Shown: positions 1 through 64,000 of the stretch, piece after piece
How positions within the stretch are numbered: position 1 is the stretch's first letter
Layout: each line of letters opens with the position of its first letter
DNA from: an uncultured Spirochaetota bacterium
Lineage (GTDB): Bacteria > Spirochaetota > Spirochaetia > SZUA-6 > Fen-1364
Length of the DNA stretch: 64,000 nt
Direction: 5' to 3'
Assembly: GCA_963745235.1 (NCBI GenBank)
Contig: CAVUXE010000009.1
Location: 128,001 to 192,000 of the forward strand
Position numbers and translations under genes: made by a program
The notes under the pieces: generated by a model
The model's database searches: none
Told to the model about the DNA's origin: nothing
Seen by the model: only the letters and a program-made list of their open reading frames with translations

Positions 1-167
1 TTCGACAGGATAACCGCTTCCAGGGCCGTGAAGCCGCTTTCCGGCTGCGCTTCCAGCGACACCAGGAGCCGCCGCGGGACGTTTGCGGCCTCCGAGGACG
101 TCTGCGCAAAGCACACCCGGGCCAGCAGCAGTATGACGATGATGAGCGGGGTCTTCTTCACGATCAC
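1..167 (-). CDS. Exported hypothetical protein, N-terminal part only (runs off the window)
   Basis: Manual translation MIVKKTPLIIVILLLARVCFAQTSSEAANVPRRLLVSLE... shows a signal peptide. Its GTG overlaps the TGA of the upstream gene (GTGA). Confidence 0.7.
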   Translation of the reverse strand, partial: MIVKKTPLIIVILLLARVCFAQTSSEAANVPRRLLVSLEAQPESGFTALEAVILS

Positions 168-1147
168 TGTCCCCACCACGCGTTGATCCTGGAGACGACC
201 CGGGAGGTTCTGTCATACACGTAGTACCAGCCGCCGCTCACGCGAGTGGCCATCTGAACGTCAGTGCTGCCGTTGTAGGGCAGGGAAAACGGCAAGGTGT
301 TCCCGGAGACGTCGAGCCGGACAAAGGTCCCCCCCGGCGCGTTGCTGGCCCGTTGAAAGGAAATGAATCCATTCTGGGAATAGGCCGCCAGCCCGTTGTC
401 CGCCCTTGGGGCTGTAAATGAGCCGTATGAGGTCAAGGGGGAGGTGAGCGTTCCACCGAAGCTCGCGGCAGGAATATGAAAATAGTAGTCTTGACCGGTC
501 GTTGTCTCTTCCAGAATAAGGGTCGCAAAGGACAGAGCTGGGTCTGCCGTGATGTCCACGATCTGGAAGTTGAAGGAAGGGTTGGCGCTGATGCTTGCCC
601 CTGACGAGCTTGCATAGCCCCAGACATTGCTGTAGATCGTGTAACTGAGCTGATTTCCGGAAACGTTGAAGCCTGCGTAATTCAACGTCCCGTCAGAAAA
701 GCCGAAGTTGCCGGGGCCAGGGGAAAAAGTGCGGGCAACGAAGCCGAAAATCCCCGTTTGCCCCGCCGGACAATCCAATCCGAGAATCAATACACTGCCG
801 GATGCCCCGAGGAATGCCCGCGTGTTCGCGAAAGACGCGGAAAGCAAGCTGAGGTCCTGGTACGAGATCGTCTGGAGCACGTTCAGGTTTTGATCCATGA
901 CAAAAAGGTGCGGGCCGTCGTACGGCTGGGCATCGGCAAGGAAGACCAGGTCCACGCCGTTCGCCGTCAGAGTGCTGAGGGTAAAGCTCCCGGCAAAATC
1001 CGACGGGATGTCGGCCGAAAAATCCCTTTGGGCCGCGAGCTGCGTTGCCACAGGCGGAAACGTCGAGGCGCTGAAAAAGCCGCACGAGCTCACCAGGCCG
1101 AAAAGAAAGGCCGCTATGACCGCGCGGGCACTCCGTGCGACTACCAT
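164..1147 (-). CDS. Hypothetical lipoprotein, beta-rich
   Basis: 327-aa ORF with a hydrophobic leader ending LVSS-C (lipobox-like). The body is rich in Ser, Gly and aromatic residues. Confidence 0.75.
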   Translation of the reverse strand: MVVARSARAVIAAFLFGLVSSCGFFSASTFPPVATQLAAQRDFSADIPSDFAGSFTLSTLTANGVDLVFLADAQPYDGPHLFVMDQNLNVLQTISYQDLSLLSASFANTRAFLGASGSVLILGLDCPAGQTGIFGFVARTFSPGPGNFGFSDGTLNYAGFNVSGNQLSYTIYSNVWGYASSSGASISANPSFNFQIVDITADPALSFATLILEETTTGQDYYFHIPAASFGGTLTSPLTSYGSFTAPRADNGLAAYSQNGFISFQRASNAPGGTFVRLDVSGNTLPFSLPYNGSTDVQMATRVSGGWYYVYDRTSRVVSRINAWWGQ

Positions 1148-2401
1148 CTGAACACTGCCCCGAGCGTCACGGGCGGGAGCACACCGCCTGCAAGAACGAT
1201 ATTTCTCCCCAGCAGATTCGGGCTCGTGATGCCGAGTGCCATCTTCAGCTCGGGCCGCAGGAAGAAGATCACGCCAGGCAGGCTCAGCTCCCCCGACACG
1301 CTGATGATGTTGAGGTAGCTGTCAACGAACAGGGGCAGGCCTCCGCCGCTGCCCGGACGCCTCGGAAAGAATGACTCCGAGCCCGGCTGAGGCTGCGAGT
1401 CGAAAACGGGAATCCGGCGGGAAGAACAGGTAGCTGCCCGCTGAAATCTCGGAATCCACGTGGAAGAGCCAGTTTCCCCACTGCGTTGCCGGCACCTGTC
1501 CGTACGGGTAGAGCGAGAACGAAAGGAAGACCGAGTCTGGAACCGGGTAGTAGCGCAGCGCCGCTCCCCCGCCAATGAGCTGTCCGAACGTCCACTGCGC
1601 TTCAACGGCCATCCTCGTCACGTGCGCCAGCGAGGAAAGCGCAATCACGGGAGCGCACCGCACGCTCTCCCACGCCGAGTGATACCCCGCAAGGCGCTTC
1701 TCCACCACGAGGGTTTCCCCTTGCCTCATGCCAGGCGCCTGGAAGATGAGCTTCCCGCCTTCTATGCTCCCCGCGCTTCGCTCCCCTGCCAGGAGAACCT
1801 CCATCCCATCCTGAGAGGAAAGGAAGGTGACGGACGAAAGGAGATTTCCTGTTTCCTCCGTGGACCGGGCCTCGCCGGGCGTCGGAAGGCTGAGACGTGA
1901 CAGGAGATCCTTCATCTCGTCGTGCAGGACGCTGTAGATTCCGAGGTTGTAGCGCCATGTCTTCATGAAACCCGCCATCAGGCCGCCCGTCCGTGTTTCG
2001 TAGCAGGAAACGGAGATCAGGATCCGGTCATCCTGGACGGAGTAGAACCCGCTCACCGCGATTCCCGCGCCGGCGGTCCCTGCAACCGAGCTTGTCCGGG
2101 AAGGATCCAGAAAGTCCTGCCCTGAGAGCTTCGAGCCATCCCCCGCTCGCCATTGGGTCTCGGGCACAAGCTGAAATCCCGATGCACTGAGCTCCGCACT
2201 GATTGCAGAAGAGAGACTTTGAGACCTGTCGGGCGCCTCCCCAGGCGCGGGAGTTGCCGCTCCCCGGGAAGCCGGGGAAAGGTCCACGAAAGGGAAGACA
2301 CATGCCATTCGGTGAGCGGCCAGCACCGTCTGGCCGGCGGCGACAAAACCTGCAAGCGTGAATATCAGGATCGCGCAGAACAAGGACCTTGTTGCGGGCA
2401 T
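1141..2401 (-). CDS. Exported hypothetical protein with a TolB-N/CsgG-like N-domain and a probable C-terminal beta-barrel; frameshift near 1360
   Basis: Signal peptide from ATG 2401 (MPATRSLFCAILIF) and a CVFPFVDLS...AVSGFYSV pattern. The C-terminus continues in ORF 1141..1605, ending VTLGAVFRW. Confidence 0.6.
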
Positions 2402-2485
2402 TGCGATGATTACGCGGAGCAGTATAGTGCATTTCGGCTGTCCTTGCCACATTTCTCCCGATCGACTACACTTTGAAGAGGTCAT

Positions 2486-4402
2486 ATGTCGCCAGAGGAT
2501 CTGCTCTCACTCCTTCGCGGCTTCGCCCTGCGAAACAAGGCCTCCACGGTTGACCTGCGACAATTCATTGCATCGCTTCCCAAGGGCCAGATCACTCCGA
2601 CAGAGATGGGGACGGCGCTGACCGGACTTGCAAAGAAGGGGGCGCTTCGTCTCTCCGCTTCCGAAGGCAAGATCCGTGCCGTCTCGTTTCCGGACTTTTC
2701 CGAGATGGCTCTTCAAGAGGAATACAGGCGATTGGCGGTTGAGCCTGACCTGCCCTTCCCGAGCCCGGAGAGCCTCCCCGTGAAGGTCCCGCCTGAGGAG
2801 GTTGCGACTGTCGACGTGAAGGGAGACTTCGCCAAGCTCCTGGACGATGATGAGACCCCCCGCAAGGGCATCGTCAGAGTGGAGTTTCCCGACGGGGTGA
2901 GGTCTCTCGTCGTGCCCCGGGATATCGTAAGCACTGGCCTGATCGAGGCCGCGGCGGCCAAGATTTCCCGCTACCTGCAGGACCCGAAGAACGCCTCTTT
3001 TGCGGAGAGCAAGCTGGGATCCGTGCTTCGCGGGAACGAGCTCGTCCTTCGCCAGGCCCTGGAGGACGCCACCAGCAGGCCGCGCAAGGCTGCCTCCCTG
3101 ATCCTTTCACCCAGTGATTTTCAGTTCCGCTTCTGGAACCACCTGACGAACCTCCTGCTCCAGGATTCCCGGGGGAAGGAACGCAAGACGGACGCGGACC
3201 ACGGGTTGTGCCAGTCCGCGCTCATCGTTGCCTACGCGGTTTTCCACATGAAGGGCGCGTCGCAGCGGGACCAGGAACGGACCGCTGACCTGAAGAAGCT
3301 CGACGCCGCGGTCCGAAAGCCCCCTTTCGTATTCGGCTACCAGGAGCTGTATGAGCTGAAGGATGAGAAAGGCGCGGCGTACTCGGCCAAGCACACCCGG
3401 GACTTCATTCATGGATTTCTCAAGGAGAAGACCCAGCGTGTCGGGGATGAAAGCCTCCCCTACCTGGTGCGGGTGCACGCCGTCTCTCAGAACAAGGACT
3501 ATTTCATCCAGCGGGACCTTCTGGTGACGGTCTTCCTGCAGAAAATCGCAGAGGCTTCGGATGAGCTGCGAGCTCGATTCCTGGACCAGTGGGCAGCCGC
3601 AATGAAGACAGACACCTACCCTCCGGCCGCGCGAAACGATGCGGCCTTCCGGCGCGATGTGGAGGTCCATGTCAAGGAAGACTATCCGCTCCTCTCCGCC
3701 CTGGCCAACGGCTCGGTTCTCTACCTGGCCGCGGAGCTTCCGGGAACGCCGCAGGCGGCCAAGGCGGAGGTCGCCCGGTGCTTCTCCGTGGAAAGCATCC
3801 TGCGCCCCTTCGATGAGCTTCTGGGGCTGAACCGTGCCCGGCTGCTCAAGGACGTCCGTCTGTACCTCCCGTTCTGGCAGACCATGCCGCTCATCAGCGG
3901 CATCGTGCGATTTTTCCGGCGGCTGGGCCGAAAGCGGTCGCGGGAAGAGGGACAGGCCCCGGGACCCCCGGCGAGCGCCCGTGTCGTTCTGGGCGAGCCG
4001 GCTGCGGCAGCGCTGGGGAAGACAGCGGGCGGAGAAAAAGGCAAAGGGGAGAAGACCAACCTTCTTCAGTACAAGAGGAGCATCCAGGCCCTCATTTCTC
4101 ACTACGTCCCTTCCGGCAAGACGATAGATCTCACCCTGGACGAGCTTGCCGAGAAGTGGAACCCGCTTTACGACTCCCGGGCGAAAAAGAACCTCGTCGA
4201 AGACGTGAACGCGCTGGTGAGGGACTTCCTGCGCCCCATCCGGCGGTCATTTCTCGCTCAACCCCCTGACATCAAGAGGCTCCACGCCCTTGCGGAGCAG
4301 CTCTCGACGAGCAAGAGCCTGGCGAAGATCAAGAAACGCGAGGTACTGAAAAGCTACATTGAGCTGTACATGGTCCGCAGCCTCGAGGTTAAATCTCTCT
4401 AG
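2486..4402 (+). CDS. Hypothetical cytoplasmic protein (638 aa)
   Basis: Long ORF with host-like codon usage, GAGG upstream of the ATG, and no recognised motif. Confidence 0.8.
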   Translation: MSPEDLLSLLRGFALRNKASTVDLRQFIASLPKGQITPTEMGTALTGLAKKGALRLSASEGKIRAVSFPDFSEMALQEEYRRLAVEPDLPFPSPESLPVKVPPEEVATVDVKGDFAKLLDDDETPRKGIVRVEFPDGVRSLVVPRDIVSTGLIEAAAAKISRYLQDPKNASFAESKLGSVLRGNELVLRQALEDATSRPRKAASLILSPSDFQFRFWNHLTNLLLQDSRGKERKTDADHGLCQSALIVAYAVFHMKGASQRDQERTADLKKLDAAVRKPPFVFGYQELYELKDEKGAAYSAKHTRDFIHGFLKEKTQRVGDESLPYLVRVHAVSQNKDYFIQRDLLVTVFLQKIAEASDELRARFLDQWAAAMKTDTYPPAARNDAAFRRDVEVHVKEDYPLLSALANGSVLYLAAELPGTPQAAKAEVARCFSVESILRPFDELLGLNRARLLKDVRLYLPFWQTMPLISGIVRFFRRLGRKRSREEGQAPGPPASARVVLGEPAAAALGKTAGGEKGKGEKTNLLQYKRSIQALISHYVPSGKTIDLTLDELAEKWNPLYDSRAKKNLVEDVNALVRDFLRPIRRSFLAQPPDIKRLHALAEQLSTSKSLAKIKKREVLKSYIELYMVRSLEVKSL

Positions 4403-5604
4403 TGAACGCACAACACGATTTCGACAGGATCATCGAGAGGCGGGGGACTGCCTCCTTGAAATGGGACTCGGGCATGCGGCTCACCGGCATGGATGGGCTC
4501 CTCCCGTTCTGGGTCGCGGACATGGATTTCGAGGCCCCGCCGGAGATTCGGGATGCGCTTGCCCGCCGCCTCCAGCACGGCATCTACGGCTACACCGTTG
4601 AGCCGGAGTCATACTTCCAGGCCGCCGGGCAGTGGCTCGAGCGGCGCCACGGCTGGAAGGTCAAGCGGGATTGGATGCTGCCCTCCCCCGGCGTCATCCC
4701 CTGTCTCTCGGCGGCCATCCTTGCGCTGACCGATCCGGGAGACGGAATCGTCATCCAGCCTCCCGTGTATCACCCCTTCGCCATGCGCGTCACCGGGAAC
4801 GGGAGGAGGGTGGTGGAGAACCCGCTCGTGCTCTCCGGGGCGAAATGGGAGATGGACTTCGACGGCCTGGACAGGGCCATCGACTCCGGCACACGCATGC
4901 TGATCCTCTGCAGCCCGCATAATCCGGTGAGCCGGGTCTGGTCCCGCGGAGAGTTGGAGCGGCTCGTCGAGATCTGCGTCCGCAGAAAGGTCGTGATCGT
5001 TTCTGACGAGATTCATTTCGACCTCGTGATGCCGGGCTTTCGCCACATCCCCATTGCCTCCCTTTCCCCGGAAGCGTCGCGCATCACCGTCACCCTTTTC
5101 GCCGCCACCAAGACTTTCAACCTGGCGGGGCTGGGAGGGTCACTCGCCGTGGCGGAAGATCCCGAGCTGCGAAAGCGCCTGGACGCCGCGCAGCACGCGG
5201 TCTTTGCCGGCCTGGCCAACGTGTTCGCGGCAACCGCTTCAGAGGCGGCGTGGCGCAATGGCGGCCGCTGGCTGGAGGAGCTCCTGGGGTATATCCAGGG
5301 CAACTATCGATTTGTCGTCTCGTTTCTGGCCCAGCGCCTCCCCGTTGTTCGCGCCTTTCCCCTGGAAGGCACCTACCTCGCGTTCCTCGACATGAGACCA
5401 CTCGGGCTGAGCGATGACGAGCTGACCGACCGGCTGCGGCGCGTCGGCGGAGTATGGCTGGATGAAGGCCGCAAGTTCGGTCGGGGCGGGCAGGGGTTCC
5501 AGCGGCTGAACCTCGCGTGTTCCCAAGCAGTCCTCAGCGACGGCCTGGAGCGCGTTGCCCGCGCGCTCTCCTCCGCTGTCCCTTCGACTCCTCACGCGAG
5601 GTGA
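4402..5604 (+). CDS. MalY/PatB family PLP-dependent C-S lyase (cystathionine beta-lyase-like)
   Basis: Motifs LPFWVADMDF, HGIYGY, LCSPHNP, SDEIHFD, TKTFNLAG and RLNLAC. Confidence 0.92.
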   Translation: MNAQHDFDRIIERRGTASLKWDSGMRLTGMDGLLPFWVADMDFEAPPEIRDALARRLQHGIYGYTVEPESYFQAAGQWLERRHGWKVKRDWMLPSPGVIPCLSAAILALTDPGDGIVIQPPVYHPFAMRVTGNGRRVVENPLVLSGAKWEMDFDGLDRAIDSGTRMLILCSPHNPVSRVWSRGELERLVEICVRRKVVIVSDEIHFDLVMPGFRHIPIASLSPEASRITVTLFAATKTFNLAGLGGSLAVAEDPELRKRLDAAQHAVFAGLANVFAATASEAAWRNGGRWLEELLGYIQGNYRFVVSFLAQRLPVVRAFPLEGTYLAFLDMRPLGLSDDELTDRLRRVGGVWLDEGRKFGRGGQGFQRLNLACSQAVLSDGLERVARALSSAVPSTPHAR

Positions 5605-5947
5605 GGAAAATGGGCGGGACGAGCGTCCACACCGCCAGCGCAACCGCCCCGTGCCACGGCTCGTAGTACGGCGGACGAACGAAACGCAGCGGGCCCGTAC
5701 CGATTGCATAGATCCAGACCACAAGGGAGAGGGTAGAGACAACGAGCTGGGCGCGGGAGTCGACGCCGGACGCCCTTCTGAGATACACCGGCGTGATTGC
5801 CACGAGGAGGAGGGCAACCACGAGATGAGGCAGGAGCGCTGGAGGCATCACGCCCTGGATGAAGATGAAGACGGCAATCACCTCACTGGGAATCAGCTTC
5901 AGGAGGACCTGCAGAAAAGAGTTTTCCTGCTCGATCGATCTGCTCAT
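5534..5947 (-). CDS. Small multi-pass membrane protein
   Basis: LLKLIPSEVIAVFIFIQG start and about 4 hydrophobic segments. The 3' end overlaps the convergent MalY gene. Confidence 0.7.
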   Translation of the reverse strand: MSRSIEQENSFLQVLLKLIPSEVIAVFIFIQGVMPPALLPHLVVALLLVAITPVYLRRASGVDSRAQLVVSTLSLVVWIYAIGTGPLRFVRPPYYEPWHGAVALAVWTLVPPIFLTSREESKGQRRRARGQRAPGRR

Positions 5948-5990
5948 TGCGGCACCTTTCATTTTGAATCACGCATGACTTTTCACGACG

Positions 5991-6704
5991 TCAACGACGC
6001 TTCCACCATATTCCCGTGCATTCGGGCACTATCACATCGCCTTCTGCCGCGAGCTCATAGTCTGCCATCTGGCCGAAGAACAGCTCGACCAGCCGCCTCG
6101 CTTCAGACAGGGAAGGGAACCGGTAGTCCGTTCGAATCCAGCGGGCCGTGAACCCGAGCTGCCTTTCCAGATAGCCGTAGAAGACAGGCAGGACGGCACC
6201 CGGCGCCGCGGGCATGCGCAGACCCGTCCCCAGGGTCTCAATGACGATGAGCGTGCCCCCCGGCATCAAGAGCCGCGCGCTTTCGGCGAGCAGGGCGTCC
6301 GCGGTGTTCTGCCATTGGCTTTGCCCCTGCGAGACGGTGTACCCGAAGCTCCATCCCTCAATGACGATTTCCGCGCTCGCGTCGGGGAGTGGAATGGCCC
6401 TGTTGTCCGCCTTCTGAAGAGTGACATTGCCAAGGGCACGGCCCTTCAGATTCGAGGCCGCCGTGTCCAGCATGTGCTGCGATGCGTCGAAAGCGAGGAC
6501 TTCCGAGCACAGCGGGGCAACGAGCATGGTGACCCGACCGGTCCCGGCCCCCATCTCCACCACGGTCTTTCCCTCGAAATCCGTGATCTCTCCCAGGGCC
6601 CGCGGGAGGTTCCCTTGCCAGTCCTCCGCGGCGACGAGCTCGTGGTATTCCGCGGCGTGCCTGTTGAAGATCAGCTCGAACCGCGTCTGCTCATTCTCCG
6701 TCAT
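5991..6704 (-). CDS. Class I SAM-dependent methyltransferase
   Basis: VVEMGAGTGR motif I, AFDAS, IPLPDAS and LMPGGTLIV. Confidence 0.9.
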   Translation of the reverse strand: MTENEQTRFELIFNRHAAEYHELVAAEDWQGNLPRALGEITDFEGKTVVEMGAGTGRVTMLVAPLCSEVLAFDASQHMLDTAASNLKGRALGNVTLQKADNRAIPLPDASAEIVIEGWSFGYTVSQGQSQWQNTADALLAESARLLMPGGTLIVIETLGTGLRMPAAPGAVLPVFYGYLERQLGFTARWIRTDYRFPSLSEARRLVELFFGQMADYELAAEGDVIVPECTGIWWKRR

Positions 6705-8215
6705 CGCTTCCCTCCATTCTTATTGGCCCGCTCACGAGCCGGCCTGACCGCCGGCTCCAGCCGGGCCGCGGCGCCGGAAAGCCTGTACACCCTGCATGCA
6801 GCCCCTGACTCGATCTCCCGGGGGTAATGCGTGACCACAACGGCAGGGATGGGGTGAAGCGAGAGAAGCCGCAGCACCAGGGTCCAGAGGCTCCCCCGCG
6901 CTTCGCCGTGCAGGCCGCTGAACGGCTCGTCCATGAGGATGGCATCAGGGGCACGTGCGAAGCAACGGGCAAGGGCCGCGCGCTTCTTCATCCCTCCCGA
7001 AAGCTCCTCCGGCCTCTTGCTCTCCGCCCCCGCAAGCCCCACCTCTGCAAGGAGAACGCGCGCGGCGCCAAGCGCCTCTTCGCGGGTGTGCCCGCCGTAG
7101 AGAAGGGGAAGCGCGGCATTCAGCTCGACGCTCCTCCAGGGCAGCAGCCTGTCATCCTGGAACACGAAGCCGATGCGAAGCGGCCTGGATATCGAGCCGC
7201 TTTCCGGCCGAAGGATACCTCCGATCAGCTTCAACAGGGTTGACTTTCCAACCCCGGAGTCGCCCGTAATGACCGCTACGGTGCCCGGCGGGACGGAGAG
7301 GTTGATTCCTTCCATCAGCGTCCCTTTCCCGGGCCACGAGAATCCGACTTCCCGGAGCAAGACGCGGGGCGCGCGGGGGGCCTCCGAGAAAAGCTGCTGC
7401 ATCACCCTGGCTCCGCTGCTGACCCCGCGAGGCACCGAGCCGCGGACGAACAATCCGCGCAGAGGAAGTCGGACATGCGCGACCCAGGGAAGCGCGTACG
7501 TGAATGCGAGAATCATCAGGATGAGGACAATCGCCCACGCGAAAAGGCTGCGGATCCGCAGGGACATGTACGCGGACTGGATCTGAAAGCCGATGCCGTT
7601 GACGGCGCCGAAATACTCCGCGGTGACCGACGCCTTCACCGCCAGGACGAGCCCGGCCTTCAACGACGCGGCAAGGAAGGGACCCAGGTGCGGGAGGACC
7701 AGCTCCCGCATGCGCGGGAGAAACCCCGGGGCGAACACGGACAGCATTTCCCCGTACGGGCGGGGCAGGGTCGTCATTCCTTCCCCGATTGTTACGGCCA
7801 CCAGGGGGAAGGTGATGAGGGAGATCACGGTGATTGCCGGAAGGTGACCGATCCCCACGAGGGCCACGAGCGGAATGGCCCAGAGGAGAGGCGGCATACC
7901 CTGAAAAAACTGCACGATGGGCCGGAAAAACGCGCCCGTGCCGGGGCGGCTGCCGGAGGCGATTCCTACGACGAGCCCCGCCGCAAAACCCGCACAGAAA
8001 CCGATGCAGACCCGAACGAAGGTGATGAGGATCTGCTGCCACGTGAAAGCCTGGGCAAGAAGGACCACGGTGTCCGCGGCGGACGTCCACGGCGAGGGCA
8101 CCAGATAGGAGCCGGCAAAGAGACTTGCCGCGGTCCACACGACAAGGAGCGCGGCCGTTCCAGCCGCTGCGGGAAGGCGAAGGTGCTGTGCGTGCGTCGT
8201 CTTCCCGCGTTCCAT
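6701..8215 (-). CDS. Fused ABC permease + ATPase (SsuC/TauC-SsuB/TauB type)
   Basis: N-terminal TM domain (SVTAEYFGAVNGIG) followed in frame by GDSGVGKST, LSGGMKKR, ILMDEPF and VTH. Confidence 0.85.
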   Translation of the reverse strand: MERGKTTHAQHLRLPAAAGTAALLVVWTAASLFAGSYLVPSPWTSAADTVVLLAQAFTWQQILITFVRVCIGFCAGFAAGLVVGIASGSRPGTGAFFRPIVQFFQGMPPLLWAIPLVALVGIGHLPAITVISLITFPLVAVTIGEGMTTLPRPYGEMLSVFAPGFLPRMRELVLPHLGPFLAASLKAGLVLAVKASVTAEYFGAVNGIGFQIQSAYMSLRIRSLFAWAIVLILMILAFTYALPWVAHVRLPLRGLFVRGSVPRGVSSGARVMQQLFSEAPRAPRVLLREVGFSWPGKGTLMEGINLSVPPGTVAVITGDSGVGKSTLLKLIGGILRPESGSISRPLRIGFVFQDDRLLPWRSVELNAALPLLYGGHTREEALGAARVLLAEVGLAGAESKRPEELSGGMKKRAALARCFARAPDAILMDEPFSGLHGEARGSLWTLVLRLLSLHPIPAVVVTHYPREIESGAACRVYRLSGAAARLEPAVRPARERANKNGGKR

Positions 8216-8219
8216 GGAC

Positions 8220-9206
8220 CTACTGCGCGAAAAAGAACCGTTCGTCGAGGGTCCGTTTTTCTCCCGGGAGAAACGGCGCAACCTGGCGATAGTAGGCAAG
8301 CACCCTGGATTCGTTTTGCGCAAGGTCCGGCACTTCGAAGAAAGTCCGCCGCGTCGCTTCTTTCACAACGGCTGGAGCGAGCCCGAGGGTCGCGGCGAAG
8401 CCGTCCGCGGCAGCGGCGGGGCTGACCGAGACCGCGCGGCTGGATTCCCGCCAGGCTTCCACCACCGCGAGCAGCAGAGACCTGTGCGATGAGGCAAACG
8501 CTTCCGTGGAGAAGAGGCTGACTTGGGGGGACCTGCCGTCCCCTCCGTTCATCGCCGCCCAGGCCTGCGAATACTCGATAAGCCGCAGAAGCCCGTTCCT
8601 GCCGGAAACGGAGGTGGCTATCGGCTCAGGCAAAGCGGCAGCGTCGATCTGCCCGGAGAGAAGGCGCGCCACGCTCTGGGCAAAAGGGCCGTAGCTGATG
8701 GAAAGATCTTTCCCGGGATCGATCCCCTGGTGGGCAAGGAGGGCACGGGTCTGGAAGTCCAGCGGCGAGCCGGGAAAAGGCAGGGCAAGTCTTTTTCCCC
8801 TCAGGTCGGCGAAGCTCCTGATGGAGGAATCCCTGCCGACCAGCGAAGCGAGGGCCCATACGCCTGTGTCGATCATGATGATGGGACTGCCGTCCAGCCG
8901 GTTCTGCCAGCCCTGGCTCGTTCCGCTCAGGAGCAGGTCCGCATCCCCGCGAAGGAGGAGCGCGAGGGCCTGGGCATGATTGGCAAACATCTCCACCTGT
9001 ATGTCCGCGCCGGGGAGGGAGCGCTCCTTTGCCATCATCAGGAAGGGCAGCGCGGACGTGGTCTGGGGAACGAGGATGCGGATGCGCTCGATGTCCCGAG
9101 CCGCCGAATGGCCGATGCTGACGGAAACAAGGAGGGCAATGCAGAGAAAAAGGACTGTGAAGCCGCCGGGCGAGCTGAGCGGGTTTCGGCCGTTGGAGGG
9201 GTCCAT
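8220..9206 (-). CDS. ABC substrate-binding protein (SsuA/NMT1/THI5-like)
   Basis: Signal peptide, DLRGKRLALP and IDAAALPEP; adjacent to the permease-ATPase gene. Confidence 0.85.
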   Translation of the reverse strand: MDPSNGRNPLSSPGGFTVLFLCIALLVSVSIGHSAARDIERIRILVPQTTSALPFLMMAKERSLPGADIQVEMFANHAQALALLLRGDADLLLSGTSQGWQNRLDGSPIIMIDTGVWALASLVGRDSSIRSFADLRGKRLALPFPGSPLDFQTRALLAHQGIDPGKDLSISYGPFAQSVARLLSGQIDAAALPEPIATSVSGRNGLLRLIEYSQAWAAMNGGDGRSPQVSLFSTEAFASSHRSLLLAVVEAWRESSRAVSVSPAAAADGFAATLGLAPAVVKEATRRTFFEVPDLAQNESRVLAYYRQVAPFLPGEKRTLDERFFFAQ

Positions 9207-9292
9207 ACCGCGCGCCAGAGTATTCCATTTGAATTAGCGCGACAAGCAGGAGCTTCGAGGGGTATAATGGCAGATCAGCAGGTAGCTTTGGC

Positions 9293-11443
9293 ATGCTCAA
9301 GAACATGAAAATTGGCGGGAAGCTGATCCTCGTCGGGACACTCATCATCGCAATCCCCCTGGTCGCCGTGGCAGTCGTCGTGGTGACGCGGGCCAGCCGG
9401 GCCCTTCAGCAGCTGAACGATCAGCAGCTTGTCAGCCGGGCACAGGAAATTGCCAGGACAATCGAAGGAATGTATTCCGAGGAGCTGAAGGTTGCCTTGA
9501 CCATTGCGCGCGACCCGGTAGTCGTGGCAGCCGCGGAGACAAGCAACGCTCCGGATACGACGAAGCCGCCCAAGGCAAACGGGACCGCGACAGAACGACC
9601 CCTGGGAATTGCGGCGACTCCGGACGCTGCAGCATTTCTGGCCGATATCACGCGGCTGGACGCGACCTACGAGTCTGTCAACCTGGTGGACATGAGCGGC
9701 AACGTGGTTTCCGCGCAGGCCGCAGGCGGGCCGAGCCCGAACCTCGGCCTCATGACGTGCTTCAAGGAGGCAACAGCGGGCCGGACCAACATTGGGTCCG
9801 TGGTCCTCAGCAAGGTCACCGGCAAACCGGTGACTCCCGTGGCTGTCCCCGTGAGCTCCGGTGGAAAGGTGGTCGGGGCCGTCATTCTCATTCCCCGGAT
9901 CGATTTCCTCGGCAACCTTGTCGCCGGAGAACGGGTCGGGCGCACCGGCTACGTGGCCGTTGTCGACAGCGCCGGGATGATCATTGCGCACGCTGACCCT
10001 GGTCTCATCATGAACATGAACATCCTCGAGATGGAAGGGGACCTGGCAAACGACATCGCAACGGTGAAATCCGGGGTTGCTCACTACGTGTTCAAGAATG
10101 TCGAGCGGGAGGCGGCATTTGCGCCGGTGAAAAACACCGGCTGGAGCGTCATCCTGACGCTTCCCTCAAGCGAGTATCTTGCCCCTGTCAAGGATATCCA
10201 GGTTCTTCTGATCGTGATTGCCGCCGCTGCGCTTCTTCTGACCCTGGTGCTCTATCTCCTTTTCGCGCGCTCCATCACTGTTCCCCTCTCCCGTGCGGTG
10301 GCTTTTGCGCAAGCCGTTGCCTCGGGGGACTTCACCCAGCAGCTCCTGATCCATCAGCGGGATGAGGTCGGAGAGCTCGCAGAAGCGCTCAACGGGATGT
10401 CGGTGAAACTGTCCGCCATGGTAGCCGCGGTCCAGCAGGACGCCGTGGAGCTTGCCTCGTCCAGCACCCGGATCTCGGACAGCGCGCAGAAGCTCTCCGA
10501 GGGGGCGCAGACCCAGGCCTCCACCATCGACAGAACCAGCGCATCCATGGAGGAGCTGAGCGCATCCGTTGAGCGCGTGGCGGAGCACGCGCAGTCGCAG
10601 GCGGCGGCCGCAGAACAGGGCACAAGCTCAATGATGCAGGCCCTCGCCACCATCGAGAGTGTATCCGGGAGCCTCCGGGAGATCTCGGAGCTTGCCAGGA
10701 AATCCGTGGACAGCGCCTCAGCAGGCACGCAGGCGGTGCAGTCCGTGGTCGAAGGCATCAGCACGATTGCAAGCGGTTCGGAGCGCATTGCGGGCATCCT
10801 GACCCTCATTGCCGACATCGCCGACCAGACGAACCTTCTGGCGCTCAATGCCTCCATCGAGGCTGCCCGGGCGGGCGAGCACGGACGAGGATTCGCCGTT
10901 GTGGCCTCGGAGGTGAGCAAGCTCGCAGACAGGAGCTCCTCGTCAACGAGGGAGATCGATTCGCTGATCCGGGAAAGCATTCGCAACGTGACAAAAGGCG
11001 TGGAGACGGCCCGGAGCTCCGAGAAGGCCATGGAGCAGATTCGTGACTCGTCTCAACAGGTCAACGAGATGATAGAACGGGTCTCCGAGTCCATGGGCAC
11101 ACAGGTCAACGCCATCAAGGAGCTCGCAAAGGCCCTGGAGAATGTCAGCGAGATGAGCCGGAACATTTCTGCCTCTACAGAGGAGCAGACCTCCAATGCG
11201 CGGGAGATGTCGCAGGCACTGGAGGGGATCAACGAGATCACGCAGACCTCGGCGTCCGCCGCGGAGGAAATGTCGGCCTCCACGGACCGGCTATCCGGCA
11301 TGGCCAAGGAGCTGCAAAGGCTCGTTGTCCAGTTCAGGATCCGGGCGGAAGGGGGAGCGCCGGCAGCAGAGACTCTCCCTCCCGAAGAAAGCGGGGCGCC
11401 GCCGCTCCTCCCCGGCGCAGGCAGCCCACCCTCGCCAGCGTGA
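9293..11443 (+). CDS. Methyl-accepting chemotaxis protein with dCache sensor and HAMP
   Basis: Two TM segments, a Cache-like region ([15 protein letters not shown]), HAMP (RDEVGELA) and the [30 protein letters not shown] signature. Confidence 0.95.
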
Positions 11444-12460
11444 GTGAGGGACTCCGTGAAAGCGGTCATCATTGGCACGAGCGGTCACATCGACCTTGCC
11501 CTCGAGGTCCGCGACAGGCTGCCGCAGCTGAGCTTCGTGGGGATTGCGCCCGGCTCGGCTGACGAAGACACGCGGGATTTCTTCCTGGACAGGCTGGAGA
11601 AATCCCTGATCCCCTTCTATGAGGATTACCGGCGGATGCTGGACAGAGAGAAGCCGCATGTCGCCGTGGTGGCCCCTTTCTTCTTCCTGCAGTCCGCCGT
11701 TGCCTGCGACTGCATGGAGCGCGGCATCCACGTCTTCGTTGAAAAACCAATGGCGGTTTCCCTGGAGCAGCTGGAGCGGCTTCGCCGGGCGCACGCCCGC
11801 GCCCGGGTGGCCCTTTGTCCCATGCTTGAGTCCCGGTATCGGCCTGAGTTCCACGCCGCGTATCGGGCCGTCAGGGAGGGACTGATCGGGGAGCCCCTGC
11901 TGATCACCGCACAGAAGTCGTACAAGCTGGGCGCGCGCCATGCAATGTACACGCACCGTGCCACCTATGGAGGCACCATACCCTGGGTCGCCATACACGC
12001 AATCGACTGGATCCAATGGTTCAGCGGCGGAAAGATTACCGAGATCGCAGCGCGCCAGACCGCGCGGGGCAACCTGGGTCACGGCGAGCTGGAAAGCTCA
12101 GGCGCCTGCCTCTTTCGGCTCTCCAACTCCGGCACGGGGATCGTGAGCTTTGACTACTTCCGGCCCACATCCGCTCCGACGCATGGAGAGGACAGGCTGC
12201 GCGTGGCGGGGGAAAAGGGGGTCGTGGAGATTGCCGCCGGAGAGGCCACTGTGTGCACCGGCGACGCCCCTCGCCTTCCGCTTGCGAAGGATGAGCCGGT
12301 ATCGATTTTCCAGGAGTTCATCCGGCACATCGAGGCGGGGGTGCCTCTGCGCATGAGCGCGGAGGAGGCCTTCGCGGTGAGCGAGCTCAGCCTTCGCGCG
12401 CGGGAAGCTGCTGACACCGGGACGAGCATCCGGGTGAAGGGATGGGAGGAAAAGCAGTGA
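11444..12460 (+). CDS. Gfo/Idh/MocA family oxidoreductase
   Basis: IIGTSGH, HVFVEKPMA and GGTIPWVAIHAID. Confidence 0.9.
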   Translation: MRDSVKAVIIGTSGHIDLALEVRDRLPQLSFVGIAPGSADEDTRDFFLDRLEKSLIPFYEDYRRMLDREKPHVAVVAPFFFLQSAVACDCMERGIHVFVEKPMAVSLEQLERLRRAHARARVALCPMLESRYRPEFHAAYRAVREGLIGEPLLITAQKSYKLGARHAMYTHRATYGGTIPWVAIHAIDWIQWFSGGKITEIAARQTARGNLGHGELESSGACLFRLSNSGTGIVSFDYFRPTSAPTHGEDRLRVAGEKGVVEIAAGEATVCTGDAPRLPLAKDEPVSIFQEFIRHIEAGVPLRMSAEEAFAVSELSLRAREAADTGTSIRVKGWEEKQ

Positions 12461-13424
12461 GAAAAAGGAAGCTGGGAAGCCGGGGCCGGAGATCACGGTG
12501 ATCGGGCTGGGAACGTGGGCCATCGGCGGCGCCGGGTGGCAGTACGCGTGGGGCGCCCAGGATGACAGGGATTCCATTGCTGCCATCCACAGGGCGGCGG
12601 AGCTGGGCATCAACTGGATCGATACGGCGGCTGTCTATGGCCTTGGACATTCCGAGGAGGTGGTCGGGAAAGCGCTGGCGGGGCGCCGGGAAAAGGTCAT
12701 GATCGCGACGAAGTGCGGCCGGACGTGGGACCCCGGCAGCAGCGAGATTGTGGGCAGGCTGTCGGCGGCCAGCATTCGAAAAGAGCTGGAGAATAGCCTG
12801 CGAAGGCTCGCCACGGATTACATCGACCTGTACCAGATCCACTGGCCGCGGCCCGAACACAACATCGAGGAAGGCTGGAACGAGATTGCAAGGGCGGTAA
12901 AGGAAGGCAAGGTCAGGTTTGCGGGGGTTTCCAACTTTTCCGTGGAGCAGCTGCGGCGCATCCATGCCATACACCCGGTCACCTCGCTCCAGCCGCCCTA
13001 CAGCATGCTGCGCCGTGAGACGGAGAGGGAGCTCCTTCCCTTCTGCAGGGACAACGGGATCGGCGTGATTGTCTACAGCCCGATGCAGATGGGGCTTCTC
13101 AGCGGAGCGTTCACTCGTGAGCGTGCCGCGCGCCTGGCCGCGGACGACCTTCGCGCCCGCAATCCCTATTTCACCGAACCCGCGCTGGGCCTGAACCTCG
13201 CGCTGGTGGACACGCTGAAGCCAATTGCCCGGCGCAACGGCCGAAGCATGGCGGAGCTCGCCCTTGCGTGGGTCCTGCGCCGGCCCGAGGTGACCGCGGC
13301 GATTGTCGGCGGACGTCGGCCAGAGCAGGTCGGAGAGACCGCCGGCGCTGCTGACTGGGACCTCACCGCGGCTGAAGTTGCCGAGATAGAGGCGCTCCTG
13401 GCGGCGCGGGAAGCCAGGGGATAG
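12457..13424 (+). CDS. Aldo/keto reductase; frameshift near 12485
   Basis: IGLGTWAIGG, DTAAVYG, IDLYQIHWP and LQPPYS. The natural start MRKRKLGS at GTG 12457 is out of frame with ORF 12498. Confidence 0.92.
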
Positions 13425-13439
13425 GGGCCCGGAGCCCTC

Positions 13440-13468
13440 TTGCGTCTTGCGCCAATCCGGTATATAAT
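13440..13468 (+). promoter_or_regulatory. sigma70-type promoter of the MarR operon
   Basis: TTGCGT (13440-45), 17 bp spacer, TATAAT (13463-68). Confidence 0.75.
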
Positions 13469-13484
13469 TGCTACTAGCAATTAT
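13464..13484. promoter_or_regulatory. Putative MarR operator
   Basis: Perfect 10-1-10 inverted repeat ATAATTGCTA-C-TAGCAATTAT overlapping the -10 and predicted +1. Confidence 0.75.
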
Positions 13485-13513
13485 TGATAGATGCAAACAA
13501 GGGGCGTGCATCC

Positions 13514-13957
13514 ATGGCGGAAGCGCAGAAGCGTTTCATCGACTACATCATCGAGCTGAAGACGCGTTGTCACTTCGAGGAAGAGATCGGCGAAGAGTGC
13601 CGCCTTGCGCCGCGCGAGGTGAGCTGCCTGAGCGCCCTCTCCCCCGGAGAAAGCGTCTCCGCGGGGGAGCTTGCCGGGCGCATGGGCCTGTCTCCCTCCC
13701 GCGCCAGCAGGCTCATCATGGCCCTGCGGACAAAGGGGATGGTCCTGGAGACCTTCGATGCCATTGACAGGCGCGCTGTCTCGATCTCCCTCACCCCCGC
13801 GGGGGAGAGGCTCGCGCTCAGGATCGAGCTGAAGAAGGACGAATGCGAAAAGCGTCTCCTTGGCGCCTTCAACCGCGAGCAGTTGCGGACTGTCCGAGAC
13901 GGGCTGGCCACCCTGAGCATCGCTTTTCAAGGAGGAGATCATGGAAGAGTTGGTTGA
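13514..13957 (+). CDS. MarR family transcriptional regulator with 4 Cys
   Basis: wHTH ELAGRMGLSPSRASRLIMAL and wing DRRAVSISLTPAG. Confidence 0.92.
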   Translation: MAEAQKRFIDYIIELKTRCHFEEEIGEECRLAPREVSCLSALSPGESVSAGELAGRMGLSPSRASRLIMALRTKGMVLETFDAIDRRAVSISLTPAGERLALRIELKKDECEKRLLGAFNREQLRTVRDGLATLSIAFQGGDHGRVG

Positions 13958-14600
13958 TGCGGTGCGCGCCCGCTACGACACGTTGTCGCAGCAGGCCTGC
14001 TGCCTGTCCTGCGGCGGGGCGGTGAGCTACGGCAAAGCAGAGTCCGGCGAGATCTGCGTGGACCTGGGGAGCGGACAGGGGCGCGACGTCCTGCGCCTGG
14101 CGGGGGAAGTCGGTGAGCGGGGCCACGCGTATGGAATTGACGCGTCTGACGGAATGCTGAAGAAATCCCGCGCAAGCGCAGAGAGGCTCGGGGTGGCAAA
14201 CGCCACCTTTCTCAAGGCGGACCTGCATCGTATCCCTCTCGAGTCGGACAGCGTGGATCTCGTCATCTCCAACTGCACCATCAACCACGCGGCGGACAAG
14301 CAGGCGGTGTGGAACGAGATATTCCGCATTTTGGCCCCCGGCGGGAGGTTCGTGGTGAGCGACATCTATTCGACGAACGAAGTCCCGGCAAAGTTCGCGA
14401 ACGACCCCGCGGCCATCGCGGAATGCTGGGCGGGGGCCGTGACGCGGGAGGAGTATTTCAGCCAGCTCGAGCGCGCCGGCTTCGACACGGTGGCCGTCCG
14501 CGAGGAAAGCGCGCCGTATGCCAAGGGCGAAATCGAAGTCGTCAGCCTGACGATTTCGGGCACAAAGCCGCGCCGCAGATGCTGCTGTCGCGGCCAATAA
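13941..14600 (+). CDS. Arsenite methyltransferase (ArsM)-like SAM methyltransferase
   Basis: CCLSCG, VDLGSGQGRD, DLVISNCTIN, PGGRFVVSD, AECWAGA and C-terminal RRRCCCRGQ; RBS AAGGAGG. Confidence 0.8.
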   Translation: MEELVDAVRARYDTLSQQACCLSCGGAVSYGKAESGEICVDLGSGQGRDVLRLAGEVGERGHAYGIDASDGMLKKSRASAERLGVANATFLKADLHRIPLESDSVDLVISNCTINHAADKQAVWNEIFRILAPGGRFVVSDIYSTNEVPAKFANDPAAIAECWAGAVTREEYFSQLERAGFDTVAVREESAPYAKGEIEVVSLTISGTKPRRRCCCRGQ

Positions 14601-14619
14601 CACAAGGAGGAGGCGAGAC

Positions 14620-14715
14620 ATGAAATCTCTCATCAGACCGAAGAAAGCGGCCGGGGCTTGCGTTGCCCAGTGCTGCGCCAAGATCTCTACGGTCGTCGCC
14701 GGCTGCCACGACTAA
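14620..14715 (+). CDS. 31-aa Cys-rich peptide, putative RiPP precursor (MKSLIRPKKAAGACVAQCCAKISTVVAGCHD)
   Basis: Strong RBS AAGGAGGAGG, ATG 14620 and TAA 14713-15. Lies directly upstream of a radical SAM/SPASM gene and is absent from the ORF track. Confidence 0.85.
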   Translation: MKSLIRPKKAAGACVAQCCAKISTVVAGCHD

Positions 14716-14726
14716 TGCCGGTGCGC

Positions 14727-14754
14727 GGGCCCTCGGGGCGCATGCCCCGGGGCC
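14727..14754 (+). other. GC-rich stem-loop between the peptide and radical SAM genes
   Basis: GGCCCTCGGGGC-GCAT-GCCCCGGGGCC inverted repeat with no U-tract; boundaries approximate. Confidence 0.55.
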
Positions 14755-14776
14755 TGCCTTGAAAGGCTTCAAAGAC

Positions 14777-16090
14777 ATGGTGCTGTCGCGTCACAACATC
14801 ACGGGACGACTGAAGGACTCCGAGGGTTCCTTCATCATCAACCCTCTTTCCCGCAGCGCGGACCTTCTGAGCCCCGAGAGGGCCGGGGAGCTGGCCTCCG
14901 GCACTTTCTCCAATCCACGGGAGCTGGCCGAAAAGGGGTACCTGGTCGATCCTGACGAGGAAACCCGCAATTTCCGCGCTGCATACCTGGATTTCCTCGA
15001 CTCGCGGGATCATGGAGAGACCCAGCTTTTTTTCGTTCCCTGGTACTCCTGCAACTTCGCCTGCCCCTACTGCTACCAGGAGGGGTATGCCGCCCAATCA
15101 GGCGTGCTAGGGGATGAGGTGAGCGAGGCGTTTTTCAATTACGTCGGGAAGGAGTTCGCCGGCGGTCCGTCTATGTGACTCTCTTCGGAGGGGAGCCCCT
15201 CCTGCCGGGCGACCGGGCGCGGAAAAGCATCCAAAGGTTTCTCGACCTGGCAGCGGCGCAAAGCCTTTCGGTTGCCGTGGTAACCAACGGGTACATGCTT
15301 CGCGACTACCTGGAGACATTGCAGCGTGCGGCCATTCGTGAGGTCCAGGTGACCCTGGACGGGGTGGGCGGCCTGCATGACCGCAGGAGACCGCTGCGGG
15401 GCGGCTTGCCCACTTTCCAGCCGATTGTCGATGGGGTCGACGAGGCGCTGAAGCGCGGCATTCCCATCAACCTGCGGGTCGTGCTGGACCGGGAGAACAT
15501 CCACGGCCTGCCGGAGCTGGCGCGATTCGCCCGGGACCGGGGCTGGACCGGGAATCCTCTCTTCAAGACGCAGCTGGGGCGAAATTACGAGCTTCACACC
15601 TGCCAGGCGGATCCCGGCAGGCTCTACACCCGCGTGGAGCTCTACCAGGAGCTCTCCACCCTCGCTTCCCAGCATCCCGAAGTCATTCGAGCTCCACCGG
15701 CCGGCATTCTCCCTGGCAAAGTTCCTCTGGGAGAACGGGGAGCTGCCCGCGCCCTTGTTCGACTCCTGTCCCGGCTGCAAGACGGAATGGGCGTTCGACT
15801 ACGCCGGCCGCATCTATTCCTGCACTGCGACCGTCGGCAAGGTCGGAGACGAGCTGGGGACATTCTATCCGCAGGTGAGCAGGCGGGATGACCTGATCGA
15901 GGAGTGGCAGCAGCGGGACGTGACATCGATCCCGGAGTGCCGCACCTGCAATCTCCAACTGGCCTGCGGAGGCGGGTGCGCGGCAGTTGCCCGCAACCGG
16001 GAGGGCAGGCTGAACGCCCCTGACTGCCGTCCGGTGAAAGAGCTGCTGGAAATGGGGTTGTCACTCTATTTTGGAAAGGAATACGAATGA
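14777..16090 (+). CDS. Radical SAM/SPASM peptide maturase-type protein; frameshifts near 15170 and 15690
   Basis: CNFACPYC, TLFGGEPLL, VVTNGY, QVTLDG and SPASM cysteines (SCPGC...IYSC...CRTCNLQLACGGGC...PDC) spread over three consecutive ORF fragments. Confidence 0.9.
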
Positions 16091-17373
16091 TGGCTGCAAT
16101 GGTTCACGAGATCGCGGCGGACCAGTATGAAAAGGAAGTTCTGGCAGGAGGAAAGGTCGTCCTTGACTTCTACTCCACCGAGTGTCCGCCCTGCGAGGCG
16201 CTGGCGTCCAAGTACGAGGGGCTCGCCCGGATCTACGGGGAGGACGTGCGGTTCCTGAAGATTTTCCGACAGGGGAACAAGGCGCTCGCGGAAACACTTG
16301 GCGTGGCAAGCTCGCCCACTCTTTTGTTCTACGACGGGGGGAAGCGGCTCGAAGGTCAGCTGAGCGGCGGAATTCGACGCTCGCAGATCGCCGAGCGGCT
16401 GGACCAGATGCTCCCTCCCAGCCGCGTTCAGGAGCTGCGGGGAAAGGTCACCCCGGTCGTCACCGACTGTGACGCCCTCATCCTGGGCGGCGGTCCTGCC
16501 GGCCTGACCGCCGGGATCTACCTCGCACAGGCGCACCTGAAGACCGTGATCGTGGACACCGCGCTTCCCGGCGGATTCGTTGCAACCACACACCAGGTTT
16601 CCAACTACCCGGGGTTCCCTGACCCTTTGAACGGCTACATGCTTTCCCATTTCATGAGCGAACAGGCAAAGAAAGCGGGGGTTGTTTTCCGCGCAGCCGC
16701 GGATGTGGCCGCCCTGGACCTCGAAAGAAAAACAGTCCTCCTCGACGGCTATGAGACGGTCCGGGCACGCACGGTCATACTCGCCACGGGCTCCACCCCG
16801 CGGCCGCTGGGAATCCCCGGGGAAAAGGAGCACAGGGGCCGCGGCATTTCCTACTGCGCCACGTGTGACGCGAAGTTCTACGAGGGAAAAGACGTGGTGG
16901 TCATAGGCGGAGGCAATTCCGCCGTGGAGGAATCCCTTTTCATTGCGAGGTTCGCCCGCAAGCTCACCGTTGTCCACCAGTTTGCCCAGCTCCAGGCCAA
17001 CAAGGAGGCCCAGAAGAAGGCCTTCGACAACCCGCGGGTCGATTTTCTCTTCGAGCACGAGCCCCGGGCGTTCATCCGTCACGCGGACATGGACATGGAG
17101 GTGATCGTGGAGAACCTGCGGGATCATTCAATCAGAGGGCTTCGCTCGAACGGCGTGTTCGTCTTCGTGGGTTTCATACCGAATGTCCTCCCCTTCGACG
17201 GCGAGTGCAATCGGGATGCAGCGGGGTACATCGTCACTGACGAGAAGATGCGTGCCAGCCTTCCCGGCGTCTACGCCGTGGGGGACGTGCGGTCGAAACC
17301 TTACCGCCAGATTACCACGGCGACAGCCGATGGCACGATTGCCGCCATCGCCATTTCCCAGGAGTTGGCATAG
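16087..17373 (+). CDS. trxB: Thioredoxin domain fused to thioredoxin reductase
   Basis: N-terminal DFYSTECPPC, then GGGPAG, GISYCATCD, VIGGGNSA and YAVGDVR. Confidence 0.9.
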   Translation: MMAAMVHEIAADQYEKEVLAGGKVVLDFYSTECPPCEALASKYEGLARIYGEDVRFLKIFRQGNKALAETLGVASSPTLLFYDGGKRLEGQLSGGIRRSQIAERLDQMLPPSRVQELRGKVTPVVTDCDALILGGGPAGLTAGIYLAQAHLKTVIVDTALPGGFVATTHQVSNYPGFPDPLNGYMLSHFMSEQAKKAGVVFRAAADVAALDLERKTVLLDGYETVRARTVILATGSTPRPLGIPGEKEHRGRGISYCATCDAKFYEGKDVVVIGGGNSAVEESLFIARFARKLTVVHQFAQLQANKEAQKKAFDNPRVDFLFEHEPRAFIRHADMDMEVIVENLRDHSIRGLRSNGVFVFVGFIPNVLPFDGECNRDAAGYIVTDEKMRASLPGVYAVGDVRSKPYRQITTATADGTIAAIAISQELA

Positions 17374-17433
17374 CGGACCAGGATCGATTCGCGGCCTTGT
17401 TCTGGGCTGCACCAGGTAGATCCGCCCGGTAGT

Positions 17434-17480
17434 GGGAATCCGGATTCCCGTTTTTTCTCATCACGGGAACCCGCGTTCCC
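17434..17480. promoter_or_regulatory. Tandem palindromes, candidate sigma54 enhancer (first copy may also act as a terminator)
   Basis: GGGAATCCGGATTCCC (17434-49, followed by GTTTTTT) and GGGAACCCGCGTTCCC (17465-80), 31 bp apart. Confidence 0.55.
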
Positions 17481-17570
17481 GCTTCCCGGCCGGCCGCTCG
17501 CGGCCTCGTGAAAAAGAGCGCGCCGGCCAGTCTTTTTCGCGCGTTTTTGCCGCTCTTGCGGAGCCTGTCC

Positions 17571-17586
17571 TGGCACAGATCGTGCA
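17571..17586 (+). promoter_or_regulatory. sigma54 (-24/-12) promoter
   Basis: TGGCAC-AGATC-GTGCA with correct GG-N10-GC spacing, upstream of the sugar ABC operon. Confidence 0.7.
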
Positions 17587-17597
17587 TACTGTCGGTA

Positions 17598-19128
17598 ATG
17601 CCCCCGTTGGTCTCAATGAAAAACATTACGAAGCACTTCGGTTCCGTGAAGGTCCTGGACCAGGTTGATTTCGTCATTTACCCGGGCGAGGTGCACATCC
17701 TGGCGGGGGAAAACGGGGCCGGCAAGAGCACCCTCATGAAGATCCTTGCGGGCGCATACGCCGACTACCAGGGCCGAATCGAGATGGAGGGACGGGAGAT
17801 CCGCCCCTCGAGCCCTCTGGACGCCAACCGGCATGGGATTGCGGCCATCCACCAGGAGCTTTCCCTCATCCCGTCCATGACCGTTGCAGACAATCTCTTT
17901 CTCGGCCACCCCATCACCCGAAGGGGCTTTGTTCAGGCGGGAGCCCACCGGCGCAGCGCGGAGGACGTCCTGGGCAGAGCGGGCGTCCGTGCCTCGGTCA
18001 CCTCGCTCGTGGAGGACCTGCCTATCTCGGTGCAGCAGCTCATCGAGATCACCAAGGCCATACGATTGAACGCGCGGGTCCTCATCATGGATGAGCCGTC
18101 AAGCGCCCTGAACGCGCACGATGTGGAAACCCTCTTCGCCCTCGTGCGGCAGCTGAAGGTCGAGAACCGCGGGATAATCTATATCACTCACCGACTTGAG
18201 GAGATCCACCGGCTTGCAGACCGGATCACTGTGCTTCGTGATGGACGGCTCGTGGGCAGCTCTGCGGCTTCCGATCTTCCCGAGAAGAAGCTCATCCGAA
18301 TGGATGGTTGGCCGGGAGATCGAGGAGCAGTTCCCCCGCCACACGCCGCAGATCTCCACCGAGGCGCTGCGGGTGGAAAATCTCTGCGTTCGCGCCGCCA
18401 GCCGCGCTCTGCGTCCCCTGGTGGACCGGGTCTCCCTTGGTGCTTCGCGCGGTGAGATCCTTGGAATCGGCGGGCTGCAGGGCTCCGGTGCCAGCGAGCT
18501 CTTTCTCGGTCTTTTCGGCGCGTTGCCAAAGAGGACGGAAGGGCGGGTGGCCATTGATGGAAAGCCGGTCCGAATCCGATCTCCCCGCGACGCCATTGGG
18601 AACGGCGTCGCCCTGCTGACCAACGACCGCAAGGCCACCGGGCTCATCGCCTCAATGTCGGTGACGGCAAACATGTGCGCGGCCAACATGAGGACCCTGG
18701 CGCCCCGCGGGTGGCGGCATCCGCGCCTGGAAGTCCGGGCGGCCACCGAGATGGGCAGGGCGCTGCAGCTTCGCGCCGCCTCGCTGGACATGGAGGTCGG
18801 GGAGCTCTCCGGCGGCAACCAGCAGAAGGTGGCCATCGGCAAGTGGCTCACGACGAACCCGCGGATCATGCTCCTTGACGAGCCGACCCGCGGAATAGAC
18901 GTGGGCGCCAAGCACGAGATCTACCAGCTCATGAACGACTGGACTGCTCACGGGATCTGCATTCTCCTGGTGACCTCGGAGATGCCCGAGCTTCTCGCCA
19001 TGAGTGACAGGATCGTTGTCATGCACCGGGGGGCCATTACAGCGGAGCTCTCCCGCCAGGAGGCCACCGCTGAGAAAGTCCTGGAGGCGGCCATGGGAAA
19101 GACGAACGGAGGCGGAAATGGTCGGTGA
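17598..19128 (+). CDS. Sugar ABC transporter ATP-binding protein (RbsA/CUT2 type); frameshift near 18300
   Basis: GENGAGKST, IMDEPSS, LSGGNQQKV and LDEPTRGIDVGAK. Confidence 0.92.
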
Positions 19129-20188
19129 GATACGGGAGCAGCTTCGCGGGGACCTGGGCCGCGGACCGAAGACCGGACAGAAGCGAAACGGTGTGGCCGG
19201 CGTTCTCCAGGCGATCGGCCATGCGTTGACCAGCTCCGCCGGCCGGGCATGCCTCGAGCTCCTGCTGGTGCTTCTCCTGGGCGTCATCTTCAACGCGGAC
19301 GGGGCATTCTTCAAAGAGGGGACGCATCGTGACACCCTGCGCCAGGCCTCGGTCTACGGGATCCTTGCCTGCGGGATGACGCTGGTCATCATCACCGGGG
19401 GGATCGACCTCTCCGTCGGGAGCGTCCTTGCAGTCTCCTCCGTCTCCTTTGCCCTCCTGTCCATGCACATGGACTGGACCTGGTGGCTGGCCATCCCGGC
19501 ATGCCTCGGGCTGGGCGCCCTCCTCGGTTCAGCCTCCGGCGCCCTGGTCTCCAACGCGAAGCTGCAGCCTTTCATCGCCACGCTGGCGCTGATGACCTTT
19601 GCCCGCGGTTTCGCCAAGTACATCACCGGCGGGCAGAAGATCTCCACCTACGTCACGCAGGGCGACAAGGTCATCATCAAGGAGCTCCCCCCGGTCTTCA
19701 AGTTCATCGACTCGCGCATCCTGGGAGGCAACCTTGCCATTGTGAGCGTGATCTTCTTCGTCTGTTTCATCGTCGCCTGGATCTTCCTTGCCCGCCACAA
19801 GTGGGGCAGGGAGCTCTACTCCATCGGCGGCAACGAGGAGGCGGCCAGGCTTTCTGGGGTCCCCGTGCGCATGGCAAAGTTCCTGGCATACACCTTCTCC
19901 GGGCTCATGTGCGGCGTGGCGGGCATTTGCCAGGCTGCACAGGAGACGCAGGGGGATCCCGAGACCGGGGCAGGCTACGAGCTGACTGCCATTGCCATGG
20001 TGGTCATCGGCGGGACGAGCCTCGCGGGAGGACGGGGGAGCATGGGGCTCACGCTCCTGGGCATCCTCACCATCGGATATTTGCAGAAGATTCTCAGCAT
20101 CAATGCGGTCCCGGAAGCCGGCCGGCTCATGATCACCGGGATCATCATTGTGCTCGCCGTTCTGACGCAGAAGCGGAGGACCAAGTAA
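19118..20188 (+). CDS. Sugar ABC transporter permease (RbsC type)
   Basis: GGIDLSVGS, PFIATLA, IGGNEEAARLSG and YELTAIAMVVIGGTSLAGG. Confidence 0.93.
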   Translation: MVGEIREQLRGDLGRGPKTGQKRNGVAGVLQAIGHALTSSAGRACLELLLVLLLGVIFNADGAFFKEGTHRDTLRQASVYGILACGMTLVIITGGIDLSVGSVLAVSSVSFALLSMHMDWTWWLAIPACLGLGALLGSASGALVSNAKLQPFIATLALMTFARGFAKYITGGQKISTYVTQGDKVIIKELPPVFKFIDSRILGGNLAIVSVIFFVCFIVAWIFLARHKWGRELYSIGGNEEAARLSGVPVRMAKFLAYTFSGLMCGVAGICQAAQETQGDPETGAGYELTAIAMVVIGGTSLAGGRGSMGLTLLGILTIGYLQKILSINAVPEAGRLMITGIIIVLAVLTQKRRTK

Positions 20189-20275
20189 CGGTGCCTCCGG
20201 GAGAGGAGGAAAGAGGCAAGCAGACCGGGCTTCGGAATGTTCTCGAAATCCAATCTCTTTGAAAGGAGATGATCC

Positions 20276-21205
20276 ATGAGATCCATCACAAAGTTTCTCC
20301 TCTGTGCGGCTCTCCTGTGCTCGCTGGCGGTATTACCCGTGTTTTCCGCCCCGAAATACATCATCGGGATGAGCCAGTGCAACCTCGGTGAGCCCTGGCG
20401 CGTGCAGATGAACGCGGACATCAAGGCAGAGGCCGCCAAGCACCCGGAGATCCAGGTGATCTACAAGGACGCGCAGAATGACGTGCTGCAGCAGCGCGCC
20501 CAGGTCGAGGAGTTCGTCGACGCCAAGATCAACCTGCTCATCATCAGCCCCAAGGAGGCGCAGCCGCTTGCGGAGCCCGTGTCCAAGGCAATGGCCGCGG
20601 GCATCCCCGTCATCGTGCTGGACCGCGATATCATTGGCCAGAACTACACCGAGTTCATCGGCGCGGACAATGTGAAGATCGGCCGCGCTGTCGGGAAGTG
20701 GCTCGTCCAGAACTACGGCGGAAAGTCGGCCAGGGTCGTTGAGATCATGGGACTGCAGACCTCGACTCCCGGCCAGGACCGGCACAACGGCTTCCTGGAG
20801 GCGATCAAGGGCTCCGACTTGAACGTGATCTTCCGCGCGGATGCAAAGTGGCTCGAGCCCGATGCCCGCCGGGAGATGGAGTCCGCCCTCGCCCGGTTCG
20901 ACAAGATCGACATCGTGTACGGGCACAACGATCCGTCAGCCCACGGGGCGTACCTCGCGGCGCAGGCGGCGGGCCGGGAGAAGGACATGGTGTTCGTCGG
21001 AATCGACTCCCTGCCCCAGGAAGGTGTCGCGTACGTGAAGCAGGGCATCCTGACGGCGACCTTCCAGTATCCCACCGGCGGTGACGTGGCCATCAAGCAG
21101 GCCCTCAAGATCTTCAACGGAGAAAAGGTCGTCAAGAGGATCGTCCTCGGCTCGCGGATGTTCACGAAAGACAACGTGGACGCCGGAGGACAGGCCATCG
21201 AATAG
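20276..21205 (+). CDS. Sugar ABC substrate-binding protein (RbsB/LacI fold)
   Basis: Signal peptide, GMSQCNLGEPWR, IPVIVLDR and YGHND; RBS AAGGAG. Confidence 0.93.
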   Translation: MRSITKFLLCAALLCSLAVLPVFSAPKYIIGMSQCNLGEPWRVQMNADIKAEAAKHPEIQVIYKDAQNDVLQQRAQVEEFVDAKINLLIISPKEAQPLAEPVSKAMAAGIPVIVLDRDIIGQNYTEFIGADNVKIGRAVGKWLVQNYGGKSARVVEIMGLQTSTPGQDRHNGFLEAIKGSDLNVIFRADAKWLEPDARREMESALARFDKIDIVYGHNDPSAHGAYLAAQAAGREKDMVFVGIDSLPQEGVAYVKQGILTATFQYPTGGDVAIKQALKIFNGEKVVKRIVLGSRMFTKDNVDAGGQAIE

Positions 21206-21226
21206 GCGCATCTCCTTCCTGCAGTG

Positions 21227-21259
21227 CCCCCGGACCGGCCTGTCCGGGGGACCATTTTT
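21227..21259 (+). terminator. Probable intrinsic terminator
   Basis: CCCCCGGAC-6-GTCCGGGGG followed by ACCATTTTT. Confidence 0.55.
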
Positions 21260-21286
21260 GATCCGTCCGTGCTATACTCGTGGTGA

Positions 21287-22642
21287 ATGTCGACCGGCGA
21301 CGCGAGGCCCGCCATGGATTACCGCATCCTGATTATCGATGACGAGAAAGAGCTCTGTGTCTCTCTTTCAGAAATCCTGACGGAGGAGGGTTACCACACC
21401 CTCTTCACCAGTGATCCGCTTGAAACGCCAGCCATCCTGGCGCGCACCCGCGTGGACCTCATCATCCTGGACATCCGTATGCCCGGCATCGGAGGCATCG
21501 ACCTTCTGCGGATGGTGCGCAAGACCAACCCGAACATCAAGGTCATCATCCTGACCGGCCATCCCAGCATCGAGAACGCCGTCCTTTCCATGAAGTACGG
21601 GGCCGCGAACTTCTATGAAAAGCCGCCCAACTTGAAGAAGCTCCTCAAGGAGATCCGCGAGTTTTCCGCGCGAGATGCCTCCGTCGGCGGACCCACCGGG
21701 GTCGAGTTGCAGTCCGCCCGCCGGGTGGTGACCAGAGATCCGCGGATGGTGAAAGTCCTCCAGTCAGCGGAGAAGGCGGCTGCCACAACGGCCCCCGTTC
21801 TCATAACAGGGGAGAGCGGCACGGGCAAGGAGCTCATTGCAAGCCTTGTGCACGAAGCGGGGCAGCGGGCAGACAGGCCCTTCATCAAGGTGAACTGCGC
21901 TGCCATCCCCGAGACGCTCCTGGAAAGCGAGCTCTTCGGCCACGAGAAGGGCGCCTTTACGAACGCCCTGGCCCAGAAGAAGGGCAAGTTCGAGCTTGCC
22001 CATGAGGGCACTATTTTTCTCGACGAGATCGGAGACATGAGCTCGAGCACGCAGGCCAAGATCCTGCGGGTCCTGCAGGAGCAGGAGTTCGAGCGGGTGG
22101 GAGGAACGCAGACGATCCGGGCCGACATCCGAATCATCGCGGCCACCAACAAGGACCTTCGACTCCTCATCCAGAAGGATGCCTTCCGGGAGGACCTCTA
22201 CTACCGGCTGTGCGTGATCTCCCTGCACATACCACCCCTGCGCGAGCGGCCTGAAGACGTCGAGCTGCTCATCGACCACTTCCTCAAGCTCTTCTCCACC
22301 CAGTATGCGCGGGAAATCCGCGGGCTGGACGCGCAAACCCGGGAGCTGCTCCTGGCCCACACGTGGCCCGGGAACGTGCGGGAGCTGAAGAACTGCATCG
22401 AAAGGGCCACGATCTTCTGTGAGGGGGAGCTGGTCACCCTCGAGGACCTTCCCTCCCAGTACATGGAGCTGGAGGGGACTCATCTGGGCCAGAAGCTCCA
22501 GAGCAGCTTCGAGCAGCTGAACCGCGCCATGATCATGGAGGCCCTGGAAAAGTCGAAGGGCAAGAAGTCGAAGGCCGCGGACATGCTGAACATCAACCGC
22601 CGGACGCTGTACAACCGCATGAGGAAGCTGGGCTTGAGCTGA
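21287..22642 (+). CDS. sigma54-dependent response regulator (NtrC/AtoC family)
   Basis: Receiver (IIDDE, LDIRMP), GESGTGKE, ELFGHEKGAFTNA, WPGNVREL and Fis HTH. The start may instead be ATG 21313. Confidence 0.93.
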   Translation: MSTGDARPAMDYRILIIDDEKELCVSLSEILTEEGYHTLFTSDPLETPAILARTRVDLIILDIRMPGIGGIDLLRMVRKTNPNIKVIILTGHPSIENAVLSMKYGAANFYEKPPNLKKLLKEIREFSARDASVGGPTGVELQSARRVVTRDPRMVKVLQSAEKAAATTAPVLITGESGTGKELIASLVHEAGQRADRPFIKVNCAAIPETLLESELFGHEKGAFTNALAQKKGKFELAHEGTIFLDEIGDMSSSTQAKILRVLQEQEFERVGGTQTIRADIRIIAATNKDLRLLIQKDAFREDLYYRLCVISLHIPPLRERPEDVELLIDHFLKLFSTQYAREIRGLDAQTRELLLAHTWPGNVRELKNCIERATIFCEGELVTLEDLPSQYMELEGTHLGQKLQSSFEQLNRAMIMEALEKSKGKKSKAADMLNINRRTLYNRMRKLGLS

Positions 22643-24459
22643 TGATGAAGCCGCGCGGGCCCCTCCTCGTTTCCATGAGGAACATCCATGTCAGCTATGA
22701 CAGCGTGCAGGCGCTGCGGGGGGTGGACTTCGACCTCGGCGCCGGGGAGATCCACGGTCTCCTGGGTGAGCACAGGGCCGGCAAGTCGACGCTGGTGAAG
22801 CTGCTCTCGGGAGCCGTGACGAAAGAGCGGGGGACGATCTGGCTCCGTGGAGAGGAGGTCCAGTCCTTCACGCCGAAATCCGCCATGCAGAACCGGATCG
22901 CTATCGTCTACCAGAACATGAACGTGATCCCGAGCATCAGCGCCATCGAGAACATCTTCACCGGGCAGCGGGTGACCCGACGGCTGGGCTTCCTGGACAC
23001 GAAGAGCATGGAGAGCACCGCGGTGAAGCTCTTCCAGGCCCTCCAGGTGGACATCAACCCGCACGCGCGGCTGGAGGACCTGACGGAGGCGGAGCAGCTC
23101 ATGGTGGAGATCGCCAAGGCGCTTTCCATCGAACCGGAGCTGCTGATCTTCGACGAGATATCGAGCAAGCTGACCCCCCGGGAGATGGAAACGATCTATC
23201 GGCTTCTCTTCGAGTTCAAGAGCCGTGGCAGGAGCGTGATCTACATCTCCCACAACATGGATGAGATCTTCCAGCTCGCCGACAGGGTCACCATCCTGAA
23301 AAACGGGCTCCGCCAGGGGACGGAGGAGATCCAGGACATCGACAAGCTCAAGCTGATCAAGATGACCTATTCCTACGTCCTGAGCAGGGAGGAGCTGGAG
23401 CAGGACAACCGGGAGCTTTTCCTGCTGAAGAAGTACAACGAGAACATCATCCGTAACCTTCCCATCGGGGTGATCATCCTCGACCAGAAAAAAAGGATCT
23501 CCATCGTCAACTTCGCGGCCGTGAAGATCCTTGCCCTGAAGGACGAGGTGCTGATGGACCAGCCGGTGGCGACGCTCCTTTCGCGCTGCGGGATGGAAAA
23601 ACGCGCGGAGATCGAGGAGAGAATCACCGCCAAGGAGGAGCACGTCTGGGAGGAGCTGCACTGCGCGGAAAAAGGGCTGGTCCGCCTGCGTGTCTTCCCG
23701 TTCCAGGACGACGAGTACAAGCACCTGGGCACCATCCTCGTCATCGAGGACATCTCGCGGGACCGCTATTTCCAGGACTACCTGCTGCGCTCCGAGAAGA
23801 TCGCCTCCATTGCGGAGCTTGCCACCGGGGTGGCGCACGAGATCTCCAATCCCCTCAGCGTCGTGCTCAACTACGTGGATCTTCTCAAGCGCCACCACGC
23901 GAGCGGCGCAGACGCGGAAAGACTCTCCAAGATCGAACGCGAGCTGAACCGAATCGGGGAGATCATCGGCAGCCTGCTTTCCTTCTCCAAGGTGCGCAAG
24001 ATCCCCATGGAACCGCTCAGCGTCGCCCGGATCATTTCCGACGTCGTTCTCCTCGTGGACCACAAGATCCACGAAAAAGCGGTGAACCTTCGCCTGCCAG
24101 CCGTGCCGGACGATCTGCTGGTCTACGGGGAGGAGAACAGCCTGAAGCAGGTCTTCGTGAATCTCCTCATCAACAGCGCGGAGGCCGTCCTCGAGCACGG
24201 GACCGTGGAGGTAGCCGTCAAGCGCATCGAGGCTGACAACTGCGTGGAGGTCTCGATCATCGACGACGGCTGCGGCATTCCTTCCGAGATCATCGACAGG
24301 ATTTTCGATCCTTTTTTCAGCACCAAGGCGGGAAAGAAGAACACCGGCCTCGGACTCTCCATCTGCCAGCACATCGTGGAATCCCACGAGGGGGTGATCA
24401 TGTGCTCGTCCGAGGAGAACACCGTGATGAGCGTGCGGCTTCCGATCTACCGCCCGTAG
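22642..24459 (+). CDS. Hybrid ABC-ATPase domain - PAS - histidine kinase
   Basis: GEHRAGKST, IVYQ, LIFDE and ISH, then PAS-like NIIRNLPIGVIILD, H-box VAHEISNPL, QVFVNLLINS, DDGCGI, FDPFFST and GLGLSI. No TM segment. Confidence 0.9.
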   Translation: MMKPRGPLLVSMRNIHVSYDSVQALRGVDFDLGAGEIHGLLGEHRAGKSTLVKLLSGAVTKERGTIWLRGEEVQSFTPKSAMQNRIAIVYQNMNVIPSISAIENIFTGQRVTRRLGFLDTKSMESTAVKLFQALQVDINPHARLEDLTEAEQLMVEIAKALSIEPELLIFDEISSKLTPREMETIYRLLFEFKSRGRSVIYISHNMDEIFQLADRVTILKNGLRQGTEEIQDIDKLKLIKMTYSYVLSREELEQDNRELFLLKKYNENIIRNLPIGVIILDQKKRISIVNFAAVKILALKDEVLMDQPVATLLSRCGMEKRAEIEERITAKEEHVWEELHCAEKGLVRLRVFPFQDDEYKHLGTILVIEDISRDRYFQDYLLRSEKIASIAELATGVAHEISNPLSVVLNYVDLLKRHHASGADAERLSKIERELNRIGEIIGSLLSFSKVRKIPMEPLSVARIISDVVLLVDHKIHEKAVNLRLPAVPDDLLVYGEENSLKQVFVNLLINSAEAVLEHGTVEVAVKRIEADNCVEVSIIDDGCGIPSEIIDRIFDPFFSTKAGKKNTGLGLSICQHIVESHEGVIMCSSEENTVMSVRLPIYRP

Positions 24460-25266
24460 CTATCGCACGGTGACCTTGTATCCCCTCACCTCGGTGCGGC
24501 CCGTGCCGGTGATCACCTCGTTTCCCAGCTCCAGCCCGGTCACGTAGAGATTGTCCCCCAGCAGCTTTCGCGACTGCAGGAAAGCGGCAAAAGCTCCAAC
24601 GTCGAGCGGTCCTTTCAGGACGGGTGTTCTGGCGAGGAAGGCCACGTATGTCCACTTCTGGGGGTTCTTGCCGGAAGCGTCGCCATGAGATTCGCGGACG
24701 AAGACATCAAAGGTGGTGCCGTCAAGCGTGAACACGTCTGTCCACACCCCTGCCGGTGTCATTCCCTTGTTGTCGATCCAGATCATGACCTCGTGGGTTA
24801 TGGCAGTCGGCCCCGCGGGCAAAGAGGACACGGTCCAGAACTCGAAGGCCATGTTGCACATTCCCGTGGCCTCGAACGAGATGTCGTAATCCACCGTGAT
24901 TCCGCGTGAGCCTATGAGGAGCGGAAGGTTGTCCGCCCGGCCCTGACGCTTTGCGTCCCAGGGGCTGTCCCCATACATCACCTCCGGATACGCAACGACG
25001 CCGTCGCTGGAGGGCCACCGCCACTGCCACCCGAAAGCGATCTCCCCGTTCGCGGTGCTCGTGAAGATTGCCTGCTCGTGCGGCCCATGCGCGGCCGCCC
25101 TGTTCCACGTGTTGTTGCTGAGCAGGTAGCCGCCGCCCAGGGACAGGGAAGCAAAGTCCCTGCTGAGACGGACGTCGCCGGTCTGCCGTTCATGCATCTG
25201 GGAGAGGCACCCCGTGAGCACAATGGCGCACACCAACCCCGCCACACAGGCTCGCAGCCGCGGCAT
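24460..25266 (-). CDS. Glycoside hydrolase family 12 lipoprotein (endoglucanase/xyloglucanase-like)
   Basis: LTG-C lipobox, NNTWN, AYPEVMYG, AFEFW, HEVMIW and LELGNEV. Confidence 0.85.
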   Translation of the reverse strand: MPRLRACVAGLVCAIVLTGCLSQMHERQTGDVRLSRDFASLSLGGGYLLSNNTWNRAAAHGPHEQAIFTSTANGEIAFGWQWRWPSSDGVVAYPEVMYGDSPWDAKRQGRADNLPLLIGSRGITVDYDISFEATGMCNMAFEFWTVSSLPAGPTAITHEVMIWIDNKGMTPAGVWTDVFTLDGTTFDVFVRESHGDASGKNPQKWTYVAFLARTPVLKGPLDVGAFAAFLQSRKLLGDNLYVTGLELGNEVITGTGRTEVRGYKVTVR

Positions 25267-25443
25267 TCACATCCCTTTCCCCGTCACCTGCTCTTCGCTT
25301 TTCACGAACGTCCCGCACGTGGTGCAGTACCAGCTGCTCACGCTGATCTTCACCGTGGTCCCGTCCGGATCCATCCGGGTCGTGTTCTTCTTGCGAACCT
25401 CCATCTCCCGCGGCTCGCGGCAACGCGGACACAGCTCGTTCAT
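25267..25443 (-). CDS. 58-aa zinc-ribbon protein
   Basis: Manual translation MNELCPRCREPREMEVRKKNTTRMDPDGTTVKISVSSWYCTTCGTFVKSEEQVTGKGM. RBS GGAGG; the stop abuts the GH12 ATG. Confidence 0.8.
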   Translation of the reverse strand: MNELCPRCREPREMEVRKKNTTRMDPDGTTVKISVSSWYCTTCGTFVKSEEQVTGKGM

Positions 25444-25492
25444 GACGCACCTCCGCTCTCACTCGGATGCCGGATTGTATCACAGCGGGGCG

Positions 25493-26059
25493 CTAGTCCA
25501 TCATCAGGGAGGAAATGTCGATCTGCAGGAGCGTCTGGTCCCTGAAATAAAAGGTTGTCGAGTTGGTGATCTCCTGCGTAAAGGGCACATTGTAGGAAAC
25601 GGAGTTTTCCTGCGTGTCCTGCGGTGGACCGAAGAGCTTCATGATCTGCTCCCGCGTGGTCTCTCCGAGCCGGATCCCGTACTTCAGGGGGAACTGGTTG
25701 CCGCGCAGCTGGATGAGGACGAGGTTCTCGACGTCCTTGCCGATGACGTGAAGGTAGACCAGGTCCCCAAAGGCATACCGCAGCGTGATGATGGAGTTGA
25801 CAATTCTCGGGTCGTGCTCGCTTGGGGCATCCCGAGTCAGGGTCTCACGGGGGCGGCCGAGCACCTTTACCGCGTCTGTGTGCACCTGCATTCGAGAGGC
25901 GGGAAGGGCGACCGAGGCGAACGGGTTGATGGAGAACGCCTGGACCGACGGAGGTCCGCTCTCTACCGCGGCTTTCCCCGGTGGCGGGGGCGCCGTTCCG
26001 CAGCCCGCCGCGCACAGGAGGGCGAGCGCGCAAGCGAGCACTCGTACGTGCGAACGCAT
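25493..26059 (-). CDS. Hypothetical lipoprotein
   Basis: Hydrophobic leader ending AAG-C and two LGRP/FGPP-type repeats. Confidence 0.75.
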   Translation of the reverse strand: MRSHVRVLACALALLCAAGCGTAPPPPGKAAVESGPPSVQAFSINPFASVALPASRMQVHTDAVKVLGRPRETLTRDAPSEHDPRIVNSIITLRYAFGDLVYLHVIGKDVENLVLIQLRGNQFPLKYGIRLGETTREQIMKLFGPPQDTQENSVSYNVPFTQEITNSTTFYFRDQTLLQIDISSLMMD

Positions 26060-26097
26060 AGGCGGTCTATGAATATAGGCCCGGTCCGCGGGCATTT

Positions 26098-26481
26098 CTA
26101 TTTCGTGTCTGCTTCTTCTTCCAGGTAGAACCGCATGATCGTGCTCCCGATCACGATCCGGTCCCCGTACTGCAGGCGGCTCTTCTCCGAGAGCTTTCGC
26201 GAGTTGAGGAAGGTGGAGTTCGTCGAGTTCAGGTCTTCGATGAAGTAGTCTCCCGCCCCGTCCACTGACACGGCGCAGTGCCGCCGGCTCAGGAGCGGGT
26301 CATCTATGACGAACTCACAGTCACCCTGGCGCCCAAGGACGCTGTGAGGCTGGTCGATCACGAACGTCGTTCCGAATCCCATGCGGGAAAGGATGACCAG
26401 GAGAGCTCTCTTTCCCAGCGCCGCCGAATACTTGAACTTCTGCGGGTCTTTCCTGATCTGTGTATTCTCTCCGCCGTTCAC
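26098..26481 (-). CDS. FHA domain protein
   Basis: LGR...LSRRHC...EDLNSTNSTFLN...GDRIVIG. The start codon is uncertain. Confidence 0.85.
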   Translation of the reverse strand: MNGGENTQIRKDPQKFKYSAALGKRALLVILSRMGFGTTFVIDQPHSVLGRQGDCEFVIDDPLLSRRHCAVSVDGAGDYFIEDLNSTNSTFLNSRKLSEKSRLQYGDRIVIGSTIMRFYLEEEADTK

Positions 26482-26594
26482 AACGGGATCATCCCGGCGC
26501 CGGCAGCGGCTGTCAAGGTGCGCTTGCCTCCCCGCCGAACGGCGGTAGACTGTCGCCTCGGCGCGTGCTTCAATCCCGGCCAAGGAAACCACGC

Positions 26595-27431
26595 ATGGCA
26601 ATACTCCTGGCCGGTCTCTCCGCGCTGATGTACGGCGCGGCTGACTTCTGCGGGGGGATGGCGACGCGCAGGGCGCCGCTTCCCGCCGTGCTCGCCTCTT
26701 CCCAGGCGGTGGGCCTCGTGGTCGCCGCGGTTGCATCCCTCGCTTTCGGTTTTCACCTGACTGCTCCGTCAGATCTCGCCTGGGGCGCCCTGGCCGGCGT
26801 ATCGGGAGCCGCCGGTATTGCCGCGCTCTACTACGCCCTGGCCACGACAGTGGTTGCCGTGGCATCCCCCCTGGCCGCCGTTACGGGTGCCGTCATACCG
26901 GTCCTCCTGGGAGTTGCCGCGGGGGAAAGGCCAGGCTCCCTGGCGTGGGTGGGAATCGGGATGGGAGTGTGCGCCATTGCTCTGCTCACCGCGGGACCTT
27001 CAAAATCTCCCAGGGAGCGAGCAGTCCGTCGCGCGGCGCTCCTTGGCGTGCTGGCTGGTCTCGGATTCGGACTGTTCTTCTTTTCGATTTCCAGGACCTC
27101 TCACGCTTCGGGCCTGTGGCCGCTGGTGGCGGCCAGGATCGCAACCGTTTCGCTCGTGGTTCTTTTTGCCGTTGCGGCTCGCAGGCCTCTGCGCCTGTCG
27201 AAGGCGTCGCTTCCCATGGTTCTCCTCTCGGGAGGACTGGACATGGGAGCAAACATCGCGTTCCTTCTTGCGAGCAGGAGCGGGATGCTGAGCATCTCTG
27301 CCGCTGTCGCCGCCCTTTACCCGGGGCCCACGGTCATCCTCGCCTGGATCCTGCTGAAAGAGCGCGTGACGGCGCCCCGCGTGGTGGGGCTGGCCCTTGC
27401 CCTTGCCGGTGTGGCGCTCATTTCCGCGTGA
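26595..27431 (+). CDS. DMT/EamA family transporter
   Basis: YGAADFCGG, about 10 TM segments and ALYPGPTVILAWILLKERV. Confidence 0.88.
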   Translation: MAILLAGLSALMYGAADFCGGMATRRAPLPAVLASSQAVGLVVAAVASLAFGFHLTAPSDLAWGALAGVSGAAGIAALYYALATTVVAVASPLAAVTGAVIPVLLGVAAGERPGSLAWVGIGMGVCAIALLTAGPSKSPRERAVRRAALLGVLAGLGFGLFFFSISRTSHASGLWPLVAARIATVSLVVLFAVAARRPLRLSKASLPMVLLSGGLDMGANIAFLLASRSGMLSISAAVAALYPGPTVILAWILLKERVTAPRVVGLALALAGVALISA

Positions 27432-27467
27432 GGGTCGCCCTGTCCGGAGCCCGCAGCCGTTCGAACC

Positions 27468-27665
27468 TCAGGCAGACCTTGCCCTCTTTATCCTGGCGCC
27501 CAGGATGATGAGGACGATGCCGATGATCCCGAGCCCCCCGCCGATGACAATCCAGCGCTTGTGCCCGGCCATCTGTCCGTAGGAAAGGACATTCGTCCCC
27601 TGAAGCGCCCAGATCACCCCGACCACAAGGAGAAGAACGCCGAGTACGATGAGAACCCATTTCAT
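27468..27665 (-). CDS. Small two-TM membrane protein
   Basis: MKWVLIVLGVLLLVVGVIWALQG...MAGHKRWIVIG. Confidence 0.75.
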   Translation of the reverse strand: MKWVLIVLGVLLLVVGVIWALQGTNVLSYGQMAGHKRWIVIGGGLGIIGIVLIILGARIKRARSA

Positions 27666-27731
27666 AGAAGCAAAGATAGCTCTTTGCGGATGCGCGGGAC
27701 AGCGAGCGGGACAGCAACAAGAAGCGAACGG

Positions 27732-27760
27732 TTGCCCGGAGCGCGGCGCAATCGTACCAT
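27732..27760 (+). promoter_or_regulatory. sigma70 promoter, probably giving a leaderless mRNA
   Basis: TTGCCC-17-TACCAT, then 6 nt to ATG 27767 with no SD. Confidence 0.55.
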
Positions 27761-27766
27761 TGCCGT

Positions 27767-28765
27767 ATGAGGGCAGGCCTTGCGGTCTGTCTCCTGACGC
27801 TCGTGGCGGCTTGGGCATTCGGGGCCCCCTCCGACGTGCCTGTCACACCGACTCCCGCTCACGACCCTGCCATCATCAGGGAAGGAGACTGGTACTACCT
27901 GTTCACCACGGGTCCGGGGATCACCATCCAGCGCTCGCGCGACCTGGTATCCTGGTCCGTGGTCGGCTCGGTGTTCCGCACCCCTCCCGACTGGACGTAC
28001 AGGGACGTGCCACGGTTCGACGGCACTGTCTGGGCACCCGACATCTCGTTCGTCCACGGCCGCTACCTCCTCTACTACGCGGTGTCCTCGTTCGGGAGCA
28101 ACCAGTCCTGCATCGGGCTTGCCACCAATGCCACCCTTGACCCCCACAGCCGCCAGTATCGCTGGGAGGACAAGGGAAAAGTCATCGGGTCCCTGCCATG
28201 GAAGGACGATTGGAACGCGATCGATCCAAACCTCGCCGGGGATGATGAAAACCACTTTTTTCTGGTCTTCGGCTCCTTCTGGGGCGGCATCAAGATGGCG
28301 GCAATCGACCCTGACACCGGAAAGCTGCTGAAAGACCCGCCCGACCTCATCTCGCTCGCGCGGCGCCCGTCCGTGGCCGCGGATCCCATCGAGGCGCCTT
28401 TCATTTTCCGCCACGCTGATATGTACTACCTGTTCGTTTCTTTTGACTACTGCTGCCGCGGCATCAGGAGCGACTACAAGATAGCCGTTGGACGATCCTC
28501 GCGGCTCACGGGGCCCTACGTGGACAGGGACGGCAAACCGATGACCGAGGGCGGCGGCACAATAGTCCTGCAGAGCTACGACGACGTGCACGGCCCCGGC
28601 CACAACGCGGCCATTCATGACGGGGACACGGACTGGCTCGTCCACCACATGTATGACGGGACCCGGGGCGGAATGGCGGTGCTGCAGGTTCGCCCCCTCG
28701 CCTGGAGCGATGACGGATGGCCTGTTGCCGGCCCGCCGCTTTCGGCGCCGCGGGCTTTTCAGTAG
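27767..28765 (+). CDS. GH43 endo-1,5-alpha-L-arabinanase
   Basis: AHDPAII, WAPDI, NAIDP, FGSFWGGI, IEAPFI, SFDYCCRG and GPGHN. Confidence 0.92.
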   Translation: MRAGLAVCLLTLVAAWAFGAPSDVPVTPTPAHDPAIIREGDWYYLFTTGPGITIQRSRDLVSWSVVGSVFRTPPDWTYRDVPRFDGTVWAPDISFVHGRYLLYYAVSSFGSNQSCIGLATNATLDPHSRQYRWEDKGKVIGSLPWKDDWNAIDPNLAGDDENHFFLVFGSFWGGIKMAAIDPDTGKLLKDPPDLISLARRPSVAADPIEAPFIFRHADMYYLFVSFDYCCRGIRSDYKIAVGRSSRLTGPYVDRDGKPMTEGGGTIVLQSYDDVHGPGHNAAIHDGDTDWLVHHMYDGTRGGMAVLQVRPLAWSDDGWPVAGPPLSAPRAFQ

Positions 28766-28924
28766 CTTGACGCTCTGTGCGTGTTTTAATAAGGTGTAAT
28801 TGGCTTGGATAGGATCGGAGTAATTCAATACGACTCATGAAATCAGTCCGACAGAGGGAATGATGTCGTCGCGCGGTGCGTGCTCGCGCGCACAAGGGTT
28901 GGCCAAGCATCAGGAGTCCATGGA

Positions 28925-30464
28925 GTGAGCCGCCAGATCCTTTCGATGCGGAAAATCGACAAGCGCTTCACGGGTGTGCATGCGCTTCGCCAGGTGGATT
29001 TCGACCTCGACGAAGGCGGAGATCCATGCCCTGGTCGGGGAGAACGGCGCGGGCAAGTCCACGCTCATGAAGGTTCTCATCGGCATCAATTCCAAGGACT
29101 CCGGTGAGATCCACTACCTGGGCCACCCGTTCAACCCGCGGGACCCCAAGCATGCCCTGGAGATGGGGATCGGGATAATCCATCAGGAATTGAACATGAT
29201 GGACCATCTCACGGTGGCCCAGAACATCTTCATTGGCAGAGAATCCACCCGGCTGAACGGCATCTTCCTGGACAAGCGGGAGCAGAACCGCATGACGGAA
29301 GAGCTGTTCAAACGGCTCAAGATGAACATCGACCCCAACGAGCCCCTGGCGCGGCTGACCGTCGGGAAGCAGCAGATGGTGGAGATCGCCAAGGCGGTGT
29401 CGCACCGCCTTCGAATCCTGATCCTGGACGAGCCAACCGCGGCGCTGACGGACGCCGAAATCGACGAGCTGTTCACCATCATGCGGGACCTGGCCAGCAG
29501 AGGCGTCGGCATGATCCACATTTCCCACCGCCTTGACGAGATCCACCGCATCGCGGATCGGGTCACGGTGCTGCGCGACGGTGAGCGAGTCGACACCAGG
29601 AAAACCTCGGAGGTGACGAAGCAGCAGATCATCAACATGATGGTCGGCCGCGTCATTTACGAGCAGCCGAAGACCCGCAGCAGCGTTCCCGCCGGAGCGC
29701 CGGTCGTGCTTCGGGTGAACCGGCTGAACGCCGGGAGGCTCGTGAAGAACGTCAGCTTCGAGCTGCGCCAGGGAGAGATCCTCGGCGTCGCAGGGCTGAT
29801 GGGGTCCGGCAGGACGGAGACGGCCCGGGCAATCTTCGGCGCGGACGAGGTGCAGAGCGGCACAATCGAGGTCCGCGGGCGGCGTGTCTCCATCCAGTCG
29901 CCGGAGGATGCCGTGGCGTACGGCATCGGGTACCTGTCGGAAGACCGCAAGCGCTTCGGGCTGGCGGTCAACCTGAGCGTGCGGGACAACCTGGCCATGG
30001 CCACCTATGACCGCTTCCAGCGGGGCCTGTTCATCCACGCGACGAAGGTCCGGCGGGTCACGGAGGATTACGTCCAGAAGCTGAATATCAGGACGCCGTC
30101 CCTGGAGCAGCTGCTGCGAAACCTTTCGGGCGGCAACCAGCAGAAGGTCGTCATCGCAAAGTGGCTGATCCGCAACTGCGACATCCTGATCTTCGACGAG
30201 CCGACCCGCGGAATCGACGTCGGGGCAAAGAGCGAAATCTACACGCTGATGAACGAGCTGACTCGTGAGGGAAAGTCGATCATCATGATCTCTTCGGAGC
30301 TTCCCGAGATCCTTCGCATGAGCGACCGCATCCTCGTGATGTGCGAGGGAAGGCTCACCGGGGAGCTTCCCATCGAAGAGGCGAGCCAGGAGGCAATCAT
30401 GGAGTACGCAACCATGGGGCGCCAGGAAGTCCTCAGCGAGGAGCTGATGCATGGCGTGACATGA
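28925..30464 (+). CDS. Sugar ABC ATP-binding protein (RbsA type); frameshift near 29012
   Basis: KRFTGVHAL in one frame, then GENGAGKST, LDEPTAAL and LSGGNQQKV in another. Confidence 0.92.
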
Positions 30465-31864
30465 CGCTTGAAAGCAGAATGCAGCGCTTTCGCGAGCGCG
30501 GGCTGAAGTGGGCGCTTGCCCCCGGGGCGCTGGTCATTCTCTATATCTTTTTCGGAATATTCGGGCGCGACTATTTCTCCTACCCCACCCTGGTGAACAT
30601 CATCGATGCCGCCTTCTACATCGGGTTCATCTCGATGGGCGTCACCTTCGTCATCATCAGCGGCGGGATCGACCTTTCCGTCGGGACGGTCATGATGTGC
30701 GGCCGCCATCACCGGCGGCACGGCGCTCAAGAACGGGTTGCCCATGGTCCCCTCGCTTCTCCTGATCGTCGTCGTGGGCCTCGCCTTCGGGTTCCTCAAC
30801 GGCTTGCTGGTCTCCCGGCTGAAGATGCCGCCGTTCATCGTCACCCTCGGCACCATGATGATCTCCATGGGCGTCGGCTCCATCGTCTCCAACGTGGCGA
30901 GCGCCACCTTCCCCATCCGCGGCACGCCGGGCGGATGGTTCAAGAGACATCTTCCTCTACCTCAGCCCGAGCGGAGGAGCCATCCCCACGGGCGCGTTCC
31001 TGCTGGCCGCCGTGGCCGTGATCTGCCACCTCATGCTGTCCAACACGAAGCTGGGCCGCTACACCTACGCCATCGGCAGCAACCTGGAGGCCGCCCGGCT
31101 CTCCGGCGTCGACGTGAAGAAGTGGCAGATGCTCGTCTACGTCATCGCCGGCGGCACCGCCGGCATCGGCGGGATCTCCTACGCCGCCATCTACACCACG
31201 GTTCTCCCCGCCCAGGGGCAGGGCTTCGAGCTGTACGCAATTGCCGCGGCGGTCATCGGCGGCACGTCGCTCGCGGGAGGCATCGGCACGATCTGGGGAA
31301 CCATCATCGGCGTGTTCATCATGTCGGTGCTGGCCACCGGCCTGCCCTCCCTGAACCTGGAGGCCCACTGGCAGACATTCTTCACCGGCGTCATCGTCAT
31401 TGGCGCTGTGCTTCTGGACATGTACCGCAACAGGAAGGCAGCGGAAGTCCGGATCGAAACGCCGGCGGACCTCTACAAGGCGTCCATGACTGAAAAGATC
31501 GCCGCCCTCAGGAACGAAGCGTCTCTGCGAAGGTCGGGAGGGGACGCGAAGGCGGCTGCGTCCGTTCAAGCGCAGATTGCGGCGGCGCAGAAGCGAATTG
31601 AGGACCACCTTCGCGAAGATGAAGGCGGAGGAGAAGGCGGAGCAGGCCCGGATCCGGGCGGAGGAACGCGCTGCGGACCACGAGTTCGCGGAGATGCTCA
31701 AGCACGAGGAGCTTTCAGAACAGGAAGAGAATGGAGCGGCAGCCCTAGCACGGTACGCCGTGCTATCACGGTACGCCGTGCGGAAGGCTGCAGGACTCCT
31801 GAAAGTGGTGATCAGCCCGGAGCGCATGTTCCGGGCACGAAAACTCAAGAGGAGGTATCTATGA
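30461..31864 (+). CDS. Sugar ABC permease with C-terminal coiled-coil extension; frameshifts near 30700, 30950 and 31595
   Basis: GGIDLSVG, PPFIVTLG, GSNLEAARLSG and IGGTSLAGG across ORF fragments. The exact end is uncertain. Confidence 0.8.
31746..31781. repeat. Short tandem duplication of a palindromic unit
   Basis: CACGGTACGCCGTGC at 31749-63 and 31767-81. The first copy extends to the hairpin TAGCACGG-TACG-CCGTGCTA. Confidence 0.8.
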
Positions 31865-32946
31865 GATTCTTCAGACGGGTCGGGCTGCTGCTCGTAGCCG
31901 CGGTATTCTCGTTGCCGCTGGTGGGATGCAAGCCAGCGAAGATCTACATTCCCGTCATTTCGAAGGGCTTCCAGCACCAGTTCTGGCAGACGGTCAAGAA
32001 GGGCGCTGAGGCCGCGGCGGCTCAGTACAAGGTGGACATCACCTTCGAAGGGCCCCCGACGGAAGCCGACATTCAGCCCCAGGTGCAGATGCTCGTGAAC
32101 GACATGGCGAAGAATCCCTCCGCCATCTGTCTTGCAGCGCTCGACACGAACTCTGTCATGGATCAGCTGAACCAGGCGCTTCAGAAGCACATACCCATCA
32201 TCGGGTTCGACTCCGGAGTCCCGAATGCGCCAAAGGGCGCGATCTACGCGACCGCCGCCACCAACAGCTATAACGCAGCGGCACTGGCCGCGGACAAGAT
32301 GTTCGCCGTGATCAAGGACAAGATCGCAGCGGCAAGCGCGGCGCACCCGGTCACGATCATTGACTTCAACCAGGACGCCACAAGCATGTCCGTGACGCAC
32401 CGCGGAAAGGGCTTCCGCGACGAGATGATCAAGCTCATCACGACTGATGGCGGCAAGCAGGCCACCGATATCAAGGTCACGGGAAACCCGGCCTACATCG
32501 CGCCTGACAGCCCGACCAGCGGGAAGGCGATCATCATCGACGTGGTGGTCCCTGCTTCGCCCAAGGACACTGACGCCACCAACACGGCTCATGCTGTGCT
32601 GGACACGGGTCAAGTCAGACCACATCCTCGGCATCTTCTGCTCGAACGAAGGGACAGCAAGAGCGATTCTCGCCGCCTCCAACGACGGCAGCTGCGCTGC
32701 CCAAGCAGTATCCCGGCCTGGTGGTCGTCGGCTTCGATGCCGGCAAGGCTCAGAAGGCCGCCAGTGCGCAACAAGTACTTCCTCGGTTCCATCACGCAGG
32801 ACCCCTACCAGATCGGGTTCAAGGCGGTGGAGCTTGCCGTCAAGGCCATCAAGAAGCAGCCGGTGGCGGACGTGGACACGGGAGCCAAGTTCTATGATTC
32901 CACGAACATAGATAACCCGGACATTGCGCAGCTTGTCTACGATTGA
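31861..32946 (+). CDS. Sugar ABC substrate-binding lipoprotein; indels around 32610-32765
   Basis: RBS GAGGAGG, LVG-C lipobox, ISKGFQHQFWQ, IGFDSG and ITQDPYQIG. Confidence 0.88.
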   Translation: MRFFRRVGLLLVAAVFSLPLVGCKPAKIYIPVISKGFQHQFWQTVKKGAEAAAAQYKVDITFEGPPTEADIQPQVQMLVNDMAKNPSAICLAALDTNSVMDQLNQALQKHIPIIGFDSGVPNAPKGAIYATAATNSYNAAALAADKMFAVIKDKIAAASAAHPVTIIDFNQDATSMSVTHRGKGFRDEMIKLITTDGGKQATDIKVTGNPAYIAPDSPTSGKAIIIDVVVPASPKDTDATNTAHAVLDTGQVRPHPRHLLLERRDSKSDSRRLQRRQLRCPSSIPAWWSSASMPARLRRPPVRNKYFLGSITQDPYQIGFKAVELAVKAIKKQPVADVDTGAKFYDSTNIDNPDIAQLVYD

Positions 32947-32989
32947 AATTTTCTCCGTCAGGTACGTCGCCTGAGCACATCAGGCAGTT

Positions 32990-33015
32990 GGCCCGCCGAA
33001 ATGGCGGGCCTTTTT
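32990..33015 (+). terminator. Intrinsic terminator
   Basis: GGCCCGCC-GAAAT-GGCGGGCC-TTTTT. Confidence 0.85.
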
Positions 33016-33042
33016 GTAGCCTCATATCTGCGGACAGCCGGG

Positions 33043-33087
33043 CTACAATTCGGTAGCTCGACAAATTTGAGATCTACAATCCTGTAT
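33043..33087. promoter_or_regulatory. Candidate tandem enhancer for the PII promoter
   Basis: CTACAATTCGGTAG (33043-56) and CTACAATCCTGTAT (33074-87), 31 bp apart. Confidence 0.5.
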
Positions 33088-33185
33088 CGTTCGACGGCCC
33101 GCAGGCAAACCTTCCGTGCGGACTGCTTCTGCTCTTATTCCTTACGCCGTTAACAGTAGCGCCGAGGTGATGCGCGCGGCCTTTT

Positions 33186-33201
33186 TGGCATGCTCCTTGC
33201 A
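33186..33201 (+). promoter_or_regulatory. sigma54 promoter
   Basis: TGGCAT-GCTCC-TTGCA upstream of the PII gene. Confidence 0.8.
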
Positions 33202-33246
33202 ATATCACCAACGACAGGCGAGGGGAAGAAAGGAGTGGCGGCGGCG

Positions 33247-33588
33247 ATGAAAAGAATCGAAGCGATCATTCGGCCTTCCAAGGTCAACGACGTATATAAG
33301 GCCCTCGAGCGGGTCGGGCACCGGGGCCTCATGATCTCTGAGATAGAGGGGCACGGAATAGAGAAGGGAGTAGAGCAGCAGATACGCGGCAAGACGTACA
33401 AGGTGGACCTGATCACCAAGGCCCGCATCGAGCTGGTCGTGTCCGACGAGGAGGCGGAGCAGATCGTCATGGCCATCCAGAGGGCGGCCCTGACGGGCCA
33501 TATCGGGGACGGGAAGATCTTCGTCCATCCGGTGGACGATGCCGTGCGCGTGCGCACCGCTGAAAGGGGTGAAGCGGCCATCCGCTAG
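33247..33588 (+). CDS. glnB: PII nitrogen regulatory protein (GlnB/GlnK family)
   Basis: MKRIEAIIRP, RGKTYKVDL (Tyr51), TGHIGDGKIFV and RVRTAERG. Confidence 0.9.
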   Translation: MKRIEAIIRPSKVNDVYKALERVGHRGLMISEIEGHGIEKGVEQQIRGKTYKVDLITKARIELVVSDEEAEQIVMAIQRAALTGHIGDGKIFVHPVDDAVRVRTAERGEAAIR

Positions 33589-33671
33589 CACCAGCTTGTT
33601 GCCGTGCGCGGGAGTGATGTATAATCCCCGCATTCAATGCAAGCGTGCCGTGACTAAGAAGGAGGAGGAGT

Positions 33672-34877
33672 ATGAGAAACATCTTCAAACTGATCCTGCT
33701 GGTGGCGGCCATGGCCGTGGCTTCGACCGCCTTCGCGCAGGGGGCGCCCCCGGCCGCGGGTGACAGCCTGACCGTCGGCCTGCTCATGGTCGGTCCGTAC
33801 AACGACCACGGCTGGAGCCAGGCCAACTACGACGCCATGCAGTACGTCGTGAGCAAGGTCCCGGGCGTGCAGATGATCTACCTGGACAAGGTGAACCCGG
33901 CGGACCGCCCGGGAACCACCGCATCCCAGCTTGCCGAGAGCCTTGTCGCAAAAGGCGCGAAGCTGGTCATCTTCAGCTCGGACGACATGAGCGATGAAGC
34001 GGTGAAGTTCGCGCAGGCCCACCCCGACATCTTCGTGATCATGACCTCGGGCAGCCAGGTCTGGAAGGACGGCAAGGACTACAAGGACCTGCCCAACATG
34101 GTGAACATCATGGGGCGCATGGAGTACACCAAGATGATCGCCGGTGTCGCCGCCGCTCTCACCACGAAGACCGGTCAGATCGGCTACCTGGGTCCGCTCA
34201 TCAACGACGAGACCCGCCGCCTGGCCTCCTCCGTGTACCTTGGCGCGCGCTACGCGTGGGTGAACTATCTGAAGAAGGACCCCGCGAAGCTGAAGTTCAA
34301 GGTCACCTGGATCGGGTTCTGGTTCAACATCCCGGGCGTGACCTCCGACCCCACGCAGGTCGCTGATGACTTCTTCAACAGCGGCTACGACGTCGTCATC
34401 TCGGGCATCGACACCACGGAAGCCACCACGGAAGCCGTCAAGCTGGCAGGGCAAGGCAAGAAGGTATGGGCCATCCCGTATGACTATGCGGATGCGATCA
34501 AGGAAGGCCCGACGGTCGCCCTCGGCGTGCCGTATTTCAACTGGGGCCCCGCGTACGCAAAGACCATCAAGACCGCCATGGACGGCACGTGGACGTCTCA
34601 CTTCGAATGGAACGGCCCGGACTGGAAGAACATCAACAACCCGGACACTTCGGCGGTCGGGTTCAACAAGGGCGCCGCTCTCTCCAGGTTCGCTTCGAAC
34701 GGAGTGGACAAGTTCATCAAGCAGCTTGCCGGCGGACTGAACCTCTGGAAGGGCCCCCTCACCCTCCAGGACGGGACCGCCTATCTCAGCGCAGGCGAGG
34801 TTCCCACCGATCAGCAGATCTGGTACCTGCCCCAGCTTCTCATGGGCATGGAAGGCCAGAGCGTTTCCAAGAAGTAA
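33672..34877 (+). CDS. BMP/PnrA family nucleoside ABC substrate-binding protein
   Basis: VGPYNDHGWSQA, TKTGQIGYLG, WIGFWF and YFNWGP; RBS AAGGAGGAGG. Confidence 0.88.
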   Translation: MRNIFKLILLVAAMAVASTAFAQGAPPAAGDSLTVGLLMVGPYNDHGWSQANYDAMQYVVSKVPGVQMIYLDKVNPADRPGTTASQLAESLVAKGAKLVIFSSDDMSDEAVKFAQAHPDIFVIMTSGSQVWKDGKDYKDLPNMVNIMGRMEYTKMIAGVAAALTTKTGQIGYLGPLINDETRRLASSVYLGARYAWVNYLKKDPAKLKFKVTWIGFWFNIPGVTSDPTQVADDFFNSGYDVVISGIDTTEATTEAVKLAGQGKKVWAIPYDYADAIKEGPTVALGVPYFNWGPAYAKTIKTAMDGTWTSHFEWNGPDWKNINNPDTSAVGFNKGAALSRFASNGVDKFIKQLAGGLNLWKGPLTLQDGTAYLSAGEVPTDQQIWYLPQLLMGMEGQSVSKK

Positions 34878-34977
34878 GCTGTTCCTGGCCGCAGAAATGA
34901 CGGGGGGCGGGACGAACGCGTTTCGCCCCCTCCTCTGCGGGCTGGACTCTCGTTTCACCACGTGACAGAAGCTGTGC

Positions 34978-36471
34978 ATGCGGGTTGAGCTGCGAGGCAT
35001 CCACAAGACCTTCGGGCAGGTTCACGCAAACGCGGGAATCTCCCTGGTCATTCCTTCCTCGACAATCCAGGGGATCCTGGGAGAAAACGGCGCCGGGAAA
35101 AGCACGCTGATGAAGATCCTCTCGGGCTTCATTCTGCCCGACAACGGAGAGATCGCTCTCGACGGGACAGCCGTCGTCATCCATTCGCCGGCGGATGCGA
35201 TCAGGCGGGGCATCGGAATGCTCCACCAGGACCCGCTTGATTTCCCGCCCATGAAGCTCGTTGACAATTTCATCCTCGGCCGCGAAGGGTCCCTGTTCCC
35301 CGACAGGCGGGGAGCCGCCCGGGAGTTTCGCGAGCTGGCATCCCAGTTCGGGTTTGCCCTGGACCCGGATGCCTATGTCGATACGCTGACAGTCGGGGAA
35401 CGCCAACAGCTGGAGATCCTGCGCCTGCTCTGGCTGGGTGCCCGGGTGCTGATCCTGGATGAGCCGACCACCGGAATCAGTCAGCCGCAGAAGGAAAAGC
35501 TGTTTGCCACCCTGAAGACCCTTGCCTCCCGCGGCGTGACCATCATCTTCGTCTCCCACAAGCTGGAGGACGTGGAGTACCTGTGCTCGCAGGTGGCCGT
35601 GCTTCGGCAGGGCAAGCTGGTTGGCACGGCGTCCCCGCCCTACGAGACGCGGAGCTTCGTGCAGATGATGTTCGGCAGGGAGGTATCTTTCGGAGGCCGG
35701 CGGAGCGGGGTCGCGGGCCGTCCCATTCTCAGCCTGGAGCGTGTCTGTCTCGAGGGCGTTCGGCTGCAGATCCAGGACGTGACCCTGGACGTGCATGCGG
35801 GCGAGGTCATCGGCCTGGCGGGAATGGAAGGTTCGGGGCAGGCGATGTTTCTTTCGGCCTGCGGCGGACTGGCCCGACCGGTGGCCGGGAAAATCGGTCT
35901 TGACTCGCGCAACGTCACGGGGCAGTCCCACCACTCCTTCAAGAGGCAGGGCGTCGTGTACCTTCCCGCCGCGCGCCTGGAACGGGGACTCGTTCCCGGA
36001 CTGACGCTGACCGAGCACTTCGTTCTCTCCGAAGGGGCGGGCGGCTTTTTCATCGACCGGCGCGCGGCAGCGGGACTGGCGGCGGAGCGCATCCAGACCT
36101 TCAACATCAAGGGGACCCCGACGAGCACCGTGGAGTCGCTCTCCGGCGGAAACCAGCAGAGGATGTTGCTGGCGCTCCTTCGAACGCCCCTTTCCCTGAT
36201 CCTGCTGGAGCATCCCACGCGAGGGCTGGACATCGAGTCAACCATGTACGTGTGGGCGAAGCTCAAGGAGCGCTGCGCTCAGGGCACCGCAATCGTGTTC
36301 ATTTCCGCGGACCTCGACGAGATCCTGCAGTACAGCGACCGGGTGGTCGTCTTCTTCACGGGGCGCGTTTCCCCGTCGCTTGCGGCGGAGTCTTTGTCCG
36401 TGGCTGAGCTCGGCGAGCTGATCGGAGGCAAGGGGTGGGAGCGATTTGCCGGGGAGGCGGCGCGTGCGTAA
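34978..36471 (+). CDS. Nucleoside/sugar ABC ATP-binding protein
   Basis: VHANAGI, GENGAGKST, LDEPT, LSGGNQQR and EHPTRGLD. Confidence 0.9.
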   Translation: MRVELRGIHKTFGQVHANAGISLVIPSSTIQGILGENGAGKSTLMKILSGFILPDNGEIALDGTAVVIHSPADAIRRGIGMLHQDPLDFPPMKLVDNFILGREGSLFPDRRGAAREFRELASQFGFALDPDAYVDTLTVGERQQLEILRLLWLGARVLILDEPTTGISQPQKEKLFATLKTLASRGVTIIFVSHKLEDVEYLCSQVAVLRQGKLVGTASPPYETRSFVQMMFGREVSFGGRRSGVAGRPILSLERVCLEGVRLQIQDVTLDVHAGEVIGLAGMEGSGQAMFLSACGGLARPVAGKIGLDSRNVTGQSHHSFKRQGVVYLPAARLERGLVPGLTLTEHFVLSEGAGGFFIDRRAAAGLAAERIQTFNIKGTPTSTVESLSGGNQQRMLLALLRTPLSLILLEHPTRGLDIESTMYVWAKLKERCAQGTAIVFISADLDEILQYSDRVVVFFTGRVSPSLAAESLSVAELGELIGGKGWERFAGEAARA

Positions 36472-37513
36472 AGCCCGCCCCCTGAGCGCTCTTCTCCAGC
36501 TGGCCGCAGTTGTGGTGGCCCTCGCCCTCACCACGGCCGTGCTGGTCGTCACCAAGGCACCGCCGTTCCAGGCGTACAAGAACATCGTGCTCGGCGCGGT
36601 AGGTTCCTGGGACGAGATCTCCAACGTCCTGGTTTCCTGGGTCCCGTTGCTCCTGGTCACCGCCGGGCTGATCCTCACATTCACGGTAGGGCTGTGGAAC
36701 ATCGGGATCGAGGGCCAGATCATCCTCGGCGCCATCTTCACCACGTGGGCACTGCGCCTCCTCCAGTCAAGCGGCATGCATCCCGCCTTCATCATCACGG
36801 CAAGTATCCTGGCGGGCATGGTGGGCGGTGCCCTCTGGGCCGTGCTTGCCGGAGCGCTCAAGGCCTTTGGCGGCGTGAACGAGATCTTCGGGGGACTGGG
36901 GTTGAACTTCGTTGCCACGGCCCTCAACCTGTGGCTGATCTTCGGCCCCTGGAAAAGGCCCGGCGTCGCCTCCATGTCGGGGACCATGCCGTTCCCGCGC
37001 GCGCTCTGGCTGCCGACCCTCACGGCGCAGTCGCGCCTCAGTCCTTCCGCTCTCATCATCGCCATCGTCGCCATCCTGGTGGTGTACTTCCTGATCAGGG
37101 GCACGTACTTCGGGCTCAGGCTGAAGGCGGTGGGCAGGAACGCGAACGCGGCCTACCTCCTGGGAGTTCCCACCTGGCAGTACATGATGGCGTCCTTCGC
37201 GCTGTGCGGCGTATTCGCCGGGCTTGCGGGGGCAATCCAGGTGACCTCCGTCTACAACCGGCTGATCCCCGCGATATCCAGCGGCTACGGGTACATGGGG
37301 CTGATGGTGGCCATGATCGTGAACTACCAGGCTGCGCTTGCTGCTCCGGTTGCCCTCTTCTTTGCCGCTCTCAACGTGGGAAGCATCCAGCTTCCCATTG
37401 TCCTGAAGCTCGACTCGTCGCTCGCCGGAGTTCTGCAGGGGTCTCTCGTGCTCCTCGTCATCCTGGGGCAGGGGGTCCGGCAGCGCTTCTTCGGGAAAGA
37501 GCGCCCTTCATGA
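36464..37513 (+). CDS. Nucleoside ABC permease
   Basis: GLWNIGIEGQ, GVNEI and GYGYMG. Confidence 0.88.
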   Translation: MRKARPLSALLQLAAVVVALALTTAVLVVTKAPPFQAYKNIVLGAVGSWDEISNVLVSWVPLLLVTAGLILTFTVGLWNIGIEGQIILGAIFTTWALRLLQSSGMHPAFIITASILAGMVGGALWAVLAGALKAFGGVNEIFGGLGLNFVATALNLWLIFGPWKRPGVASMSGTMPFPRALWLPTLTAQSRLSPSALIIAIVAILVVYFLIRGTYFGLRLKAVGRNANAAYLLGVPTWQYMMASFALCGVFAGLAGAIQVTSVYNRLIPAISSGYGYMGLMVAMIVNYQAALAAPVALFFAALNVGSIQLPIVLKLDSSLAGVLQGSLVLLVILGQGVRQRFFGKERPS

Positions 37514-38508
37514 GCCCGGACCTTCTCCTGGTCGGCCTGGCGGGCGTGCTCACCGCGGCCTCACCCGTGCTCTTCGGCGTCATTGGGGAGACGATCTCGG
37601 AGCGTGCGGGCGTCATCAACCTCTCCATGAACGGCACAATACTGCTGACGGCGATGGGCGGCTTCGCGATTGCCCTCGCCACAGGCAACGTTGCGCTCGG
37701 GTTTCTCGGCGGCATGCTCATCGGCGGGCTTGTCGCCCTTGTCGTGGCGTTTGCCAGCATCACGCTGCGGCAATCGCAGGTCGCCGTGGGGTTTGTCCTG
37801 GCGCTCCTTTGCAGAGACCTCTCGTATTTCCTCGGCAACCCGATCATGGGATCCGCCGGGCCCCGCCTGGGCATTCTGCCCATTCCGTTCCTGCGCGACG
37901 TTCCTGTCCTGGGAGTCCTTTTCTTCCGCCAGGACGTCATGACGTATATCAGCTTTCTCCTGATCGCACTCGCGTGGCTCTTCATCTTCCGAACCCGCCC
38001 GGGCCTCATGCTTCGCGGCATCGGGGAACGACCCGCCGCCGCGTACGTTCGCGGGGCTGACGTGAACAGGCTGCGGTACCTCTATACAGTGGTCGGTGGA
38101 GCCATTGCCGGTCTGGCAGGACCAATCTACTCGCTCTCAGTGAAGGCGGGTTGGAAAGGGACCATCACGGGCCTTGACGGGATCGGGTGGATAGTCCTTG
38201 CCATCACGATCTTCGGCGGCTGGAACCCCTTCCGCGCTGCCTTCGGCGCCTACCTCTTTTCACTGTTGCAGTGGCTCGGCATCGTGCTCCAGCCCGCGCT
38301 TCCCGGCGTGCCTTCCCAGGTGCTCCAGGTGGCGCCTTTTCCCCTCATGATCCTGACACTGCTTCTCGTGAACATAGGGAACGCGGAATGGGTGGAACGG
38401 ACCCTGGCCAGGCTGCCGGGCCCCGCCCGGCGCGCAATTGCGAGGACCCTTCGGGCCCTGAACGCCACCCCGCCCTCCGCCATGGGCACACCGTTCGAGA
38501 AGGAATAG
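37510..38508 (+). CDS. Nucleoside ABC permease
   Basis: GETISERAGVINL, IGERPAAA and GWIVLAITIFGGWNP; ATGA overlap with the upstream gene. Confidence 0.88.
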   Translation: MSPDLLLVGLAGVLTAASPVLFGVIGETISERAGVINLSMNGTILLTAMGGFAIALATGNVALGFLGGMLIGGLVALVVAFASITLRQSQVAVGFVLALLCRDLSYFLGNPIMGSAGPRLGILPIPFLRDVPVLGVLFFRQDVMTYISFLLIALAWLFIFRTRPGLMLRGIGERPAAAYVRGADVNRLRYLYTVVGGAIAGLAGPIYSLSVKAGWKGTITGLDGIGWIVLAITIFGGWNPFRAAFGAYLFSLLQWLGIVLQPALPGVPSQVLQVAPFPLMILTLLLVNIGNAEWVERTLARLPGPARRAIARTLRALNATPPSAMGTPFEKE

Positions 38509-38523
38509 CGCGCTCGCCCGGGG

Positions 38524-40326
38524 TCATGGTGACGGCCCCAGGACCCGGATTATGTTGAAGCTGCTCACGTCCACGAGCCCCATATCGGAGAGGCGAAGCT
38601 CCGGGATCACCACGAGGCCCAGCAGGCTCAGCTGCATGTTGGGGTTGTTCAGGCTGCATCCGCACTGCCGAAAGCCCGCCAGAACGGAGGAGGCGGCCCG
38701 GGCAACGGCGGACGCGGGCTCGCCTGACATCAGCCCCGCAATGGGCAGCACCACCTGGCCTATCACCGCGCCGTCCTTCACGACCACCTGGCCGCCCTCG
38801 GTGGCAGCCACCGTGTTCGCGGCAAGCGCCATCTGCTCCTCATCCGTTCCCGCCACCAGCAGCTGATGGCAGTCATGGGCCACCGTGGTTGCCACGGCGC
38901 ACCGTGCCGTGAACCCGAACCCGTGCACGAGGCCGACGCTGACTTTGCCCGTCGCATGATGACGGTCCACGATTGCAAGCTTTGCGATATCCTGCTTCAG
39001 ATCCGGCCTGACCTCTGCGCCTGTCACGGCGACGCTCATCTTCAGGTGACGGGTCGGGGCCTGGTTCTCGATTACGCCGATGACATGGGCGGCTGCCTCG
39101 GGGCCAAGATGACCCGCGGCGAGGCGGAAGTCCGCGGCGGCCAGGGGCCGCAGAAGGTGCACTGAATGCGTGGCCCACGCCGGGTAGGTGGCGGACGGCA
39201 TTTCCAGCAGGAGACGGCCGTCCTTTGCGGCCACCTTGCCCCGGGCGACAACCACCTCCGCGCGGAAGCTTTCCAGGTCCTTCACAAGAAGGACGTCGGC
39301 GTACCGCCCCGGGGCGATCTGCCCCATGTCCCTGCTGAGGCCGAAATGCTCCGCCGTGTTGAGTGTCGCCATCTGGATGGCCCGCAGCGGCGCAAGACCT
39401 TCACTGATGGCGTGACGCAGCACCCTGTCCATATGGCCTTCGGTCACCAGTGTCTCCGAGTGCGAGTCGTCCGTGCAGAGGATGAAATGCCGGGCATCCA
39501 ACCCGTTTTGCGTCAGCGCGGGAAGCTGGGCGGCCACGTCGTGCCACGCCGAGCCATAGCGGAGCATCACGCGCATGCCCTGGCGGATCCTGGCAACGGC
39601 GTCCTCCGCACGGGTGCCTTCATGGTCGTCCTGCGGTCCCCCGGCCGCGTACCCATGGAACGGGAGCCCCAGATCCGGTGACGGATAGTGTCCCCCGATC
39701 ACTTTCTCAGCCTGCCGGGTGGCCGACATCTCCGCATGGACCTTGTCGTTGCCGTTGAAGACGCCGGGGAAGTTCATCATTTCTCCCAGGCCGATGATCC
39801 CGGGCCAGGTCAGGGCTTCCTCCACGTCCGCGGGGCCGATGACCGCCCCCGGTGTCTCCAGACCGGGCGCGGAAGGGACGCAGCTGGGAACCTGGACGAA
39901 GACGTGGATGGGCTGCTGCGCGGCTTCATCCACCATCAGCCGCACGCCGCGGAGACCCAGGACGTTCGCGATCTCGTGCGGGTCCACGAACATCCCGGTC
40001 GTTCCATGAGGGACCACTGCCCTGACGAACTCCGTCACGGTGAGCATTCCTGATTCGACGTGCATGTGGCCGTCCAGGAGCCCCGGGACCATGCAGCGGC
40101 CGTCCGCCTCCAGCACCACGGTGTCCGGTCCGATTGCATGGCGCGCATCTTCGCCGACATAGGCAATCCGGTGTCCCGAGATCGCGATGTCCGTATGCTC
40201 GATGATTTCGCCGGACTGCACGCAGATCCACTTTCCGTCCGTGATGACGATGTCCGCGGGTTTCCGCCCGACAGCCACGTCCACGAGCTTGCGCGAGTCT
40301 TTCAGCCAGAAGGTTTCCATTCCCAT
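38524..40326 (-). CDS. ade: Adenine deaminase
   Basis: DGHMHVES, DPHEIANV, GEMMNFPG, DHEGT, LCTDD and VAHDCH. Confidence 0.93.
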   Translation of the reverse strand: MGMETFWLKDSRKLVDVAVGRKPADIVITDGKWICVQSGEIIEHTDIAISGHRIAYVGEDARHAIGPDTVVLEADGRCMVPGLLDGHMHVESGMLTVTEFVRAVVPHGTTGMFVDPHEIANVLGLRGVRLMVDEAAQQPIHVFVQVPSCVPSAPGLETPGAVIGPADVEEALTWPGIIGLGEMMNFPGVFNGNDKVHAEMSATRQAEKVIGGHYPSPDLGLPFHGYAAGGPQDDHEGTRAEDAVARIRQGMRVMLRYGSAWHDVAAQLPALTQNGLDARHFILCTDDSHSETLVTEGHMDRVLRHAISEGLAPLRAIQMATLNTAEHFGLSRDMGQIAPGRYADVLLVKDLESFRAEVVVARGKVAAKDGRLLLEMPSATYPAWATHSVHLLRPLAAADFRLAAGHLGPEAAAHVIGVIENQAPTRHLKMSVAVTGAEVRPDLKQDIAKLAIVDRHHATGKVSVGLVHGFGFTARCAVATTVAHDCHQLLVAGTDEEQMALAANTVAATEGGQVVVKDGAVIGQVVLPIAGLMSGEPASAVARAASSVLAGFRQCGCSLNNPNMQLSLLGLVVIPELRLSDMGLVDVSSFNIIRVLGPSP

Positions 40327-40415
40327 GACATCGATCCCTCTTGGCAGGAGAGTGTAGGGAAGATCACGGACGCAATCAAGCAACTGTCGTCAGCAGCGGT
40401 TGTCCGTTGCCGTCA

Positions 40416-40937
40416 TCAGAGCCAGGTGACCTGTTCGATGATCGTCAACGACTTGATCCTGCAGCCGTCAAGCACCGCTTCGACGCTGAACGGATTGTAG
40501 GGCCTGCCATTGGGGCGAATCCTGTCAGGCTCCAGCATGAACTTCGCATCCTCTCCCGACACGTGGACCCGGGTCACGTGATAGACAGGGCCGTCAGGAG
40601 GAGAGTCCGGGAGGCGTCTGCCGAGCCCTCTGCCCTGGGGGAGAAACTTCCGCAACTGCTGCTTTCCCTTCAGGTGCCGCGGGACCATGATGTATCCTTG
40701 GACGCCGGACGCCCAGCTTGCAAACGCGATGTCGTCGGCAACGTACTTCATGCTGGCGTCGAAGTGTCCGGCGTCGTTTGAATCGTAGAAGGCCGTGACC
40801 ACCGCCATCGGATCGGAGCAGGGAGCTGCGGAGCCCTGCCCGTGCGCGGTGCATGACGTCATCAGCCCAAGGCAAAGAAACAAAGCGGAAGCGAGGATCC
40901 GTCTCATCTGCAGCAAATATATCCACCGCCTCCTCAT
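40416..40937 (-). CDS. Exported NTF2/SnoaL-like hypothetical protein
   Basis: Leader ending MTS-C, DPMAVVTAFYDSNDAG...YVADD and GCRIKSL. The start may instead be 40907. Confidence 0.65.
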   Translation of the reverse strand: MRRRWIYLLQMRRILASALFLCLGLMTSCTAHGQGSAAPCSDPMAVVTAFYDSNDAGHFDASMKYVADDIAFASWASGVQGYIMVPRHLKGKQQLRKFLPQGRGLGRRLPDSPPDGPVYHVTRVHVSGEDAKFMLEPDRIRPNGRPYNPFSVEAVLDGCRIKSLTIIEQVTWL

Positions 40938-40987
40938 GGATTCAATTGCCGCGGTGCGGGCTGTGCGGCCCGGCCGCGGCGTTTTCC

Positions 40988-41016
40988 TTGACAGCGGCCG
41001 GCGCGGATGATACCGT
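40988..41016 (+). promoter_or_regulatory. sigma70 promoter
   Basis: TTGACA-17-TACCGT with an extended TG. Confidence 0.6.
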
Positions 41017-41037
41017 CCCTCGAAACGGAGGCCGGAA

Positions 41038-41475
41038 ATGCTGAAGGGAATATCGCCGCTGCTTTCTCCCGAGCTGCTGAAGGTCATTGCGGAGATGGGC
41101 CACGGGGACGAACTGGTCATTGCTGACGGGAACTTCCCCGCGGTCAGCATGGCTCGAAGGCTCGTGCGAGCGGACGGGCTGGGCGTGCCCCCGCTCCTGG
41201 AAGCCATCCTGGACCTTTTCCCCCTTGATTCCTTTGTCGAGCGTCCCGCGGCGTTGATGGCCGTGGTGCCGGGGGACCCCGCGAAACCCGCAATCTGGGA
41301 AGAGTATCGAGCCATTGTCCGCCGTCATGAAACAGGTTTCAAGGACTTCGAGATGGTGGAACGCTTCGCGTTCTACGCGCGGGCCAGGGAAGCGTATGCA
41401 GTCCTGGCAACCGGGGAAGCCGCCCTGTACGCTTGCGTCATCCTGAAAAAAGGCGTGCTGCGGCCGCATGGATGA
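41038..41475 (+). CDS. fucU: RbsD/FucU family mutarotase
   Basis: MLKGISPLLSPELL, MGHGDELVIADGNFP, ERFAFY and TGEAALY. Confidence 0.9.
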   Translation: MLKGISPLLSPELLKVIAEMGHGDELVIADGNFPAVSMARRLVRADGLGVPPLLEAILDLFPLDSFVERPAALMAVVPGDPAKPAIWEEYRAIVRRHETGFKDFEMVERFAFYARAREAYAVLATGEAALYACVILKKGVLRPHG

Positions 41476-42506
41476 CCTGATAGAGAGACTTCCGAAGGCG
41501 GAGCTGCATCTCCACCTCGAGGGGACCATATCCCCGGAGACTCTCTGGGCCATGGCGGCGGCCAACCATGTCGCGCTCCCGGTCAGCTCCTTTCCCGAGC
41601 TGCAGGGCCTCTACCGGTTCACGAGCTTCGATTCATTCATCGAGCTGTGGCTCCTCATGTGCTCATGCCTGCGGACCGGCGAGTGACTACGAGCGCATGG
41701 TGGACGGCTTTCTTGCGGAGTGCTCCCGGCAGAACATCCGCTACGCCGAAGTGCACTTCACCCCGTACAACCACGAAAGGCTCGGCATCGGCGGGCGTCG
41801 CGCCCTGGAGATTGTCAGCAGGAAGCTGATGAGCTCCGAATCGGCGGGAGGGCCCGTGGTGAGGCTCATCACCGACATTTCCGGCGAATCGGCGGCCACG
41901 AGCGCGCCTTATACAATTCAGCTGCTCGAACAGGAGGCGCACCCGCTCATTGTCGCCCTGGGGCTTGGAGGGCCCGAGGTTGGATTGCCTCGAAGCGATT
42001 TTGCTGCCTGGTTCGATCGCGCTCGCAGGGCCGGCTACGCCGTTGTGGCCCACGCGGGGGAAACCGGGGGCGCCGTGCACGTACGCCAGGCCGTCGTGGA
42101 TCTTGGTGTGCGCCGCGTGCAGCACGGTGTACGGGCAGCGGAAGATCCCGAGGTTCTTGACCTGCTTGCACAGAGGCGAATCTGCTGCGATATCGCCCTC
42201 ACCAGCAATGAGTGCCTCAAAGTCGTGCCTTCCGTGGCGGCCCATCCGCTTCCCCGCTTCCTTGCCGCCGGCGTGCCGGTCACCCTCTCTACCGACGATC
42301 CGCCGTTCTTCTCCACCGACCTCATCCGCGAATGGCGGCGAGCCCGTGATGAGGTGGGGCTGAGCACGCGCGAGCTGTGGCAGCTCAACCTGAACGGGCT
42401 TCGCTTCGGCCTTGCTGACACGGCCACCCGCAGGCGCCTTCTCCTTGAGTTTCAAGAGGCCGCTGCCCGCCTGGATTCCCAGCTCGCTCCCTCCCCATCC
42501 GCCTGA
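41468..42506 (+). CDS. add: Adenosine/adenine deaminase family protein; frameshift near 41680
   Basis: PKAELHLHLEG, HAGE, RVQHG and STDDP. Confidence 0.85.
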
Positions 42507-42580
42507 CCCATCCAACCCGTTACCCGCCGCGTATCTAGTACCCGGGCTTGCAGATGCAGGGCCCGAGGAGGTTCAAGAAC

Positions 42581-43066
42581 ATGAAGCGGACGATTGTCCT
42601 GTTTGTTTCGCTCCTGGTTGCTGGCGCGGCCTTCGCGTCAGGATCAGGCGGAGGAGGAGGCGCGGGGGGCGGCGGGATGGGGGTGAGCAAGTCGAGTGGA
42701 CCCAGCAGCGCAACTGACTGGTACAACGCCGGCTACTCGGCTTCAGACGCGGGCAAGTACCAGGAGGCAATCAGCGACTTCAAGACGGCCATCTCCATGA
42801 AGTCGGACTACGCGGAAGCCTACAACATGCTGGGGTTCTGTACGAGAAAGCTCGGCAACGTGAACGAGGCGTTTGCCTACTATGAGAAGGCCTTGAAGCT
42901 GAAGCCGAACTTCCCCGAGGCCCGCGAGTACTACGGCGAGGCGTATCTCCAGGAAGGCAATCTCGCAAAAGCGGTCCAGCAATACATCATCCTCGAAAAG
43001 GCGGGGAACAAGAACGCCCGCGAGCTTCTTGAAAAAATCGAGGAGTTCGTGAACCAGAAGTCGTGA
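42581..43066 (+). CDS. Exported TPR protein
   Basis: Signal peptide, Gly-rich linker and TPRs (AEAYNMLG, YEKALKLKP). Confidence 0.85.
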   Translation: MKRTIVLFVSLLVAGAAFASGSGGGGGAGGGGMGVSKSSGPSSATDWYNAGYSASDAGKYQEAISDFKTAISMKSDYAEAYNMLGFCTRKLGNVNEAFAYYEKALKLKPNFPEAREYYGEAYLQEGNLAKAVQQYIILEKAGNKNARELLEKIEEFVNQKS

Positions 43067-43080
43067 CGCAGGGAACCTTT

Positions 43081-43600
43081 ATGGGGCTTCGAAAGATACT
43101 GTTCGTGGTCCTTGCGGTCGCGGCGGTGACCGCCTGCCAGATGGGCGGCGGCATGTACGGGGGCTCGTACGGAGGCAGCGGTGGAGGAGGCACGGTGAAG
43201 GGACCCGGCTACAAGGGATCGAACATGGCCGGCATCGCGGTCTCAGGCTTCGCCTTCTCGCCGAGCTCCGTGACTTTCCAAGCAAAGTCGGGTGTCACCG
43301 TGACGTGGATGAACTATGACGGGGTCACTCATAACGTCACCGCGGATGGAGGCCTTTTTGGCGGCACCGGGACTGGCGACATGGCGCCGAACGGCAGCGT
43401 ACAGCTTTATGGTGCCAACTGGCACGGCGCCGGGCTCGTACACCTATCACTGCAGGATTCATACTTATATGACCGGCGTCATCAATGTTCAGTCAGGATC
43501 GGCCGGAGGAGCCCTCATCAGGCCTGCGGGCCGGCGGGCTCCTGGTCCAGGATGCGCTCATCGTTTCTGGAAACGATACTGTGCCCCGGCGGGACGATGA
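43081..43600 (+). CDS. Cupredoxin (amicyanin/plastocyanin-like) lipoprotein; frameshift near 43395, true stop uncertain
   Basis: VTA-C lipobox, FAFSP, VTWMNYDGVTHNVT, then YTYHCRIHTYMTGVINV in another frame. Confidence 0.8.
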
Positions 43601-44342
43601 CGAAATCATCGTCCCACGGGCCATTGAAGAGCTTCTCAAGCAGCGACATGTTCCCCTTGCGGACCTCGAGCTGCCATCCCCGTTGCGCCGCGTCCCGGCG
43701 CGCGGCCTCAATGAAAGCCCCTTCGTTGCAGATGTCCATGTGCAGGTAAAGAAACCTGTCGTAGTTTTTCATCCAGTCTCCGAGGGTCTCGGAGAGGAAG
43801 TCCGCGTTTTCTTTTCCATACTTGCGGACCATTTCTTCGTAGGTTTCCGTCAGTCCGAGCTTGCCCATGACCCCCTGCTGGCCGTACGCGGGCCGGCCGT
43901 ACTCGCGCAGCCCCTGCGGATCTTGCGCGGACCAGCTCTGGTTTCGCTCTGACCACCCGGTGGACAGGTAGTAGGTGCCGGGATGCGCGTCGAAATAGGA
44001 GCGGTACACGTCCCGGGAACCGAACAGGAAGGTGATGCAGTCGTGCGCGCGGGGCACCACAAGCGGGATTCCGCGAGCGGTCACTCCCACAAGGCCGTCG
44101 TTGCATCGGGCATACCCCAGGAGGATGGCCTCATAGCCAGCGGAGGGGTCCACGGCGTCTATCGTCGCCTGGATCTTCGTGACCATGTCCGCCGTCTCCA
44201 GGTCATGGAGACCTTTTCGGAGGAACTCAACGTCCACCTGCGCGGAGGAGGTTGCCGCGAGGTAGCAGGCCTCGCGGTAGATGATCTCGCATCCGATGAA
44301 CTTGAGCTTGCGCGCGTCGAGGTTTCTGCCCATTGCGTTCAT
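43518..44342 (-). CDS. DUF1638-type protein
   Basis: FIGCEI, GLHD, LLGYARCNDGLVG, RAHDCITFLFGS and YYLSTGW. Confidence 0.8.
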   Translation of the reverse strand: MNAMGRNLDARKLKFIGCEIIYREACYLAATSSAQVDVEFLRKGLHDLETADMVTKIQATIDAVDPSAGYEAILLGYARCNDGLVGVTARGIPLVVPRAHDCITFLFGSRDVYRSYFDAHPGTYYLSTGWSERNQSWSAQDPQGLREYGRPAYGQQGVMGKLGLTETYEEMVRKYGKENADFLSETLGDWMKNYDRFLYLHMDICNEGAFIEAARRDAAQRGWQLEVRKGNMSLLEKLFNGPWDDDFVIVPPGHSIVSRNDERILDQEPAGPQA

Positions 44343-44358
44343 TGCAGCTGCTTTCCCG

Positions 44359-45060
44359 TCAGGCAATTTCCAGCTTGATCCGCTTGTTGATCCTGCCCTT
44401 GCTTTCGTAGCCGGTGACCTTGATGGTCCCGACCTCCGTGGTGTTGGCGACATGGGTGCCGCCATCCGCCTGGAGGTCCAGACCGCCGATCTCCACGATG
44501 CGGACCTCCCGGATCCCTTCCGGCAGAAGGTTTATCTTGGTGCGGATCAGGTCAGGTATCTGGAACGCTTCATCACGCGGCAGGACGCGCACCAGGATCG
44601 GGCGCGCGGCGGCCACCTCGGCGTTGATCCTTTTCTCGATCTCAGCCACCAGCTCGCGCTGAAGGGTCTCGAACTCGAAATCCATGCGCCCTTTCAGAGG
44701 CTCCATGTTTCCACCGGTCACCTGGGCCTTCCAGTCACGCCAGACCACGCCGCACAGGATGTGAAACGCGGTGTGAGTCCGCATCAGCTTGTAACGAAGC
44801 TCCCAGTCCAGCTTCCCCCGCACCGGGCTTCCGGCCGCCGGGGGCGCCCCATCCAGCCAGTGCCACACCATGTCTCCCTGCCTGGCCGTGCGCGTCACCG
44901 GGATATCGTTCAGCCATCCCCGATCGCGTGGCTGGCCTCCCCCGCCGGGAAAGAACGCGGTCCTGTCCAGGGCGACGGCCCGCTCTGCGTCGTTGGTCTC
45001 GACCACCAGCGCTTCAAACTCCTTCAGGTACGAGTCGCGATGGCACAAGAGCTCCGTCAT
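44359..45060 (-). CDS. alaX: Alanyl-tRNA editing protein AlaX-M
   Basis: FFPGGGGQP, MRTHTAFH and QADGGTHV. Confidence 0.9.
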   Translation of the reverse strand: MTELLCHRDSYLKEFEALVVETNDAERAVALDRTAFFPGGGGQPRDRGWLNDIPVTRTARQGDMVWHWLDGAPPAAGSPVRGKLDWELRYKLMRTHTAFHILCGVVWRDWKAQVTGGNMEPLKGRMDFEFETLQRELVAEIEKRINAEVAAARPILVRVLPRDEAFQIPDLIRTKINLLPEGIREVRIVEIGGLDLQADGGTHVANTTEVGTIKVTGYESKGRINKRIKLEIA

Positions 45061-45076
45061 CTGGCTTCCCGCATTC

Positions 45077-46054
45077 TCAGCCGTAGTGCTTCATGAACTG
45101 CACCCGTTCATATGCCGCCGGATCCTCGCTCTCCGCCTGGCTCAGCTTGCCCCGGAAGTCGGACAACGCCCGATAGCCGTGGCGTTCCATCCAGTCCGAG
45201 AGGTCCCGCAGCATGACAGCCGCGTGGCCAGCCCCACGTCTGCTCAGGGAGGAGGCAACCTGGACTGCCCTTGCTCCAGCGAGGAGCATCTTGACCAGGC
45301 CCGCGCCATCGTGGACCCCCGTGGACCCGGCAAGATCGCACTGGACGCGTCGGGCCATGAGGGCAATCCATCGAAGCGGCAGGCTGATTTCCTCAGGGGA
45401 GCTCAGGTACGCTTGAGAGGTCACGGCGAGCTTTTCGATGTCGAAGTCGATTGCGTAGAAGCGGTTGAAGAGGACCAGGGCAGAGATGCCCGTGCGGGAG
45501 AGCTGCTGGATCATCTGCGCCAGGGTGGAAAAGTACGGGCTGATCTTCAAAGCCACGGGAATCTTGACCTGCGCAAGGACCCGCTGGATGACAGCAAGGT
45601 AGTCCCTTTCCCGCTCTTCGCTGGTGCGCTTCAGGTCTGAGGGCAGGAAGAACATGTTGAGCTCAAGGCCGTCCGCCCCGGCCTCCTGCAGCTCCTTCGC
45701 GAACGTCACCCACTCATGGGAGTAGGTGCAGTTGATGCTGGCAATGACGGGGATGGCAACCGCCTCTTTTGCCCCCCGTACCAGCTCCACGTAGGATGCG
45801 ATGCGGTCCCCGCGCACCTCGTAGTCATAGTATTCGTAGGACTCCAGGCTCATGCCCTTGGCCTTTGCCTGGGCGACGGCTCCCTCGTATTCCGCCGCGA
45901 TCTCCTCTTCGAAGATCGACTTGAGCACCACGGCCCCCACTCCCCCCGCGGCTGCCTTTTTCACACCGTCCACGGTGGCCGTGAGGGCAGAGCTGCCCGC
46001 AACCAGGGGGTTGGCGAGCGCAAGTCCCATGTACTTAGTTCCCAGGTCGAGCAT
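45077..46054 (-). CDS. Dihydroorotate dehydrogenase-like flavoprotein
   Basis: NPLVAGSS, VVLKSIFEE, ALKISPYF, LFNRFY and STGVH. Confidence 0.85.
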   Translation of the reverse strand: MLDLGTKYMGLALANPLVAGSSALTATVDGVKKAAAGGVGAVVLKSIFEEEIAAEYEGAVAQAKAKGMSLESYEYYDYEVRGDRIASYVELVRGAKEAVAIPVIASINCTYSHEWVTFAKELQEAGADGLELNMFFLPSDLKRTSEERERDYLAVIQRVLAQVKIPVALKISPYFSTLAQMIQQLSRTGISALVLFNRFYAIDFDIEKLAVTSQAYLSSPEEISLPLRWIALMARRVQCDLAGSTGVHDGAGLVKMLLAGARAVQVASSLSRRGAGHAAVMLRDLSDWMERHGYRALSDFRGKLSQAESEDPAAYERVQFMKHYG

Positions 46055-46092
46055 CAGTTTCCCCCATGATCAGTCCGCGCCCGAAGACGGGC

Positions 46093-46584
46093 TCAGGTCC
46101 TTTTTTCCTCGAAAACACCCAGCTCGCGGTTCTTCCGCACGCGATCCCAGGCGAACAGCCGGCCGTTCATGGCGATGTAGACCCCTCGGGGAACCAGCTG
46201 CACCGCCATGAGCGAACAGCCGAGGTTGAACACGGCATCAGAGTTGCTGAAGACATAGGGCACCATGGCGCCCGTCATGACGATGGTCTTTGCAAGACCG
46301 GCGCCGCCAAGCACCTCCGCGGTCTCCGCCATGGTATCCGTGCCGTGCGTGATGACAATCCGCTCCTCCGCAGCGCGGCGGCACGATTCCAGGATGGAGA
46401 GCCTGTTGGCGGTCTGCATGTCCAGGCTGTCGATGAGCTGGTTGAGCTCCAGCTCGATGGGGACCGTGCAGCGCACGAACTTCAGGATCTCCGGCAGGTG
46501 GGTGTCCCGGAAGGTGAGGCTGCCGCGTATCTCGTCGTACGCCTTGTCGAAGGTGCCGCCGGTGATGATGATCCGGATAGTCAC
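46093..46584 (-). CDS. Short asparaginase-domain protein
   Basis: TGGTFDK, THGTDTM and TGAMVP. Confidence 0.88.
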   Translation of the reverse strand: MTIRIIITGGTFDKAYDEIRGSLTFRDTHLPEILKFVRCTVPIELELNQLIDSLDMQTANRLSILESCRRAAEERIVITHGTDTMAETAEVLGGAGLAKTIVMTGAMVPYVFSNSDAVFNLGCSLMAVQLVPRGVYIAMNGRLFAWDRVRKNRELGVFEEKRT

Positions 46585-46705
46585 GTGACCTGATGGTGAC
46601 GGAAGAGGCCTTTTTTTTCAAGCGCGGCGGTCGCGCACCCGCCATTGAACGCAGGGCCGGAAGTTCCTGTACAAGCCCATCTGCTGGAATTGTCGTCTTG
46701 CCCGA

Positions 46706-46734
46706 TTGCCAAAGGTGAATCTGTCTACTAAGCT
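46706..46734 (+). promoter_or_regulatory. sigma70 promoter of the R-M pair
   Basis: TTGCCA-17-TAAGCT, 13 nt before ATG 46748. Confidence 0.5.
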
Positions 46735-46747
46735 GTTGCGGACGCCG

Positions 46748-47734
46748 ATGAAACAACCCCGTGTCGTACAATTCCCTCGGGCTCGCAGGGTAGACGGTTG
46801 GTGGAAAGACCAGATAATCTGCGGGGATTCGCTCGAAATCCTGAAGGCAATGCCGAGTGAGACAGTTCATCTGGCTATCACTTCACCCCCGTACAACGTT
46901 GGCCTGGATTACGATGCACATAACGACAGGATGCCGTATGACGACTACCTGAGCTGGCTCGCTGAGTTCTGGAAGGAGCTTCATCGCGTTCTCGTCAATG
47001 GAGGGAGATTCGCGCTGAACATCGCTCCCACCAGCATCAAGGACTTCCGTCCAATTCACTACGACATGGCGCGAGACCTCATGAAGCTCGGATTCATCAT
47101 GCGCACGGAAATACTCTGGTACAAGCAGACAATGCGGCGCCGTACGGCTTGGGGATCATGGAGAAGTCCTCGTAATCCCCACATGGTGCCAAGCTGGGAG
47201 TACGTGCTCGTATTCTGCAAAGGATCCTGGACCCTCGAGGGAAACAAAGAGGATGCGGATATTTCCTCCGAGGAGTTTATCAAGTACTCTGATGCATTTT
47301 GGACGATCCCACCTGAGACTCGGGGTCGACAACCTTTCCTCCGTAGTCTCTACCCGCCTCGACGGGGAAGGAAGGCTCCAGAAGAGAAGTCCGAAGGACA
47401 TCCCGCCCCCTTCCCCGAAGAACTGATAAAACGGCTTATCAAGTTCTATAGCTATCGCGGAAATGTAATAATGGATCCCTTCGGCGGGACAGGCACGGTT
47501 GCCGCAGTGGCTAAACGACACGGTCGTCACTTTGTACACATGGATATTTCCAAGAAATACTCGTTGATCGCTGCTGAGCGAGTCGCAGCCGAGACTATAC
47601 CCCTGTTCGACAATTTATCTTCAACGGGTGTTGAGGCCGAACCGGTACTTCACCGAACCGAAGAAAGACCCGCGATTCACCGCTTTCTTAGCCGACTCAA
47701 AAGGCGTGATCCACTCCCCGAAGAAAGCGGATAA
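46748..47734 (+). CDS. Beta-class N4-cytosine/N6-adenine DNA methyltransferase
   Basis: ITSPPYN precedes HPAPFPEEL and MDPFGGTGT. Confidence 0.92.
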   Translation: MKQPRVVQFPRARRVDGWWKDQIICGDSLEILKAMPSETVHLAITSPPYNVGLDYDAHNDRMPYDDYLSWLAEFWKELHRVLVNGGRFALNIAPTSIKDFRPIHYDMARDLMKLGFIMRTEILWYKQTMRRRTAWGSWRSPRNPHMVPSWEYVLVFCKGSWTLEGNKEDADISSEEFIKYSDAFWTIPPETRGRQPFLRSLYPPRRGRKAPEEKSEGHPAPFPEELIKRLIKFYSYRGNVIMDPFGGTGTVAAVAKRHGRHFVHMDISKKYSLIAAERVAAETIPLFDNLSSTGVEAEPVLHRTEERPAIHRFLSRLKRRDPLPEESG

Positions 47735-48534
47735 TGACGGTCTCTGATTCCTACAGAATCATCAAAGATCACTTGAAAGACTTCGGCGAAAATCCAGTGG
47801 CGGATGTAGGGAAGATTACCACGCTCGTTCAGGGCATCGGGATTCCTCCCAAGGAGGTCATGAAAACAGTCCAAGAAGTCTATATTGCTCATTACCTGGC
47901 GGTGAAAGGCGGTGACGCAAACAAGGCGCGACAAAGTTGGGTTGCCGCGAGCGGAAACAACTTCGAGGAGTTCATGCGCTTCTTCATCAACGTTGCCCTC
48001 AACCCCGAGGGCATTCTCGCCGTGAAGGGAGATCGGCTGCGGCAAAAGCCTTCCGCCGCAAATATCGTGGGCTTTCTGACTCTCAAGGCCAATCGTCGGT
48101 GTACTCAGACAACGACCGGAGTCTGGCCGGATTCAGACATCGTAGTCCTCACCAGAGAGAAGGAAGGCACCCTCAAAGCCTTTGCGCTGCTCAATTGCAA
48201 GACCAGCGATCATAGTCGAAACGATGCCGTGTTGTTCTGGGCTTTGGCGTTGAGAGACAACAACATCAGGTACTGCCTGCTGACTCAGGATCTTGACAAT
48301 AAGTTTGTCAGAGGCGACGAGGATCCGCGGACCAGCAGTCTTCGAAAGAAGGCTGAAGCGTTTCTGGACAGGGTGTATTCGACCAACCCTGCCACAGTGG
48401 AATGCTCCCAGGTCAGGCGACTTGACTTCAAGACCCCCGGCGGCGCGGAGTCTCTTCTCAGTGATCTTCGTCGTTGGCGCCAGGATGTGGTGCCGGATTT
48501 CACTACTGGAGTGCTGAAAGAAGACTTGATCTAG
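47734..48534 (+). CDS. Putative type II restriction endonuclease (BsaWI-like PD-(D/E)xK)
   Basis: Coupled to the MTase (TAATG overlap); RQSWVAASGNNFE, WPDSDIV and NCKTS; lower GC. Confidence 0.7.
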   Translation: MTVSDSYRIIKDHLKDFGENPVADVGKITTLVQGIGIPPKEVMKTVQEVYIAHYLAVKGGDANKARQSWVAASGNNFEEFMRFFINVALNPEGILAVKGDRLRQKPSAANIVGFLTLKANRRCTQTTTGVWPDSDIVVLTREKEGTLKAFALLNCKTSDHSRNDAVLFWALALRDNNIRYCLLTQDLDNKFVRGDEDPRTSSLRKKAEAFLDRVYSTNPATVECSQVRRLDFKTPGGAESLLSDLRRWRQDVVPDFTTGVLKEDLI

Positions 48535-48597
48535 CCAACAGGACGGTATTCCCAGCTCGAGAGCTATTTGGAGGGAGGGACGAGATTATGGTGTCCT

Positions 48598-49326
48598 TCA
48601 AAGACCTCGGAACACCGGACCATCCATGCACACGAGCCTTCCTCCGTGCTCGCATGCCCCGCAGAGCCCTATCCCGCAGCGCATATACGCCTCATGGGAC
48701 ATCTCCGCAGCCACCCCCGCGCCCCGGCACGCCGCAGTCAGCGCTTCCAGCATGGACTCCGGCCCGCAGGCGCGCACGTGGGAGAAACCTTCCGCGGACA
48801 GGAGTGGAGTGACAATATCCGTGACGAGTCCACGCGTGCCTTCGGTGCCGTCCTCGGTTGCCGCGTGGACGGGCACGCCGAGTGAGGAAAAGCGCCGGGT
48901 GAAAAGAAGGTCCTCCGCGGTTCGGGCGCCCAGAGCGGCCTCGACGCGGCATCCCGGGCTGGCCGCCAGGAGCCTCTCCGCCAGAAACGCAAGGGGCGCC
49001 GCGCCATAGCCTCCGCCCACAAGAAGGGTGCTTTCCCGCTCCAGGGAAAAGCCCGTCCCGAAAGGACCGCGAACCCAGAGGGTATCGCCAGGCCTGAGAG
49101 CGTGAAGGGCGTCGCTGAAGGGCCCCACCCGGGAGACAGTGAACATGAGAGGGTCGCCCCCGGAGATGCTGAAAGGCTTCTCATCCGCGCCGGGAAGCCA
49201 GAGCATCCCAAACTGCCCCGGCGCGCAGGCCATTGATCCGTCCAGAACAAGGGAGATCGTCTTTGCGTTCTCCGAGATCCTCTCCCGGATCCGAAAAGGC
49301 CGGGGGGCGCCGCCGGCCCTATCCAT
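48598..49326 (-). CDS. pyrK: Dihydroorotate dehydrogenase electron transfer subunit
   Basis: [20 protein letters not shown] and [11 protein letters not shown]...VCMDGPVF. Confidence 0.9.
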
Positions 49327-50326
49327 GAGGCCTCTCCCAGTCGGGAATGGGGGGAGGCGTCGTGACAACCGCACCGTGTCGGAGCGCCCGGGTTCTCCCC
49401 CGAATCTGCTCCAGGCAGGTAGTGCCGCGCTTATCCAGCCAGGCGGAAAGCTCCTCTCGGATCAGGGAGAAGACTTCACCGCCGCGGTAGAAGACCGCTG
49501 ACCCGACGCCCACGGCCGTTGCGCCGGCGGATATCATCTCAACCGCATCAAGGCCGGTGAGCACTCCACCGGTCCCGATGATGGGGACGCCGACCACGGA
49601 CGCAATGTCGAACACGCAGCGCAGCGCTATGGGCTTGAGGGCGGGCCCCGAGATCCCTCCGGTTTCGTTGGCAAGCACCGGGGCGCCTGACTCCGCGTCG
49701 ATCAGCATGCCCGGCATGGTATTGATGGCGGTGATTGCATCAGCGCCGGCTTCCACCACCGCGCGCGCAATCTCCCCGATATCGTGCACGTTGGGTGACA
49801 GCTTCACCAGGCAGGGCAGCGACGTCACCTTCTTGACCGTTGCCGTCACCTCCGCAGCCGCCGACGGTGAGGCGGCGAACATCTCCCCATGCTCGGCTCC
49901 GAGGTTCGGACAGGACACGTTCAGCTCGATCATGTCAGGGCTCGCCTGCGCGAGCAGCGCGGCTGCCTGCGCGAAGCCTTCCGCCGTGTCCGCGGAAAGG
50001 CTTGCGATGAGCGGGACCCGCAGCGGCCGAAGGCGTCGCGATGCCTCCCGCAGCAGCTCCAGCTCCTCCATCACGCCAGGATTGGGAAGCCCCATGGCGT
50101 TTATCAGTCCCTGCCCCCAGTCCACTGCGGTGGGGTTTCTGTGACCGCGCCGGGGCGCGGGAGTGCATGTCTTGGCGGTGACGGCACCCGCGCCGCTTCG
50201 CGCGGCGCGCTCCAGCAGGGAAGGGGAAGTGCCCCAGATGCCGGAGGCAAGGACAAGCGGCGTGGGGAGCCGGATGTCAGCGATCCGGCAGGAAAGGTCA
50301 GCGGATCCCGAGGGCCGAGCGCACAT
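49319..50326 (-). CDS. pyrD: Dihydroorotate dehydrogenase, family 1B catalytic subunit
   Basis: [25 protein letters not shown] and [10 protein letters not shown]. Confidence 0.92.
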
Positions 50327-51707
50327 CCGAGCGTACCGCCTCAGCAATCCGTCCGTGGCGCACCAGGACGTCCAGGAGCGCGCTGACGGTCATGACGGAA
50401 TGAAGCTCGAGGCCTTTGGCGGCGAGCTCGCTTTTTCCTCCCTGTTCCCTGTCCACGAGCACCACCACGTCGTTGATTTTCAGCCCCGCTGACACCAGCG
50501 GCTCCATCGCCTCGATCTTGCTGGCCCCGGTGGTGATCAAGTCGTCCAGCACCACCACCGTGTCCCCGGCGGCGTAAGCCCCCTCGATCCCCTTCCTGGT
50601 TCCGTATTCCTTTACCTCCCTGCGAGGGTAGAGGAGGGGCCGACCACAAGCCATCGCCACCGCCTGTCCGATCGGCAGACCGCCGTACGGGATTGCCGCA
50701 ATCCTGTCGAATCTCAGCCGCGCAAGGACCCCAGCCATCGCGGCGGCCACGGTTGCCATGAGCCGAGGATCGCTCACAAGAAGTCTTAAGTCGATGTAGA
50801 TCGGAGACGTCTGCCCCGATTTCAGCGTGAACTTCCCCACTTTGACCGCGCCCAGCTCATGCAGGCCCAGGGCAATCTGCTCCGCAAGGCCGCCGTGTCT
50901 CGGCGTCGCATGGTCCTTTCCGTGGGCTGAAGCTCGGCAGGAGTTTATCCTGTCAGACAACTCCCGGGCAGCCGCCCCGGGGTCCGGAGCATTCCAGACC
51001 GCACGGGAGACATTCACCAGCACCCGGCCGCCATCCTGGTCCAGCCCTTCCCGGAGGCTTTCCTCGAGGTCCCCGCCCTGGGCGCCCACGCCGGGGAGGA
51101 GGAACCACATCCCGGGAGCGACTCTCCTGACACCCGCAAGCAGGTGCGGGTATGTTGCGCCTACCACCAGGCCGATATTGCCCTGGCCGTTCCAGTCACA
51201 CGCCATGGCGGCAATCTTCTCATACAGCGGCGCGCCGTCCACGGACAGCTCCTGCAGGTCCCGGGCTCCGGGGTTCGAGGTATGGCAGAGGAGGAACACT
51301 CCCTTGTCTTTCCGGGAGGAGAAGCTTTCCACGCTGTCCCTTCCCAGAAGCGGGCTGGCAGTCACCGCATCCGCTTCGAGCACGTCGAAGCAGGCCTTCG
51401 CGTACGCGTCCGCGGTGGAAGCGATGTCACCCCTCTTTGCATCCAGGATGACGGGCAGGCCTCGGGAGTGCGCGTGCCTGATCGTTTCCCGCAGGATCTC
51501 CAGGCCGGAAGCGCCGCGCGCCTCGTAGAAGGCGGCGTTGGGCTTGCAGGCGCACGCGCTGTGCGCCGCGGCATCGATGATCTTTCGGTTTGTCGGGAGG
51601 ATGTCCTGGGCGGGCACGTCCAACGGAGGATCCAGCCCTATACACAGGAGGGAATTGTTGCGGCGCGAGACATCTGACAGGAACGAAAAGAAGCCTTGCG
51701 TGCTCAT
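50298..51707 (-). CDS. pyrF: Bifunctional OMP decarboxylase / orotate phosphoribosyltransferase (PyrF-PyrE)
   Basis: [16 protein letters not shown] and PGVGAQGG, then [16 protein letters not shown] and VLDDLITTG in one frame. Confidence 0.92.
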
Positions 51708-51925
51708 GCCGTTGACTCGGAGGATACGGGGATGAGCTGTCTTGATCAAGGCCATCGGGCCGGCCACCGGGCCGGCCGCTCGCTCGGAACAGGAAACGCT
51801 TGTGCAGGGGACGCCCGTGCCGTACTGTAGCATGATTTTACAAAAGCCTGCCCGGCAATATACAAGACGGGCGCACCCGCCGCGCCCATACTTGCCGCGC
51901 GACACCGAAGCTGGAGGTTGGACTG

Positions 51926-53692
51926 ATGCAGACCCTGGACCCGAAGACCATGAAGGATTGGCAGATTGCGGAAGCGGCGGAGGCCGGCATGAAGCCGGTG
52001 ACCCGGCTCGCAAAGGAGCTGGGCCTGGAGGACAGGGAGCTTCTCCCCTACGGCCACTACGTCGCAAAGCTCGACTATATGAGCGTCCTGAACCGCCTGA
52101 AGGACAAGCCGGACGGCAAGTACGTGGAGGTCACAGCCATCACGCCGACGCCGCTCGGGGAGGGCAAGTCCACAACGACCATGGGGCTCGTGGAGGGCCT
52201 CGGGAAGATCGGAAAGAAGGTCATTGGCGCCATCCGCCAGCCGTCCGGCGGTCCGACCTTCAACATCAAGGGATCAGCGGCGGGCGGCGGCCTCGCCCAG
52301 TGCATCCCGCTCACGGATTTTTCCCTGGGGCTGACGGGAGACATCGACGCAATCACGAACGCCCACAACCTTTCCATGGTTGCCCTGACGGCGCGGCTGC
52401 AGCACGAGTTCAACTACGGGGACGCGGGCCTCAAGAAGCGCGGCCTGGAACGCCTGGATATCGACCCGCGCAACATTGCGCAAGGCTGGGCAATCGACTT
52501 CTGCGCGCAGGCCATGCGGGAGATCATCATTGGCCTTGGCTCGGACATGGACGGGTTCATGATGAAGAGCGGGTTCCAGATCACCGTCTCTTCGGAGATC
52601 ATGGCCATCCTGGCGGTTGCCTCCTCCCTTGCGGACCTCAGGGAGCGCATGGGCAGGATCGTCGTTGCCTACAGCAGATCCGGCAAGCCGGTGACGACAC
52701 ACGATCTGCAAGTGGACGGGGCCATGACCGCGCTCATGGCCAAGGCCATCAACCCCAACCTGCTGCAGACAATCGAGGGACAGCCCGTCCTTGTCCATGC
52801 CGGACCCTTCGCCAATATCGCCATCGGGCAGTCCTCCATCATCGCGGACCGCGTGGCGCTGAAGCTCGCTGACTACCACGTGACGGAGAGCGGTTTCGCC
52901 GCGGACATCGGCTTCGAGAAGTTCTGGAACCTGAAGTGCCGCTTCAGCGGCCTCACACCGAGCTGCTCGGTGCTCGTGTGCACGATCCGTGCGCTGAAAA
53001 TGCATGGCGGAGGGCCACGGGTGGCCCCGGGAAAGGCGCTGGACAAGGCCTACACGGAGAAGAATGTTCCCCTGGTGGAGAAGGGCCTGGAAAACCTCGT
53101 GGCCCACGTGGAGACGATCAAGCTTTCCGGCATCGAGCCGGTGGTCTGCATCAATCATTTTTACACCGACACGGATGAAGAGATTGCCGTGATCCGAAAG
53201 GCCGCTGAGAAGGCGGGTGCCCGCGTGGCAGTCTCACGCCACTGGGAAAAAGGCGGCGAGGGCGCCGTGGAGCTGGCGGAGACCGTGGTGGACGTGTGCA
53301 GGACTCCGCCGAAGTTCAAGTTCCTCTACGAGCTTTCCACTCCCCTGTCGGAGCGGATCCGGCTCATCGCGACCAAGGTTTACGGAGCGGACGGCGTGTC
53401 ATACACCCCCCTTGCGCAGGAGAAGCTCAAAGCGATAGAGGCGGACGCAGAGCTTGCAAAGCTCGGGACGTGCATGGTGAAAACGCACCTCAGTCTCTCC
53501 CATGACCCGACCATCAAGGGCCGGCCGCGCGGGTGGACGCTCCCCATTCGCGACATCCTGCAGTACCGGGGGGCCGGTTCGATTGTTCCCGTGGCAGGGG
53601 ACGTCAAGCTCATGCCGGGGACGGCTTCGGAGCCGGCGTTCCGCAATATCGACGTCGATGTGAAGACCGGGAAGGTGCGGGGGCTTTTCTAG
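51926..53692 (+). CDS. fhs: Formate-tetrahydrofolate ligase
   Basis: [31 protein letters not shown] and [10 protein letters not shown]. Confidence 0.96.
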
Positions 53693-53847
53693 AGGTAGCC
53701 TTCCAGCTCCTCCATGGGCAGGTATCCCAGCCTCGCCAGGATCTCGCCCAGCTTTTCACTGGGATGCTTTTTCTGCTCCGCGAGCGCTGTTTCGAGCTGC
53801 TTTTTTGTAATGACCCCGTTGTTGACCAGCGTCTCTCCCAGCGGCAT
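53689..53847 (-). CDS. 52-aa stand-alone MshEN-like protein
   Basis: Manual translation [60 protein letters not shown]; the stop overlaps the fhs stop. Confidence 0.85.
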
Positions 53848-53859
53848 GAAGACTTCCTC

Positions 53860-54870
53860 CTATATCGCTACCTGCTCCTCCTGGTCGCCGGGGGGAAGGG
53901 CCTTCCCGAGCCAGGCGTCCAGGACATCCAGGGCTTCCGCGTACCTCCGAGTATGCATGACTTCGTCGATCAGGTCTCTGGCCCCCGCAAACGCCCGCAG
54001 GTAGGTCTTCGCGAACTTTTTCAGCACGTTGAAGTTGCCCCTTTCGCCCCAGGCCTCGCGATGGAACGCCAGGTGGCGGCGGAAAGAGAGGACTTTCTGC
54101 TGAGGCGAAAGCAGTGAGTACTGGGCTTCCTCTTCCCCCCGGATTGCGCGAAAGAGGTAGAGGTTCTCGAATATTCCCCGGCCGACCATTATCCCGTCCG
54201 CCCCCGTTTGCGCCAGTCTCTGGTGGAAAACCTCCGCGGAGCGCACGTCTCCGTTTCCGACGATACGCGTGGGAGCCCCCGCCTGGTCGCGGAGGCGGAC
54301 TGCCAGGGAAACCGAGCTCCAGTCCGCCTCCCCGTTCGACTGCTGCGAGACGGTGCGCCCATGGATGGTGAGGGCGCTCAACCCCTGGGAGAGGAGGAAG
54401 GCGATCCATTCCTCCGGGTTCGCCCGAGTGACACCGATCCGGGTCTTCACGCTGACCGGCATGCCGCCTGCCCCCTCCCGGGCCGCGGCAATGAGCTCTC
54501 CCGCCAGGGTCGGGTTGCTGATCAGGGCCCCGCATCCGCCGCCCTTGATGATCTTGCGCACGGGACAGCCCATGTTGATGTCCAGGCCGTCGAAGCCCAT
54601 CTCCCGGACCTCGTTCGCCACGCGCCGAAAGCTCTCCGGCCTGGTTCCCCAGACCTGCGCAATGAGGGGTCGCTCCTTCTCGACGAACCTGAGCCGGCCC
54701 ACCACCTTCTCCCGGGCGCCCGAGCACAGCCCGTCCGTGCTCGTGAACTCCGTCATGAGCAGGTCCGGCGGGCCCGCCTCCCGCACGATCTGGCGAAACA
54801 CCGTATCGGTGACGTCCTCCATGGGCGCAAGGACAGAGAATCCCCTCCGCAGCTCATTCCAGATTCCCAT
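53860..54870 (-). CDS. dus: tRNA-dihydrouridine synthase
   Basis: LAPMEDVTD, DINMGCP, VSVKTRIG, IHGRT, GNGD and MVGRG. Confidence 0.93.
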   Translation of the reverse strand: MGIWNELRRGFSVLAPMEDVTDTVFRQIVREAGPPDLLMTEFTSTDGLCSGAREKVVGRLRFVEKERPLIAQVWGTRPESFRRVANEVREMGFDGLDINMGCPVRKIIKGGGCGALISNPTLAGELIAAAREGAGGMPVSVKTRIGVTRANPEEWIAFLLSQGLSALTIHGRTVSQQSNGEADWSSVSLAVRLRDQAGAPTRIVGNGDVRSAEVFHQRLAQTGADGIMVGRGIFENLYLFRAIRGEEEAQYSLLSPQQKVLSFRRHLAFHREAWGERGNFNVLKKFAKTYLRAFAGARDLIDEVMHTRRYAEALDVLDAWLGKALPPGDQEEQVAI

Positions 54871-55019
54871 GGAGATTTCCATCTGAAGACAAAGATGGTG
54901 GAAGAACGGACGTCCGTCCAGGCGTTTTTCCTTGACGCTCCGAAGGACCGGATGTTATGCTGGCGCGCAGAAAAAAACGGGCCGGCACCGCACGTCCGTG
55001 ACGCGTTAGGGGAAGGTTG

Positions 55020-55595
55020 ATGAAGCTCATCCGGGTCGCGGCAACCGCGGCCCTCGCCCTGTTCGTCGTGGCCGCCGCGCAGGCGCGCGCGGACTCCTCC
55101 GACATTGGTGAGCCTGTGGCGCTCGGCCTGGATGTCGGAACCTCCGCAATCAACGCCGTCATGGGCACGGCGGCCGTCAGCCTGTCTCTCGACCTGCCCC
55201 TCGGGCACCCGCTGTCGCTGACCCTCCAGACTGCGGCCTCCTGGGCGCCCGGCACCGGGAGCAGCGTTTTTCAGCTCGCGTTGATCGCCCAGGCGCGGTT
55301 CTACTTCATTTCACTTTTCGTGCCGGAGAATGGGCAGGCCAACTGGGGACCCTTCATGGCGGCGGGGGCTGACGTTGCCTGGACCCGCCAGCTGAGTGAC
55401 TCCACGCTGGACGCTGTTTCATTCGGCCCCGACGTCGAAGGCGGATACCGGCTCGTCTTCGGTGACCGCGGGATCTTCATTGAGCCGACCTTCGGATGGA
55501 TTGCGCTGTATGGCGCCAGGTTCGATGTGGAAGGGCCCAGCCCGGTGACCAGCAGCGGGTACTCCGCCGGGCTGACCGTGGGGTACCGCTTCTAG
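55020..55595 (+). CDS. Probable outer-membrane beta-barrel protein
   Basis: Signal peptide, alternating strands and terminal VGYRF. Candidate promoter TTGACG-18-TATGCT at 54932-61. Confidence 0.7.
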   Translation: MKLIRVAATAALALFVVAAAQARADSSDIGEPVALGLDVGTSAINAVMGTAAVSLSLDLPLGHPLSLTLQTAASWAPGTGSSVFQLALIAQARFYFISLFVPENGQANWGPFMAAGADVAWTRQLSDSTLDAVSFGPDVEGGYRLVFGDRGIFIEPTFGWIALYGARFDVEGPSPVTSSGYSAGLTVGYRF

Positions 55596-55620
55596 GGCCT
55601 CAGGTTCCCGGGCCGCAAGC

Positions 55621-56466
55621 TTATTCCTTGATCCCGCCCGCCGTCATTCCCATCACGATGTACTTCTGAAAGATGATGGCAATCAGCACCGGGGGAAGGG
55701 CCGCAATCACGCCGCCCGCCGCAATCATCTCGTAGTCCACGTAGTGCTTTCCGCTGAACTCCGCGATTGCCACCGATATTGTCTTGGCGTCCAGGGTCGA
55801 GGTGAAGATGAGGGCAAAGAAGAACTCGTCCCATGCGATCAGGAAGGAAAGGATGGCCGTCGCGATGATGCCCGGTCGGGCCATGGGGAAATAGATGTGC
55901 CAGAGCACCTGCAGCCGGCTGCACCCTTCTATGGAAGCAGACTCCTCGTATGTCTTGGAGAGGGAGCTGAAGTAGCTCTGCATGACCCAGATCACGAACG
56001 GCAGGGTCATGGTGAGATACAGGAGCACCAGGGTGGGCTTGGCGTTGAGCATCCCCAGCCTGCTCAGGAGGAGGTACAACGGCATGACCACCACCACCGA
56101 GGGAATCATGTAGGTGAAGAGAATCAGGTACATGATATTGTTTTTGAAAGCAAAACGAAGGCGCGCGAACGCGTAGGAGGCGAGAGACCCGATCACGAGG
56201 GAGATGATGGTGACCGAGCCGGCGACGATGAGGCTGTTGCGCATGGCAATCTCGAAAGCGTGCGCAATCTCGTTGTCCGGGTTCGTGAACACATCCAAGT
56301 ATCGCTGGAGGGTCGCGTGGCGCGGGATGACCTTCAAGGGGACCGCAATGATGTCACGGTGAATGGCAATGCTCGTGATGAACATCCACGCTACGGGCGC
56401 TATAACGAAAAGGAATACGAGCAGGCCGAAAAAGTACTGGGCAATCGGGAAAGCCCTGTTCTTCAC
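55621..56466 (-). CDS. Carbohydrate ABC permease (MalG type)
   Basis: YEESASIEGCSR and AWDEFFFA. Confidence 0.92.
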   Translation of the reverse strand: MKNRAFPIAQYFFGLLVFLFVIAPVAWMFITSIAIHRDIIAVPLKVIPRHATLQRYLDVFTNPDNEIAHAFEIAMRNSLIVAGSVTIISLVIGSLASYAFARLRFAFKNNIMYLILFTYMIPSVVVVMPLYLLLSRLGMLNAKPTLVLLYLTMTLPFVIWVMQSYFSSLSKTYEESASIEGCSRLQVLWHIYFPMARPGIIATAILSFLIAWDEFFFALIFTSTLDAKTISVAIAEFSGKHYVDYEMIAAGGVIAALPPVLIAIIFQKYIVMGMTAGGIKE

Positions 56467-57362
56467 GAGTCACTCGCCTCCCCGCGTTTCAGCAACCGAA
56501 CGTAGGCAATGGTGAATGCCAGGACCAGCACGGCAATCAGGTAGGACAGCGTCGAGGAGATGGAATACTGGAGGTTGCTGAAGGCCTTGAGGTACGCTTC
56601 ATAGACAAGGACCTTCGTGCCGTTGGCGGGACCCCCCCGGGTCATGACGTAGAACACGTCGAACGCCTTGAACTTTTCCATGGTGCGCATGACCACGACC
56701 ACGGCCATGGTTGGCACCAGGTACGGCAGGGTGATGTGCCAGAAACGGGAGAAGACCCCTGCGCCATCCACCGTTGCCGCCTCGTAAAGGGACTTGTTGA
56801 TGAACTGCAGGGCAGCCAGGAAGAAGATGACGGCAAAAGGCGTCATCTTCCACACGTCCGCCACGATCACCATGTTCATCGCGAGGAACGGGTCGCTCAG
56901 CCACGCCCGGTACTGTCCCAGGATGTGCAGCCGCGTCAGCACGGCATTGAGCACCCCATACTCAGGATTGTAGATCCATTTCCAGATGCTCGCGGTGACG
57001 ATCCCCGGCGTAGCCCAGGGAATGATGACGAGCACGCGCAGAAGGCCCACCCCGTGGAAGCGCGTGTTCAGCAGAAGCGCTATCAGGAGGCCGAGCACCG
57101 TCTCCACGGTCAGGGAGACGACGGTAAAGTACATGGTGCGTCCCAGGGCCTGCCAGAACCAGGCGGACCGCAGGACCCGCAGGTAGTTCAGCAGGCCGAG
57201 GAACTTCCCCTTCTCCGCGGAGATGAGCTCCATGTTCTGGAGGCTGTAGATGAAGGTGGTCACGAGGGGGAAAAGCACTACGCCGAAGATGACGACAGCG
57301 GCAGGAAGGAGAATGAGAAATGCGAAGCTTTGCTCTGAGAGTCCCTGCCGCCGAAGTTCCAT
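56463..57362 (-). CDS. Carbohydrate ABC permease (MalF type)
   Basis: LYEAATVDGAG, DVWKMTPF and TRGGPANGT. Confidence 0.92.
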   Translation of the reverse strand: MELRRQGLSEQSFAFLILLPAAVVIFGVVLFPLVTTFIYSLQNMELISAEKGKFLGLLNYLRVLRSAWFWQALGRTMYFTVVSLTVETVLGLLIALLLNTRFHGVGLLRVLVIIPWATPGIVTASIWKWIYNPEYGVLNAVLTRLHILGQYRAWLSDPFLAMNMVIVADVWKMTPFAVIFFLAALQFINKSLYEAATVDGAGVFSRFWHITLPYLVPTMAVVVVMRTMEKFKAFDVFYVMTRGGPANGTKVLVYEAYLKAFSNLQYSISSTLSYLIAVLVLAFTIAYVRLLKRGEASDS

Positions 57363-57374
57363 TCTGTGCGACCT

Positions 57375-58614
57375 CTATTTCCTGCTTGCCAGCTCGAGGG
57401 CTTTTGCCTGGACTTCCTTGAGGGCCTGGTCACTCGTCTTCTTGCCCTGCAGGACTTCCTGGATCCGAACCTGCAGGTCCGTGGAGAACTCGCTGTAGAA
57501 GGGGACCACCGGCCTGTTCACCAGGTAGTTGTACTGTTCCTTGGCGACCTTCACGACCTCGGGGTTGCTCGCCATGACGTCCTTGTCATCGTAGAGGGAT
57601 TTCCAGATCGGGAGAGCGTTCTTGGGGAACTTCTTCTGGAAGTCCTTGGACGACATGTACAGGATGTACTGTCCACGCTTCCGCGGAGTGCTTGCTGCCG
57701 GCGGAGATGGACAGGGGCTGCCCGCCGTTCACCGTTGCGCTGCGGACAGAACCGGATCCGGGGATCAGAGCGACCCCCGTCTGCCCGACGATGGCCGACT
57801 TGGAAGCGTCCTGGCCTTCGCTGAACTGGAACGTCCAGTTCAGGGCGAACGCGGCGTCCCCCTTGATGAACGTGGAGTCGACCTCGTTCTCCGTGAACTC
57901 GAGTGAGTTCGGGTTGGTCAAGCCGTCCTTGAGCGACGCAACCATGTAGTCAAGCGCCTTCTTGTTGCCGGCCGCCGTGAGAGTGGGGTTTCCGTCCTTG
58001 TCGAACATGGCGCCGCCGAAGGCAGCTGACAGAACGGTGTAGTCGCAGGTGAGGCATTCGGCCTGGGCCCAGCTCCACACGATGGGGAACTTCACGAGCT
58101 TCTTGTCCTTGATGACCTTCGCCTGCGCGGCAAGCTCCTCCCAGGTCCTGGGGGGATTTGCGAACCCGGCGGCCTGCAGGATCTTCTTGTTGTAGAAGAG
58201 GTACTTGCAGTCGTTGAGCCAGGGCATGCCGTAGCTCTTGCCCTTGTACACGGTGGAGGACAGGGCCCCCTCGAAGATGTCCTTCTGATCCGCCGGGGCC
58301 AGGGGCGGAACCGACTTCACGATCCCGGCCTGGGCGAACTTGGCGGTGAAGGGGCCGTCGCTCAGCACCACGTCATAGCTTCCCGCCTGCGCGGAGGTGA
58401 TGATCTTCTCCTCCAGCTGCTCGTAGGGAACGAACGTGAGGTTGACATTGATCTCGGGATGGGCCGCCTGGAAATCCCGGGTCCCCCCGATGATGTCTTC
58501 CTCCTGGTAGCCCGCCTGTTTCATGAACAGGGCGTTGATCGTGACCGTATCCGCGAAGGCTGCTGCCGCCACGGCCACGAGCACGACCATGATGATGAGA
58601 CTCTTTTTTGTCAT
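57375..58614 (-). CDS. Carbohydrate ABC substrate-binding protein; frameshift near 57670
   Basis: Signal peptide, FMKQAGY and GMPWLND. The C-terminus is in ORF 57375..57656. Confidence 0.88.
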
Positions 58615-58657
58615 GACACCACTCCTTCTTCGTGATTTTTGGAAGCAGCCCTGTTCA

Positions 58658-58673
58658 TGCAAGAAAGGTGCCA
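58658..58673 (-). promoter_or_regulatory. sigma54 promoter
   Basis: Minus strand TGGCAC-CTTTC-TTGCA, a consensus match. Confidence 0.85.
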
Positions 58674-58771
58674 CGCGGACGACTTCTCATGGGAAGTCGT
58701 TAACTGCTTGCCATGGAAGAAGAAGGGTCTCCGTCCTGGGTCAGGGGGCGCCCGGACGATTCTGATTCGAA

Positions 58772-58808
58772 TGGGGCAAATCCCCCAACCAGTGGGTCAC
58801 ATCACCCA
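58772..58808. promoter_or_regulatory. Candidate tandem enhancer
   Basis: TGGGGCAAATCCCCCA (58772-87) and TGGGTCACATCACCCA (58793-808), 21 bp apart. Confidence 0.6.
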
Positions 58809-60151
58809 ACATCAATGCCGTACTTCCTGATCCTGTAGCGCAGCGTGTCTCGGGAAATGCCCAGCTCGCGGGCGGCGGAGGATACATTTCCGCCGTTCCT
58901 GCGCATCACGTCGAGAAGCATCGTCCTTTCCATCTGTTCGATCTTGTTGTCCGCGCCCGCTTGTTCCCCTGCCGCTGATCCCAGCATCTGTCGAGGCAGG
59001 CTCTCAGCGGTGATCACATCCGTGCTGGAAAGCACGACGGCCCGCTCGATCACGTTGCGAAGCTCTCTCACGTTGCCCGGCCAGGAATACGCGCACAGCG
59101 CGTCTTTCACCTGGCCCGCGAAGCCGCCTGGCAGCTTTCCGAGAGTCATCGAGTAGTGGCGCAGGAAGTGCTCCGCCAGGGGCAGGATATCCTGGCGGCG
59201 CTCCCGCAGAGGAGGCACGCGAATGGTGATTGTGTTTATCCGGTAGTACAGGTCTTCGCGGAACTTCCCCTCGCGAACAAGGACGTCCAGGTCCTTGTTG
59301 GTTGCGCAGATGATGCGCGCGTCCACCTTTGTCTTGGCCGTGCTGCCCAGGGGCTCGAAAACCTTCTCTTCGATGAACCGAAGGAGCTTGGCCTGGGTGG
59401 GAAGAGGGATCTCCGCAATCTCGTCCAGGAAGAGCACGCCGCCTCGCGCCTGGCTGATCTTCCCGCTGAAGTTCTGCGACGCCCCGGTAAAGGCTCCCTT
59501 CCTGTACCCGAAAAGCTCGCTCTCGATCAGCGTGTCCGGAACGGCCGGACAGCTGATGCTGACGAACGGCACACTGAAATCCCCCTTCTTCTTCTCCGCT
59601 GTTTTTGCATGAATGGCCCGGGCAATGACCTCCTTGCCCGCGCCGCTTTCCCCGAGGATGAGGACCGCGGAGGGGGCGCCGGCCACCTTCTCGACGAGCT
59701 CCACGATCTCCCGCATGCCGGCGCTGTGCGCGATGACCCCGGGCACCGGGCACGCCTGGCGAAGAAGGTCGTTCTCCTTTCTCAGGTCTTCGGCTTTGAG
59801 CAGCTTGTGCACGACATGGCGGATCACGTCCTTGTTGAACGGCTTCGTGATGAAATCCGCCGCCCCGCCCTTCATGGCCTCAACGGCCTTTTCGATGGAT
59901 CCGTAGGCCGTTATCATGACCAGCGGGACCTCCCGTCCCGCCTGCTTCAGGTGGCGCAGCAGGGCAAGGCCATCCGCTCCCGGCATCTTGAGGTCGGTTA
60001 TGACGAGGTCCAGGTCAGGACCGTCATCTATGGCGGACATGGCCCGCTCCCCGTTTTCCGCCGTCAGGACCTCGTACCCGTCGTCCTCCAGGAGCATCGT
60101 GAGCACCGTGCGGACGTTCGGCTCATCGTCTACCACAAGAATCCGCTTCAT
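58802..60151 (-). CDS. sigma54-dependent response regulator
   Basis: VVDDE, TDLKMP, GESGAGKE, GAFTGA, WPGNVREL and HTH. Confidence 0.94.
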   Translation of the reverse strand: MKRILVVDDEPNVRTVLTMLLEDDGYEVLTAENGERAMSAIDDGPDLDLVITDLKMPGADGLALLRHLKQAGREVPLVMITAYGSIEKAVEAMKGGAADFITKPFNKDVIRHVVHKLLKAEDLRKENDLLRQACPVPGVIAHSAGMREIVELVEKVAGAPSAVLILGESGAGKEVIARAIHAKTAEKKKGDFSVPFVSISCPAVPDTLIESELFGYRKGAFTGASQNFSGKISQARGGVLFLDEIAEIPLPTQAKLLRFIEEKVFEPLGSTAKTKVDARIICATNKDLDVLVREGKFREDLYYRINTITIRVPPLRERRQDILPLAEHFLRHYSMTLGKLPGGFAGQVKDALCAYSWPGNVRELRNVIERAVVLSSTDVITAESLPRQMLGSAAGEQAGADNKIEQMERTMLLDVMRRNGGNVSSAARELGISRDTLRYRIRKYGIDVG

Positions 60152-60161
60152 GGACCGCCCT

Positions 60162-61895
60162 TCACAGAAAGATACGGAACGTGGTTCCCCCGCCGGGCGC
60201 GGAGCGCACGTCAATGGTGCCTCCATGGCTCTCTATGATGCGGTGCACGATGGAGAGCCCGAGGCCCGTCCCGGATTCCCGGGTGGTGAAGAAGGGGTTG
60301 AACATGTTGCGCTCCGTCTCCTTGTCCATTCCTTCTCCCCAGTCCTGCACCTCCACGCACAGCCTCCCGTCAGTCATTGCCGCCCGGACCTCCACGCACC
60401 CGCCGGCCCGAGATGCCTGGAGCGCGTTGAGGATGAGGTTCGACACCGCCTGGCCGAGAAGGTTACGGTCCAGGGAGAGCTCGGGGAGGCCCTCCGGGAC
60501 GCACCGGCGCACCGAGATGCCCTGGAAGCGCTCCAGGGGGAGGCTGTCGAGACAGAAATCAACGACGCTTGCGATTGAGGTCGGTGTCCTGCTGATCTTG
60601 CGCGGACGCGCGAAGTCGAGGAAGTTGGAGACGACGAGGTTGAGGGAGTCCGCCTCGTCGATCATGAGGCTCGTGAGCTTCTGGTACTTCTCCCGATTTT
60701 CCGTCACCGCGTAGTTGTCCCGCAGCATTTCGGCGGACACCTTCATGACGACCAGGGGGTTGCGTATCTGGTGAGCGACGCCGGCGGCCATTTCCCCGAG
60801 CGCCGCGAGCTTCGAGGACAGGGCAAGCTTCTCCCGCAGCTGGGACAGCTCTGTTTCCCGCACGAGCAGCCTGCGGCACATCTCGTCGAACGCGGAGGCA
60901 AGCTGCCCCAGCTCGTCCCGCCATTCCAGCTGGAACGGGGGATTGAAATCCCCTCCAGAGATTCTCGTGATGCCCTGGAGAATGAGCTGGAACCGGCGGG
61001 AGAACGTGCGTCGAAAGAAGGCGAACCCCGACAGAAGCGCAAGGGACAGGATGAGCACGGTGGACACCAGGGAGATGAGGTTGTAGCGGCCAATGAGGCG
61101 CGCCGACTCACTGGTGTCCAGCAGGCAGAAGATCCTGCCGCCCGGAAGGCCCAGCTTTTCCAGCTCCACTGTCCCCACGATGGCCCCGCCGGCCATCATG
61201 ACCTGGCCGTCTCCTCCGGCGCGGTGTCCATAGGCGGCCAATACGTGCTGCACTCTCTTGTCCGTGAGGGAGTCCCCGTGCAGGAAGACGTCCTGGAACT
61301 GGAAGACAATCCCCGCGCCGCTCGTCTTCTCGATGCGGGACACGAAGTCTGCATCCACCCTGAGGCTCAGGGACAGCACGCCAATGATCGCGTCTGCCCG
61401 CCGCACGGGTGACAACACGAAAAGCAGCGTGTCTGATCCAGTCTGCGAGACATAGAGCCGGCTCTCTCCCTTGAAGGCCTGCGCCAACTCCTCGCGGGAG
61501 AGCTGGTCACTCGGGGCGAACTTCTCCGTTGACGCGAAGGGGTAGCCGGGGTCGGTGAAGACGGAGATCGAATCGATTCCCAGGGATTCCCGGAATACCA
61601 CCAGCTCCCTGGCAAGGAGTGTCTTGAGCCCGAAGTCCGTGTACTCGATGGTCTTCTTCTGCCCGGCGATCAGCTCCCCCTTGACCCGCAGGTCCCGAAA
61701 CGTCTCCCCCAGCAGGCTTTCCACTCCCTGGAGCGTGGAGGTCATGCGGGACTTCAGCGAGTCGAGGTTCGTGCGGGAGATGATGGTGGTGAGGATGGCA
61801 AGGGAGACGAAGAACTGGCACAGGACGAGCGCGGCGAAAAAAAGGATCATCTTTCCGGAGAGCTTCATGTCCCGGACACGCTTGATCAGCTTCAC
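60162..61895 (-). CDS. Membrane sensor histidine kinase with HAMP
   Basis: Two TM segments, RDELGQLA, VAHQIRNPL, DWGEG and GTGLGL. Confidence 0.93.
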   Translation of the reverse strand: MKLIKRVRDMKLSGKMILFFAALVLCQFFVSLAILTTIISRTNLDSLKSRMTSTLQGVESLLGETFRDLRVKGELIAGQKKTIEYTDFGLKTLLARELVVFRESLGIDSISVFTDPGYPFASTEKFAPSDQLSREELAQAFKGESRLYVSQTGSDTLLFVLSPVRRADAIIGVLSLSLRVDADFVSRIEKTSGAGIVFQFQDVFLHGDSLTDKRVQHVLAAYGHRAGGDGQVMMAGGAIVGTVELEKLGLPGGRIFCLLDTSESARLIGRYNLISLVSTVLILSLALLSGFAFFRRTFSRRFQLILQGITRISGGDFNPPFQLEWRDELGQLASAFDEMCRRLLVRETELSQLREKLALSSKLAALGEMAAGVAHQIRNPLVVMKVSAEMLRDNYAVTENREKYQKLTSLMIDEADSLNLVVSNFLDFARPRKISRTPTSIASVVDFCLDSLPLERFQGISVRRCVPEGLPELSLDRNLLGQAVSNLILNALQASRAGGCVEVRAAMTDGRLCVEVQDWGEGMDKETERNMFNPFFTTRESGTGLGLSIVHRIIESHGGTIDVRSAPGGGTTFRIFL

Positions 61896-63136
61896 GGCGC
61901 CGTTCCGGTCACCCTGTCGATCTGCGTCTGCGCTTCCCGCAGGGCCTCAGCCGCCGGGACCTGGCCGCGCAGGGCTTGCGAGATCCAGTGCTGCAGGATT
62001 GCGCTGATCTGCCGGTAGCGCGGATGCACGGGCCTGTACTGGAGGCCGGCAATCTGTCTCTGCTTGATGGACAGGAAGGGGTCCTCTCTCTGCGCTTCCT
62101 CCCGGCCCCAGACTTCTTTCCACACCGGCATGAACTCCAGGTGCCGGGACTGGAAGTCAGGGGAGGCAAGGTACTGGGCGAACTTCCAGGCGGCAGCCTT
62201 GTGAGCGGAGCCGCTGAGCACGGTGAGTCCCTCGAATCCGCAGATGCTGGAGGTGGCCTTCCCGTCACGGGAAACAGACTGGGACACCGGTATGGGGCTC
62301 ACGCGCCAGTCCTTCACTCCCGGCTGGTCATTCTTCATCAAGAGGCGGATCTGGAAGCCCCAGTTCGTGGTGAACATGCAGTCCCCCGCAAGGAAGACTT
62401 CGGAGACGAAGTTTTCCTCCGACTCCAGCGAGTAGGGGCTTGCGAGCCCCTCACCGAGGAGGCCAATCATGAACCCCAGCGCCCGCAGGGCCGGCGGGCT
62501 GTCGCAGTGGATTCTCCCAGCCCCATCCACCAGAGACCCGCCGAAGGCCCCGACGAGCCAGGTGAACTCGCAGGTGAGCACCTCCTGCTGCCGCCAGGAA
62601 TCGAAGAAGGGGTATTTCACCACTCCCGCGGCCTTGGCCCGGCGCGCCAGGCGAACCAGCTCTTCCAGCGTTCGCGGCGGGTCGCGCGCGCCGATGCGTT
62701 TCATGTCGTCCATGTTCGTGTAGAGCATCTGGAAGTCGATGTGGAACGGGACTGCCCACAATCGGTCCCGCCAGGTGAAGGCGGAATAGATCTGGGGCAC
62801 AATGCCGTCCCGCACCTGCTTGTCCACGCCCTGCGGCAGGGGATCGATGATTCCCTTTTCAGCGAAATCCGCCACCCAGATCAGGTCAACCAGGATCACA
62901 TCCAGGTCCGGGACGGTCCGCGCGGCGGATTCCAGGATCAGGTTGTAGCGGTCCTCGTACTCCACGAACACGGGGCTCACCCGGATGCCCGTTGCCTGGT
63001 GGAAGGATTCCGCCCGCTCCACGATGTCCCCCAGGTCGTAGCCGGACTGCTTCATGTAAAGGAACCGTATCTGCTGTCCAGACAGGGGGAACGCGAGAGC
63101 GATGAGGAGGAGGGAGGCGGCCGGGATCTTTCTCAC
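61892..63136 (-). CDS. Extracellular solute-binding protein co-transcribed with the kinase
   Basis: Signal peptide and YMKQSGY, paralogous to the SBP at 57375-58614. GTGA overlap with the kinase gene. Confidence 0.85.
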   Translation of the reverse strand: MRKIPAASLLLIALAFPLSGQQIRFLYMKQSGYDLGDIVERAESFHQATGIRVSPVFVEYEDRYNLILESAARTVPDLDVILVDLIWVADFAEKGIIDPLPQGVDKQVRDGIVPQIYSAFTWRDRLWAVPFHIDFQMLYTNMDDMKRIGARDPPRTLEELVRLARRAKAAGVVKYPFFDSWRQQEVLTCEFTWLVGAFGGSLVDGAGRIHCDSPPALRALGFMIGLLGEGLASPYSLESEENFVSEVFLAGDCMFTTNWGFQIRLLMKNDQPGVKDWRVSPIPVSQSVSRDGKATSSICGFEGLTVLSGSAHKAAAWKFAQYLASPDFQSRHLEFMPVWKEVWGREEAQREDPFLSIKQRQIAGLQYRPVHPRYRQISAILQHWISQALRGQVPAAEALREAQTQIDRVTGTAP

Positions 63137-63145
63137 TGAAAGGAC

Positions 63146-63209
63146 AGTCTACGTCCGCCCGCGCGAGCTGTCAAACATTCTTGACCACCGACGGCAATTT
63201 CCGTAGGCT
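63146..63209. promoter_or_regulatory. Divergent sigma70 promoters
   Basis: Minus strand TTGACA-17-TAGACT (63174-63146) and plus strand TTGACC-17-TAGGCT (63181-63209). Confidence 0.65.
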
Positions 63210-63218
63210 CCCTTGCTT

Positions 63219-63848
63219 GTGGAACCCTTCGATGTCTCTCTGGAAGCTGCCGCTCTTGTCGTGGTGGACATGCAGAACGATTTCGTTCGCGTCGGGGCGC
63301 CGCTGGAGGTTCCCGACACGCGGATCACAATCGCGCCCATCCAGCGGGTGCTGGAACGGTTCCGCCAGGCGGGGAGGCCTGTCGTCTTTACCCGTTTCAT
63401 CGCAACTCCGCGTGAGACGCTGCTGTGGAAGTGGTCTCCGCAGATCTACCCCCCGACCAACTGCTGCCACAGGGGCTTCCGCCGGAGGTATGCGGATATC
63501 CCCTCGGAGCGGGAGTGCATCGCAATCATCGACGAGCTTTCCCCCCGACCGAACGAGTATGTCGTTGACAAGTTCGGCTATGGCGGCTTTTTCCGGACCA
63601 ACCTGGAGGATATCCTGCGCGCGGAGCGGGTGGACACCGCGGCGGTCTGCGGCACGGTGACCCAGATCTGCGTGGAGGAAACGGCTCGAGAGTCTTTCCA
63701 CCTCGGCTTCAAGACCATAGTCCTCTCCGACACCGTGTCCTCTTTCGATCCCGAGCTGCAGCACGCCACGCTGAGGAACTTCGAGATGAAGTTCGGAATG
63801 GTCATGGACTCTTCCCGGTTCCTGGAGCTCACCGCCGCCCGGGATTGA
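63219..63848 (+). CDS. Isochorismatase-family cysteine hydrolase
   Basis: VVVDMQNDF, VDKFGYGGF and TQICVEETAR. Confidence 0.9.
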   Translation: MEPFDVSLEAAALVVVDMQNDFVRVGAPLEVPDTRITIAPIQRVLERFRQAGRPVVFTRFIATPRETLLWKWSPQIYPPTNCCHRGFRRRYADIPSERECIAIIDELSPRPNEYVVDKFGYGGFFRTNLEDILRAERVDTAAVCGTVTQICVEETARESFHLGFKTIVLSDTVSSFDPELQHATLRNFEMKFGMVMDSSRFLELTAARD

Positions 63849-63913
63849 CCGGCTTCAGAGCTTGCGGATCTCATGCGGGCATGAGGTCGGCGGCCGTCAC
63901 CTGCGGGTCGTGC

Positions 63914-64000
63914 TTATCGCACCCGCCCGATCAACCGAAGAAGGCCGTCCAGCAGCGTCAGCGGGTGCGGCGGACATCCCGGGACGAACAGGTCTACGGG
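63914..64000 (-). CDS. C-terminus of a NuoB / [NiFe]-hydrogenase small-subunit family protein (partial)
   Basis: Manual translation PVDLFVPGCPPHPLTLLDGLLRLIGRVR-stop. Confidence 0.8.
   Translation of the reverse strand, partial: PVDLFVPGCPPHPLTLLDGLLRLIGRVR

Follow-up and report, generated by a model that had tools for sequence, protein, structure and literature searches.

A soluble histidine kinase with a CUT2-type ABC nucleotide-binding domain at its N-terminus, encoded beside a sugar importer in an uncultured Spirochaetota bacterium

Results

The window is the whole 64,000-nucleotide stretch of DNA that was analyzed, from an uncultured Spirochaetota bacterium, and all features described here lie on its forward strand. 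The locus begins with three genes of a CUT2 sugar importer: an ATPase of the RbsA/AraG type with two nucleotide-binding domains (NBDs) (17598-19128), a permease (19118-20188; BPD_transp_2, Pfam 1.1e-47), and a periplasmic sugar-binding protein with a signal-peptide-like N-terminus (20276-21205; Peripla_BP_4, Pfam 8.8e-47). The ATPase gene is in two frames in the assembly, each with an ABC_tran match, and is broken by one extra base at 18298, where the frames join as KLIR followed by (W)MVGREIEEQFP. One base is missing at that place in the contigs of all three public runs that cover it (3/3), and the gene is a single frame in the related loci L001-L005; the split is an assembly error of one base. 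Two genuine half-ATPase genes that pair with the kinase NBD were considered as well and are ruled out by the run contigs that lack the base at 18298. In the permease, the cytoplasmic loop motif GR...GGN.E..RLSG (G230, R231, G237, N239, R244, and G247) is invariant across an alignment of 24 rows reaching down to 32% identity, and for this reason we take a generic docking site on the permease to exist. A consensus scan placed a terminator-like GC-rich hairpin (9-pair stem, 8 of them G-C) followed by a T run at 21227-21250, in the gap that separates the binding-protein and regulator genes.

The regulator (21287-22642) belongs to the NtrC family, with a receiver, a sigma-54 AAA+ activator domain, and a Fis-type HTH (Response_reg 9.6e-25, Sigma54_activat 8.4e-72, HTH_8 3.2e-14). 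Its activator loop reads GAFTNA instead of GAFTGA; among 67 partner regulators of related kinases, GAFTDA occurs in 36, GAFTGA in 14, and GAFTNA in 7. Depth peaks at 21712-22179 were set aside as information on this gene, as they stem from contigs belonging to other organisms with the same conserved sigma-54 AAA+ core. The regulator's stop codon overlaps the start of the kinase gene by one base, and the kinase is translationally coupled to this NtrC-type sigma-54 activator.

Upstream of the importer genes lie two inverted repeats of the form GGGAA-N6-TTCCC, GGGAATCCGGATTCCC (17434-17449) and GGGAACCCGCGTTCCC (17465-17480). Across all six aligned orthologous upstream regions (6/6), their half-sites show little or no variation while the flanks diverge, and the tandem repeats (17434-17480) are presumed to be the enhancer sites that the NtrC-type regulator binds. 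About 11 nt ahead of the ATPase start codon is a sigma-54 -24/-12 promoter element, TGGCACAGATCGTGCAT (17571-17587), with one mismatch to TGGCAC-N5-TTGCW; its TGGCA and TGCAT are invariant in the same number of orthologous regions (6/6). Across the window, the sigma-54 pattern with up to two mismatches is not enriched (20 found vs. 27.2 expected), so what gives weight to the site at 17571 is only its conservation in orthologues and its recurrence in relatives. Among these relatives, 60 sigma-54-like sites were found in 75 loci, 34 of them no more than 400 nt ahead of a cassette gene, which is a transporter gene in 33 cases; further sites of this kind precede binding-protein genes missed by tblastn, as verified in L045 and L048. 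With rpoN present in the genome, the regulator's domains and a -24/-12 promoter at the target make up the set expected of an NtrC-family two-component system. At the level of sequence, the sigma-54 activator and the conserved sigma-54 promoter ahead of the transporter operon settle the output side. Both are additions to the initial annotation of this locus, which mentioned neither.

The kinase gene (22642-24459) is one uninterrupted frame of 605 amino acids that encodes, from N- to C-terminus, a CUT2-type first NBD (NBD1), a conserved linker, a PAS domain, HisKA, and HATPase_c. The NBD comprises residues 1-235 (22642-23346) and is assigned to the CUT2 NBD1 type by profiles and alignments, with a model pLDDT mostly of 85-93; the linker comprises residues 236-268 (23347-23445), the PAS domain residues 269-375 (23446-23766), and HisKA with HATPase_c residues 376-605 plus the stop codon (23767-24459), with H399 as phospho-acceptor. 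Pfam matches are ABC_tran at residues 25-173 (2.9e-22, above cut-off), PAS at 267-371 (2.9e-07), HisKA at 391-451 (6.6e-12, above cut-off), and HATPase_c at 497-602 (3e-23). In NCBIfam, residues 8-257 match two-NBD CUT2 ATPases over their first half only (AraG at 5.5e-60 to RbsA at 2e-54, with YtfR, XylG, AlsA, and MglA) and residues 258-603 match AtoS (4.2e-74), all with scores far under the equivalog cut-offs. The protein is a member of neither equivalog: it covers positions 8-239 of the 504 in the CUT2 ATPase profile with 203 bits against a cut-off of 689, and positions 262-609 of the AtoS profile (NF008468) with 250 bits against 646. All 25 aligned kinases have H399 (within AHEISNPL), the H-box His of a class I DHp domain, and in the same alignment N507, N511, D541, G543, G545, F555, G569, and G571 are invariant, so that the N, G1, F, and G2 boxes of the GHKL fold are present.

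The NBD holds a Walker A (GEHRAGKST, 42-50), the Q-loop Gln (Q91), a Walker B (LLIFDE, 167-172, with D171-E172), and the H-loop His (H204). The start of the linker is homologous to the segment joining NBD1 and NBD2 in CUT2 ATPases (KLIKM vs. KLIRM), and residues 241-269 have a pLDDT below 50 in the monomer model. A Kyte-Doolittle scan of the protein found no transmembrane helix (highest 19-residue mean 1.53). The initial annotation, made from the sequence alone, had thus read correctly the 605-residue frame with its RbsA-like NBD, linker, PAS, and kinase core, the four NBD motifs, and the lack of a membrane segment. Its list of motifs did not include the ABC signature, which is degenerate (LTEAEQ, with the LSGGQ motif absent). 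A Foldseek search with the full model returned generic matches to PAS/LOV histidine kinases at the top (e.g., 4gcz and 8a6x) and to ABC NBDs, with no solved NBD-kinase among them.

Kinases of this architecture form a large and diverse family. PF00005, PF00512, and PF02518 occur together in about 605 amino acids in 114 of the best 120 clusters at 90% identity, and 121 of the best 150 representatives at 50%, themselves 585-646 amino acids long, give a single continuous match; the members come from Spirochaetota, Moduliflexota, Desulfobacteraceae, and one gammaproteobacterium. Two longer members add no information on the family: one, P0128 (851 aa), has the NBD and a longer middle part that bears two HisKA stretches, and another, P0015 (937 aa), has a C-terminal epimerase part and is taken as a run-on gene call. 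A search for fusions of at least 1060 amino acids (full ATPase-kinase or permease-NBD-kinase) gave two matches, both unrelated PAS kinases without PF00005, which is weak evidence that such fusions are absent. Many family members are labeled "AtoS" in the databases and others "ATP-binding protein". That this combination of domains is recurrent answers the survey proposed in the initial annotation, and its remark that no characterized covalent ABC-NBD-kinase was known to it agrees with our literature search, in which no description of one was found.

In a FastTree phylogeny, 77 kinase NBDs lie on one side of a branch (SH-like 97) from 61 cognate NBD1s and 3 single-NBD ATPases. The input domain of the kinases derives from NBD1 of CUT2 ATPases; in this genome, the kinase NBD is about 38% identical to the CUT2 ATPases. 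Mean pairwise identity within the family is 0.74 for the linker, its best-conserved segment, 0.62 for DHp, 0.60 for the NBD, and 0.43 for PAS, its most variable domain. As the NBD is about as conserved as DHp and has retained its ATP-binding residues (K48 in 76/76, D171 and E172 in 77/77, Q91 in 73/77), it is under strong selection. The H-loop His, H204, which hydrolysis requires, is present in 43 of 77 kinases and lost in the other 34, compared with 61/61 in cognate NBD1s. The signature follows the pattern L-[ST]-x-x-x-Q without Gly-Gly, and cognate CUT2 NBD1s are likewise weak at this place. In addition, P173 is lost, with DEP(T/S) of NBD1 becoming DE(I/V)S. The D-loop and P-loop set kinases systematically apart from NBD1 (SKLT vs. 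SALx, HR vs. NG), and the Walker A is GEHRAGKST in the kinases (H in 70/77, R in 67/77) and GENGAGKST in NBD1 (N and G in 61/61). The segment after the Q-loop (P97, N104, G108, and ENIF) is conserved in kinases at least as well as in real NBD1s. Residues 92-95, directly after Q91, vary in the kinases, while E92 is found in 61/61 true NBD1s, and at the positions of V101 and L107 in NBD1 the kinases have Ala and small residues. An NBD with its ATP-binding residues intact and with relaxed hydrolysis features fits a switch rather than a motor.

The regulator gene lies directly upstream of the kinase in all 71 loci with an upstream flank (71/71). A two-NBD CUT2 ATPase is within 4.1 kb of the kinase for 55 of 76 genes, and variant CUT2 transporters account for four more; in three informative loci (L012, L022, and L031) there is no transporter nearby. 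Single-NBD ATPases occur in three of the cassettes (L024, L032, and L071). This linkage runs counter to one possibility that the initial annotation had named against its own proposal, that homologues might be unlinked to CUT2 transporters. Our genome itself has four kinase paralogues, each adjoining its own CUT2 transporter, among about 40 CUT2 ATPase loci. Mapped on the kinase-NBD tree, permease subfamily labels require 10 changes against a possible minimum of 9; shuffled labels average 26.1 changes, with none of 200 shufflings as low. Kinase-NBD clades thus track permease subfamilies, and these comparisons indicate that kinase, regulator, and transporter diversified together. Pairwise identities of the kinase NBD correlate with those of the regulator at a Spearman coefficient of 0.73 and with those of the permease at 0.15, a value we judged uninformative as most permease comparisons are saturated near 30% identity, and we preferred the cluster-level label test. 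The family sits beside CUT2 sugar transporters and probably controls them.

Discussion

MalK is an ABC NBD subunit that directly controls a transcription regulator, MalT, and the kinase KdpD has a P-loop nucleotide-binding domain in its cytoplasmic N-terminal part. The kinase described here differs from both, in that MalK is a working transporter subunit that is not fused to a kinase and the N-terminal domain of KdpD is not an ABC NBD. With CUT2 ATPases (RbsA, AraG, XylG, MglA, and YtfR), it shares the first NBD and the inter-NBD linker, which align with residues 8-257, as well as the Walker A Lys, Q-loop Gln, Walker B Asp-Glu, and weak NBD1 signature, but it has PAS and a kinase core instead of the second NBD. 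Its PAS-HisKA-HATPase_c part and its sigma-54 activator partner (receiver, AAA+, Fis-type HTH) resemble those of AtoS-AtoC and other NtrC-family systems. Unlike AtoS, it lacks TM helices, an ABC NBD replaces the membrane-anchored N-terminus, and the target is a sugar transporter rather than the ato operon.

Coupling of transporters to kinases is known in other forms. Excerpts of work on PstSCAB-PhoU-PhoR (PMC13577022, PMC9239213, PMC5775613, and PMC4423584) describe how the state of an importer is conveyed to a histidine kinase, at its PAS domain, and how that kinase controls the transporter regulon; by analogy, the state of an ABC importer may reach a kinase PAS here. In that system the link is non-covalent via PhoU, PhoR is membrane-anchored, and the regulator is of the OmpR type, whereas here the NBD is fused to PAS. 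For BceAB-BceS, excerpts (PMC9169098, PMC7438565, and PMC3023708) describe a kinase without an extracellular sensor that detects substrate via an ABC transporter, and our kinase may likewise rely on one. BceS, a kinase with two TM helices, senses within the membrane, where it contacts the BceB permease, and the transporter is an FtsX-type resistance pump with no fused NBD; the kinase here has no TM helix and its permease is BPD_transp_2, which sets it apart from a Bce-type module. A transporter module is joined to the kinase covalently in CbrA/CrbS (SLC5) and physically in DctA-DcuS, as portions of PMC7096432, PMC5715377, and PMC4280142 describe, but those modules are the permease part of secondary transporters, whereas here it is the soluble energizing domain of a primary ABC transporter on a soluble kinase.

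Our best reading is that the locus encodes a transporter-coupled two-component system with a signaling NBD that docks on the permease, to which we give a probability of about 0.4. The two NBDs of a kinase dimer would bind ATP, hydrolyze it poorly, and sit in a head-to-tail arrangement on the permease dimer's coupling loops, competing with the transporter's ATPase. Docking of the sugar-loaded binding protein on the outside would lead the permease to drive NBD closure, which would pass through the conserved linker to the PAS dimer and the DHp helices and switch on autophosphorylation at H399. The phosphorylated regulator, bound to the GGGAA-N6-TTCCC sites, would then activate sigma-54 transcription of the ATPase, permease, and binding protein. 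The importer would in this way be the transmembrane receptor of a cytoplasmic kinase. This complete chain, in which hydrolysis-impaired NBDs of the kinase dimer replace the ATPase on the permease and a CUT2 importer acts as receptor from binding-protein docking to transcription, is one that we advance tentatively.

The initial annotation had the NBD dock on the neighboring permease and proposed modeling the complex. With two permease copies and kinase residues 1-262, the prediction scored 0.60 (runs of 0.60, 0.61, and 0.59) and the best of three controls 0.00; 87% or more of the contacts recur between runs, the partner pLDDT does not fall below 76, and the verdict is "weak support". Of 157 solved complexes, 116 reach the pass mark used, as do 2 of 215 mismatched pairs, counts that hold only roughly here as the prediction used our own alignments; at scores up to 0.60, only 18 of the 157 solved complexes passed, along with both passing mismatches, and a score of 0.60 lies in a band where most predictions are wrong, except for pairings that were probable beforehand. 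Docking of the NBD on the permease is putative. The annotation also allowed the NBD to take the place of the normal ATPase. In the sense of a missing ATPase this does not hold, since every cassette keeps a full one and the split here is a one-base error, and the kinase must for the same reason compete for the permease.

Several observations speak against docking. With 38% identity to the true partner, the NBD could owe its placement to family resemblance and nothing else; in MalK, the stretch just after the Q-loop Gln touches the coupling helix, and in the kinases residues 92-95 are unconserved there and V101/L107 replaced. The NBD-permease identity correlation is weak, L012, L022, and L031 have no transporter nearby, and co-inheritance of the cassette is equally expected from a purely regulatory link. 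A generic docking surface also brings a problem of cross-talk, given the numbers of CUT2 ATPase loci and kinases in this genome. A sequence search of the PDB found no CUT2 permease structure, with P-glycoprotein-type NBDs as the best NBD matches, which left no solved CUT2 complex onto which to map interface residues.

Many of these points bear on the main rival, which we consider somewhat less likely than docking: a free nucleotide sensor, in which ATP or the ATP/ADP ratio drives NBD dimerization and gates the kinase with no transporter contact, PAS binds the imported sugar or a metabolite, and the link to the transporter runs purely through the regulator. Such a sensor is consistent with invariant ATP-binding residues beside relaxed hydrolysis residues, with unconstrained residues just after the Q-loop Gln, with a PAS that is as variable (0.43) as a ligand-specific module should be, with the three loci that lack a neighboring transporter, and with each cassette having its own complete ATPase; regulation alone would explain the synteny, sigma-54 promoters, and cassette co-diversification. 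It leaves unexplained why the input is always NBD1 of the regulated transporter class and why the post-Q-loop segment (P97, N104, ENIF, and G108) is tighter than in working NBD1s. Two facing NBD1-type domains with degenerate signatures make a poor ATP sandwich, energy sensing does not account for four paralogues with one transporter each, and the complex prediction, at the strength given above, also points away from a sensor that acts alone.

An improbable alternative has the kinase NBD pair with a transporter ATPase NBD, whose intact LSGGQ would complete its Walker A site and so report flux in the manner of PstB/PhoU-PhoR. Excerpts of PMC13577022 and PMC9239213 give the precedent of PhoU bridging PstSCAB and PhoR and acting on the PhoR PAS. 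A good Walker A next to a degenerate signature calls for an NBD2-type partner to make a consensus site, as for CUT2 NBD1, and the single-NBD ATPases in L024, L032, and L071 could form heterodimers. NBD1 and NBD2 are one polypeptide in the 55 of 76 cassettes with a two-NBD ATPase, which leaves no free NBD2 face, and the D-loop and P-loop residues that differ systematically from NBD1 also argue against such pairing.

That adjacent half-ATPase and PAS-kinase genes were misread as one is refuted for practical purposes: indel errors do exist in the assembly (the ATPase at 18298, and a paralogue split between two frames on contig C75), but the frame of about 600 amino acids is single in most of the best clusters, in many independent assemblies and several phyla, the linker at the NBD-PAS junction is the best-conserved part of the family, and the contigs of four public runs, which cover 17500-24500 in patches with no single listed piece spanning the whole kinase gene, list no indel inside it, so the split in raw reads that the initial annotation had named as a warning sign does not appear.

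Transporter-coupled sensing as known so far is non-covalent (Bce, Pst-PhoU-PhoR, and DctA-DcuS) or a permease-kinase fusion (CbrA), and the coupling step has been hard to isolate. In the present protein an ABC NBD is the coupling element and is built into one chain with PAS and a kinase, with a clearly defined output in a sigma-54 promoter on the neighboring sugar importer, and for this reason the read-out of an ABC importer cycle by a signaling protein can be put to a direct test using soluble proteins, Walker mutants, and proteoliposomes. The system would show how NBD closure becomes a kinase signal. Our analysis also corrects the labels "AtoS" and "ATP-binding protein" for family members annotated in that way. 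Even an NBD that does no more than sense ATP is new as a cytoplasmic input domain of histidine kinases. If CUT2 importers do serve as receptors for these kinases, the complex would be a signaling-only ABC complex and a new route by which cytoplasmic kinases sense extracellular ligands.

The kinase and its neighbourhood

The NBD-kinase is partnered by a sigma-54 regulator, stands next to a CUT2 sugar importer that carries a sigma-54 promoter, and is inherited together with both as a cassette. It is encoded by one uninterrupted frame of 605 aa (22642–24459, forward strand), in which Pfam finds, all over cut-off, ABC_tran (residues 25–173, 2.9e-22), PAS (267–371), HisKA (391–451) and HATPase_c (497–602). 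In NCBIfam, residues 8–257 match only the first half of two-NBD CUT2 sugar ATPases (AraG 5.5e-60, YtfR, XylG, AlsA, RbsA, MglA) and residues 258–603 match AtoS (4.2e-74). Because all these scores lie far under the equivalog cut-offs and the defining features are lacking, the protein falls outside the RbsA/AraG and AtoS equivalogs. Judged by its domains, it belongs to the HisKA kinases and to the ABC NBD superfamily, although its ABC signature motif is degenerate (LTEAEQ). The highest Kyte–Doolittle mean over any 19-residue window is 1.53, so the protein is soluble. The frame, the order of NBD, PAS and kinase core, the named motifs and the absence of a transmembrane helix reported in the initial annotation were all borne out, and the degenerate signature is an addition to it.

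Upstream on the same strand lie a CUT2 ATPase (17598–19128), a permease (BPD_transp_2, 19118–20188), a sugar-binding protein (Peripla_BP_4, 20276–21205) and an NtrC-type regulator with receiver, Sigma54_activat (8.4e-72) and HTH_8 domains (21287–22642), whose stop codon overlaps the NBD-kinase start. The ATPase reads as two overlapping frames meeting at KLIR/MVGREIEEQFP (about 18298–18304). The extra base at 18298 is absent from the contigs of all three public runs that cover it (X1, X2 and X8, from three studies; run X3 has no cover there), and in the five closest relatives NBD1 and NBD2 share a single frame; the split is therefore put down to an error in the assembly or to a private mutation, not to a half-ATPase. 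The MAG (85.7% complete, 5.9% contamination) seems prone to indel errors: the fourth NBD-kinase paralogue of the genome (contig C75, 69471–71244; loci L091, L082/L083) lies in two frames with a break near residue 213, and several CUT2 ATPases have open frames of only ~300–340 aa. Within the NBD-kinase gene itself, the public-run contigs, whose cover there is patchy, list no indel; a split gene, which the initial annotation had named as a refuting outcome, is thus not seen in them.

On the far side of the ATPase, a 428-aa frame (16087–17373, forward) joins a thioredoxin domain at its N-terminus to a thioredoxin-reductase-like domain of the pyridine-nucleotide disulphide oxidoreductase kind. Downstream of the NBD-kinase are a GH12 glycoside hydrolase (24460–25266, reverse), an FHA-domain protein (26098–26865, reverse) overlapped on the opposite strand by an EamA-family frame (26460–27431, forward), a GH43 hydrolase (27767–28765, forward) and a second, intact two-NBD CUT2 ATPase (28974–30464, forward), ahead of which no sigma-54-like site was found. 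The genome has a marked expansion of sugar ABC importers, with matches to CUT2-type ATPases in ~40 places, and the public runs containing this stretch are labelled as soil, peat and wetland metagenomes.

A recurring family of fused kinases

The initial annotation had proposed a survey of the ABC NBD, PAS and kinase architecture, and the fusion recurs widely. Among the best 120 clusters at 90% identity, 114 combine PF00005, PF00512 and PF02518 in ~600 aa, the other six being short or partial. In an exhaustive search, 121 of the best 150 representatives at 50% identity have 585–646 aa and align without a break from the NBD through to the catalytic domain (27–51% identity); 13 of the remainder are ~500-aa CUT2 ATPases and the others are fragments or of odd length. 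Domain databases contain these proteins under generic names, and their source records call them "AtoS", "ATP-binding protein" or "ATP-binding cassette domain-containing protein". In one 851-aa member, P0128, the part between NBD and catalytic domain is longer by ~240 residues and has two HisKA stretches, perhaps through an internal duplication.

Recorded carriers are mainly Spirochaetota, with others in Candidatus Moduliflexus, Vecturithrix, and Desulfobacteraceae, Gynuella and Elulimicrobium MAGs. Distribution within the phylum is patchy: at least 11 of 301 sampled genomes carry the gene at E <= 1e-80, a lower bound since four candidates were scored per genome. In a FastTree of 141 NBDs (77 from kinases, 61 cognate transporter NBD1s and three single-NBD ATPases), all 77 kinase NBDs fall on one side of a branch with SH-like support of 97, which fits a single origin of the fusion and not repeated capture of a local ATPase. 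Full-text searches, which covered few subscription journals, found no description of the fusion, so an earlier mention elsewhere is possible.

Inheritance as a cassette

Synteny was examined at 75 loci holding 76 fused genes (L001–L072 and, from the own genome, L089–L091); L073–L078, which match one half of the query only, and L079–L088, short duplicates of own-genome places, were dropped. The regulator lies directly upstream of the kinase in 71/76, and the remaining five genes begin within 55 nt of a contig end. The linkage to CUT2 transporters anticipated in the initial annotation is found: 55 of the 76 genes have a two-NBD CUT2 ATPase no more than 4.1 kb away. Among the other 21, the ATPase that accompanies Peripla_BP_4 and BPD_transp_2 at three loci (L024, L032, L071) is of single-NBD form, that of L030 is in pieces beside a binding protein and permeases, and L012, L022 and L031 have no transporter within the 9+9, 9+9 and 3.5+9 kb examined. 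The remaining fourteen lie ~4.6 kb or less from a contig end on one side or both; among these, L015 has a binding-protein match and L029 a permease match, each located between the kinase pair and the close contig end. Gene order is variable, with the transporter upstream, downstream or divergent.

Each of the four NBD-kinase paralogues in the own genome has its own regulator and its own CUT2 transporter. At L011 (Bacterium UASB270 scaffold, 7685–18356), two convergent kinase–regulator pairs with NBDs 31% identical flank one CUT2 transporter. The single-NBD ATPases replacing the two-NBD form at L024, L032 and L071 (Desulfobacteraceae, Gynuella and Spirochaetota MAGs) have 257–276 aa, and sugar-catabolic genes follow the transporter at L024 (lyxose isomerase and FGGY kinase) and L071 (GatZ/KbaZ-like and PfkB).

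When permeases were clustered at 50% identity and their labels placed on a 45-row tree of kinase NBDs, the labels required 10 changes, against a minimum of 9; shuffled labels averaged 26.1, and not one of 200 shuffles came down to 10. Clade c0 spans Spirochaetota and Moduliflexota, and whole cassettes have therefore moved as units. Since kin share labels, the test shows co-inheritance of the cassette and not contact between its proteins.

Output through a sigma-54 promoter

A sigma-54 −24/−12 element, TGGCACAGATCGTGCAT, lies at 17571–17587, with the conserved start codon of the ATPase ~11 nt further on. The pattern is not significant alone (20 matches in the window versus 27 expected). When the upstream regions of the six orthologues are aligned, TGGCA and TGCAT show no variation and two tandem inverted repeats GGGAA-N6-TTCCC (17434–17449 and 17465–17480) little or none, while the sequence between these parts diverges and varies in length. 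Such conservation amid divergence is the footprint that would be expected of an enhancer-dependent promoter. Given the short distance from the −12 element to the ATG at 17598, the transporter mRNA may be nearly leaderless in the window; L004 and L005 have ~40 extra bases between the two.

A stricter scan of the 75 loci (1.15 Mb; GG and GC fixed, at most one mismatch) gave 60 sites, 34 of them outside coding matches and no more than 400 nt ahead of a cassette gene: 18 binding-protein genes, 13 ATPases, one permease, one ATPase fragment and one regulator. About a dozen more lie ~1.2 kb upstream of the ATPase in a divergent intergenic region, and at the two checked (L045, L048) a Peripla_BP_1 gene missed by tblastn begins ~35 nt downstream. 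The single-NBD loci L024 and L032 also have a site ahead of the binding-protein gene. The genome encodes rpoN, and the sigma-54 contact loops of 67 partner regulators keep the GAFT core, with GAFTDA (36) commoner than the canonical GAFTGA (14) and GAFTNA (7), the last found in the window's regulator. A strong terminator-like hairpin (21227–21250) separates the binding-protein and regulator genes, and expression of the two-component genes may come from weak read-through or from a transcript of their own.

What the NBD has kept and relaxed

Seventy-seven kinase NBDs were set against 61 cognate NBD1s. The kinase NBDs keep the Walker A Lys (76/76, versus 61/61), the Walker B Asp and catalytic Glu (77/77), the Q-loop Gln (73/77) and the segment after the Q-loop, with P97 in 68/77 (versus 48/61), N104 in 74/77, G108 in 72/77, and ENIF. 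Family-specific changes include Walker A, GE-HR-AGKST (H 70/77, R 67/77) against GE-NG-AGKST (N and G in 61/61), DE(I/V)S for DEP(T/S), K or R at D-loop position 176, V101 to A, and L107 to a small residue. Relaxed positions are E92 beside the Q-loop Gln (12/77 versus 61/61; residues 92–95 are variable), the H-loop His (43/77 versus 61/61) and the signature motif, which lacks Gly-Gly and is already weak in CUT2 NBD1s.

In the kinase family alignment, mean pairwise identity is 0.74 for the linker, 0.62 for DHp, 0.60 for the NBD, 0.53 for CA and 0.43 for PAS. Among orthologous cassettes, conservation of the kinase NBD equals or exceeds that of the working NBD1 in most cases (L001, 92% versus 82%; L021, 71% versus 63%), with the reverse at L072 (53% versus 57%). 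We read this domain as one that is under strong selection and would bind ATP, its hydrolysis machinery probably no longer essential: a switch and not a motor. In the AlphaFold monomer, pLDDT is mostly 85–93 over the NBD and below 50 for residues 241–269, the most conserved stretch, which suggests a segment ordered only in the dimer or a complex.

How the signal may enter

The reading that we favour, tentatively and with a probability of about 0.4, is that the two NBDs of a kinase dimer dock onto the permease dimer, that a loaded binding protein would induce NBD closure, and that closure would be relayed through linker and PAS to DHp. In ABC importers that carry regulatory domains at the C-terminus, such as those of MalK and MetN, the polypeptide emerges from the NBD dimer on the two-fold axis and points away from the membrane, which is the geometry that a parallel kinase dimer would need. 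A cytoplasmic loop of the permease, GR...GGN.E..RLSG, stays invariant among sequences of as little as 32% identity.

The initial annotation had suggested modelling this complex. With two permeases and kinase residues 1–262 (each with its own family alignment), the prediction scored 0.60 (runs 0.60, 0.61, 0.59) against 0.00 for the best of three controls, with at least 87% of contacts shared between runs and partner pLDDT of at least 76; the verdict was "weak support". The mark was reached by 116/157 solved complexes and 2/215 mismatched pairs, and at scores of 0.60 or below by just 18/157 solved complexes plus both passing mismatches, a calibration that is only rough here because our own alignments were used. 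No solved CUT2 permease structure was found; NBD–permease complexes in general are solved, which allows a protein merely related to the genuine partner to pass. Counting against docking are the variable residues 92–95, the three loci without a transporter, the need to compete with the resident ATPase, and the cross-talk to be expected between ~40 CUT2 ATPase loci and four NBD-kinases per cell.

The main rival, which we hold somewhat less likely than docking, is a free switch gated by ATP, in which PAS senses a sugar or metabolite. It accounts just as well for all the genomic data; it leaves unexplained why an NBD1 was chosen from the regulated transporter class and why the post-Q-loop segment is so tightly constrained. 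That the kinase NBD pairs with the transporter's ATPase appears improbable.

By analogy, the NBD-kinase would work most like transporter-coupled systems such as Pst–PhoU–PhoR, the Bce modules, DctA–DcuS, and the SLC5–kinase fusions CbrA and CrbS; in the first, PhoU is described as bridging the PstSCAB transporter and PhoR and acting on the PhoR PAS domain. What appears new among such systems is an ABC NBD joined covalently to a two-component kinase as its input, in a family that is large and entirely uncharacterised and whose mechanism is sharply testable.
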